From Horticoccus luteus (GTDB lineage: Bacteria; Verrucomicrobiota; Verrucomicrobiia; Opitutales; Opitutaceae): a stretch of 32,000 nt of DNA. Shown here piece by piece: positions 1-32,000 of this stretch (positions within the stretch are counted from its first letter, which is position 1; each line of letters starts with the position of its first letter). A program made the translations under genes and the position numbers. The stretch is taken from assembly GCF_019464535.1 (NCBI RefSeq), contig NZ_CP080507.1:3330001-3362000 (forward strand). The letters are read 5' to 3'. Under the pieces are notes generated by a model. The model did not search any database. It was not told where the DNA came from and saw nothing but the letters and a program-made list of their open reading frames with translations.

Positions 1-204
1 AAGCCACCAAAATTTCCAGGAGCGTGAACGCCGAACGTGAGCGGGAGGTTTTTTTGCGAGCAAACATTGCGTGAGCGAAAGCCATGGGAAGAAAGCGTAA
101 AACAGGAAACGGTAAAGGGAGCGAAAAAGGATGCAATCCGCAATCCCCCCGCGGAGACGCGCGGCCGTGCGCCGGGTTACTGCGCGTGGCGGGTTTGAAC
201 AAGA

Positions 205-230
205 ACGGCGGAGGCTTTCGCCTCCGCCGT
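205..230. terminator. Perfect GC-rich hairpin, candidate intrinsic terminator (better on the minus strand)
   Basis: ACGGCGGAGGC-TTTC-GCCTCCGCCGT forms an 11-bp perfect stem. On the minus strand it is followed by TTCTTGTTCAAA. On the plus strand the trailing sequence is not T-rich. Confidence 0.4.
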
Positions 231-376
231 CTTCACCTGTATCAGACACCACCACGTCAGCTGCAATGGCCATGGTGGAAACGTTTTGGCGGGAAAACTC
301 CGCCGACCGCATCGGGGATTTACCTATGCATGTAGGCCCGCCCTCGTCAAGACGAAGGCCGTCTACTGCGTCTGGT

Positions 377-452
377 TGGCGCCCCCGCCCGGACTTGAAC
401 CGGGATGCGCGGTTTAGGAAACCACTGCTCTATCCAGTTGAGCTACGGGGAC
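377..452 (-). tRNA. tRNA-Arg (anticodon CCT)
   Basis: The reverse complement reads GTCCCCGTAGCTCAACTGGATAGAGCAGTGGTTTCCTAAACCGCGCATCCCGGTTCAAGTCCGGGCGGGGGCGCCA. It has a 7-bp acceptor stem, a GCTC/GAGC D stem, anticodon loop TTCCTAA, a CCCGG/CCGGG T stem with a TTCAAGT loop, and an encoded CCA. Confidence 0.9.
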
Positions 453-631
453 GTAGGTCACAAATGACGGCAATATCCCTTGCCTGACCCCTTCGAACTC
501 ATTGCGAAGATAGGCGCCCATTACAACCAACATTTCCCGCGGACGCCTTCGTAAGAGCGAGACCCTTGGCCCACCCCGCTCGCTATCACGCGGTCGCACG
601 CTACTTCCGCGACGCGCGACGGTTCTCTTGC

Positions 632-2662
632 TCACAGTGCCGCTAAACGGAGCAGCCCCCACAGCAGGCCGACGATGGCGAACGTCACCGCGCAACAAAG
701 CGCAAATCCCACCGCGTCAGTGCGATTCCATTTGGTGAATTCCCACGTCGAGGACGGAAACAACTTCGCCTTGTCGAAACGATGGGGCGCGTGCCGCGTC
801 GCTTCAATTTCCGCGAGGTCGATCGCCGGCGTGGCGCCGACGGGCGTTTTCATTTTACCGAAGAAAAGATCCACTCGCCTCTGGTCTGGTCGCCTCGTCA
901 CAAAACTCGCCACCACCACCAAAAACAACGGCAGGAGCGCATCGACAAAAAACCGTCCCGCCAGTCGTCCTCCCGCCGCCAAATGCGCAGGGTCGATGCC
1001 CACGACTTTGAGCAACGCCAACTCCGTATGAAACCGCCCGTGGCCTTCCAATGCGCTGCCGAGATCGTTGGGATTCATTCGTTGCACCGATTCGAAGTAA
1101 ACCGGCAGCGGACGCCCGGAGCCGTCGGAAACGCGCGCCACAAACGTCGGATGCGTCGCGATGGCCGGCACTTTTTGCAGCGCGAGCGGGAGGAAAATAT
1201 TGAGCAGCGCCGCGCCGATGACTGCTGTCCAAACCGCGCCGGCGGTCACCCGCCGCCAGATAAACATTAAGAGAATCGCCGCGCCAAACGGCACGTTGAT
1301 CGTCATGGCGAATTGCAGCACGGTATAGACACTATTGAGCTGCGTGGCCACCAACACACCCAAGATCAGCACCACGACGATCGTCCACCGCCCCGCCCGC
1401 ACGATTGCGGCCTCCGAAGCGTGCGGCCGGACAACGCCGAATAAATTGCGGGCGAACAGCGCGGACACGAACATCGCTTGCGCGGCGATCGTCGACATGT
1501 TCGCTGCCAGCACGCCCGCGAACATCAGGCCGACCAACCCGGGCCCGAGCAGTTGTCGCGACATCGCGCCCCAAACCAGATCCGGGTCCGCGAGACGATG
1601 GGGGCCGGAGAACATCGCGATGGCGATCAATCCGCAAAATGCCCACAGCACCGTCATGAAGCGCTTCCCATAATTTCCCGCGGCGGCGCCAAACCGCGCG
1701 GCGAACTCGTTGCGCGCAGAACCGGCCAGCCCCATGTTACCCACGCCCGCATGCGTCTGTAACAACGTCGCCAGCAAAACCGCGACAATCGTCCAGCCCG
1801 TAAATTCCGCCGTGCCGCCGGTCGCGAAGAGCTCGAACATTTCCGGCGCCACTTTGGCTCCAAGTTGGTGCCAGCCGCCGATGGCGGACAGGCCCGCCGG
1901 AATGAGGATCGCGGAAAACACGACGATCAGCACCCCCTGAAACACCTCCGTCAACGCCGTCGAGGCCATGCCGCCCATGATGATATAAAACCCGATCGCG
2001 ACTGTATAAAACGCGTAGAACATCCATGGATTGAGCGCACTGATATAGCTCTTGAGCTCCCCCCGCGCATAACGCTCGCGCAAGATAGCCCGCCGCTCCT
2101 GATCGGCAGGCGCCAACGCAGCGTGGTCCGGCCGCGTCTCAAGGTCGTTCAACGCGCGATATTCCTGCACCGCGGTTCGTTCCGGCACGGTCCAGGTTGC
2201 TTCGGGTTTCGTGACCAAGGCGGAAGCAATCTTGAACGAGACCAGATTGCTGAACCCCATCGTGACCGCGACGGCCATGACGATTTGAAAAGTTGCGTAG
2301 AACAGCGCCAACCTCCGGCTGCCAAGACGATCTTCAAACAGGTCCGCCGTCGTCGTAAGCCGCACCCGCCGAAACCACGGATACATGAACCAGTAATACG
2401 GGTTCAGAAATATCATCTGTAAACTCACCCACACGCCCGAGGCGCCCTGCTGATAGATCACGCTGGACGTGCTGACCGAGTCGCTCGCCGACGTGCCGTT
2501 GCCGAAATTCAGGAAAAACTGATAGACCTTGCCTAACTTTCTCCCGGCCAGAAAAAAACTTTCGCCGGAATGCACACCTTTCGACGCGATCTTCCCAAGA
2601 ACGATAATGATGGCGAAGTAAGCGCCAACGACCAAGTAATCGAGAAAGTGGAGACCAGCCAT
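632..2662 (-). CDS. Sodium:solute symporter (SSF) family transporter, substrate unknown
   Basis: 676-aa ORF with an ATG start and hydrophobic helices along its whole length. The N-terminus LDYLVVGAYFAIIIVLG and the overall architecture look like SSF permeases. The overlapping ORFs in other frames are Arg/Pro-rich GC artefacts. Confidence 0.8.
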   Translation of the reverse strand: MAGLHFLDYLVVGAYFAIIIVLGKIASKGVHSGESFFLAGRKLGKVYQFFLNFGNGTSASDSVSTSSVIYQQGASGVWVSLQMIFLNPYYWFMYPWFRRVRLTTTADLFEDRLGSRRLALFYATFQIVMAVAVTMGFSNLVSFKIASALVTKPEATWTVPERTAVQEYRALNDLETRPDHAALAPADQERRAILRERYARGELKSYISALNPWMFYAFYTVAIGFYIIMGGMASTALTEVFQGVLIVVFSAILIPAGLSAIGGWHQLGAKVAPEMFELFATGGTAEFTGWTIVAVLLATLLQTHAGVGNMGLAGSARNEFAARFGAAAGNYGKRFMTVLWAFCGLIAIAMFSGPHRLADPDLVWGAMSRQLLGPGLVGLMFAGVLAANMSTIAAQAMFVSALFARNLFGVVRPHASEAAIVRAGRWTIVVVLILGVLVATQLNSVYTVLQFAMTINVPFGAAILLMFIWRRVTAGAVWTAVIGAALLNIFLPLALQKVPAIATHPTFVARVSDGSGRPLPVYFESVQRMNPNDLGSALEGHGRFHTELALLKVVGIDPAHLAAGGRLAGRFFVDALLPLFLVVVASFVTRRPDQRRVDLFFGKMKTPVGATPAIDLAEIEATRHAPHRFDKAKLFPSSTWEFTKWNRTDAVGFALCCAVTFAIVGLLWGLLRLAAL

Positions 2663-3048
2663 CGTAGGAATGCGGAAGCGAGTCAGGTCACGTTAACGGC
2701 TGCGCTTGGCGGAGGCAGGGGCGACGTCCGATGCTGCCAAGTTGCGCGGCGGAAGATCAGCGGATCTACGGACGACAGCGGAGATGTCGAGTTCTCGCGG
2801 CGAACCATGGGCAGGCGCAGGGGAAGTCGCGGCGAGGATTCGCATTCGGCGAGGCTTTGGGGTCCCAAACTCGTGGCAACTCGTTTTGCCCAGCGGTTTC
2901 CACGGGGTGATGCAATCTGCTTGGCTGCTGTGGCGAAGGCGGCTTGCCCAGCGGGGCGCGCCGCGGAATTTGCCTCGTGCCGAGAAATCCGAACTTCCGT
3001 CTTGATTCAACCCAGCACGGTCGGCACGTTTCCCGCTCCACGTAATGT

Positions 3049-3125
<77 letters not shown>

Positions 3126-3155
3126 TTTTACGCCGGCTTTCTTCGCTGAACGCGT

Positions 3156-4007
3156 TCACGGGAAAAAGGGGTTATAACGCAGCTCGTTTTCGGCGGTCGT
3201 CAACGGTCCGTGTCCGGGCGCAATGACGACCTCGGGCGGCACCATTTTCATTAACCGCCGGGCGCTATCCCTCAGCGTCTTCCAACAGAAGTAGCCGCCG
3301 CCCAGTGAGCCGGCGAAAAGCAAATCGCCGCAGATGAGCAATTTCTGGCCGGTTTTCACCTGGCTAGCTTCCACCAGATAGGCGAAATGCGCCTTGGCGT
3401 GCCCAGGCGTGCTAATCACGGTGACCGTGATGCCGCCATGCGTCCATTGATCGCCTTCTTTCAACACGGCGTTGGTGCGCACGGTCACGCTCTCCGGGGA
3501 AAATACGTGCTGCACGGCGTAATGTCCCAACAACTCGACAAGGCCGCCAACGTGTTCGGCTTCCACGTGGGTGAGAAACACGGCTTCCACCCGCTGGACG
3601 TTGCTCGGCCAAACTTGCTGAATGCGCGGCAGGTCCGGGCCGGTGTCGAAAAGTATCCCAGTGTTCGCTCCGGGCTCGGCGATTAAATACGCATTCGCAC
3701 AGCCAATTCCGTGCGGCACAGAAAGCCTGTGCAGGCAAAATGGCAGCGGACCGGGCGCCGGCAACGGGTAGGCGCCCTGTGCCAGCATCGCGAGGCCGAG
3801 CTCGTTCAAATGCAGCACGGCGGCGAGGCGCGTCAGATCCTGCGCCGACAACTCGCTGCGATAATCGAGCGCATCGCGCAGTTTTCCTTCGGGCACCGCG
3901 GCCGCCGCGGCGGCTTGTTCGATCGTCAAATCTGCGAAATGCAGCGCCTTCTCGAGCACGTCGCCGAGCTCGTCTTCGAGCGGGGGCGGAGTGGCGAACG
4001 GCGACAT
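3156..4007 (-). CDS. MBL-fold (metallo-beta-lactamase superfamily) hydrolase with an N-terminal HTH-like segment
   Basis: 283 aa. The C-terminal ~200 aa carry the MBL landmarks THVEAEHVGG (in the HxHxDH position), TPGHAKAH, CGDLLFAGSLGG and APGHGP. The N-terminal ~75 aa (LTIEQAAAAAAVPEGKLRDALDYRSELSAQDLTRLAAVLHL) resemble an XRE-type helix-turn-helix. Confidence 0.7.
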   Translation of the reverse strand: MSPFATPPPLEDELGDVLEKALHFADLTIEQAAAAAAVPEGKLRDALDYRSELSAQDLTRLAAVLHLNELGLAMLAQGAYPLPAPGPLPFCLHRLSVPHGIGCANAYLIAEPGANTGILFDTGPDLPRIQQVWPSNVQRVEAVFLTHVEAEHVGGLVELLGHYAVQHVFSPESVTVRTNAVLKEGDQWTHGGITVTVISTPGHAKAHFAYLVEASQVKTGQKLLICGDLLFAGSLGGGYFCWKTLRDSARRLMKMVPPEVVIAPGHGPLTTAENELRYNPFFP

Positions 4008-4085
4008 GCGGCGATCCTACGACGTGGCGCCCCGCCGAAGCAAAATTGATTTTCCTTTTCCGGCCCGGTTACCAGCGTCAGCGCC

Positions 4086-4655
4086 ATGGATTCACTCCAG
4101 CAGGAGGTCTTGGATATTTTCACCCGCACGAGAGCGTTGCTGCGCGGACATTTCGTGCTGCGCTCGGGTTTGCACAGCGGACATTTTTTCCAGTGCGCCC
4201 AAGTCTGCCAGCACATGGATGCGGTTGAGCGCCTGACTGAACTGCTCGTGGGCAAGCTCGCCGGCTTGGAGTTCAGCACGGTCCTCGCTCCGGCGATGGG
4301 CGGTCTCGTGCTCGGACAGGAGGTCGCTCGCCAGACGCGGCGGAGATATATTTTCGCCGAGAAGGAAAACAACGTCCTGGTGCTGCGCCGCGGTTTCACT
4401 TTCGCGCCGGGTGAACGCGTGCTGATCGTCGAGGATGTGGTGACGCGAGGCGGTCGCGTGCTCGAATGCCTCGACATCGTGCGGCGGATGGGCGCCGTGC
4501 CGGCCGGAGTCGCCATGCTGGTCGATCGCAGCGGCGGTGCGTTGCGCCTCGATGTCCCCGCGGTCTCGCTGTTGGAATTAAGCTTCCCCACCTACCCTGC
4601 TGACGCGCTTCCACCCGAGCTGGCGGGCATCCCGGTCGAAAAACCCGGGAGTTGA
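4086..4655 (+). CDS. pyrE: Orotate phosphoribosyltransferase
   Basis: 189 aa. The N-terminus LLRGHFVLRSGLHSGHFFQCAQV and the PRPP-binding loop VLIVEDVVTRGG match the short PyrE type, as in Thermus PyrE. Confidence 0.9.
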   Translation: MDSLQQEVLDIFTRTRALLRGHFVLRSGLHSGHFFQCAQVCQHMDAVERLTELLVGKLAGLEFSTVLAPAMGGLVLGQEVARQTRRRYIFAEKENNVLVLRRGFTFAPGERVLIVEDVVTRGGRVLECLDIVRRMGAVPAGVAMLVDRSGGALRLDVPAVSLLELSFPTYPADALPPELAGIPVEKPGS

Positions 4656-4671
4656 GCCGCACGGATCGGCG

Positions 4672-6090
4672 TTATTTCACCGCCACGGTGACATAACGAA
4701 ACACTCCGCGGAAATAGACGAGGAACAGATTACGGCCCGGGCGAAGGGCCGCTCGGGCAGAGGCCGGATCGTTGATCGCAGTGCGGTTGATCTCCACGAT
4801 GACCACGCCTTCGACCAACCGATCACGGTAGTCGGAATCGGGTGCGATGTTTGTGATGAGCACGCCGCCAATGCGCGGGTTCAACCCGAGCGAGCGTCGC
4901 ACGTCGTCACTCACCGCCGCCACTTTAACGCCGGCGAGCAATTCGTCGGGTTGGTCGTCCAAGATGCCTACGGTCGCATTCAACACATGCTCGACGCCGT
5001 CGCGCATAACTTTGATCTGCACCGGCGCGCCCGGGCGTAGTTGCGCAACGTAAAGGCGCATCTCTTCGACGGAGGTCACCTTGCGATCGTTAATGCCGAC
5101 GATCACGTCCGCCCGTTTGACACCGGCCTTCTGAGCCGGACCGCCCGGCGCGAGATCGGTGACGGCGAGGCCGCGCACATCCTTGGGCAACTTGAACGCT
5201 TCCGCGTTTTCCGGCCCGACAAGCTCAGTGGTCACGCCCAGATTTCCGCGGGTGACTTTTCCCGTTTCGATCAGCGAGGTCATGATCGAAGCCGCTAGAT
5301 TCACGGGAATCGCAAAACCGATGCCGATGTTCGTGTGCGTATTGGAAAAAATCGCGCTGTTAATGCCGATCAAGCGCCCCTTGGCGTCGATCAACGCCCC
5401 TCCGGAATTGCCCGGGTTGATCGCTGCGTCCGTTTGAATGAAGCTCTCGTAGCCGGCGACGTCTTGCAGCAACCCAAGTTTGGTTCGGCCCTTGGCCGAG
5501 ATGATCCCCATCGTCACCGTCTGGCCGACGTCGAGCGGGTTACCGACGGCGAAGACGATGTCGCCGACCCGAAGTTTATCGCTATCGGCCAACGTGACGA
5601 AGGGCAGATCGGCCACGTCGATTTTTATCACCGCAATATCCGTCTTGGGATCGGTGCCGATGACCTTGGCGATAAACTCCCGTCCGTCCGGGAGGAGCAC
5701 CTTGAGTTCGTCCGCGTCAGCCACGACGTGGTTGTTGGTTAAAATATACCCGCCGGCGGACACAATCACGCCTGAGCCCAACCCCTCTTGCTTCGATTCG
5801 CGTTCCGGAACGGCCCCGCCAAAAAACTGCCGGAGAATCGGCGCCATCGGCACTTCCTCGCGGACGATCTTCGTCGAATAGACCGACACCACAGCGCGCT
5901 GCACCGGCTCCACGATATCGGCGTAACTCGTGACCAGCGCCGATTGACCTTCACCGACAGGCGAACGGTCGATCTTGAGCGCCGGCATCGGGTGTGAAAC
6001 ACCCGGCGAAGCTGCGCCGGCGGCCCCGATGCCGGTGGCCGGAACCAAGAGAGCCGACAGGGCGAAAATGAGCGGACGCAACATAGGCAA
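4672..6090 (-). CDS. htrA: Periplasmic Do/HtrA/DegP-family serine endoprotease with two PDZ domains
   Basis: 472 aa with an N-terminal signal peptide. The catalytic motifs TNNHVV (His) and GNSGGAL (Ser) are present. The C-terminal ~200 aa have a PDZ-like character. Confidence 0.9.
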   Translation of the reverse strand: MPMLRPLIFALSALLVPATGIGAAGAASPGVSHPMPALKIDRSPVGEGQSALVTSYADIVEPVQRAVVSVYSTKIVREEVPMAPILRQFFGGAVPERESKQEGLGSGVIVSAGGYILTNNHVVADADELKVLLPDGREFIAKVIGTDPKTDIAVIKIDVADLPFVTLADSDKLRVGDIVFAVGNPLDVGQTVTMGIISAKGRTKLGLLQDVAGYESFIQTDAAINPGNSGGALIDAKGRLIGINSAIFSNTHTNIGIGFAIPVNLAASIMTSLIETGKVTRGNLGVTTELVGPENAEAFKLPKDVRGLAVTDLAPGGPAQKAGVKRADVIVGINDRKVTSVEEMRLYVAQLRPGAPVQIKVMRDGVEHVLNATVGILDDQPDELLAGVKVAAVSDDVRRSLGLNPRIGGVLITNIAPDSDYRDRLVEGVVIVEINRTAINDPASARAALRPGRNLFLVYFRGVFRYVTVAVK

Positions 6091-6120
6091 AAAGATCGGA
6101 TCGGGAGCCCGCGCGGCGGA

Positions 6121-7068
6121 CTAGAATCCTTTGATCTGAAACAGACTTGTCACGCTCTCGTCGCGGTTGATCCGGCAAATCGCTTCGCCCAGCAGTCGCG
6201 CGATGCTCAGCACCGTAATGGGCAGACCTTTCGTATCGATCGGAGTCGAATCGGTCGTGATGAGTTCGTCGATCAGGCCGGCTTTGAGGCGTTCGATGGC
6301 CACTTCGTTCAGGATGCAGTGGCTCACCGCCGCACGGACGCTCCGCGCGCCGTGCTCGCGCAATATCCGCGCCGCCGCGGTCAGCGTGCCCGCGGTCTCC
6401 GTAATGTCGTCGACCAGCAACACGTCGCACCCATCCACTTCACCAACGACATTGATTGCCTCGACGGTGGTCGCACTCTTCCGCTTCTTGGCCACCATAC
6501 CCAAGCCCGCCCCGAGAACATCAGCGTAGGCGGCGGCCATCTTCATGCCGCCCACATCGGGCGAACAGACGACCAGATTCTCGCGCCGCACAGATTTAAG
6601 ATACTCGAAGAAAACCGGCGAAGCATACAGATGATCGACCGGAATATCGAAGAACCCTTGGATCTGCTGGCTGTGTAGATCCATCGTCAAAATCCGCGTC
6701 GCGCCCGCGGCCACGAGCAGGTTGGCGACGAGCTTTGCGGTGATCGGCACGCGCGGCTGATCCTTTCGATCCTGCCGGGCGTAGCCGTAAAACGGAATCA
6801 CCGCCGTGATGCGCTGAGCCGACGCCCGTCTCGCGGCATCGATCATGATCAGCAGCTCCATCAAGTGATGATTCGTTGGCGGGCAGGTCGACTGGATGAT
6901 GAACACGTCGCCGCCGCGGATGTTTTCGTTGATCTTAACAAACGACTCCCCGTCGGGAAAGCTCGTGACCGTCGCCTCTCCCAGCGGCTGCCCAATGCTT
7001 TGGCAGATCTGCTCAGCGAGAGATCGGTTGGAATTGCCGGCAAAAATCTTCAGCCGCGAGGCGCTCAT
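6121..7068 (-). CDS. prs: Ribose-phosphate pyrophosphokinase (PRPP synthetase)
   Basis: 315 aa with [25 protein letters not shown] and the PRPP loop [13 protein letters not shown]. The start codon overlaps the lpxD stop as ATGA (7065-7068). Confidence 0.95.
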
Positions 7069-8138
7069 TGCGCGGCATCTTGTCCGACCGGAGATGAGGA
7101 GGAAGACTTTTTTAAACCGACCTCGACCGCATCCATGCGCTTGAACAACTCGGGCAGGCGGGCGTGCAGCACTTCGAGCCGCCGCTCCAAAACATACGGC
7201 CGCGCCGGCGTGCCGTTGACGAAACTTCCCGGAGCCGTGTCCGTGCTGAGCCCCGTCTGCCCTCCCACCTTCGTGCCTTTGCCGAGCGTGATATGGCCAC
7301 CCACGCCCGCCTGCCCCCCTAGCACGACGTAGTCCTCAATCGTCGTGCTGCCGGAGATCCCCACCTGCGCGCACAGGATGCAGTGTTTGCCGATGATCAC
7401 CCCGTGAGCGACCTGCACGAGGTTATCGACCTTCGTCCCCTCGCCTACGATCGTGCTGCCGATGCGCGCCCGATCGATCGTGCTGTTGGCTCCGATCTCG
7501 ACGTCGTCGCCGAGCACCACGTTGCCGATCTGCGGCACCTTCTCGTGCCGGCCCTGCACAAATTCGTAGCCAAAACCATCCGATCCGATCACCACGCCGG
7601 GCTGGAGACGCACGCGATCGCCGATTTGGCATTCCGCGGTGACCACGACACCCGGCATCAGCCAACACTGAGCGCCGATCTTGGCTCCTCGACCAATGTG
7701 AACGCCTGACTGCACCTGCGTCCCCGCACCAATTTTGGCGTCAGCCTCCACCACGCACAGCGGTCCGATCGTCGCCGTTTCATCCACTTGCGCGGTCTCC
7801 GCGACAAACGCCGAGGGATGCACGCCTGAGGGTGGTTTTGGCCACAAGAGTTGCTCGATCCGTGCGCAAATCCGCGAGAGCGCGAGCGATGGGTTTTCCA
7901 CCAGCAACAGACTCTGCTCACCTTTCGGATCGCCGGCATAATCGGCCGGGACCAGCAAAATGGACGCCTGCGAGGCCGCCGCGTCCGCCTTGTATTTCGC
8001 GCTCCCAAGAAACGAAAGGTCACCTGACCGGGCTGATTTCAACGAGGCAATCCCCCGAATCGTCGCCGTCGTGGCACCGCGGGTGGCGCTCGGCTTCACG
8101 ATGGCCATAATTTCCTCGGGGCTGAAAGATACGAGCAT
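7065..8138 (-). CDS. lpxD: UDP-3-O-acylglucosamine N-acyltransferase
   Basis: An N-terminal LpxD-type domain ([11 protein letters not shown]) is followed by a long run of hexapeptide (left-handed beta-helix) repeats and a C-terminal helix. The ORF is open to 8180, but the skp terminator abuts that position. I therefore prefer the ATG at 8138; the ATG at 8108 is also possible. Confidence 0.85.
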
Positions 8139-8180
8139 GCCGTTAGCGTGAAAAGATCCGGCGTCGCGGTGCAACCTCAC

Positions 8181-8210
8181 AAAAAAGCCCCGCTGGGTAA
8201 GAGCGGGGCT
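8181..8210 (-). terminator. Rho-independent terminator downstream of skp
   Basis: The minus strand reads AGCCCCGCT-cttaccc-AGCGGGGCT followed by TTTTTTGTG, a 9-bp perfect stem plus a U-tract. Confidence 0.75.
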
Positions 8211-8236
8211 GAACGATTAAAATCAGGGAAAAAGGA

Positions 8237-8947
8237 TTAGTTCTTTTTCGGCGTGACACCGGGGACCGTGATCTGCGGGCCGTCAGAAGACGGCGCGGAC
8301 GCCGCCGGAGGCGTGCTGGCCGCGGGCGCGGAGCCGGCAGCAGGTGCGCCGCTCGCGGCGGGGGCAGACGCCGGGCGGTCCTTGTTGATCTCCTTCATCA
8401 CGTCATCCGTGATCTCATAAGCGCTGTCGGCGTAGAGCACGGTGGGCACGCCGATCAGCGTCGGACCGGCCTTGTCGATCAACAAAGTGGCGCCGCGACG
8501 CTTCGCGACGTCGGTCGCGATCTTGCCGATTTCTTCGAGAATCACATTGCGGAAAGTCTGGAGGCGCTGTTGCAGCGAGCGCTGAATGTTGGCCTTGAAG
8601 CTGCCAACTTCGTTTTGCTTCTTCTGGATTTCCTCGAGCTTCTGTTGGGCTTCGCTTTGCGCCTTGCTCTTGGCTTCAGCCGTGGCGGTGGGATTGTTCG
8701 ATTGGTCGACCAGCTCCTTATATTCGCTGACGAGCGCGTTGCCCTCTTTGTTCAAGCGATCGAGCTCTTCCTGGGCCTTCTGTTCGTCGGCGCGGAGCTT
8801 CGCGTTTTGCTCCTCGGTTTTGTAGTGGCTGTCGTAAAGCTTGGCCATATCGACCACCGCGATCTTGAGCGCGGGTTGAGCACGCCCAACGCCGGCGGTT
8901 AACGCCAGAACGCCGAGCGCAATGAGAACGTGGAGGTATTTTTTCAT
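8237..8947 (-). CDS. skp: OmpH/Skp-family periplasmic chaperone
   Basis: The signal peptide is MKKYLHVLIALGVLALTAGVGRAQ. It is followed by a Lys/Glu/Gln-rich coiled-coil region, and the gene sits between bamA and lpxD as in the conserved cluster. The start is set at the MKKY ATG (8947) rather than the ORF-track 9001, which would overlap bamA. There is a C-terminal Ala/Pro/Ser-rich tail. Confidence 0.8.
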   Translation of the reverse strand: MKKYLHVLIALGVLALTAGVGRAQPALKIAVVDMAKLYDSHYKTEEQNAKLRADEQKAQEELDRLNKEGNALVSEYKELVDQSNNPTATAEAKSKAQSEAQQKLEEIQKKQNEVGSFKANIQRSLQQRLQTFRNVILEEIGKIATDVAKRRGATLLIDKAGPTLIGVPTVLYADSAYEITDDVMKEINKDRPASAPAASGAPAAGSAPAASTPPAASAPSSDGPQITVPGVTPKKN

Positions 8948-8984
8948 AGGAAGAAGTAAAAGAGAACGTGGCAGACAAGCGAAC

Positions 8985-11339
8985 TTAGAACCGGGTGCCA
9001 AAAGAAAAGTTAAACTGGTTTCCTTTTTTGGCGGCCTTGTCGCCCGTGAGCGGAATGCCCAAATCGAGGCTCAAAGGCGCTCCCGCCACAAACAGGCGGA
9101 TGCCAAAACCGAAATTGTCGTGGTAGTCGGAGGGGTTGAAATCGTAGGCCCCTTTGTTCACGAAGCCGGCGTCGTAAAACACGGCGAAGCGGATCGGGCT
9201 GACGATATCCATGGAGTATTCAGCGCTGAACATCCCGTAAGACTTGCCACCGATGGGCTCGCCCACTCGGTCGCGCGGACTCACATCGTAATACTCGAAG
9301 CCGCGCAAAGTCGTCGGGCCACCGAGATAGAATCGATTGTAATAAGGCACGTCCGTGCTGCGCCCATAGTTCTGGATGACGCCCGCACGAGCCAGGAGAC
9401 TCAACACCTGGGTTTGCGTTTCGAAGATCGGGAAGAACTGCGCTCCGCGGAATTCCAAGCGATAGTAGTCTTCGCTGCCTCCCAAAACGCCGCCCGCAAC
9501 ATCAGCATCAAACTCCACGCGGTTGCCCATCGTGGTGTTGATGATCTTGTCCCGCGTATCACGCAGAAGCTGCAAACCGACTCGGGAGATATAATGTTTT
9601 CCCGCGTAGTCGCTGATGTAAACCGAGGCATCAGGCGAGACGTTGGTGATGTCGATGAAGCCAAAACTGTAAGAGACGCGGCCTTCGACCAGTTCGAAGA
9701 GGCGCTTGCGCAGATAAACTTCGGCGTTGGTTTGGACCTGCGTGTAATAGCTGCTGTTGTAATCGGATGACTGACGCGAGAGGTTGAAGCCAAGCGCGAG
9801 TTCGCGTTGCAGGAACCACGGCTCCTCAAAGGAGAGCGTGGCTTCACTGGACAGCGAGCCGAGTTGCAAACGCAGCCGGAACTTCTGGCCATCGCCCTGA
9901 AAGAGCGAGCGACGGTTGAATAAGTCGAAATTGGATTGGGAAACTTCCGCGAAAACGGTCGCGCGTTCCAGCGAGCTGAAACCGGCGCCGAACGTCAAAT
10001 TGCCGGTGCGCCCTTCCTTGACCGCGACACGGAGGTTGCGGCGTCCAGGGATGTTCGTGTCCTGCGGCGAAAGATTCACATCGTCGAAAAACCGCGTGTT
10101 CTCGAGACGCAGCTTGCTGATTTTCATCCGCACGCTGTTGAACACATCGCCCGGTCCGAGCGTAAGTTCGCGCAGGATCACGGTGCTTTTGGACTTGGTG
10201 TTCCCCTCGATGACGATCGACTCGACGTGGAATTTGTCGCTCTCGTTCACATCGTATTGGATATCGATGTTACCGGTCGCGATGTTCGGCTTGCGCGACA
10301 AGCGCACGCGGGTGTCGAGATAGCCGTCGCGGCCGTAAAAATCCTCGAGCCGCTCCACATCCTTATCGAGTTTTGACGGCGCGAAAATCGCGCCGCTCTT
10401 TTGGCGCACCACGCGGCCGAGCAATTGCGAGGAATAGAGTTTGTTTCCGCTGAACGTAATTGCGCCCACGCGGTAGCGGCGGCCTTCCACCACGCGGATC
10501 GTGATCAACAGTTTCGAAGGCGTTGGGTAGTCGTAGGAGATCTTGTCAGGCGCGATCTCGACGTCGAGATACCCTTGTTCGCGGTAGAAATCGCGCAGCT
10601 TGTCGAGGTCGTCTTCGAACTGCTCGTCCTTGAAACGCCCGGATCCCGTCAACCAAGAGAACATCCACCATTTCTTCGTCTCCATCTCTTTGCGCAACCG
10701 GCGGTCCTTGACGTTGGCATTGCCGACGAAACGCACCGCGGCGATCTTCACCTTGGCGCCTTCCTTGATCTTGAAAATAATTGTGCCGAAGCCAGTGCTC
10801 CGATCGCGGTCGATCGCGTAATTGACCGACACTTGGTTGTAACCGCTCTTCTGATAATATTCGCGCAACTTTTCGACGTCCTCTTTGACCTGGCGCTCAT
10901 CGAGCGAGGTATTTGGCTTGGACTTCACTTCCTTTTCCAAGCGCTTCGATTTCACCGCTTTATTGCCTTCAAAGCGCACCGCCAGCACGCGAAACTTGGG
11001 GGTGATCTCCACCACGAGGTTCACAGTGTGATCCGGGAGGACCTCGCGTTTGACTTCGATGAACTCAAACAAACCGGTCTTATAGAGCGAACGAATGTCG
11101 CGATCGATCATCGCCTCGTCGAGTTCGCCGCCCTCATGGACTTGCATGTTGGCGCGCACAACCTGCTCGCTGACAATCGCGTTGCCGATGAATTTGACCG
11201 CGATCTTGCCGACGCGATAGACCGGCGCTTCCGGAGCGCGCTGGGCATAGCCGGTCGTCAAACCGGCTAATAATAAGAGACCAAACGCAAAGAAAGCGCC
11301 GATGGCCCGGCGATGCGGGCTACTGAGTGAAGTTTTCAA
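8985..11339 (-). CDS. bamA: Outer membrane protein assembly factor BamA
   Basis: 784 aa. A signal peptide is followed by about five POTRA-like units (repeated I..I.F.GN...S...L patterns). The C-terminal beta-barrel ends ...FNFSFGTRF with a terminal aromatic residue. Confidence 0.9.
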   Translation of the reverse strand: MKTSLSSPHRRAIGAFFAFGLLLLAGLTTGYAQRAPEAPVYRVGKIAVKFIGNAIVSEQVVRANMQVHEGGELDEAMIDRDIRSLYKTGLFEFIEVKREVLPDHTVNLVVEITPKFRVLAVRFEGNKAVKSKRLEKEVKSKPNTSLDERQVKEDVEKLREYYQKSGYNQVSVNYAIDRDRSTGFGTIIFKIKEGAKVKIAAVRFVGNANVKDRRLRKEMETKKWWMFSWLTGSGRFKDEQFEDDLDKLRDFYREQGYLDVEIAPDKISYDYPTPSKLLITIRVVEGRRYRVGAITFSGNKLYSSQLLGRVVRQKSGAIFAPSKLDKDVERLEDFYGRDGYLDTRVRLSRKPNIATGNIDIQYDVNESDKFHVESIVIEGNTKSKSTVILRELTLGPGDVFNSVRMKISKLRLENTRFFDDVNLSPQDTNIPGRRNLRVAVKEGRTGNLTFGAGFSSLERATVFAEVSQSNFDLFNRRSLFQGDGQKFRLRLQLGSLSSEATLSFEEPWFLQRELALGFNLSRQSSDYNSSYYTQVQTNAEVYLRKRLFELVEGRVSYSFGFIDITNVSPDASVYISDYAGKHYISRVGLQLLRDTRDKIINTTMGNRVEFDADVAGGVLGGSEDYYRLEFRGAQFFPIFETQTQVLSLLARAGVIQNYGRSTDVPYYNRFYLGGPTTLRGFEYYDVSPRDRVGEPIGGKSYGMFSAEYSMDIVSPIRFAVFYDAGFVNKGAYDFNPSDYHDNFGFGIRLFVAGAPLSLDLGIPLTGDKAAKKGNQFNFSFGTRF

Positions 11340-12723
11340 AGCGGGTGATGTCTCTTAGGAACGTAAGCTTCAATTCTCCTACCGGTCCGTTTCGCTGCTT
11401 GGCAACGATTAACTCCGCCGAGTCCGCGGCGGTTTGGAATTTCTCGTCTGCATCTTTGGGTCGGGCAAGCATCAGGACAACGTCGGCGTCTTGCTCGATC
11501 GAGCCGGACTCGCGCAAGTCGGAAAGCCGAGGCGTGCGGTTGTCCTTCTCGGACGAGCGGTTGAGCTGGGATAATACAAGCACGGGGACGTCGAGTTCCT
11601 TCGCCAACGCCTTCAATCCACGGGAAGCTTCCGCCACTTGCTGCTCCCGCGGCACGCTGGAGTCGATCGGACTCATCAGTTGCAAGTAATCGACGATAAT
11701 AAATCCAAGTTTGCGCCGGGCGTGCACGCGACGCGCCTTGGCCCGCAGCTGCATGATCGACATGCTGCTTGAATCGTCGATGTAGATCGGCGCCTTGGAC
11801 AATTCGTCCGCCGCCTTCAAAAGCTCCTGTTGCTCGGTCCCGTTCTTCGACAGCAGCCCCTCGCGCAGAAGCTTCATGTTGATGCGCGCGCGTGAGCACA
11901 ACATACGCAACGCCAGTTGCGCGGCGCTCATTTCCAACGAGAAGATCAGAGTCGCCGCAGATTCGCCCTTCTTCGGCAGGGCCGCATAATCCGCGATATT
12001 CAGCGCGAAACTCGTCTTACCCATCGATGGTCGGGCCGCGAGGATGATCATTTCCTGCCGCTGAAACCCAAAGGTCATTTTATCGAGGTCATGAAACCCC
12101 GACGGCACTCCCGTGAGCTCTCCTTTCTTCATCATCATTTTCGTGATGATGTTCATCGCCTCGCGCGCCGGCTCCTTCATCGGCTTCGCCGAGTCCGAGA
12201 CGCGATTCTGCGTCACGGCGAACATATCCTTCTCCACCTGATCGATGAACTCGTCGACGCTGCCGGTCAGCCCAAACGAGCGCTCCACAATATCGCCGGC
12301 GGCGTGAATGACCTCGCGGAGCACATGCAGATCGCGCACTCTTTCGATAAAGTAAGGCGCCTGCGCCGTCGTCGGGATGCGCGAGCTGACTTGGCTCATA
12401 TACGCATAGCCGCCGACCGCCGCGAGTTTCCCCTCGGCCTTCAACTCCTCCGCCACGACGGCGATCTCCATCGGCAGACTCCGATGGTAAAGGTCCGTCA
12501 GCTTTTCGAATATCAGCTGGTTGGCCGGCGCGAAAAACGCCTTCGGCGTGAGTTTGTCCTCGAGGCAACGCGCCACCGTATCGGTGCCGTCGATGAAACA
12601 GCAGGAAAGCAAATACTCCTCCGCCTCCAGGCTGTGCGGCAATTCCCGGCCGAACATCGCCGGCGCCGCACGTTCCGTGCGCGGACTGCGCGCCGGAACA
12701 GAAGCAGAATCAGAATCAGCCAT
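11320..12723 (-). CDS. dnaB: Replicative DNA helicase DnaB
   Basis: Motifs present are LPHSLEAEEYLLSCCF at the N-terminus, Walker A ARPSMGKTSFALN, then SLEMS, IIVDYLQLM, SQLNR and ESGSIEQDAD. The ORF-track start at 12762 is a TTG directly next to the rplI terminator, so the ATG at 12723 is preferred. Confidence 0.93.
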   Translation of the reverse strand: MADSDSASVPARSPRTERAAPAMFGRELPHSLEAEEYLLSCCFIDGTDTVARCLEDKLTPKAFFAPANQLIFEKLTDLYHRSLPMEIAVVAEELKAEGKLAAVGGYAYMSQVSSRIPTTAQAPYFIERVRDLHVLREVIHAAGDIVERSFGLTGSVDEFIDQVEKDMFAVTQNRVSDSAKPMKEPAREAMNIITKMMMKKGELTGVPSGFHDLDKMTFGFQRQEMIILAARPSMGKTSFALNIADYAALPKKGESAATLIFSLEMSAAQLALRMLCSRARINMKLLREGLLSKNGTEQQELLKAADELSKAPIYIDDSSSMSIMQLRAKARRVHARRKLGFIIVDYLQLMSPIDSSVPREQQVAEASRGLKALAKELDVPVLVLSQLNRSSEKDNRTPRLSDLRESGSIEQDADVVLMLARPKDADEKFQTAADSAELIVAKQRNGPVGELKLTFLRDITRFENFTQ

Positions 12724-12763
12724 GAGATGCTTATCGGAAGATGAATCGACTCGCCGCGCCAAT

Positions 12764-12793
12764 CAAAAAGCCGCGCCCGGTCGGGGCGCGGCT
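12764..12793 (-). terminator. Rho-independent terminator downstream of rplI
   Basis: The minus strand has a 10-bp GC stem (AGCCGCGCCC / GGGCGCGGCT) with a short loop, followed by TTTTTGATT. Confidence 0.7.
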
Positions 12794-12818
12794 CTCAAAA
12801 ACAGCCGGTGAAAAACGC

Positions 12819-13307
12819 TTATTTCTGCTCCTCGACCGGTGCCACTTCGACCGGATTCTCGGAGACGACGTCGAAAGCCAACTCAACGCTCACTTCCTGG
12901 TGCAGACGCACCTTCACCTCGTGCTTGCCGATCGTCTTTACCGGCGTGTGCAGATGGATGCGTTTCTTGTCGATGGTCACCCCGCCCGCGACGAGTTTCT
13001 CGTGCACGTCGTTCGCGGTGATCGCCCCGAACATCTTGCCGCCCTCGCCCGTCTTCACGACGAAAACGATGCTCATTTTCTCGAGCTTGTGAGCGAGTTC
13101 CTGCGCGCCGTTCAGCTCTTGCGCCTCACGCTCGCCGCGGCGTTTTTTTAACGCCTCGATCTGCTTGCGATTCGCATTCGTGACCGGCACCGCAATGTGG
13201 CGGGGCAGCAGGAAATTGCGGGCATAGCCCGCGCGGACTTTGACTTGATCGCCTTCGCCGCCGAGACCTTCGACGGGTTGGACAAGGAGGACTTCACTGT
13301 AGGCCAT
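12819..13307 (-). CDS. rplI: 50S ribosomal protein L9
   Basis: 162 aa. MAYSEVLLVQPVEGLGGEGDQVKVRAGYARNFLLPRHIAV is a typical L9 N-domain. Confidence 0.95.
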   Translation of the reverse strand: MAYSEVLLVQPVEGLGGEGDQVKVRAGYARNFLLPRHIAVPVTNANRKQIEALKKRRGEREAQELNGAQELAHKLEKMSIVFVVKTGEGGKMFGAITANDVHEKLVAGGVTIDKKRIHLHTPVKTIGKHEVKVRLHQEVSVELAFDVVSENPVEVAPVEEQK

Positions 13308-13354
13308 GGGACTGAGTAGTTAAAAGGTTGATGGTAAATACGAACTCGGCCGGT

Positions 13355-13825
13355 TCAGAACGGCACATCTTCATCTAAGTTTTCGGGAGGCGCCGCGGGG
13401 CGCGGTGAAGCAGCCCGTGGTGCCGGCGAATGCTGCTCGGGCGTCTTTTCGCCTTCCTCGCCGGCGGCACCACCTGAAGCACCGTCGCGCCGGCCTTCAC
13501 CGAGAAACTGAAAGTTTTCGAGCACGACCTTGAGACGGCTGCGTTTCTGGCCTGAGGTTTTGTCCTCCCATTGGTCGAAGCGCAGACGCCCTTCAACAAA
13601 CAACGGCCGGCCCTTCGAGCAATACTTCGAAATCGTCTCGCCCTGACGGCCCCAAGCTTCGATATCGACAAACGTCGTTTCATCGCGCGCGGCGCCGGAC
13701 TCGTCCTTGAACTGACGGTTGATCGCGAGTCCAAACTGGCAAATAGCGGTTCCCTTCGGAGTGACCCGCAACTCCGGGTCGCGCGTCAGGTTGCCGATCA
13801 GCATAACCTTGTTGTAATTTGCCAT
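13355..13825 (-). CDS. ssb: Single-stranded DNA-binding protein
   Basis: MANYNKVMLIGNLTRDPELR... forms the OB fold, followed by a Gly/Pro/Ala-rich linker and the acidic tip DEDVPF. The ORF-track N-terminal extension to 14029 overlaps rpsF and is rejected. Confidence 0.9.
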   Translation of the reverse strand: MANYNKVMLIGNLTRDPELRVTPKGTAICQFGLAINRQFKDESGAARDETTFVDIEAWGRQGETISKYCSKGRPLFVEGRLRFDQWEDKTSGQKRSRLKVVLENFQFLGEGRRDGASGGAAGEEGEKTPEQHSPAPRAASPRPAAPPENLDEDVPF

Positions 13826-13847
13826 GGCCGTAGCGGACCGCAGGTCC

Positions 13848-14144
13848 TTAAGCGGACTGCACGAACGTCCGGTAAACGCTATTATTGAGGTGCAGACGAT
13901 CTTTGAGCTGCGCCGGCCCTTCCGGAGGCGCGCTGAAAGTGACCTGCACATACGTGCCGCCGTTGAATTTGCGGTCGGTGACGCGCGTGAAGTCGCGTTT
14001 GCCGAGGTTTTCCACGGCGGAAACCTCACCGTTGACGGCAGTGATTTCTTTTTTCACGCCCTCGACGATTTGGTCGATGGAGTCCTCTTGACCGCGATTA
14101 TCGAGGATGAAGGTGGCGCGGTAGTTACGCTTGGTCGGATTCAT
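13848..14144 (-). CDS. rpsF: 30S ribosomal protein S6
   Basis: 98 aa (MNPTKRNYRATFILD...GEVSAVENLGKRDF...), S6-like, in the usual position upstream of ssb. Confidence 0.9.
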   Translation of the reverse strand: MNPTKRNYRATFILDNRGQEDSIDQIVEGVKKEITAVNGEVSAVENLGKRDFTRVTDRKFNGGTYVQVTFSAPPEGPAQLKDRLHLNNSVYRTFVQSA

Positions 14145-14715
14145 GTGGCTCTCTGCGATTTAAATGATTCATGGCTTGGTCCACGCCTCTTGAAAGGAGG
14201 AGGTCCAATCCTTGGAGATAAGTGTCAAACTGACGGTCGATGATGAGTTGTTGGTCGGGAGAAAATTTTCCTAAAACGAAATCCTTGAGATCCATTTCCT
14301 TGGGCAGCTTCGGGCCAATGCCCAGACGATAGCGGATGAAATCGTCACCGAGGTGCTCAAGCAAGCTCGCGACCCCATTGTGGCCGCCTGCACTGCCCCG
14401 CTCGCTTACTTTAATTCGGCCGACATCCAGCCCAACGTCGTCATAAATGACGAGCACTTCCTTCGGAGGGATCCGGTGAAAGCGCGCCAACGCTGCTACG
14501 GCGCGACCGCTCTCATTCATGAACGTTTGCGGCTTCATGAGCCACAATCGCAGACTGGGGAGACGCGTTACCTCGGCCTCGAAGCGCGGCGCGGAAGACC
14601 ACACCAGCTTTTGCGCGCGGGCATACGCTTCAAGGACGACCCAACCCAAGTTGTGGCGCGTCGCCGCGTAGGCGGAGCCCGGGTTGCCGAGCGCGGCAAC
14701 GAGCGAAATGGACAT
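14125..14715 (-). CDS. pth: Peptidyl-tRNA hydrolase
   Basis: 196 aa with LVAALGNPGSAYAATRHNLGW and the GSAGGHNG motifs. It follows the L25/Ctc gene, as is common. Confidence 0.9.
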   Translation of the reverse strand: MSISLVAALGNPGSAYAATRHNLGWVVLEAYARAQKLVWSSAPRFEAEVTRLPSLRLWLMKPQTFMNESGRAVAALARFHRIPPKEVLVIYDDVGLDVGRIKVSERGSAGGHNGVASLLEHLGDDFIRYRLGIGPKLPKEMDLKDFVLGKFSPDQQLIIDRQFDTYLQGLDLLLSRGVDQAMNHLNRREPHESDQA

Positions 14716-14731
14716 AACTCAAAGAACAACG

Positions 14732-14765
14732 GTGCGGCCAGCCACGGTCAAGTGACCGGCCGCAC
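14732..14765 (-). terminator. Imperfect long hairpin between rplY and pth (possible attenuating terminator)
   Basis: GTGCGGCC...GGTCA-AG-TGACC-GGCCGCAC. On the minus strand it is followed by CGTTGTTCTTTGAG, which is only moderately T-rich. Confidence 0.35.
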
Positions 14766-14774
14766 GAAAAACGC

Positions 14775-15500
14775 TTACTTCTTGGCCGGAGCCGCCGCCG
14801 CCTTCGCCGGCGCAGCGCCCGCGGCAGCCTTGGCGTCGGGGGCCGGTGTCGCGCCAGCCGCCGGGGCCGCCGCGCCTGCCGCCGGAGCCGCCGCGCCTGC
14901 CGAAGGCGTCGCCGCCACCGTCTCGGTGACGATTTCAGCCACCGGCTCCACGCATGAGACAACCGGCTGCCCTTTGGGATCGAGAAACTCGACGCCCTCG
15001 ATCGGCTTCATGCCCCCGATCTTGATTGTCTCGCCGACCTTCAGCTCGGTCACATCCACGGCAATCGACTCCGGGAGATCCTTGGGCAAAACGCGCACCC
15101 GCAGATAGGGAGTGGCCGTTTCCAAAACGCCGTTTTGCGTCTTTACGCCAAATGACTCGCCCGTGATGGCCACCGGCACGCGGATTTCAAATTTCTCGTC
15201 GGCCTTCACCTCGTGAAGATCGACGTGCAAAAAACGGTCCGTGATGGGATCGCGCTGCACTTCTTGAAGAAACGACAGCGCCTTGTTGCCTTGGTCTTGC
15301 CGCGTGAGCTCGATCAGCACGGCGCGACCGGCCACCGTCTTGAGCAACCGGGTGAACTCCGGCACGTCGAGTGAAAGCTTTTCGGGCGATGACTGCTTCC
15401 CGTAAAGAATCGCGGGAATGCGGTTAACCTTGCGCAAACGGCGCGAGGCACTGCGACCCGTGTGGTCGCGCGTGGCAATATTTAGCGTGAACTGTTTCAT
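14775..15500 (-). CDS. rplY: 50S ribosomal protein L25 / general stress protein Ctc
   Basis: MKQFTLNIATRDHTGRSASRRLRKVNRIPAILYG... is the L25 N-domain, followed by a Ctc-type C-domain and an Ala/Pro/Lys-rich tail. The start is set at the ATG at 15500, not the ORF-track 15557. Confidence 0.9.
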   Translation of the reverse strand: MKQFTLNIATRDHTGRSASRRLRKVNRIPAILYGKQSSPEKLSLDVPEFTRLLKTVAGRAVLIELTRQDQGNKALSFLQEVQRDPITDRFLHVDLHEVKADEKFEIRVPVAITGESFGVKTQNGVLETATPYLRVRVLPKDLPESIAVDVTELKVGETIKIGGMKPIEGVEFLDPKGQPVVSCVEPVAEIVTETVAATPSAGAAAPAAGAAAPAAGATPAPDAKAAAGAAPAKAAAAPAKK

Positions 15501-15703
15501 GAATTCGTTCCCCCTGAGACCTCGGCATGAGGGCAGGCGTAGTGAAAAGAGGGTCACGTGATACGTTCGTCAGGAGGGAACGCAATCAAAACTTTGGCGG
15601 GTCCGGGAATTTCTCCTTCGTTGGTCAAAAGGAGCATTGACAGGAATGAAACCGGTCCTGTTGTTCATCGCCTCTTCGCACACGTGAGCGTGCGACGCCA
15701 CAT

Positions 15704-15778
<75 letters not shown>

Positions 15779-15946
15779 TTTCGCGCAAAAAGATGTGCAA
15801 TCGGCGCCAGCGCCCTCCGGTTCTGGCGCATTAACCGCGGCGACCAACGCGGATGCGCCGGCGGAGATGGCGCCACGAAACACCTCACGCGGAATCGCCA
15901 GGGTCGAGTCCAACGTGTCGAGCGTGATGACGGTTCGGACCAGCAA

Positions 15947-16162
15947 ATGGTTCTTGCGGACGAGTTAGTAGCAGTAGAACGCCTCCCGCATGGGACTTTC
16001 GTCGCACGCCGAGCGGAGGTGAACGTGGAGAATCTCGGCGCATGCTCCACGCTCTTCCGTTGGGCCGATGCAGGGAAGATCGTCCGCCACAAAATCAACG
16101 CTCACCTCCCGCTGTCCGACGAAGCCGCGATCGTGTCGCTCGCCCAAGGTGTGCGTGTTTAG
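15947..16162 (+). CDS. Hypothetical small protein with a weak excisionase/MerR-like HTH resemblance
   Basis: 71 aa. The segment AEVNVENLGACSTLFRWADAGKIVRHKI loosely fits the HTH_17 / AlpA-Xis pattern (LG.s..T.yRW...G.i). Codon bias is only moderate and there is no clear RBS. Confidence 0.2.
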   Translation: MVLADELVAVERLPHGTFVARRAEVNVENLGACSTLFRWADAGKIVRHKINAHLPLSDEAAIVSLAQGVRV

Positions 16163-16213
16163 GAGCGATTCCGCGGCGCGACGTCTTCCACTGCCAGTGG
16201 CACGCGCATAGCC

Positions 16214-16295
16214 GGTTTGTCCAAGGACATCAGCGGTTTCGTTCAAGGAATTCGGCTGCGCCGTTCAATCGGCGAACGGGCGTTTTGGCTATCGT
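16214..16295. promoter_or_regulatory. Copy A of a duplicated 82-bp promoter/operator module, upstream of the FixH-like/peroxidase operon
   Basis: Aligns without gaps to 20211-20292 (offset exactly 3997 bp). By my hand count, 54 of the first 59 nt and 66 of all 82 nt are identical. It contains TCCAAGGA-N14-TTCAAGGA and TTCAAT-N20-TATCGT. Confidence 0.6.
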
Positions 16296-16344
16296 GAGTC
16301 CCATCACCGCAATTCCGCGGTGCCCCAACCATACGACACTCCCG

Positions 16345-16809
16345 ATGCACTCGATTCCACGCTTCTCTCATTCCGGCCGCTTCCGGCTCGGTCTTCTTCT
16401 CGGCCTCGTTCTTCTCGGCACCGGCGCCTGCGCCCATTTGGCGATCTGGCCCGGGGAAAAGCCGCCGGCCTCCGAATTCGGCTTCGGCCCGCGGGTCTCC
16501 GAGCACGGCCTCTACACGGTCGCGCTGGAGCCCGCGGAGGCGCTTCGAGCCCGCCGCCTGCAAAAGATTTCCGTGCTCGTCCGTGACGCGGCAGGCCAGG
16601 CGATCAGTGGCGCCACGCTTTCCGTCGACGGCGGTATGCCGCAACACGGACACGGTCTCCCGACGCAGCCGCGCGCCATCCCCGCGTCGGCGCACGGCAC
16701 CTACGCCATCGAAGGGCTTCGCTTCAACATGGGCGGCTGGTGGGTGCTCGCCCTGACGATCGACGGCCCACTTGGCGCCGACCGCGTCATCTTTCACCTC
16801 CAGATCTGA
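16345..16809 (+). CDS. FixH/YtkA-like periplasmic (possibly lipo-) protein with a Met/His motif
   Basis: 154 aa from the ATG at 16345. The hydrophobic leader ends ...LLGTGAC. The C-terminal pattern VLVRDAAGQAISGATLSVDGGMPQHGHG...GTYAIEGLRFNMGGWWVLALTI matches the Ig-like FixH/YtkA-type domain as I remember it. Confidence 0.6.
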   Translation: MHSIPRFSHSGRFRLGLLLGLVLLGTGACAHLAIWPGEKPPASEFGFGPRVSEHGLYTVALEPAEALRARRLQKISVLVRDAAGQAISGATLSVDGGMPQHGHGLPTQPRAIPASAHGTYAIEGLRFNMGGWWVLALTIDGPLGADRVIFHLQI

Positions 16810-16828
16810 GACGCCAAACTTCCCCGCC

Positions 16829-18040
16829 ATGATTCGGATCACCTTTCTCGTCGCGCTCGCCGCGATCCCCGCCGCTCGCGCCGCCGAAGGGTGGAGTCCC
16901 GCTGAAATCGCGGAAATCCGTCACTTCTCGCTCGCCGAACTCGGCGCGCCACCGGCCGATTCCAGCAATCGGTTCGGGGACGATCCGCGCGCCGCGGAAT
17001 TGGGCCGGAAGTTATTTTTCGATCCCCGCCTGAGCGCGAACGGCCGGGTCTCCTGCGCGACCTGCCACCAGCCAGAGCGGGATTTTCAAGATGGCCTGCC
17101 GTTGAGCAAAGGCGTGGGCACGACGAATCGCCGGGCCATGCCCATCGCAGGCACGGCGCATCTTCCCTTCCTCTTCTGGGACGGACGCAAGGATAGCCAA
17201 TGGGCGCAAGCTCTCGGGCCGCTCGAAAGCGCCGTCGAGCACGGTGGCTCCCGAGCGCAATACGCCCACGTGATCGCCGAGCACTATCGTCCCGACTACG
17301 AAGCCATTTTCGGCCGATTGCCGGACCTCGCGTCGGTTCCCGCGCAGGCCGGCCCCGTGGCCGATGCTCACGCCGCTGCGGCGTGGCGCCAGCTATCGGA
17401 AGAGCAGCGCAACGCGGTCACCGGGATCTTTGTGAACCTCGGCAAGGCCATCGCGGCCTACGAGCGCCGGATCGAGCCGGGAAAATCCCGCTTCGATCGG
17501 TATCTCGATTCGTTGCTCGCCACGGGGCGCGCGCCCACCGACGTGCTCACCGCGGATGAACAGGCGGGCCTGCGCCTCTTCGTCGGCAAGGCCAACTGCG
17601 TGCAATGCCACAACGGTCCGCTCTTCACCAATGGTGATTTCCACAACACGGGCGTGCCCGCCATCCCTACCCTCCCGCGCGATCACGGCCGTCGGGATGG
17701 CGCGCGGCAAGTGCTCACGGACGAGTTCAACCGGCACAGCCGATGGAGCGATGCGCGCGCCGAAAGCGCAGAGATTGATTTTGTGAAGCCCAACGCCCGC
17801 GAGCAGGAACGCGCCTTCAAGGTCCCGTCGCTGCGTGGCGTCGGCGAGCGCGCCCCCTACATGCACGCCGGGCAAATCGCCACGCTCTCGGCCGTGCTCC
17901 GTCACTACAACCAAGCCCCCGCCGCTTCCGCCGGTCACAGCGAACTCCATCCGCTGAAACTCGCTGATCACGAACTCACCCAACTCGAGGCGTTTCTCCG
18001 CGCGTTAAGCGCCTCCGCAGCCTCGCCGGCCGGCAAGTGA
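16829..18040 (+). CDS. Di-heme cytochrome c peroxidase (CCP/MauG family)
   Basis: The signal peptide is MIRITFLVALAAIPAARAAEG. There are two CxxCH heme motifs, CATCH and CVQCH (the latter followed by NGPLFTNGDFHNTG), plus PSLRGV...APYMHAG, all typical of bacterial CCPs. The start is set at the ATG at 16829. Confidence 0.9.
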   Translation: MIRITFLVALAAIPAARAAEGWSPAEIAEIRHFSLAELGAPPADSSNRFGDDPRAAELGRKLFFDPRLSANGRVSCATCHQPERDFQDGLPLSKGVGTTNRRAMPIAGTAHLPFLFWDGRKDSQWAQALGPLESAVEHGGSRAQYAHVIAEHYRPDYEAIFGRLPDLASVPAQAGPVADAHAAAAWRQLSEEQRNAVTGIFVNLGKAIAAYERRIEPGKSRFDRYLDSLLATGRAPTDVLTADEQAGLRLFVGKANCVQCHNGPLFTNGDFHNTGVPAIPTLPRDHGRRDGARQVLTDEFNRHSRWSDARAESAEIDFVKPNAREQERAFKVPSLRGVGERAPYMHAGQIATLSAVLRHYNQAPAASAGHSELHPLKLADHELTQLEAFLRALSASAASPAGK

Positions 18041-18071
18041 GCGAGTGCGAAGCTCAACCGAATTTACGGTC

Positions 18072-18134
18072 ATGATTGCTGCCATTGTCATCCTCACGTT
18101 GCTCGTTGCCTTGGTTTCAACCGAGGAGCGATGA
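18072..18134 (+). CDS. Possible 20-codon hydrophobic mini-ORF (MIAAIVILTLLVALVSTEER)
   Basis: ATG at 18072. Its TGA stop overlaps the ATG of the next gene as ATGA (18131-18134). It encodes a single hydrophobic helix. There is no obvious RBS, and it is too short for statistical support. Confidence 0.2.
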   Translation: MIAAIVILTLLVALVSTEER

Positions 18135-19309
18135 GCGTCACTGCGGTGCGCTCTCGTCATCGTGCCGTCGTGATCGCCGTGCGAGCATCCGTCCATCTAC
18201 AACGCGGATTGTTAGGCCTCTCCATGTTGACCGTTTCCCTCGCAGCACAGAATCCGTCCAATCCCGCAGCCCTCGACGACGGCTGGACCATCGCAGAGCC
18301 GCAAGCGGCGGGTTTTGACGCCGCGAAGCTGCGCGGGAACTTTGCCACGATGCTGAGCGGCGAAGTGAATCTCCATGCTGTCATCGTGGAGCGGCACGGC
18401 AGGTTGGTGGCCGAGGGCTACCGCACCGGCCGCGATAAACCTCAGTTCACCTTTCTCAGTCGCATCGTCGCGTTCGGACCAGCGGTGCGTCACGACACGC
18501 GATCGGTCGGCAAAAGTGTGATCGCCCTGCTCGTGGGCATCGCTCAAGCCCAGGGTAAGCTTGGACCAGCCGGTTCGGCCGTCCTCGATTTTTATCCAGA
18601 ACTCGCGGACCTCGCTACGCCGGCCCTGCGCAAAATCACGGTGGCGGACTTGCTCACCATGGGCAGTGGCTTGGCGTGGCGCGAATCCGGCGCAGGCTTT
18701 CCCACCGACGAAGATCGACTCGCCTGGAAGAAATCTCAGATCCGTTTCGTGCTGGGTCGTCCGACCGTGGCCGAACCCAGCCGTCGCTTTAACTACAATA
18801 GCGGCGGCACTGTCGTGCTGGCGGACATCCTGGAGCGGGCGACCCACATGCCTTGGACCGAGTTCGCCCGCACAGCTCTCTTCGAGCCGTTGGGGATCAG
18901 TGATGTTGAGTGGGTCACCGATCTCCGCAGTCGCCCCATGGCCAATAGCGGTCTGCGCCTTCGCCCGAGAGACATGGCGAAGCTCGGTCGCCTCGTGCTC
19001 AACCGCGGCAAATGGAAGGAGCGGCAGGTTGTTCCTGCGGCGTGGATCGACGAAATGCTGCGACCACGCCTTGCCACGGGCGTGGAGGACACCCGCTACG
19101 GCTACCAATGGTGGACGGGCAGCGTGAACTGGCAGGGGCGCTCTCTGCCGTGGCACGCCGCCTGGGGCAACGGCAGCCAGCGCATTTTCGTGATCCCTGA
19201 CTTGGACATGACCGTGGTGTTCACCGCCGGTGCCTACGGTGACCCGCAGACCGTCCGCCAGGTGCAGAAGTATTTTCAGGCCTTGGTGGATTCAGTCGCG
19301 GCTCAATGA
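18131..19309 (+). CDS. Serine hydrolase, class C beta-lactamase/PBP4*-related family
   Basis: 392 aa with an SxxK motif (SVGKS). It also has YNSGG and WGNGSQ where the YxN and KTG/HxG-like elements sit, and a signal-like N-terminus. The start is uncertain (18131 or the ATG at 18224). Confidence 0.8.
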   Translation: MSVTAVRSRHRAVVIAVRASVHLQRGLLGLSMLTVSLAAQNPSNPAALDDGWTIAEPQAAGFDAAKLRGNFATMLSGEVNLHAVIVERHGRLVAEGYRTGRDKPQFTFLSRIVAFGPAVRHDTRSVGKSVIALLVGIAQAQGKLGPAGSAVLDFYPELADLATPALRKITVADLLTMGSGLAWRESGAGFPTDEDRLAWKKSQIRFVLGRPTVAEPSRRFNYNSGGTVVLADILERATHMPWTEFARTALFEPLGISDVEWVTDLRSRPMANSGLRLRPRDMAKLGRLVLNRGKWKERQVVPAAWIDEMLRPRLATGVEDTRYGYQWWTGSVNWQGRSLPWHAAWGNGSQRIFVIPDLDMTVVFTAGAYGDPQTVRQVQKYFQALVDSVAAQ

Positions 19310-19348
19310 GAGACGCCCCGCGCCGACTTCAGTGAGGCCGGCGTCGGG

Positions 19349-20239
19349 TCAACTTGGACCGGCAAACGGCGAAGGGATTTCAAAGAAAACGCCGCGCAGC
19401 ATAACGGTCGGCGGAATCCCAAACATCTCGATAAAGGTGCGCGTCAGATGCGCCGCGTCGGCGAAATCTGCCGCGTGCGCGGCGGCGGTCGCGGTCCCTT
19501 CGCGCCCCATGGCGACCATGGCACGCGCCAGCTTGCGCCAGAGCACGTAGCGCCGGAAGGGAAGCCCCATCTGCTGTTTGAAGAGATGCTGAAAACGACT
19601 CGGGGAGAGGAACGCCGACTTGGCCGCCGCGGCGAGCGAGAGCCGGAGATCATCGGACCGTTGAATCTGTTGCAGCACCTTGGTCACGCGGGGATCGAGC
19701 CGGCGCGCCGGCAACGCGCCCGCCGACAGCGCCTGCACACAGTGCCGGATGAGCGCGCCGATCTCCAGGCTCTCCAGCGGATGATCGCGAAAGCGGGCCA
19801 GTTCCGCCACGCATGCCGCTACACGGCCCTCTGGCATGATCGTAACATCTCTCTGGAGGGAGGCCCGTAACCAGACGCCTTCCGTCGACTCGGGATCGAT
19901 CAAGAACATCGCGGCAAGGGCGCCTTTGCCGTCGAAACAATGTTCACGATCCGGGCCCACCACGATGCCGCGGGCGGACCGCCAGACTTCATCCTCGTCC
20001 TGCACGGCAATTTCGCCTTCGAGCGCCACCACGATCTGAATCGCGTGGTGCGCGTGGCGCGGCACGACGCCCTGCGCCCGCCCCATGGCCATGAACCCGC
20101 CGTCCCACACATACCAGCACACCGTGTCCGACACCTGCACATCGGTGCGGGTGCTTTTGCCACAGGACGAAGACGCAGCCGGCATCGCTGATTCGATGTC
20201 GGGCCTAGCTGGTTTGTTCAAGGACATCAGCGGTTTCAT
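19349..20239 (-). CDS. AraC-family transcriptional regulator (N-terminal cupin-like domain plus C-terminal double HTH)
   Basis: 296 aa. The C-terminus reads ...LSLAAAAKSAFLSPSRFQHLFKQQMGLPFRRYVLWRKLARA...AAHAADFADAAHLTRTFIEMFGIPP, a classic AraC HTH pair. The start may instead be the internal ATG at about 20185. Confidence 0.85.
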   Translation of the reverse strand: MKPLMSLNKPARPDIESAMPAASSSCGKSTRTDVQVSDTVCWYVWDGGFMAMGRAQGVVPRHAHHAIQIVVALEGEIAVQDEDEVWRSARGIVVGPDREHCFDGKGALAAMFLIDPESTEGVWLRASLQRDVTIMPEGRVAACVAELARFRDHPLESLEIGALIRHCVQALSAGALPARRLDPRVTKVLQQIQRSDDLRLSLAAAAKSAFLSPSRFQHLFKQQMGLPFRRYVLWRKLARAMVAMGREGTATAAAHAADFADAAHLTRTFIEMFGIPPTVMLRGVFFEIPSPFAGPS

Positions 20240-20292
20240 TCAAGGAATTCGACAGGGCCGTTCAATCGGTCCGCGAGCAATCCCGCTATTGT
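20211..20292. promoter_or_regulatory. Copy B of the duplicated 82-bp promoter/operator module, in the AraC / DJ-1 divergent region
   Basis: See copy A. It contains TTCAAGGA-N14-TTCAAGGA (direct repeat, 22-bp pitch) and TTCAAT-N20-TATTGT. It overlaps the first 10 codons of the annotated AraC ORF. Confidence 0.6.
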
Positions 20293-20305
20293 GGGAGCGC
20301 TCAAC

Positions 20306-21631
20306 ATGAACTCCCTAAATTCCCACTCGCCATGGTCGTCGCAGCGCTCCGCCCGCGCGGTCGCGAATGAATGTCTCACGACTTATCCGCCCCAGTGGAC
20401 GCCAGCGATGCTGCGCGCCTCCGGGACGAAAGTCTTCTTCGCGCCGCGGACAACGGCTCCGATTCTTCCGTTCCTCGGCCGCGCATTCCTGCTGGGTGTT
20501 GCGCTCCTCGGTATCGCCCAAGCCGCGTTCGCCGAGCAACCGTCGCTCGATGCAGCCACGCAGCCGTCGACCGTCGACGCGCCGCTTCCGGTCTACCGTG
20601 CGCGGTTCGAGCGCACGCGCCCGGTCATCGCCATCGTCGGTGAAAACTCCGGCACGGAACTGAGCGACTTCGCGATTCCCTACGGCGTGCTCGTGCGGGC
20701 CGGCGTCGCGGAGGTGATCACGGTTGCGACCCAACCGGGCGTGCTGCACATGCGCCCGGCATTGCAGGTGCAGCCCGACGCCTCGATCGCGGAGTTCGAC
20801 GCCCGCTTCCCGCAGGGTGCGGACTACGTGATCGTGCCCGCGGTGGTGAAGTTCAACGACCCGACGCTGCTCGCCTGGGTGAAGGCCCAGGGCACGAAGG
20901 GCGGAATGGTCGTCAGCATCTGCGACGGCGCGGCCGTCGTCGCGGGCACAGGCTTGATGGACGGCCACCGCGCTACAGCGCACTGGGCGAGCGCCAAAAA
21001 CCGCCGCCGACTGTTTCCCTCAGTGAAGTGGATCGATAACATCCGTTACGTCGCCGACAGACAGATTATCTCCACCGCCGGCATCAGCGCCGCGTTGCCC
21101 ACGTCGATTGCCTTGGTCGAGGCCATCGCCGGCCGCGAACGCGCAGCGAGTCTCGCGCGTGAACTCGGGGTCTCCGACTGGGGCACGGCCCACGACACGG
21201 CGCAGTTCCGGCCCCGGCTCGGGGTCAACCTGCGAGCGCTGATCGCCGTGACCTATACGAATGGCTGGTTTCGTTCGACCGAGATGATCGGCCTGCCGAT
21301 CGCGGACGGCGTCGACGAGATCGCGCTCGCCGTCACCGCCGACGGTTATTCCCGCACCGGCCGCAGTTTGTTGCACGCGTTGTCCGCCTCATCGGCTCCC
21401 GTGCGCTCGCGCTCCGGGTTGATGATCGTGCCGGACACGCGCACGGACGGCCGCCCCATGGACCGGGAGTTGCCGCCGCTCGAAGCCTATCCCTCGGCGG
21501 AGTCGTTCGTGAAAACCATCGACGGCATCCACCGGCTTTACGGTCGCACTACAGCCTACGGCGTGGCGCTCAACTTTGAGTATCCCCTGATTCCGAAGCG
21601 CTCGCTCGCGAATGAGGCGCTAGCGCAATGA
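20306..21631 (+). CDS. Secreted DJ-1/PfpI (class I glutamine amidotransferase-like) family protein with a C-terminal extension
   Basis: The nucleophile-elbow region is GGMVVSICDGAAVVAGTGLMDGHRATAHW. The hydrophobic leader FLGRAFLLGVALLGIAQAAFA precedes it. About 170 extra C-terminal residues follow the domain. The start is uncertain: GTG 20291, ATG 20306 (GGGAG lies 8 nt upstream) or ATG 20408. Confidence 0.7.
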   Translation: MNSLNSHSPWSSQRSARAVANECLTTYPPQWTPAMLRASGTKVFFAPRTTAPILPFLGRAFLLGVALLGIAQAAFAEQPSLDAATQPSTVDAPLPVYRARFERTRPVIAIVGENSGTELSDFAIPYGVLVRAGVAEVITVATQPGVLHMRPALQVQPDASIAEFDARFPQGADYVIVPAVVKFNDPTLLAWVKAQGTKGGMVVSICDGAAVVAGTGLMDGHRATAHWASAKNRRRLFPSVKWIDNIRYVADRQIISTAGISAALPTSIALVEAIAGRERAASLARELGVSDWGTAHDTAQFRPRLGVNLRALIAVTYTNGWFRSTEMIGLPIADGVDEIALAVTADGYSRTGRSLLHALSASSAPVRSRSGLMIVPDTRTDGRPMDRELPPLEAYPSAESFVKTIDGIHRLYGRTTAYGVALNFEYPLIPKRSLANEALAQ

Positions 21632-22101
21632 AGACGGTTGCTCTCAAGTTGGCGCTCCGCATTCCGCCGCTTGTGCTCACGTTCCTCGCGGGCGTCGGGG
21701 CATGGGCCATCGCCCAAGCGTTCCCCGCGCTGCGCTTCGAATCGGCGAACCTCACCGTGGTCGCCGCCGGCCTCGGCTTGCTCGGCATCGGTTGCAGCCT
21801 GCTCGGCGTCATTTCCTTTCGCCGCGCGCACACGACCGTGAATCCCATGGACCCGTCTGCCGCTGCGGCGCTCGTGGTTTCAGGCGTCTATCGTTTCACG
21901 CGCAATCCGATGTATCTGGGTTTTCTCTGCCTGCTGCTCGGAGAAATCGCGTGGCTCGGCAGTCCTGTCGCGTTACTCGCCGCGCCCGCGTTGGTGATTT
22001 ACCTGAACCGTTTCCAAATCGCCCCGGAAGAATCCGCTCTACGCGAGCGCTTCGGAACGGAATTCGTCACTTACACCGCGCGCGTGCCGCGCTGGCTCTA
22101 A
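21628..22101 (+). CDS. ICMT/PEMT-family membrane methyltransferase
   Basis: 157 aa with multiple TM helices and the diagnostic-looking GVYRFTRNPMYLG ... E(E)xxL...FG..F..Y motifs. The start overlaps the previous stop as ATGA. Confidence 0.8.
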   Translation: MKTVALKLALRIPPLVLTFLAGVGAWAIAQAFPALRFESANLTVVAAGLGLLGIGCSLLGVISFRRAHTTVNPMDPSAAAALVVSGVYRFTRNPMYLGFLCLLLGEIAWLGSPVALLAAPALVIYLNRFQIAPEESALRERFGTEFVTYTARVPRWL

Positions 22102-22105
22102 TTCC

Positions 22106-22590
22106 ATGGCTATTTCAATTGGCATCAGCTCGGCCCTCGCGGTTGGCGTCTTCGCAAAGTGGTTTGGGTTGGATCGCGACCGCGCATTTTACCCCACGGT
22201 CATGATCGTGATCACATTCCTGCATGTGCTGTTCGCCGCCATCGGGGGCGAGGCAGCGGTTCTCGTCGCCGCCGGCATCGACCTGGGTTTCGCGACCCTC
22301 GCCGCCCTCGGCTTCAAAAACAGCTTCTGGTTCATCGTCACCGCGCTGAACGGACACGACACGCCATCGAGAACGGCGAAGTGCCGATGTGGTGGCCGGG
22401 CGTTTGCTCTGCCTACGACGTGACCGCGGGCATCTGGCTCGGGCTGCAGCTCTATCGTGCCCGGTTGCACGCCCCGAAAGGCCAACCGTGGACCCTTCAC
22501 CTTTTCGAGCGGCGCACGCGATTCTCGCCCAGTCGCTGTAAGATTTCGCGAATGACTCCGTCGACAGGGATGAAACTCAATCACCCATGA
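22106..22590 (+). pseudogene. Small membrane protein gene disrupted by a 5-bp tandem duplication (ACACG ACACG at 22354-22363)
   Basis: Frame A (22106-22423) is hydrophobic and codon-biased up to ...TALNGH. After that, GC3 bias and protein-like sequence (AIENGEVPMWWPGVCSAYDVTAGIWLGLQLY) continue in the frame of ORF 22159-22590. Deleting one ACACG copy joins the two into a single 159-codon ORF (480 nt). Confidence 0.65.
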
Positions 22591-22757
22591 AAACAAATCC
22601 TACCAAATCCACCGTCTCGTCCAATGATTCCTGCAACTGCCAGAACTGCAGCTGCAATTGCACCCCGATCTGCACCTGCGCCACTACCTGCACCTGCGGC
22701 ATGGCCGGTTGCGACTGCCGCGAACCACACGCGCCCTTGAAATCCCGGAAGTCCTGA
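22587..22757 (+). CDS. 56-aa cysteine-rich (CxC-repeat) small protein, metallothionein-like; not in the ORF track
   Basis: The product is MKTNPTKSTVSSNDSCNCQNCSCNCTPICTCATTCTCGMAGCDCREPHAPLKSRKS. It has 11 Cys within residues 16-44, all encoded by TGC, and strong C-ending codon bias. The ATG overlaps the upstream frame's TGA as ATGA, and a strong terminator lies 26 nt downstream. Confidence 0.6.
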   Translation: MKTNPTKSTVSSNDSCNCQNCSCNCTPICTCATTCTCGMAGCDCREPHAPLKSRKS

Positions 22758-22782
22758 ACGATCGAAAGCAAATGCAACCCAA

Positions 22783-22815
22783 CTGAGGCGGTCTTTAAGC
22801 CGCCTCAGTTTCTTC
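22783..22815 (+). terminator. Rho-independent terminator after the Cys-rich ORF
   Basis: CTGAGGCGG-tctttaag-CCGCCTCAG, a 9-bp perfect stem, followed by TTTCTTCGTT. Confidence 0.75.
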
Positions 22816-22834
22816 GTTACCTTCAGTCCTTACC

Positions 22835-23386
22835 ATGGTCGCCGATAAATCGAGTTCACCCTCCGCCAACGAAGTGATCGCCCAACTCGTGGCGCATCGC
22901 CGGGCGTTCAAAGCATTCCTTGCATCCCGCGTCGGCAACGAAGCCGATGCCGAGGATTTGCTGCAGAATGGCCTGGTGAAGGCGTTGAGCCGTGCGGACG
23001 AAATAAAAGACGGCGAGAAAGCGGTGGCGTGGTTCTATCAACTTTTGCGCAACGCGATCATCGATCACGTGCGCAGCCGCCACGCTGCCGCCACACGCGA
23101 CGACCGTTGGGCGGCGGAGACGGCCATCTTGGCCGACGACGTCGAGGTCGACCGCCAGATTTGCGCCTGCGTCGAACGGCTGTTGCCGGCACTCAAGCCG
23201 ATTCACGCCGACCTCATTCGTCGCGTGGAACTGCAAGGAGAGTCGGTGGCTCAGGCCGCAGGCGCTCTCGGGATGACGCCGAACAACGCGAGCGTCACGT
23301 TGCATCGCGCCCGGGAAGAGTTGCGCAGAAAATTCGTGCGTTTCTGTGGCGACTGCCGGTGCCTGAATGTTTGCGACTGCGCCTGA
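22835..23386 (+). CDS. ECF (group IV) sigma-70 factor with a CxC linker motif and a Cys-rich C-terminal tail (CorE-like)
   Basis: 183 aa. The sigma-2 region is DAEDLLQNGLVKAL...AWFYQLLRNAIIDHVR. The sigma-4 region is LIRRVELQGESVAQAAGALGMTPNNASVTLHRAREELRRKF. Cys110-x-Cys112 lies between the two domains, and the terminal sequence is FCGDCRCLNVCDCA (5 Cys in the last 13 residues). No anti-sigma gene is adjacent. Confidence 0.85.
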   Translation: MVADKSSSPSANEVIAQLVAHRRAFKAFLASRVGNEADAEDLLQNGLVKALSRADEIKDGEKAVAWFYQLLRNAIIDHVRSRHAAATRDDRWAAETAILADDVEVDRQICACVERLLPALKPIHADLIRRVELQGESVAQAAGALGMTPNNASVTLHRAREELRRKFVRFCGDCRCLNVCDCA

Positions 23387-23389
23387 TAA

Positions 23390-23993
23390 GCCGAGCACGC
23401 CAAAGACGTCGTTTCTGGAGGACAGGTCCGCCGCACACCTGCCTGTGCTCGGCTCTACGCCGAGGCGTTGGCGGCACGGGGCGCACGCATGATCGGGGTG
23501 GACCCGACCCGGCCGTTGATTGCGGCGGCGCGGGCACCCAAACCTGAAGGCGTGTTTCATGACGGCGGCGGCGAAGCGATGCGCATGCCTGACGCCAGCA
23601 TTGATCTGTTGGTGTGCTATGTGGCGTTGCTGGACATTCCTGATTTTCGTGCGGCGCTCAGGGAAATGACGCGTGTGTTACGGCCCGGCGGGAGGTCCCC
23701 GGAGTCGAATCTCAATGGCTTCACCACGGCCTCGAAACTGCTGTGGCGCGCGATGCCGAGGGCAACAAGCTGCATTGGACCATGGGCAACTCCATGGTCG
23801 AACGCGCCGAACACGCGGAATGGGCAGGCATCCCGCTCACCACCTCGCACCGGCCGTTGTCGTCCTACATGCGGCGTTCCTCGGCGCGGGATTGGTGCTG
23901 GAGCAATTTGAAGAACCCATACCCAGCGCGGAGACCATGGCCGCTCTGCCGGTCATGCTGATTACCCGCGCATGCCCAATTTCTGCGCGATGA
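23390..23993 (+). pseudogene. Class I SAM-dependent methyltransferase remnant (5'-truncated, at least two frameshifts)
   Basis: Recognisable pieces lie in three frames. The first is ...ARGARMIGVDPTRPLIAAAR...DASIDLLVCYVALLDIPDFRAALREMTRVLRPGG...NLNGFTTAS. The second is ARDAEGNKLHW...AEWAGIPLTTSHRPLSSYM (after a shift near 23745). The third is AAFLGAGLVLEQFEEPIP (after a shift near 23868). There is no start codon or intact GxGxG motif upstream. Confidence 0.6.
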
Positions 23994-24409
23994 CGTGGCG
24001 GAAGACCGAGACGACCGAGCCCGCCTGAGGCAGACCAAATCCGTCGTCGACAAACGCGTCTTCCGGAGTGGCCGGTTGGTAATCTGAAGCGTTCACGCGG
24101 TGCCTCTCGGCGCGCCGCTGTGCGCAGTCACCATGAAACGCGGCCGCCTCCCCTTGCTCAAGTCTCCCGCGGCTACACGCCCCGGCCTCCTTTGCTCCAG
24201 ACTGACCGTCCTATGAAAAATCTTCACCGCGCCGCCGAGGTATGCGGAGAACAAAAGCGTTACCATGCGCGACGGTCGCTCGCACGAGACCCTCGATGTG
24301 AGGCGTTGCTGCATCGGCCAGCCAACACGACTCCGCTTCCTTTAAGTCCGATTGGGGCAGTTTGTTGATACGAGTTTCAAATTCGGCCCTACAATTGTCT
24401 GGGTCCCGC

Positions 24410-27400
24410 TCAGGGCTTCCACTTCGTGATCGTTATGGTGGCGGCGGAGGTTTTGGCGGAGGGGTCGAGGAGGACGTCGTAGCCGAAGAGGAGGAGGTTG
24501 CCGTTGGGGACGGAGAGGGAGACGTTGGCGGCGATGGTGAGGGTGCCGTGGTTGTCGCGTTCGAAGTCGGCCATGAGGGCCAGGCGGTTGCCGGAGGACA
24601 GGAGGGAGCCCTGGGTGACGGTGATGTCGCCGTAGGCCGAGAACTCGACGTTGGCCTGGCCGGCGATGGTGCCGATGCCGATCGCGAGGTTGCCGGTCGT
24701 CTGCACCAAGAGCGTGCCTTTGGAGCGCAGGGCGCCTTCGTTGAGGATGATTTCCACGGGCGTGCCGGCGCCGAAGAGCAGGTCGCCGACCTGCAGGGTG
24801 GTGGCGGCGTTCACTTCGGAGAGGGCCTGGATCAGCATGAAGCGGCCCGTGGTGTCGCGGTTGTAGTTGGCGAAGATGCTCACGGCGCCGGCGAGGGAGT
24901 TCACGCGGCCGAAGTTGGCGCCCAGGCCGCCGATGGTGACGTTTTCGCCGCCGAGGACGAGGTCGAGTTGCGCGGTGACGAGCACCGGCGCGGCGGCCCC
25001 CAGGGTGAGGTCGCCCGTGCCGTTGTGGTCGGAGTCCGCGCTCAGGGTGAGCGCGCCGGCGGGCGTTTGCAGGATCGTGCTTTGCAGGGTCACGTTGCCG
25101 GCGGAGGTAAGGCTGATGGCGCCCAGGGCGGTCAGGAGGAGGTTTTGCGCGACCACGTCGGCGGCGCTGCGGACGGTGATCCTGCCCAGGGCCTGCAACT
25201 GGCCGCGGAGGGTCAGCGTGCCGGTGACGGGCGTGGTGCCGCCGGTCGTAATCAAGAGGTCCGTGCCCGCTTTCAACTGGGTGTTATCGTTGGCGAGGGT
25301 CAGCGTGCCCTGGCCGTTGGCGTTCAGGTCGACGGTGAGGGTGATCGCGCCTTGGAGGGCGAGCAGTTCGGCGCGGTTGGTCGCGGTGCCGATCTGGATC
25401 GCTTCGCCTTGGAGGACGATGCCGCCTTGGGCGACTTGCAGGACGCTGACGGCGTTTTGGGCGATGCGGACGGCCCCGTGGTTGTCCCCGTCGGTGTCGG
25501 CGGTGAGGGTCAGCGTGCCGCTAATGCCGATCGTGAGGTTCGCGTCGATGGTGAGGTCGCCGCCGGTGCGGGCCGTGAGGTTGCCTTGGGCGCCGCTCGT
25601 GCGGACCGCGCCGTGCACGGTCAGGGTGCCGGCCGCGGCGGGCGCGGAGAACAGGACCGCGGTGCCGAAGGTGCTTTGATAGACGTCGATCGCATGGGCG
25701 CCGTCGGTGCGGCCGATCTGCACTTCGGTGAAGGCCGCGGGCACGGCGATTTCCGGAGCGAGGAGGTCGAAGCCGCCGGCCTGGCCGACGGTGATCGGTT
25801 GCGTGAGGGAGGCCGGTTGCAGGATCAGGCGGCCGGTGCCGGTGATCGAGCCGGCCGCGCCTTGCAGGTTCAGGAGGTCGGCGGTGATCGTGACGAGGCC
25901 CGTGCCGGCGAGGAGCTTGGCGCCGGTTTCCTGCGTGAAGGCGCCGGTGCCGGGGCCCGCCTGCAGGGTCAGGGGGTTGGCGCCGGTGACGGTGAGGGTC
26001 TGGTTCGCGAGGAGGACGATCGTGCCGGTGGCCTGCGGGGAGCGGATGAGGGTCGGGTTGACCAGGGTCACGGTGCCGAGGTCGATGCGGGCGGAGGAAT
26101 CGGCGCGGCCGAGGACGACCTGGCTGAAGCCGGGCGCCAAGGCTTCGAGGCTCGTCTGGGAGAGGAGGTAGGCGTAGGCGGAGGGGGTGGGCACGTTGCC
26201 CAGGCCGATCGTGGCGACGTTGGTCGCGGGTGCGGCGATGAACTGGCCGTGGTTCAAGGTGTGGATCGAGCCCGGGCCGCCGGTGAGGGTGAGCGAGCCG
26301 GAGCCGAGGACGAGGTCGCCTTGCACGGTCACGGTGGCGGCGAAGGTGAGCGCGCCGGTCGTGGTGATCGTCAGTTGCGTGAGGGGGGTTTGCGCGCCGA
26401 GGGCCTGGGCGAAGGAGACGTCGCCGGAGCCGGCGTCGATCGTCAGGGCGTAGGCGCCGTCGATGGTCTGGTCGAAGGTCACGTCGCCGCCGGAGGTCGT
26501 GATCAGGGTGTCGCGGGGCAGGACCACGTTGCCGGTGAAGTGGAGGTTTTCGCCGTGGGTGACGAGGTCTTCGTCGAGGGTGACCGCGCCGGAGGTGGAG
26601 ATGTTCAGGTCGCCGCCGCCGGCGTGGGCGGTGTCGTATTTGACTTTGCCGGTGCCGATGACGGTCAGGCTGATGTCGCCGGTGCCGCCGGCGTCGACGT
26701 TGACTACATGGAGGTTGCCTTGGTCGAGGCTGAGCGCGATGTCGCCGTCTTGGGTGGTGGCGTCGGTGACGAGGAGCGTGCCGCCGGCCTGGCTGTAGGC
26801 GATGGCACCGGTGCCGGTGGCGAGGTGGGTGACGGTGACGTCGGTCGTGAGGAGGTTGCGCAGGCGGATGTCGCCGGTCGTCGAGGTGGCGGAGAGCGTG
26901 GGGACGGCGACGACGACGGGGTCGAGGGTGCCGATGCCGGTGCCGGCTTGGAGCGTCAAGAGGGCGGCGGTGAACTGGGTGCCGGTCGAGGCGCGTTCGA
27001 GGCGGCCGGCGGCGGTGGCGGTGATCGTGTCGTTCTCGGCGAGGACGGTGCCCACGAGGAGGTCGGCGCCGGCGGTGAGGGTGATGTCCGCGGTGCCGCC
27101 CGCCGTGAGGGCGGTGGCGGTCAGGGTGCCGGCGGTCGTCAGCGTGATCGCGCCGTCGGTCGTGGTCGCGGTGACGGTCAGGTTGCCGGTGTCGGCGAGG
27201 ACCAGGGTGCCGGGGCCGGAGATCGCGGCGTCGAGGGTGCCAAGGGTCGTGTTGAGGTCGTTGGCGGCGGTGCCGAGGGAACCCACGCTGCGGAGCGTGG
27301 CGGCGGCGCCGAGGAGGTTCGGGGCTTCGGTGGCCAGGTTGTCGGTCAGGTCCGCGCCGGTCGTGAGCACCATGGCGCCGGTGCCGGCGTCGATGATCGA

Positions 27401-30400
27401 GACCGCAAGGCGTTGCGCGGCGGTGACGGTGAGCAGGCCGCCGGCGGAGGCGAGGCGCGAACCGGAGTCCATCGTGATGGCGCCGGTGGCGGTGTGCAGC
27501 GTGAGGGTGCCGCCGGTCGTCGCGATCGTCGCGGCGGAGGAGAGCGTGATCGCGGCGGGCGCGTCCAGGAGGATCGGGCCGGTGCCGGAGCGGACGCCGG
27601 CGTTGACTTGGAGATTCGAGGCGGCGCCACCGGGCAGGAGCGTGATCGCACCGGTGCCGGCGGCGGAGAGGGCGAGGCCGTCGGCGTCGGCGCCGTCGTT
27701 GAGCGTGAGGGTGCCGTTGGTTGTGCGCAGCGTGATGGCCCCGTTCGCGGTCGTGGTGAGGTCGGCGAGGGAGGGTTCGGTGACGGTCGTCGTCGTGAAG
27801 TTGGCGTTCACCTTGGCGAGGGCGAAGGTCACCGTGTCGATCGTCAGCGCGGTCGCGTTGAGGATGTTCAGGCCGCCGCTGCCGGCGGTGCCGGCGAGGA
27901 GCGCCGTCGCCAGGGTGAGCGGGGTCGCGGCGGTGCCGGCGCCGGTGCCGGCTTCCAGGCGGACCGCGGTGGCGGTGAGGTTCGCGGCGGCGGTGCCGGC
28001 GGTGTTGTCCAGGATCGAGGCGCCGGAGCGGATCAGGATGCGGCCGGTCGTCGCCCGGACTTGCGCGAGGCGCACGTCGGCGCCGGCGAGGAGGCGGAGG
28101 GAGCCCGCGGTCGTCGTGAGGGTCGAGGTGGCCGCGAGGGTCAGGGCTCCGGTCGTCGCTTCGAGGTCGAGGTCGCCGGCCGTTTGCACGGCCACGGTCG
28201 CGGCGGTGGTGAGGTCATGGCCGGCGAGGAGCGTGATCGCGCCCGTCGCGGAGATGACGTCGGCGTTGAGCAGGAGGTCGCTCGTCGCGCCGCCGGCCGA
28301 GAGGAGGATCCGGCCGGTGCCGGCCGCGCTGACCGCGGTGTGATTGGCGTTGCCCCCGTCGTTCAGGGTCAGCGTGCCGTTGAGGGTGCGCAGCGCGATC
28401 GAGCCGTTCGCGGTGGTCGTGAGGTCGGAGAGGGTTTCGGCGGTGAGTGCGGTGGACGTGAAGTCGGCGGCGACGGCGCGCACGGTGATGCTGACGTTCG
28501 TGATCGTGAGGGCGTTGTCTTCGACGAGGCTGATGCCGGCGGAGCCGGCGCTGGCGGCCAGGGTGTCGAGGCCGACTTCGAGGGGGTTCGTGGACGTGCC
28601 GATACCCGTGCCGGCGACCAGGCGCGCGGCGCTGGCGCTGATGTCTTGATAGGTGTCGCCGCCGTCGAGGATCGAGCCGGCGGTCGCCGTGAGCGTGACT
28701 GAACCCGTGCCGGCTTGGATGCCGCCGAGCGTGATGTCGGTCGCGGCAAGGAGGCGGACGTTGCCGCCCGACGTGGCGATTTGCGCGTTGTCGGCGAAGA
28801 GGATGGCACCCGCGCTGGCCACGAGGTTCACGTCGCCGCCAGTGGTTTTGATGTCGGCGGTCGTGGTGAAGGTGAGGTTCGTCGCGCCGAGGAGTGTGAT
28901 GTCGCCGCTGCCGCTGAGGATGTCCGCGTTCGCGGTGACGTTCGCGGCGGAGAAGTAAACGTTGCCGCTGCCGTTCGCGCTGACCGCCGTGTTGTTGGCG
29001 AAGCCGTCGTTCAGCGTGAGGTCGCCGGCGATAATCGTGAGAGCGATCGAGCCGTTCGCGGTGGTCGTGAGGTCGGAGAGGGTTTCGGCGGTGAGCGCGG
29101 TGGACGTGAAGTCGGCCGCGACGGCGCGCACCGTGACCGACACGTTGGTGATCGTGAGGGCGTTGTCTTCGACGAGGCTGATGCCGGCGCTGCCGGCGCT
29201 GGCGGCGAGCGTGTCGAGGCCGACTTCGAGCGGGTTCGTCGCGGTGCCGATGCCGGTGCCGGCAACCAGGCGGGCGGCGCTGGCGCTGATGTCTTGATAC
29301 GTGTCGCCGCCGTCGAGGATCGAGCCCGCGGTGGCGGTCAGGGTGACGGAGCCGGTGCCGGCTTGGATGCCGCCGAGCGTGATGTCGGTCGCGGCGAGGA
29401 GGCGGACGTTGCCGCCCGACGTGGCGATTTGCGCGTTGTCGGCGAAGTGGATCGCACCCGCGGTGGCCACGAGGTTCACGTCGCCGCCGGTCGTCTTGAT
29501 GTCGGCGGTCGCGTTGAAGGTGAGGTTCGTTGCGCCGAGGAGCGTGATGTCGCCGCTGCCGCTGAGGATGTCCGCGTTCGCGGTGACGTTCGCGGCGGAG
29601 AAGTAAACGTTGCCGCTGCCGTTCGCGCTGACCGCCGTGTTGTTGGCGAAGCCGTCGTTCAGCGTGAGGTCGCCGGCGATAATCGTGAGAGCGATCGAGC
29701 CGTTCGCGGTCGTCGTGAGGTCGGAGAGGGTTTCAGCGGTGAGTGCGGTGGAGGTGAAGTCGGCCGCGACGGCGCGCACGGTGATGCTGACGTTGGTAAT
29801 CGTGAGGGCGTTGTCTTCGAGGAGGCTGATGCCGGCGCTGCCTGCGCTGGCGGCGAGCGTGTCGAGGCCGACTTCGAGCGGGTTCGTCGCGGTGCCGATG
29901 CCGGTGCCGGCAACCAGGCGGGCGGCGGACGCGCTGATGTCTTGATACGTGTCGCCGCCGTCGAGGATCGAGCCCGCGGTCGCAGTCAACGTGACTGAAC
30001 CCGTGCCGGCTTGGATGCCGCCCAAGGTGATGTCGGTCGCGGCGAGGAGGCGGACGTTGCCGCCCGACGTGGCGATTTGCGCGTTGTCGGCGAAGTGGAT
30101 CGCCCCCACCCCGGCCACGAGGTTCACGTCGCCGCCGGTGGTTTTGACGTCGGCGGTCGCGTTGAAGGTGAGGTTCGTCGCGCCGAGGAGTGTGATGTCG
30201 CCGCTGCCGCTGAGGATATCGGCGTTCGCGGTGAGGTTCGCGGCGGAGAAGTAAACATTGCCGGTGCCGTTCGCGCTGACCGCGGTGTTGTTGGCGAAGC
30301 CGTCGTTCAGCGTGAGGTCGCCCGCGATGATCGTGAGGGCGATGGAGCCGTTCGCGGTCGTCGTGAGGTCGGAGAGGGTTTCGGCGGTGAGTGCGGTGGA

Positions 30401-32000
30401 CGTGAAGTCGGCCGCAACGGCGCGCACGGTGACCGACACGTTCGTGATCGTGAGCGCGTTGTCTTCGAGGAGGCTGATGCCGGCGCTGCCTGCGCTGGCG
30501 GCGAGCGTGTCGAGGCCGACTTCGAGCGGGTTGGTCGCGGTGCCGATGCCCGTGCCGGCAACCAGGCGAGCGGCGGACGCGCTGATGTCTTGATAGGTGT
30601 CGCCGCCGTCGAGGATCGAGCCCGCGGTGGCGGTCAAGGTGACGGAACCCGTGCCGGCTTGGATGCCGCCCAAGGTGATGTCGGTCGCGGCGAGCAAGCG
30701 GACGTTGCCGTTGGAGGTCGCGACTTGCGCGTTGTCGGCGAAGTGGATCGCACCGGCGCTGGCGACCAAGTTCACGTCGCCGCCGGTGGTCTTGACGTCG
30801 GCGGTCGTGGTGAACGTGAGGTTCGTGGCACCGAGGAGCGTGATGTCGCCGCTGCCAGAGAGGATGTCGGCGTTCGCGGTGACGTTCGCGGCGGAGAAGT
30901 AAACGTTGCCGGTGCCGTTCGCGCTGACCGCGGTGTTATTCACGAAGCCGTCGTTCAGGGTGAGGTCGCCGGCGATGATCGTCAGGGCGATGGAGCCGTT
31001 CGCCGTCGTCGTGAGGTCGGAGAGGGTTTCGGCGGTGAGTGCGGTGGAGGTGAAGTCGGCCGCGACGGCGCGCACGGTGATGCTGACGTTGGTGATCGTG
31101 AGCGCGTTGTCTTCGACGAGGCTGATGCCGGCGCTGCCGGCGCTGGCGGCCAGGGTGTCGAGGCCGACTTCGAGGGGGTTCGTGGACGTGCCGATGCCGG
31201 TGCCAGCAACGAGGCGCGCGGCGCTGGCACTGATGTCTTGATACGTGTCCCCGCCGTCGAGGATCGAGCCGGCGGTGGCGGTCAACGTCACGGAGCCGGT
31301 GCCGGCTTGGATGCCGCCGAGCGTGATGTCGGTCGCGGCGAGGAGGCGGACGTTGCCGCCCGACGTGGCGATTTGCGCGTTGTCGGCGAAGAGGATCGCG
31401 CCCGCGGTGGCCACGAGGTTCACGTCGCCGCCGGTGGTTTTGACGTCGGCGGTCGCGTTGAAGGTGAGGTTCGTCGCGCCGAGGAGTGTGATGTCGCCGC
31501 TGCCGCTGAGGATGTCGGCGTTCGCGGTGAGGTTCGCGGCGGAGAAGTAAACGTTGCCGCTGCCGTTCGCGTTGACCGCGGTGTTGTTGGCGAAGCCGTC
31601 GTTCAGGGTGAGGTCGCCGGCGATGATCGTCAGGGCGATGGAGCCGTTCGCGGTCGTCGTGAGGTCGGAGAGGGTTTCGGCGGTGAGCACGGCGGACGTG
31701 AAGTCGGCGGCGACGGCGCGCACGGTGACGCTGACGTTGGTGATCGTGAGGGCGTTGTCTTCGAGGAGGCTGATGCCCGCGGAACCGGCGCTGGCGGCCA
31801 GGGTGTCGAGGCCGACTTCGAGCGGGTTCGTCGCGGTGCCGATGCCGGTGCCGGCGACCAGGCGCGCGGCGGACGCGCTGATGTCTTGATACGTGTCGCC
31901 GCCGTCGAGGATCGAGCCCGCGGTCGCAGTCAACGTGACGGAACCGGTGCCGGCTTGGAGGCCGCCCAAGGTGATGTCGGTCGCGGCGAGGAGGCGGACG
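24410..32000 (-). CDS. C-terminal ~2,530 aa of a giant beta-helix repeat exoprotein (filamentous hemagglutinin/adhesin-like); the 5' end lies beyond the window
   Basis: The frame is open from the window edge to the TGA at 24410-24412. The first 'M' in the ORF track is a TTG Leu inside the repeat. Composition is dominated by G/T/A/L/N/S/D with short strand-turn motifs (GGDVNLVATAGAI.., GNVRLLAATDITLGG.., GDLTLNDG..). There are no Cys and almost no charged or aromatic residues, as in secreted beta-helical adhesins. The N-terminal secretion domain is not visible. Confidence 0.9.
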   Translation of the reverse strand, partial: VRLLAATDITLGGLQAGTGSVTLTATAGSILDGGDTYQDISASAARLVAGTGIGTATNPLEVGLDTLAASAGSAGISLLEDNALTITNVSVTVRAVAADFTSAVLTAETLSDLTTTANGSIALTIIAGDLTLNDGFANNTAVNANGSGNVYFSAANLTANADILSGSGDITLLGATNLTFNATADVKTTGGDVNLVATAGAILFADNAQIATSGGNVRLLAATDITLGGIQAGTGSVTLTATAGSILDGGDTYQDISASAARLVAGTGIGTSTNPLEVGLDTLAASAGSAGISLVEDNALTITNVSITVRAVAADFTSTALTAETLSDLTTTANGSIALTIIAGDLTLNDGFVNNTAVSANGTGNVYFSAANVTANADILSGSGDITLLGATNLTFTTTADVKTTGGDVNLVASAGAIHFADNAQVATSNGNVRLLAATDITLGGIQAGTGSVTLTATAGSILDGGDTYQDISASAARLVAGTGIGTATNPLEVGLDTLAASAGSAGISLLEDNALTITNVSVTVRAVAADFTSTALTAETLSDLTTTANGSIALTIIAGDLTLNDGFANNTAVSANGTGNVYFSAANLTANADILSGSGDITLLGATNLTFNATADVKTTGGDVNLVAGVGAIHFADNAQIATSGGNVRLLAATDITLGGIQAGTGSVTLTATAGSILDGGDTYQDISASAARLVAGTGIGTATNPLEVGLDTLAASAGSAGISLLEDNALTITNVSITVRAVAADFTSTALTAETLSDLTTTANGSIALTIIAGDLTLNDGFANNTAVSANGSGNVYFSAANVTANADILSGSGDITLLGATNLTFNATADIKTTGGDVNLVATAGAIHFADNAQIATSGGNVRLLAATDITLGGIQAGTGSVTLTATAGSILDGGDTYQDISASAARLVAGTGIGTATNPLEVGLDTLAASAGSAGISLVEDNALTITNVSVTVRAVAADFTSTALTAETLSDLTTTANGSIALTIIAGDLTLNDGFANNTAVSANGSGNVYFSAANVTANADILSGSGDITLLGATNLTFTTTADIKTTGGDVNLVASAGAILFADNAQIATSGGNVRLLAATDITLGGIQAGTGSVTLTATAGSILDGGDTYQDISASAARLVAGTGIGTSTNPLEVGLDTLAASAGSAGISLVEDNALTITNVSITVRAVAADFTSTALTAETLSDLTTTANGSIALRTLNGTLTLNDGGNANHTAVSAAGTGRILLSAGGATSDLLLNADVISATGAITLLAGHDLTTAATVAVQTAGDLDLEATTGALTLAATSTLTTTAGSLRLLAGADVRLAQVRATTGRILIRSGASILDNTAGTAAANLTATAVRLEAGTGAGTAATPLTLATALLAGTAGSGGLNILNATALTIDTVTFALAKVNANFTTTTVTEPSLADLTTTANGAITLRTTNGTLTLNDGADADGLALSAAGTGAITLLPGGAASNLQVNAGVRSGTGPILLDAPAAITLSSAATIATTGGTLTLHTATGAITMDSGSRLASAGGLLTVTAAQRLAVSIIDAGTGAMVLTTGADLTDNLATEAPNLLGAAATLRSVGSLGTAANDLNTTLGTLDAAISGPGTLVLADTGNLTVTATTTDGAITLTTAGTLTATALTAGGTADITLTAGADLLVGTVLAENDTITATAAGRLERASTGTQFTAALLTLQAGTGIGTLDPVVVAVPTLSATSTTGDIRLRNLLTTDVTVTHLATGTGAIAYSQAGGTLLVTDATTQDGDIALSLDQGNLHVVNVDAGGTGDISLTVIGTGKVKYDTAHAGGGDLNISTSGAVTLDEDLVTHGENLHFTGNVVLPRDTLITTSGGDVTFDQTIDGAYALTIDAGSGDVSFAQALGAQTPLTQLTITTTGALTFAATVTVQGDLVLGSGSLTLTGGPGSIHTLNHGQFIAAPATNVATIGLGNVPTPSAYAYLLSQTSLEALAPGFSQVVLGRADSSARIDLGTVTLVNPTLIRSPQATGTIVLLANQTLTVTGANPLTLQAGPGTGAFTQETGAKLLAGTGLVTITADLLNLQGAAGSITGTGRLILQPASLTQPITVGQAGGFDLLAPEIAVPAAFTEVQIGRTDGAHAIDVYQSTFGTAVLFSAPAAAGTLTVHGAVRTSGAQGNLTARTGGDLTIDANLTIGISGTLTLTADTDGDNHGAVRIAQNAVSVLQVAQGGIVLQGEAIQIGTATNRAELLALQGAITLTVDLNANGQGTLTLANDNTQLKAGTDLLITTGGTTPVTGTLTLRGQLQALGRITVRSAADVVAQNLLLTALGAISLTSAGNVTLQSTILQTPAGALTLSADSDHNGTGDLTLGAAAPVLVTAQLDLVLGGENVTIGGLGANFGRVNSLAGAVSIFANYNRDTTGRFMLIQALSEVNAATTLQVGDLLFGAGTPVEIILNEGALRSKGTLLVQTTGNLAIGIGTIAGQANVEFSAYGDITVTQGSLLSSGNRLALMADFERDNHGTLTIAANVSLSVPNGNLLLFGYDVLLDPSAKTSAATITITKWKP
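28395..32000 (-). repeat. Tandem array of a 648-bp (216-aa) coding repeat, about 5.5 copies in the window and continuing past the edge
   Basis: There is exact 648-nt periodicity. Antisense pseudo-ORFs recur at 28653/29301/29949/30597/31245 and at 28962/29610/30258/30906/31554. Protein units run from GIQAGTGSVTLTATAGSILDGG... to ...GNVRLLAATDITLG, and only about 18 of 216 columns vary. Confidence 0.92.

Follow-up and report, generated by a model that had tools for sequence, protein, structure and literature searches.

The window analysed here, a 32,000-nucleotide stretch of the Horticoccus luteus genome, harbors two operons on the forward strand, denoted A and B, that are separated by the gene for an AraC-family regulator on the reverse strand (Table 1). 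The genes of both operons had been assigned from the sequence previously, and Pfam searches upheld these assignments. The di-haem protein of operon A scored below the cut-offs of the MauG and MbnH equivalog models. In operon B, the DJ-1 protein is predicted to contain an N-terminal hydrophobic (membrane or signal) segment, and its ATG is conserved in the orthologous leaders. The gene for the small membrane protein is disrupted, given that its tblastn match is split between two frames and nucleotide alignment with the related locus L029 reveals a 22-nt gap. A potential hairpin in the A-type leader was found by RNAalifold in five leaders, with seven pairs, one compensatory change and three one-sided changes, namely, two G-U wobbles and one change at a poorly supported pair, which weakly suggests a conserved structure. 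In the Rfam search of positions 15600-20500, only tRNA-Asn scored above the threshold; the open reading frames between this tRNA gene and operon A's upstream region (copy A in Table 1) had no Pfam match, and the tRNA 3' end, the repetition of which would be a genomic-island signature, is not repeated anywhere in the window.

Table 1. Genes and regulatory features of the two operons (positions within the window)
Feature	Positions	Strand	Evidence or remark
Module copy A	16208..16297	+	full operator and -10 box; followed by the YtkA-CCP-hydrolase operon
Copy A unit 1	16208..16229	+	ATAGCCGGTTTGTCCAAGGACA; core GTCCAAGGA 16219-16227
Copy A unit 2	16230..16251	+	TCAGCGGTTTCGTTCAAGGAAT; core 16241-16249
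Copy A unit 3, promoter-proximal	16252..16273	+	TCGGCTGCGCCGTTCAATCGGC; core 16263-16269; TTCAAT of the original prediction
Copy A -10-like hexamer TATCGT	16290..16295	+	20 nt after GTTCAAT
Leader hairpin CACCGC-AATTCC-GCGGTG, A-type leader	16305..16322	+	RNAalifold, 5 leaders
YtkA/FixH-like protein, operon A gene 1	16345..16809	+	PF13115, E=1.8e-11
Di-haem cytochrome c peroxidase (CCP) / MauG-MbnH-like	16829..18040	+	PF03150, E=2e-38
Beta-lactamase-fold (serine hydrolase) protein, operon A last gene	18131..19309	+	PF00144, E=5e-26
AraC-family regulator, 278 aa from likely start M19	19349..20185	-	PF12833, E=1.6e-14
Module copy B	20205..20294	+	araC / DJ-1 operon divergent region
Copy B unit 1	20205-20226	+	core 20216-24
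Copy B unit 2	20227-20248	+	core 20238-46
Copy B unit 3	20249-20270	+	core 20260-66
Copy B -10-like hexamer TATTGT	20287..20292	+	DJ-1 ATG 14 nt downstream
DJ-1/PfpI-domain protein, operon B gene 1	20306..21631	+	PF01965, E=8e-17
PEMT/ICMT-family methyltransferase	21628..22101	+	PF04191 and PF04140
Small membrane protein gene, operon B	22106..22590	+	disrupted: 22-nt deletion, frameshift near 22358

Each operon is preceded by a copy of the same short module, of which copy A has no adjoining regulator gene. The original prediction held that the segments 16214-16295 and 20211-20292, 3997 bp apart, align without gaps with 66 of the 82 positions identical, including 54 of the 59 in the left part, and our recount yielded the same figures and the same offset. 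Taken across every pair of positions in the window, the binomial probability of at least 66/82 identities is about 1e-15 to 6e-15. The homology spans approximately 16209-16297 and 20206-20294, with unrelated flanks, and neither MAFFT nor ungapped extension detected any similarity between A and B beyond the module. The predicted pattern T(T/C)CAAGGA-N14-TTCAAGGA is found exactly at 16220-16249 and 20217-20246, with 0.00 matches expected in shuffled sequence. An nhmmer model built from 14 module instances recovers copy A at 16209-16296 (E=9e-26) and copy B at 20206-20294 (E=1e-24).

Each module consists of three head-to-tail 22-nt units with the core GTTCAA (in copy A, the cores begin at 16219, 16241 and 16263), and self-identity at a lag of 22 nt reaches 26/44 and 25/44, with 5-16 at other lags. 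The rough unit consensus is CAGCsGnTTyGTTCAAGGAAnT, with a distal AGCC/AGCG box that precedes the core by about one helical turn. The size of the unit is that expected for one dual helix-turn-helix (HTH) DNA-binding domain of the AraC type, and a dimer is not easily matched to three such units; the weakest of them is the promoter-proximal unit 3 (GTTCAATCGG). Thus, of the earlier interpretation of the module as a direct repeat of AraC half-sites, the 22-bp pitch stands, but there are three units rather than two half-sites plus a -35 box.

The end of unit 3, counted at its GTTCAAT core, is followed after 20 nt by a -10-like hexamer, TAnnnT, so that unit 3 itself would take the position of a -35 box. 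The spacing between GTTCAAT and TAnnnT is 20-21 nt in 20 of the 20 instances, and the A2 and T6 of the hexamer are kept even in other phyla; in L001, exactly one 22-bp unit was lost with this spacing preserved, and among the relatives, there are two-unit and three-unit versions of the operator with the same pitch as in the window. On the basis of this conservation, we propose the hexamer as a candidate -10 element. In copy B, the DJ-1 ATG is only 14 nt downstream of it, which would make for a very short leader. The combination TTCAAT-N20-TAT(C/T)GT, noticed previously, is indeed present in both copies, but the assignment of TTCAAT as a -35 box does not hold because this is the in-register core of the third unit. 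A consensus sigma-70 promoter was rejected since the spacer is 20 bp, compared to 16-18 bp, and a scan for such promoters detected 0 promoter-like sites at either copy. A scan for terminators at both copies returned none of relevance, and among the 25 longest inverted-repeat pairs listed, none involves the module.

Comparison with related genomes showed that the module is located beside every AraC ortholog examined, always in the same orientation, toward the divergent operon. This operon starts with DJ-1 in four loci or locus pairs (L002, L003, L004/L018, L010), with ICMT in L001, and with YtkA in L031, L033 and L023. In two genomes, genes that belong to separate operons in the window are combined in a single AraC-divergent operon: YtkA-CCP-ICMT-membrane protein in L031 and YtkA-CCP-...-DJ-1 in L033. 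Modules without an adjacent AraC gene are found upstream of YtkA-CCP not only in the window but also in L029/L030, L035, L036 and L037. At these five AraC-less loci, the left flanks are unrelated, and the homology begins exactly at unit 1; the synteny between the window and L029 starts at 16204, which is the module's left edge. As the AraC-less copies also retain unit 1, it cannot be there for autoregulation of araC alone. A search for the regulator in metagenome contigs yielded seven loci, two of which were useful.

The A copies resemble other A copies, and the B copies resemble other B copies (window A versus L037 A, 74/82; window B versus L037 B and versus L029 B, 77/82 each; window A versus window B, 66/82), which shows that the duplication is old and indicates that both copies are under selection; the positions that differ between A and B are in columns that vary between species, too. 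Judging from these comparisons, the duplication is older than the split of at least three lineages. A recent segmental duplication is incompatible with paralogs that are less alike than the orthologous copies. The possibility that an AraC pseudogene lies to the left of copy A was ruled out by a tblastn search of 15700-17000, which returned only a 10-residue translation of the operator. Apparently, one ancestral divergent operon gave rise to two operons, and the control region was retained in front of each.

Gemmatimonadales, too, have the core operator GTTCAAGGAA-N11-CGTTCAAT next to AraC orthologs. Among GTDB representative genomes (596 Gb), it has 16 exact matches, about the number expected by chance; at least five of the 16 abut an AraC ortholog, namely, two in Opitutaceae, two in Gemmatimonadales and one in a metagenome-assembled genome labelled Devosiaceae. 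The match in Sulfitobacter (L008) lies inside a coding open reading frame and was dismissed as a chance occurrence, and the remaining ones have no AraC, YtkA or CCP gene nearby. The exact two-unit pattern had 0 matches in metagenome contigs, where either the relevant contigs are absent or the pattern is too strict. The window contains two copies of the module; when run on 364 kb of fetched DNA, the model detected only regulon positions and one diverged internal copy in L033, in front of multicopper oxidase-DJ-1. Thus, neither in the window nor in the 364 kb nor in the 596 Gb does the motif recur at many unrelated loci. A dispersed repeat of the REP, BIME or MITE kind was rejected because the copies in this material are few and consist of direct repeats rather than a palindrome or terminal inverted repeats.

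The regulator combines a cupin sensor domain with the C-terminal dual-HTH DNA-binding domain of the AraC/XylS family, and its AlphaFold model (pLDDT 88) displays a ToxT/Rns-like architecture and matches the structures of ToxT, Rns and CuxR. It is not an ortholog of AraC proper, with 42 bits in the NCBIfam AraC equivalog model against a cut-off of 208. Both HTH recognition regions are nearly invariant over the range of the operator, from Verrucomicrobiota to Gemmatimonadales. The sensor domain produced no significant sequence match in the PDB and only a sub-threshold match to Cupin_2 in Pfam, and it contains an invariant H-x-H-H-x2-Q...H metal-ligand motif and can be superimposed on the metal-binding cupin TM1459 over 78 columns (rmsd 2.7 A, 20-22% identity).

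Taken together, these observations indicate that the modules are, most probably, cis-regulatory regions of promoters that depend on the adjacent AraC-family regulator and that this control is common to both operons. Co-regulation of the two operons by one AraC protein, which the original prediction put forward, is thus strongly supported by comparative genomics, and we infer it from two findings: the module accompanies every AraC ortholog examined and is kept upstream of YtkA-CCP where AraC is missing, and the genes of both window operons belong to one AraC-divergent operon elsewhere. Operators of the AraC/XylS type have two or more sites of 15-20 bp in direct orientation with a pitch of about 21-22 bp; the module has three, at exactly 22 bp, and it is present wherever an ortholog of the regulator gene was examined, Gemmatimonadales included. 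Protomers of the regulator would bind to the tandem units as direct repeats; once the signal is present, the weak proximal unit would be occupied and RNA polymerase recruited, that is, activation would be of the class II kind, as with AraC at I1-I2, XylS at Pm and MtlR at PmtlE. Copy B would thereby drive the DJ-1-ICMT-membrane protein operon and, with only about 20 nt between unit 1 and the araC start codon, probably also autoregulate araC, whereas copy A would drive the YtkA-CCP-hydrolase operon. A transcription factor with sites before two operons controls, by definition, a regulon, here probably a small one that comprises both operons. From the genes present and from the metal ligands conserved in the cupin, our best guess is that the signal is a metal, possibly copper, or an oxidative cue in the envelope. 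In the literature, no paper ties an AraC regulator to this gene set.

Judged by the positions of the sites, activation is more probable than repression. Should the regulator act mainly as a repressor or a dual regulator that keeps a constitutive promoter shut in the absence of the signal, binding at unit 1, so close to the araC start, must indeed hinder araC transcription, and the minus-strand cores, which read as the -35-like TTGAAC, could be occluded to the detriment of leftward promoters. Yet the -10-like hexamer is downstream of all units, and none covers it or the expected start; there is no consensus -35 box, as is typical of activator-dependent promoters, and the geometry is the same as for the activators MtlR and XylS, so we consider this explanation unlikely. 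Still less probable is that another factor binds the module, such as the ECF sigma factor encoded at 22835-23386 or some other regulator, with the link to AraC being only positional. The closest relatives (L029 and a JGI contig) have the sigma factor gene in synteny, but it is absent at most module loci (L002, L003, L004, L031, L033, L016, L019), the AraC ortholog is the sole constant neighbor across phyla, and ECF promoters are not built as tandem 22-bp direct repeats.

That the similarity reflects coding constraint on the AraC N-terminus (MKPLMSLNKP...), in which case copy A would be the remnant of a gene start, appears extremely improbable. The longest araC open reading frame reaches 20239, is open through the module in both the window and L029, and, if accepted, overlaps the module by the first 10 codons as originally described; some database proteins also start with ...LNKPA..., and the features predicted for copy A, an ACG at the homologous ATG and a stop about 27 codons further, were both borne out. 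The overlap is nevertheless probably an artefact of ORF calling, and translation likely starts at M19 (20185): among the 120 homologs listed, 278 aa is the most frequent length, with the start at the M19 equivalent, downstream of the module. At the position of the presumed ATG, the family consensus has ACG, which copy A shares; other gene calls use another frame of the module DNA (LNEPADVLEQTGY) or other start codons; in L004, the module is about 60 nt upstream of the araC start; even in the 278-aa form, the first 13 residues have a pLDDT below 50 in the AlphaFold model; and the AraC-less copies keep identical bases in the overlap. Equally improbable is a copy A without function, either the relic of a segmental duplication or of a rearrangement or else a small mobile or dispersed repeat located by chance before the YtkA operon, notwithstanding the synteny break exactly at its left edge, the tRNA-Asn gene 430 bp away and the conjugative-transfer genes next to the cassette in L036. 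Copy A is conserved at five loci with five different left flanks, with the same invariant columns as in the AraC-adjacent copies, and the A/B divergence predates speciation; nor does the module have terminal inverted repeats among the 25 longest pairs listed, other copies in the 364 kb or an exact motif dispersed in the 596 Gb.

If, as in the preferred reading, the promoters depend on the AraC-family regulator, this unstudied protein, which occurs in other phyla as well as in Opitutaceae from soil and freshwater, now has a defined operator of defined geometry and a likely regulon. The result offers a testable handle on conserved envelope genes, those for YtkA-like, di-haem peroxidase, DJ-1 and ICMT proteins and, in the relatives, also for multicopper oxidase. 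It further exposes a recurrent annotation artefact, whereby N-terminal extensions of the regulator ('...LNKPA...', 'LNEPADVLEQTGY') are translations of its own operator. The invariant ligand set, the TM1459-like fold and the retention of the tandem operator from Verrucomicrobiota to Gemmatimonadota raise the tentative possibility of an uncharacterised class of AraC-family regulators that sense a metal, perhaps copper, or are metal-dependent redox sensors, in which case the regulon may be a set of envelope genes that has been shuffled and is horizontally mobile. This set includes a YtkA-type copper-chaperone-like protein, a MauG/MbnH-like di-haem enzyme and a multicopper oxidase, along with an outer-membrane efflux protein, the membrane DJ-1 protein and the ICMT-like methyltransferase.

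On the best reading, the predicted architecture is ordinary, an activator site with tandem repeats of the AraC/XylS type. The best full-length structural matches of the regulator are ToxT, Rns and CsvR (Foldseek E=5e-9 to 1e-6, TM 0.46-0.60), with which the modelled protein appears to share the two-domain architecture at only 9-12% sequence identity; these proteins sense fatty acids in the cupin pocket and control virulence genes, whereas the cupin of the window regulator aligns with TM1459. AraC at araI1-I2 and XylS at Pm are dimeric activators with a cupin-type N-terminal domain and a dual-HTH C-terminal domain that bind tandem direct-repeat half-sites of 15-17 bp, with a pitch of about 21 bp and the proximal half-site over the -35 region, and the regulator gene is divergently transcribed and autoregulated. 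The module differs from these sites in its 22-bp pitch and in showing no evidence of a distant looping site; unlike the sugar-binding AraC, the window regulator keeps a metal-ligand motif in its sensor domain. MtlR of Pseudomonas fluorescens, an activator of the AraC/XylS type, binds two 15-bp direct-repeat blocks at PmtlE, -72..-58 and -50..-36, with a 22-bp pitch, of which the distal one is strong and the proximal one weak but decisive for induction (PMC4514859). Both systems have two or more direct-repeat blocks of about 15 bp at the same pitch, with a strong distal block and a weaker proximal one, which in the module, too, would end beside the -35 region. Units 2 and 3 of the module would span approximately -73..-52 and -51..-30 if the start is assumed to lie about 7 nt after TAnnnT. 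In contrast to MtlR, the proposed module system has an unrelated recognition sequence, ligand domain and regulon, features a third unit in Opitutaceae and occurs twice per locus.

The segments 16214-16295 and 20211-20292, originally predicted to be a duplicated promoter/operator module, align without gaps at an offset of 3997 bp, and the recomputed identities, 66/82 over the whole segment and 54/59 for the left part, are exactly those first counted by hand; the chance that 32 kb of the same composition would contain an equal match at any place is ~6e-15. The similarity between the copies ends within a few bases of either edge. Within the window, the direct repeat T(T/C)CAAGGA-N14-TTCAAGGA reported for both copies has exact matches at just these two sites, with none in shuffles; the gene assignments around the copies are all correct, and the observation as a whole is confirmed in full. 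We infer from the sequence that the module is a tandem direct-repeat operator-promoter of the AraC/XylS type, present twice, through which one regulator would serve two operons.

In one respect the anatomy differs from that initially described, namely, as two half-sites and a separate TTCAAT: the repeats and their 22-bp pitch stand, but TTCAAT forms the core of a third repeat, in phase with the other two, with lag-22 self-identity of 26/44 and 25/44 in the two copies versus 5-16/44 at neighbouring lags. An alignment of 14 independent instances shows units that span the full 22 nt and are arranged head to tail (consensus tAGCCgGTTTgTTCAAGgaCAT for unit 1, CAGyGGnTTCgTTCAAGGAATT for unit 2 and CGnCnGnGCCGTTCAATCgg for the promoter-proximal unit 3). 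Every unit contains a distal AGCC/AGCG box ~10 bases upstream of the GTTCAA core, and the apparent spacer CATCAGCGG owes its conservation to being the distal box of unit 2. The core is a perfect GTTCAAGGA in units 1 and 2 and a weaker GTTCAATCGG in unit 3. The -10-like hexamer follows GTTCAAT at 20-21 nt in 20/20 instances and keeps A2 and T6 (TAnnnT or nAnnnT), other phyla included. A consensus scan found no sigma-70 promoter at copy A or copy B, and the 20-bp spacer of TTCAAT-N20-TATYGT is longer than a -35/-10 pair allows.

Features of the two operator modules and their surroundings in the window
Feature	Position	Strand	Remark
tRNA-Asn	15704-15778		430 bp left of copy A
ORF at copy A	15965-16246	minus	93 aa
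Module copy A	16209-16296		limits from the profile of the element
GTTCAA-type core starts, copy A	16219, 16241, 16263
-10-like hexamer, copy A	16290-16295		TATCGT, 20 nt after GTTCAAT
Leader hairpin	16305-16322
YtkA/FixH-like	16345-16809
Di-haem CCP/MauG-like	16829-18040
Beta-lactamase-fold protein (hydrolase)	18131-19309
AraC-family regulator	19349-20185	minus	longest ORF 19349-20239
Module copy B	20206-20294		limits from the profile of the element
GTTCAA-type core starts, copy B	20216, 20238, 20260
-10-like hexamer, copy B	20287-20292		TATTGT, 20 nt after GTTCAAT
DJ-1/PfpI protein	20306-21631
PEMT/ICMT methyltransferase	21628-22101
Small membrane protein gene	22106-22590		last of DJ-1/ICMT operon; junction near 22358
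ECF sigma-factor gene	22835-23386
Giant ORF	24410-31969	minus	runs off the window end
Tandem 648-nt units	28356-31895		within giant ORF

Just 3' of the hexamer, leaders of the YtkA-type modules and of some DJ-1-type ones contain a hairpin, CRCCGC-AATTYC-GCGGYG (also in the related loci L029, at ~9961-9978, L031, L033 and L004). A single change in it is compensatory and three affect one side only, two of the latter giving G-U wobbles; the hairpin might stabilise the 5' end as a stem-loop or act as a second palindrome for protein binding. In modules of the B type, the start codon of DJ-1 comes only 14 nt after the hexamer (20287-20308), and the sequence here, TATTGTGGGAGCGCTCAACATG, includes the palindrome GAGCGCTC; the DJ-1 transcript would have little or no leader and no Shine-Dalgarno sequence.

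Because the longest regulator ORF overlaps the module, the conservation might be taken for an echo of coding sequence, and the original prediction indeed had copy B overlapping the first 10 AraC codons. The overlap exists in that ORF but apparently not as real coding sequence, and is probably an artefact. The most common length among the 120 best homologs is 278 aa, with the start equivalent to M19 (position 20185), and in the locus L004 the module lies ~60 nt upstream of the regulator start codon. As predicted, the homologous ATG is ACG in copy A, and the same is true of 10 of the 14 aligned instances, so ATG, found in copy B, other B-type copies and L033, is the minority state. Longer database entries start at various codons inside the operator, in two frames ('...LNKPA...' or 'LNEPADVLEQTGY'), and these homolog starts and mixed frames lead us to reject the coding echo. 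Many gene calls run the regulator N-terminus into its own operator (P0002, P0009, P0015, P0016, P0020, P0026, P0029, P0045 and others), yielding pseudo-conserved peptides such as 'MSLNKPA', 'LNKLAIAGL' and 'MNEPADVLEQTGY'; the ORF at copy A is the same artefact. No AraC remnant was found between tRNA-Asn and copy A.

A recent duplication would account for the close match of the left parts, but the two window copies (66/82) are less similar than orthologous pairs, namely, 74/82 for copy A and L037A, and 77/82 for copy B with either L037B or L029B. Thus, each copy is closer to those of its own type in other genomes than A is to B inside one genome, so the duplication is older than the lineages compared, and the identities among these copies give no sign of gene conversion between A and B. 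The differences between A and B fall in columns that also vary between species, and the 54/59 identity reflects purifying selection on the units. A generic dispersed or mobile repeat, expected at many unrelated loci, is rejected as far as testable: a profile search of 364 kb of fetched related DNA yielded matches at regulon positions only. The module was also rejected as a known RNA.

Sixteen exact matches to the two-unit pattern GTTCAAGGAA-N11-CGTTCAAT occur across 596 Gb of GTDB representative genomes, about the chance number as estimated for a pattern with 18 fixed bases. Of these, at least five directly adjoin a regulator ortholog: in two Opitutaceae, in a Gemmatimonadaceae contig where AraC is divergent from YtkA-CCP-multicopper oxidase, in a Gemmatimonadales contig (L019) with two two-unit operators (241-277, 1122-1166) on either side of one AraC gene, and in a MAG labelled Devosiaceae. 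Since the operator of the distant genomes has two units, the third was apparently added in Opitutaceae. In the regulator, both HTH recognition regions, FLSPSRFxHLF...GLPFRRYVLWRKL and AAAH...F(A/S)D(A/S)AHLTRTF, stay nearly invariant as overall identity falls from 90% to 45%, matching the invariance of the operator cores.

The host is an Opitutaceae-like verrucomicrobium, and among named relatives, MAGs of Opitutus and Oleiharenicola come closest at this locus. All regulator-ortholog loci in the examined set carry the module, with unit 1 on the araC side and the -10 hexamer on the far side. The operon divergent from the regulator varies: DJ-1-ICMT-membrane protein (L002, L003, L004/L018, L010), ICMT-membrane protein (L001), YtkA-CCP-ICMT-membrane protein (L031/L032), YtkA-CCP-two flavoproteins-multicopper oxidase-DJ-1 (L033/L034) or YtkA-CCP (L023). 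With the first gene so variable, and the gene set forming a single divergent operon in some relatives, the genes of both window operons comprise one shuffled set. The window order, module A-YtkA-CCP-(hydrolase), convergent araC, module B-(DJ-1)-ICMT, recurs in full in L029, L037 and a JGI contig and, up to a truncated araC, in L036 and L030; L035 has module A with YtkA-CCP only. Among loci with this arrangement, the left flank differs, and unit 1 marks the exact beginning of homology (with L029, synteny at 86% identity runs from 16204). The cassette may be horizontally mobile. In L036 (174-6483), it adjoins conjugative relaxase and coupling-protein genes (TrwC, TraG-like). In the window, DNA with no recognisable gene or homolog separates tRNA-Asn from copy A (15704-16203 in all), and a search of the window for an att-like repeat of the tRNA 3' end was negative. 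The module itself also varies: L001 (3137-3176) lacks exactly 22 bp, one unit lost when the GTTCAA cores of units 2 and 3 recombined, with the spacing to the hexamer kept, and L033 (5810-5894) has a second, diverged three-unit module within the long operon, before multicopper oxidase-DJ-1.

Downstream, the small membrane protein gene has a 22-nt deletion relative to L029 and is split across two frames, with residues 1-84 in the first and the 43 conserved residues of the C-terminus in the second, either a pseudogene or a sequencing error. The ECF sigma-factor gene beyond the DJ-1 operon is syntenic in the closest relatives (L029, the JGI contig) and absent from more distant module-carrying loci. 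The giant ORF (>2500 aa, Gly/Thr/Ala-rich repeats) contains at least six tandem 648-nt units with 86-91% identity and probably encodes an autotransporter or adhesin-like surface protein.

The confidently predicted structure of the regulator (pLDDT 88) combines a cupin with a dual HTH, like ToxT and Rns, and the cupin taken by itself aligns with the metal-binding cupin TM1459 over 78 columns at an rmsd of 2.7 A and 20-22% identity, with a putative residue correspondence. H44, H46, H47, Q50 and H82 (278-aa numbering), invariant in 50 homologs, fit the classical cupin metal-ligand pattern, H-x-H-x3-(E/Q/H)...H. AraC-family sensor domains normally bind organic ligands, and such a pattern is unusual there; judging by the model, this sensor looks metal-binding. 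The di-haem enzyme is MauG/MbnH-like, with scores below the equivalog cut-offs, and in relatives the gene set also includes a multicopper oxidase and an outer-membrane efflux protein. Copper trafficking to CuA has been linked to the YtkA domain family (CtaK, YtkA domain of YcnJ; PMC13344008). Speculatively, the signal may be a metal, perhaps copper.

A regulon with this gene set is not characterised in the searchable literature, and the regulator was rejected as an AraC or XylS ortholog. The architecture is ordinary; the cross-phylum operator, the precise phasing and the metal-binding-like sensor provide a clean starting point for experiments. In its geometry, the module corresponds to the sites of AraC/XylS-type activators: with a transcription start ~7 nt after the TAnnnT hexamer, unit 3 would span about -51 to -30, unit 2 about -73 to -52 and unit 1 about -95 to -74. 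The regulator would sit on the distal units constitutively, and signal-dependent occupation of unit 3 would stand in for the missing -35 element and activate both operons. Copy B would also autoregulate araC, unit 1 being ~20 nt from its start codon; because unit 1 is conserved in AraC-less copies as well, it apparently does not serve autoregulation alone. For three units and a presumed dimer, a register shift from units 1-2 to units 2-3, or binding of two dimers, is a possibility. We propose this mechanism given the perfect cores of units 1 and 2, the weaker core of unit 3 and the likeness to the experimentally dissected MtlR/PmtlE system, in which two 15-bp direct-repeat blocks (-72 to -58 and -50 to -36) include a strong distal block and a weaker proximal one that governs induction (PMC4514859); the 22-bp pitch is common to both systems, and the proximal unit of the module is likewise the weaker one.

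What the first reader, a model, noticed from the sequence alone, without database searches (positions are those of the whole stretch)
22587..23386. Unannotated CxC-rich 56-aa ORF paired with a CorE-like, cysteine-tailed ECF sigma factor
A 56-codon ORF falls below the ORF-track cutoff. It encodes 11 Cys in 29 residues, arranged as CxC, CxCxC, CxC, CxC and CxC. Every Cys uses TGC, the codon bias is strong, and the ORF has its own intrinsic terminator.

Just 78 nt downstream lies an ECF sigma factor with a Cys-x-Cys motif between sigma-2 and sigma-4. Its C-terminus is CGDCRCLNVCDCA, and no anti-sigma gene is nearby.

From memory, Myxococcus xanthus CorE and CorE2 are ECF sigmas regulated directly by Cu or Cd/Zn through a C-terminal Cys-rich domain plus a CxC motif, without an anti-sigma factor. 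A small CxC peptide resembles Cu(I)/Zn metallothioneins such as the mycobacterial MymT type.

My inference is a self-contained metal sensing and buffering module. The neighbouring FixH/YtkA-like MPQHGHG protein fits a metal theme, but the link is unproven.
Basis: partly seen in the sequence, partly recalled or inferred. Interest (0 to 1): 0.7.

Follow-up and report, generated by a model that had tools for sequence, protein, structure and literature searches.

The report
Metallothionein-like peptide with copper-sensing sigma
A tiny gene that no database annotates encodes a peptide with 11 invariant cysteines, and it sits behind the predicted promoter of the neighbouring cysteine-tailed (CorE-like) sigma factor; this is most likely a bacterial metallothionein switched on by its own metal sensor, a pairing not found described in the searched literature.

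Summary
The 56-codon ORF (22587-22757), the hairpin terminator and the 183-aa ECF sigma (22835-23386) with a linker CxC and the C-terminus CGDCRCLNVCDCA are all present.

The peptide is a real, selected gene. Eight distinct Opitutaceae loci, in at least five genomic contexts, keep the same order: promoter, peptide, terminator, sigma. All 11 Cys are invariant while 18 of the other 21 core positions vary (P=3e-6). pN/pS is 0.38 in this frame and about 1 in the other sense frames.

An ECF-type motif, TGTAAGAtt-N13-tCCGTC, lies 24 nt upstream of the peptide start. In relatives the same motif precedes two other Cys-rich peptide types, CopA-type (P1B-1) ATPases in six loci, and the sigma gene itself. 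Csp copper-storage genes are neighbours in two loci.

The sigma carries the CorE-family hallmarks, although its Cys-rich tail is compacted. No conserved anti-sigma gene accompanies it.

The best reading is a copper-responsive CorE-like sigma that drives a metallothionein-like buffer peptide, with terminator read-through feeding expression of the sigma itself. Metal binding and metal induction are untested. The peptide matches no protein, Pfam or PDB entry. I rate it a new variant of a known kind, interest about 0.6.

The parts
22537..22562 (+). ECF-type promoter motif, TGTAAGATT (-35-like), 13 nt, TCCGTC (-10-like). It ends 24 nt before the peptide ATG.
   Evidence: It is the only match in the 32-kb window, against 0.12 expected. 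It is conserved in all type-A loci even where the upstream DNA is unrelated. In relatives the same motif precedes other Cys-rich peptides, P1B ATPases and the sigma gene itself.
22570..22590 (+). Six-codon upstream ORF (MKLNHP, then stop). It starts about 7 nt after the -10-like element, and its TGA overlaps the peptide ATG (ATGA). It may mark a near-leaderless start with translational coupling.
   Evidence: Read directly from the sequence. An equivalent short ORF ending in ATGA is present in 7 of 8 type-A loci. In type-C relatives the same ATG is in frame with the peptide. Function is inferred only.
22587..22757 (+). Gene for the 56-aa Cys-rich peptide (type A): 11 Cys, no aromatic residue. 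Putative metallothionein-like metal buffer.
   Evidence: The ORF is present and in frame in 8 distinct loci. All 11 Cys are invariant while 18 of 32 core columns vary, P=2.8e-6. pN/pS is 0.38 here and 0.9-1.1 in the other sense frames. Pairwise dN/dS is 0.13-0.31.
22781..22820 (+). Intrinsic-terminator-like hairpin (22781..22810) plus T-rich tail, between the peptide and sigma genes. Proposed to be a leaky terminator.
   Evidence: Found by the scan. Folding z-score is -5.1. It is conserved in all 8 loci, with 95% of cells paired and 2 pairs showing compensatory changes.
22835..23386 (+). Gene for the CorE-like ECF sigma factor (183 aa).
   Evidence: Pfam Sigma70_r2 and Sigma70_r4_2. The best NCBIfam model is SigZ, an ECF238 member according to PMC7826278, although below its cut-off. 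The family has 690 relatives; those that carry a source organism name are from Opitutaceae or Opitutus.
23162..23170 (+). Codons for the linker CxC motif (C110-A-C112).
   Evidence: Both Cys are invariant in 25 relatives. The equivalent CxC is essential in CorE and CorE2 (PMC4937300).
23345..23380 (+). Codons for the C-terminal Cys-rich tail: C171-x2-C174-x-C176-x3-C180-x-C182.
   Evidence: All five Cys are invariant. The scheme is Cx2C...CxC as in the CorE family, but the gap between the two pairs is 5 residues instead of 7.

Best explanation
This is a metal, most likely copper, sensing and buffering cassette of an Opitutaceae (Verrucomicrobiota) bacterium.

1. The 183-aa ECF sigma is a CorE-like sensor. 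The linker CxC and the five-Cys C-terminal tail bind the metal and switch the sigma into an active form, with no anti-sigma factor. This step is inferred by homology with CorE and CorE2.
2. RNA polymerase carrying the active sigma recognises the TGTAAGAtt-N13-tCCGTC promoter 24 nt upstream of the peptide gene. This step is inferred from comparative genomics.
3. The transcript encodes a 56-aa peptide with 11 Cys and no aromatic residue, which binds the metal in thiolate clusters as a metallothionein does. This step is inferred from composition and from the pattern of selection.
4. Most transcripts stop at the conserved hairpin and T-run. A fraction reads through into the sigma gene, giving much peptide, little sigma, and positive autoregulation. 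This step is inferred.
5. By lowering free metal, the peptide returns the sensor to its resting state, which is negative feedback. This step is inferred.

In relatives the same promoter also drives CopA-type Cu(I) exporters, so buffering and export belong to one regulon.
For: Shown by tool results:

- The anatomy is as described.
- The seven sigma Cys are invariant in 25 relatives.
- More distant members have the CorE spacings. L092 and L093 have Cx2C-x4-C-x2-CxC with a CQC linker, and Bradyrhizobium L016-L018 have Cx2C-x7-CxC with a CEC linker.
- The order promoter, peptide, hairpin, sigma recurs in 8 distinct loci whose sigma is 70-92% identical, in at least 5 different neighbourhoods.
- Selection acts on the peptide frame and is concentrated on Cys. 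pN/pS is 0.38 against about 1 in the other sense frames, and all 11 Cys columns are invariant among 18 variable columns, P=2.8e-6.
- The motif is tied to this sigma family. It occurs once in the window against 0.12 expected. Only 3 PWM hits fell in 1.58 million scanned positions of non-family loci. New hits outside the training set appeared in L005, L014, L164, L165 and L166.
- The motif precedes three kinds of gene: the sigma itself in L087 and L166; Cys-rich peptides of types B and C; and P1B ATPases in L005, L007, L010, L013, L014 and L166.
- Those ATPases carry CPC, N..YN and MSLSS. From my own knowledge of the Arguello classification, this is the Cu(I)/Ag(I) P1B-1 signature.
- Csp/DUF326 copper-storage genes flank the sigma in L006 and L166, and RND plus OEP efflux genes flank it in L005, L014, L085 and L086.
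- CorE itself controls CopA, CopB and CuoB and partly controls its own expression (PMC4937300).
- Type-B peptides have strong AAGGAG ribosome-binding sites.
Against: - There is no direct evidence of transcription, translation, metal binding or metal induction.
- Type-A genes lack an obvious Shine-Dalgarno sequence.
- The peptide is absent from every protein database searched and matches no metallothionein family.
- Many close sigma relatives show neither the peptide nor the motif in the DNA available: L002-L004, L009, L012, L084, L085 and L088-L091. The pairing is therefore clade-specific.
- The Cys-rich tail is shorter and differently spaced than in CorE and CorE2. No direct alignment to those two proteins could be made.
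- A perfect 10-12-bp hairpin with a T-run may block read-through, which would leave sigma expression unexplained.
- No exporter behind the motif lies within this window, so copper specificity is extrapolated from relatives.
- The AlphaFold model gave no information on the tail, where pLDDT is below 50.
Confidence: 0.6

Rival explanations
1. The peptide is mainly a regulatory partner of the sigma. It could be a small metal-dependent anti-sigma or pro-sigma factor, or a chaperone that hands metal to the Cys-rich tail or withholds it. Bulk metal buffering would then be secondary.
For: The sigma gene is the only partner conserved with the peptide across at least 5 genomic contexts. The related type-C peptides sit directly downstream of the sigma gene, where anti-sigma genes usually lie, and carry only 4-6 Cys plus a conserved amphipathic helix YNALLALALWDFGR. 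That looks more like a protein-binding element than a buffer. All three peptide types share the core CxCxxCxC-x4/5-CxC.
Against: Type A has no helix-forming segment, and almost every non-Cys position varies freely. That fits a metal cluster better than a protein interface. Characterised CorE and CorE2 need no protein partner of this kind (PMC4937300, PMC8999054). Placing the peptide before a terminator implies a large excess over sigma, which suits a buffer.
Confidence: 0.15
2. The module responds to thiol, redox or electrophile stress and not to a metal. The Cys-rich peptide would act as a sacrificial thiol buffer and the sigma Cys residues as a redox switch.
For: Cys clusters can sense oxidation as well as metals. 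The CorE paper notes that thiol modification may matter for its switch (PMC3107203). No metal gene behind the motif lies in this window.
Against: In relatives the regulon consists of P1B-1 ATPases with His-rich or HMBD N-termini, with Csp and RND/OEP genes as neighbours. No thioredoxin, peroxiredoxin or similar gene was seen behind the motif.
Confidence: 0.08
3. The ORF is a Cys-codon-rich leader peptide of a transcription attenuator. Ribosome stalling when charged tRNA-Cys is scarce would prevent terminator formation and so raise sigma expression.
For: A short ORF enriched in one codon, followed by a terminator and then the regulated gene, is the classical attenuator layout.
Against: The distance from the stop codon to the hairpin is not fixed: about 23 nt in the window, 36 in L083 and 51 in L082. 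No alternative antiterminator pairing appears in the fold, and the terminator stays intact. The exact Cys spacing is conserved, not merely the Cys count. Homologous type-B and type-C peptides are stand-alone genes, downstream of or divergent from the sigma gene, with their own promoter and ribosome-binding site.
Confidence: 0.05
4. The peptide is the precursor of a modified or exported product, such as a thioether- or radical-SAM-modified peptide or a chalkophore-like compound.
For: Small Cys-rich ORFs are typical precursors of such products.
Against: No modifying enzyme, protease or transporter gene is conserved next to the peptide in any of the 8 loci, and the neighbourhoods differ completely. 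The peptide has no signal or leader-like sequence.
Confidence: 0.03

Closest known systems
CorE and CorE2 of Myxococcus xanthus (ECF44, now placed in ECF238)
   Same: [quoted passage not shown] P1B ATPases are among the targets in relatives, and the gene appears partly autoregulated. Verrucomicrobial members (Opitutus terrae, V. spinosum) were already listed in the CorE paper.
   Different: The tail here is only about 13 residues with 5 Cys (Cx2C-x-C-x3-CxC), against 38 residues in CorE and 28 in CorE2, each with 6 Cys. The sigma gene lies behind a peptide gene and a terminator. In the literature searched, no Cys-rich peptide target is described for CorE or CorE2. The metal response here is untested.
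MymT, the Cu(I) metallothionein of Mycobacterium tuberculosis
   Same: Both are small (53 and 56 aa), cytosolic, Cys-rich bacterial peptides. MymT is needed for copper detoxification (PMC7387436). From my own knowledge, MymT is induced by copper through a dedicated sensor.
   Different: No sequence similarity was detected. The Cys pattern differs: MymT mixes Cys with His, from my own knowledge, whereas this peptide is made of CxC units. The regulator here is a sigma factor and not a repressor.
SmtA/BmtA metallothioneins with the SmtB repressor (cyanobacteria, Pseudomonas)
   Same: A metallothionein gene sits next to the gene of its own metal sensor (PMC7387436).
   Different: SmtA has a zinc-finger-like fold with 9 Cys plus His and binds zinc. 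Its regulator is an ArsR-family repressor transcribed divergently. The peptide gives no Pfam match to that family.
Eukaryotic metallothioneins (mammalian alpha-domain, fungal Cu-metallothioneins)
   Same: The composition is the same: repeated CxC units, no aromatic residues, and variable residues between invariant Cys. From my own knowledge, the mammalian alpha-domain also has 11 Cys.
   Different: There is no detectable homology, so the likeness is convergent in composition. The peptide is bacterial and controlled by a sigma factor.
Csp copper-storage proteins (PF03860/DUF326)
   Same: They are cytosolic Cys-rich copper stores, and their genes lie next to sigma genes of this family in L006 and L166.
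   Different: Csp proteins are four-helix bundles of 120-140 aa and are unrelated in sequence. They appear to be an alternative partner in other clades and not the same protein.

Membership tests
CorE-like ECF sigma factors (ECF44 / ECF238) | [quoted passage not shown] | tested here: met
   Pfam Sigma70_r2 (residues 20-82) and Sigma70_r4_2 (112-163) in a 183-aa protein. PDB profile hits are all ECF sigmas.
CorE-like ECF sigma factors (ECF44 / ECF238) | C-terminal Cys-rich domain with the four family-invariant Cys (Cx2C ... CxC) | tested here: met
   C171-x2-C174 and C180-x-C182, plus C176, are all invariant in 25 relatives. The gap between the two pairs is 5 residues instead of the 7 in CorE, so this is a compacted variant.
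CorE-like ECF sigma factors (ECF44 / ECF238) | [quoted passage not shown] | tested here: met
   C110-A-C112 is invariant. CorE2 has C108/C110 and CorE has C120/C122.
CorE-like ECF sigma factors (ECF44 / ECF238) | No cognate anti-sigma factor gene | tested here: met
   No anti-sigma domain was found in flanking ORFs. The only neighbour conserved across 8 loci is the Cys-rich peptide. A regulatory role for that peptide is not excluded.
CorE-like ECF sigma factors (ECF44 / ECF238) | Sequence relationship to characterised members (CorE, CorE2, SigZ) | tested here: inconclusive
   The best NCBIfam model is SigZ at 90 bits, below its cut-offs of 169 and 212. The sigma is 35% identical to Bradyrhizobium sigmas that carry the canonical CorE tail. 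The ECF Hub HMMs were not available.
CorE-like ECF sigma factors (ECF44 / ECF238) | Metal-dependent activity | not testable with these tools
   This needs reporter or in-vitro transcription assays with Cu, Zn or Cd.
Metallothionein (functional class) | Low molecular weight, high Cys content in CxC/CxxC motifs, and few or no aromatic residues | tested here: met
   56 aa, 11 Cys (20%), five CxC-type units, no Phe, Tyr or Trp, and one His.
Metallothionein (functional class) | Evolutionary constraint concentrated on the Cys ligands | tested here: met
   All 11 Cys columns are invariant while 18 of the other 21 core columns vary, P=2.8e-6.
Metallothionein (functional class) | Binds metal ions in thiolate clusters and is induced by metal | not testable with these tools
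   Only indirect evidence exists: the gene shares its promoter motif with Cu(I)-ATPase genes in relatives.
Known metallothionein sequence families (Pfam families, including the bacterial SmtA type; MymT) | Significant sequence match to the family model or its members | tested here: not met
   No Pfam or NCBIfam hit at E up to 0.1. There were 0 hits among 1.84 billion representative proteins and no PDB relative.
Leader-peptide transcription attenuator | Fixed spacing between the leader stop and the terminator, and an alternative antiterminator structure | tested here: not met
   The spacing varies from 23 to 51 nt. No competing structure appears in the fold.

The most novel reading that the evidence does not exclude
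The type-A peptide founds a previously unrecognised family of bacterial metallothioneins. It is invisible to gene callers and absent from 5.8 billion clustered proteins. It would be the first metallothionein known to be transcribed by a metal-sensing ECF sigma factor. It is wired as a compact unit of promoter, buffer gene, leaky terminator and sensor gene, in which the buffer's Cys clusters compete with the sensor's own Cys tail for metal and so set the response threshold. The type-B and type-C peptides would then be sister families with the same CxCxxCxC-x4/5-CxC core. Type C may have evolved into a protein-binding regulator.
Probability: 0.4. Interest if true: 0.75.

Novelty: new variant of a known kind. 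Interest (0 to 1): 0.62.

Why it matters
Only a few bacterial metallothioneins have a studied function, mainly SmtA and MymT (PMC7387436). None is reported under sigma-factor control in the literature searched.

This locus would add a new family of short, easily synthesised peptides. It would give CorE-like sigma factors of Verrucomicrobia a predicted promoter and regulon. It would also offer a compact, testable sensor-and-buffer circuit, which could serve as a metal biosensor or bioremediation part.

The case also illustrates that strongly selected genes under 60 codons are systematically missed. The type-A and type-B peptides occur in no protein database searched.

Tried and rejected
- **Database searches for the peptide.** The exact-sequence look-up found nothing. 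The word-indexed homology search found nothing. The full phmmer search against 1.84 billion representatives gave 0 hits. Pfam and NCBIfam gave none. The PDB gave only a chance EGF-like match at E=1.5. tblastn against plasmids gave no match. The peptide was found only by six-frame scanning of loci fetched through the sigma gene.
- **Profile search with the peptide alignment.** It returned only type-C proteins.
- **AlphaFold model of the sigma.** The core helices are confident, but the Cys tail has pLDDT below 50, so nothing can be said about a joint CxC-and-tail metal site.
- **First hairpin count.** The dot-bracket string was mis-registered by two columns. It was repeated correctly.
- **Supplementary alignments.** Those of the CorE2 paper and of the ECF classification paper are not held. 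No direct residue-by-residue mapping onto CorE or CorE2 was possible, and the published ECF238 promoter logo could not be compared.
- **Explanations considered and rejected or ranked low.** These were a leader-peptide attenuator (variable spacing, no antiterminator), a modified-peptide precursor (no conserved enzymes), and a chance ORF in GC-rich DNA (frame-specific selection).
- **Link to the YtkA and di-haem peroxidase genes.** It was rejected for lack of the motif and lack of conserved linkage.
Full report
**Observation.** The ORF at 22587..22757 (+) encodes MKTNPTKSTVSSNDSCNCQNCSCNCTPICTCATTCTCGMAGCDCREPHAPLKSRKS. It has 11 Cys within 29 residues, all TGC, and no aromatic residue. A 12-bp GC-rich hairpin at 22781..22810 with a T-rich tail is the only terminator-like site in 22000..24000. 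It folds far better than shuffled sequence (-23.8 kcal/mol, z = -5.1). The sigma gene begins 77 nt after the peptide stop, at 22835..23386. Its 183-aa product has Pfam Sigma70_r2 and Sigma70_r4_2, a C110-A-C112 motif and the C-terminus FCGDCRCLNVCDCA. Using TGC for every Cys is unremarkable at 63% G+C.

**The sigma factor.** Its best NCBIfam model is SigZ, although below the curated cut-off. The 2021 ECF reclassification places SigZ with CorE2 in ECF238, a group defined by a short Cys-rich C-terminal extension (PMC7826278). The family has 690 detectable relatives, and those that carry a source organism name are from Opitutaceae or Opitutus. In an alignment of 25 relatives with 66-92% identity, all seven Cys are invariant.

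The CorE papers define the family by three features. The first is a C-terminal Cys-rich domain with four invariant Cys, which are C181, C184, C192 and C194 in CorE, giving Cx2C-x7-CxC. The second is an essential CxC in the linker. The third is the absence of an anti-sigma factor. Those papers already list Opitutus terrae and Verrucomicrobium spinosum proteins as members (PMC3107203 and PMC4937300).

The window protein has Cx2C-x-C-x3-CxC, a compacted version. More distant relatives fetched here have the canonical spacings. L092 and L093 (40-45% identity) have Cx2C-x4-C-x2-CxC, and Bradyrhizobium L016-L018 (35%) have Cx2C-x7-CxC. Each of these also has a linker CxC. I could not align directly to CorE or CorE2, because their sequences and the supplementary alignments were unavailable. 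An AlphaFold model was confident for the helical core and uninformative for the tail. No solved structure of this subfamily exists.

**The peptide is a real gene.** It is absent from every protein resource searched. I therefore fetched DNA around sigma homologues and scanned all six frames. Eight distinct loci carry an orthologous ORF immediately upstream of the sigma gene: the window, L162, L163, L082, L083, L164, L165 and L167. Their sigma identity to the window ranges from 70 to 92%. They lie in at least five unrelated neighbourhoods, so the peptide gene and the sigma gene travel together as a unit.

Across 32 core codons, 18 columns vary, yet all 11 Cys columns are invariant (P = 2.8e-6). 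Several TGC-to-TGT synonymous changes occur. Pooled pN/pS is 0.38 in the peptide frame, 0.9-1.1 in the other two sense frames and 0.5-1.0 in the antisense frames. Pairwise dN/dS is 0.13-0.31. Constraint that falls almost entirely on Cys, with the residues in between free to vary, is the evolutionary signature of a metal-thiolate cluster protein.

**Promoter and regulon.** In all type-A loci the sequence TGTAAGAtt-N13-tCCGTC ends 24 nt before the ATG. It persists where the DNA further upstream is unrelated. It has the layout of an ECF promoter, with a -35-like element, a spacer of about 16 nt and a CGTC -10-like element. It occurs once in the window against 0.12 expected. A position weight matrix found 3 hits in 1.58 million scanned positions of non-family loci. 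It also found new hits, outside the training set, beside sigma genes in L005 and L014, and later in L164-L166.

In relatives the motif precedes several kinds of gene:

- The sigma gene itself, in L087 and L166.
- A second Cys-rich peptide type (type B) in L092 and L093. These have 11-12 Cys and strong AAGGAG ribosome-binding sites, and lie downstream of or divergent from the sigma gene.
- A third type (type C) just downstream of the sigma gene in L008, L010, L011, L013 and L015. It reads CGCxxCxC...CRCH followed by YNALLALALWDFGR. It corresponds to 44 database proteins, none carrying any functional name (the few that are named at all are called hypothetical).
- P1B ATPases in L005, L007, L010, L013, L014 and L166.
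- A 122-aa secreted protein in L166, also present in L086.

The three peptide types share the core CxCxxCxC-x4/5-CxC. The ATPases carry CPC, N..YN and MSLSS, which to my knowledge is the Cu(I)/Ag(I) P1B-1 signature. Several have His-rich or HMBD N-termini. Csp/DUF326 copper-storage genes flank the sigma gene in L006 and L166, and RND plus outer-membrane efflux genes flank it in L005, L014, L085 and L086. CorE itself controls CopA, CopB and CuoB and partly controls its own expression. The comparative picture is therefore a CorE-type copper regulon to which this clade has added a Cys-rich peptide.

**Terminator.** The hairpin is present in all eight loci, with 95% of cells paired. Two pairs show compensatory changes, and a T-run follows. 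No conserved promoter-like sequence lies between the hairpin and the sigma start. In this clade the simplest reading is read-through. Most transcripts would end after the peptide gene, and a minority would continue into the sigma gene. This step is inference.

**Mechanism proposed.** Metal binds the CxC and the Cys tail of the sigma, which becomes active. It transcribes from the motif. The peptide is made in excess and sequesters metal, with some read-through amplifying the sigma. Falling free metal then resets the sensor. Copper is the most likely metal, given the exporters and Csp neighbours in relatives. However, a single Cys change can switch a CorE-type sensor between Cd and Cu, so zinc or cadmium cannot be excluded.

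**Rivals.**

- A regulatory-partner role for the peptide is the most serious rival. The helix-bearing type-C relatives, which sit in the usual anti-sigma position, suggest it. The freely varying non-Cys residues of type A argue against it.
- A thiol or redox role is possible, but the regulon in relatives is about metals.
- A Cys-codon attenuator is unlikely. The distance from stop to hairpin varies from 23 to 51 nt, no antiterminator is predicted, and homologous peptides are stand-alone genes.
- A modified-peptide precursor is unlikely, because no enzyme gene is conserved nearby.

**What is known and what is new.** CorE-like sigmas, including verrucomicrobial ones, are known. Bacterial metallothioneins paired with a dedicated sensor are known (smtA-smtB; MymT). 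Three things are new:

- the peptide family itself, which is unannotated and unrelated in sequence to known metallothioneins;
- its control by an ECF sigma factor;
- the conserved order of promoter, peptide, terminator and sigma.

I found no paper connecting a metallothionein to a CorE-like sigma. I classify the finding as a new variant of a known kind. All functional steps remain to be tested.

**Limits.** The pairing is clade-specific. Many close sigma relatives show neither the peptide nor the motif within the DNA available. There is no exporter behind the motif in this window.

Noticed in passing
window 22106..22590: The gene just upstream encodes a small membrane protein of 134-135 aa in L162 and L163, with a weak MerC-like Pfam hit (E=0.011). 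In this window it carries a 22-nt deletion that removes the GLFDLVHPH segment and shifts the frame. It looks like a pseudogene here.
   Followed up: yes
window 22570..22590: A six-codon upstream ORF (MKLNHP) starts about 7 nt after the -10-like element and ends in a TGA overlapping the peptide ATG (ATGA). An equivalent short ORF is present in 7 of 8 type-A loci. In type-C relatives the same ATG is in frame (MKPTHPM...). This suggests a near-leaderless transcript with translational coupling.
   Followed up: partly
L008, L010, L011, L013, L015 (about 4590-4790); proteins P0121-P0164: This is a separate conserved family of 43-94-aa proteins without functional annotation. The sequence reads CGCxxCxCxRGPRCRCH followed by the amphipathic helix YNALLALALWDFGR and a basic tail. 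The genes lie directly downstream of CorE-like sigma genes, behind the same promoter motif. The family may be a small regulator or metal-binding partner.
   Followed up: partly
L166 6591..6959; L086 3605..3814: A secreted protein of about 122 aa with no detected family match (Pfam gave none for the L086 copy; a signal peptide, then ETFRLDRLAIVRF...) also lies behind the motif, between the sigma gene and the P1B ATPase gene.
   Followed up: no
L166 5728..6000: In this relative the motif lies about 270 nt upstream of the sigma gene. The leader contains a small ORF beginning MHHHHSTSGACH, and a Csp copper-storage gene lies immediately upstream.
   Followed up: no
The pair is syntenic in L163, has no promoter motif, and is not linked to the module in other contexts.
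   Followed up: partly
window 24410..31969 (-): A 2519-aa ORF is built of long, near-identical tandem repeats of about 190 aa, rich in T, A, G and L, and resembles an adhesin or autotransporter. The opposite strand carries a long spurious ORF.
   Followed up: no
window 23468..23993: A class-I methyltransferase domain (Methyltransf_11) lies downstream of the sigma gene. It appears fragmentary: the N-terminal part is missing and overlapping ORFs in other frames continue it. This suggests a decayed gene.
   Followed up: no
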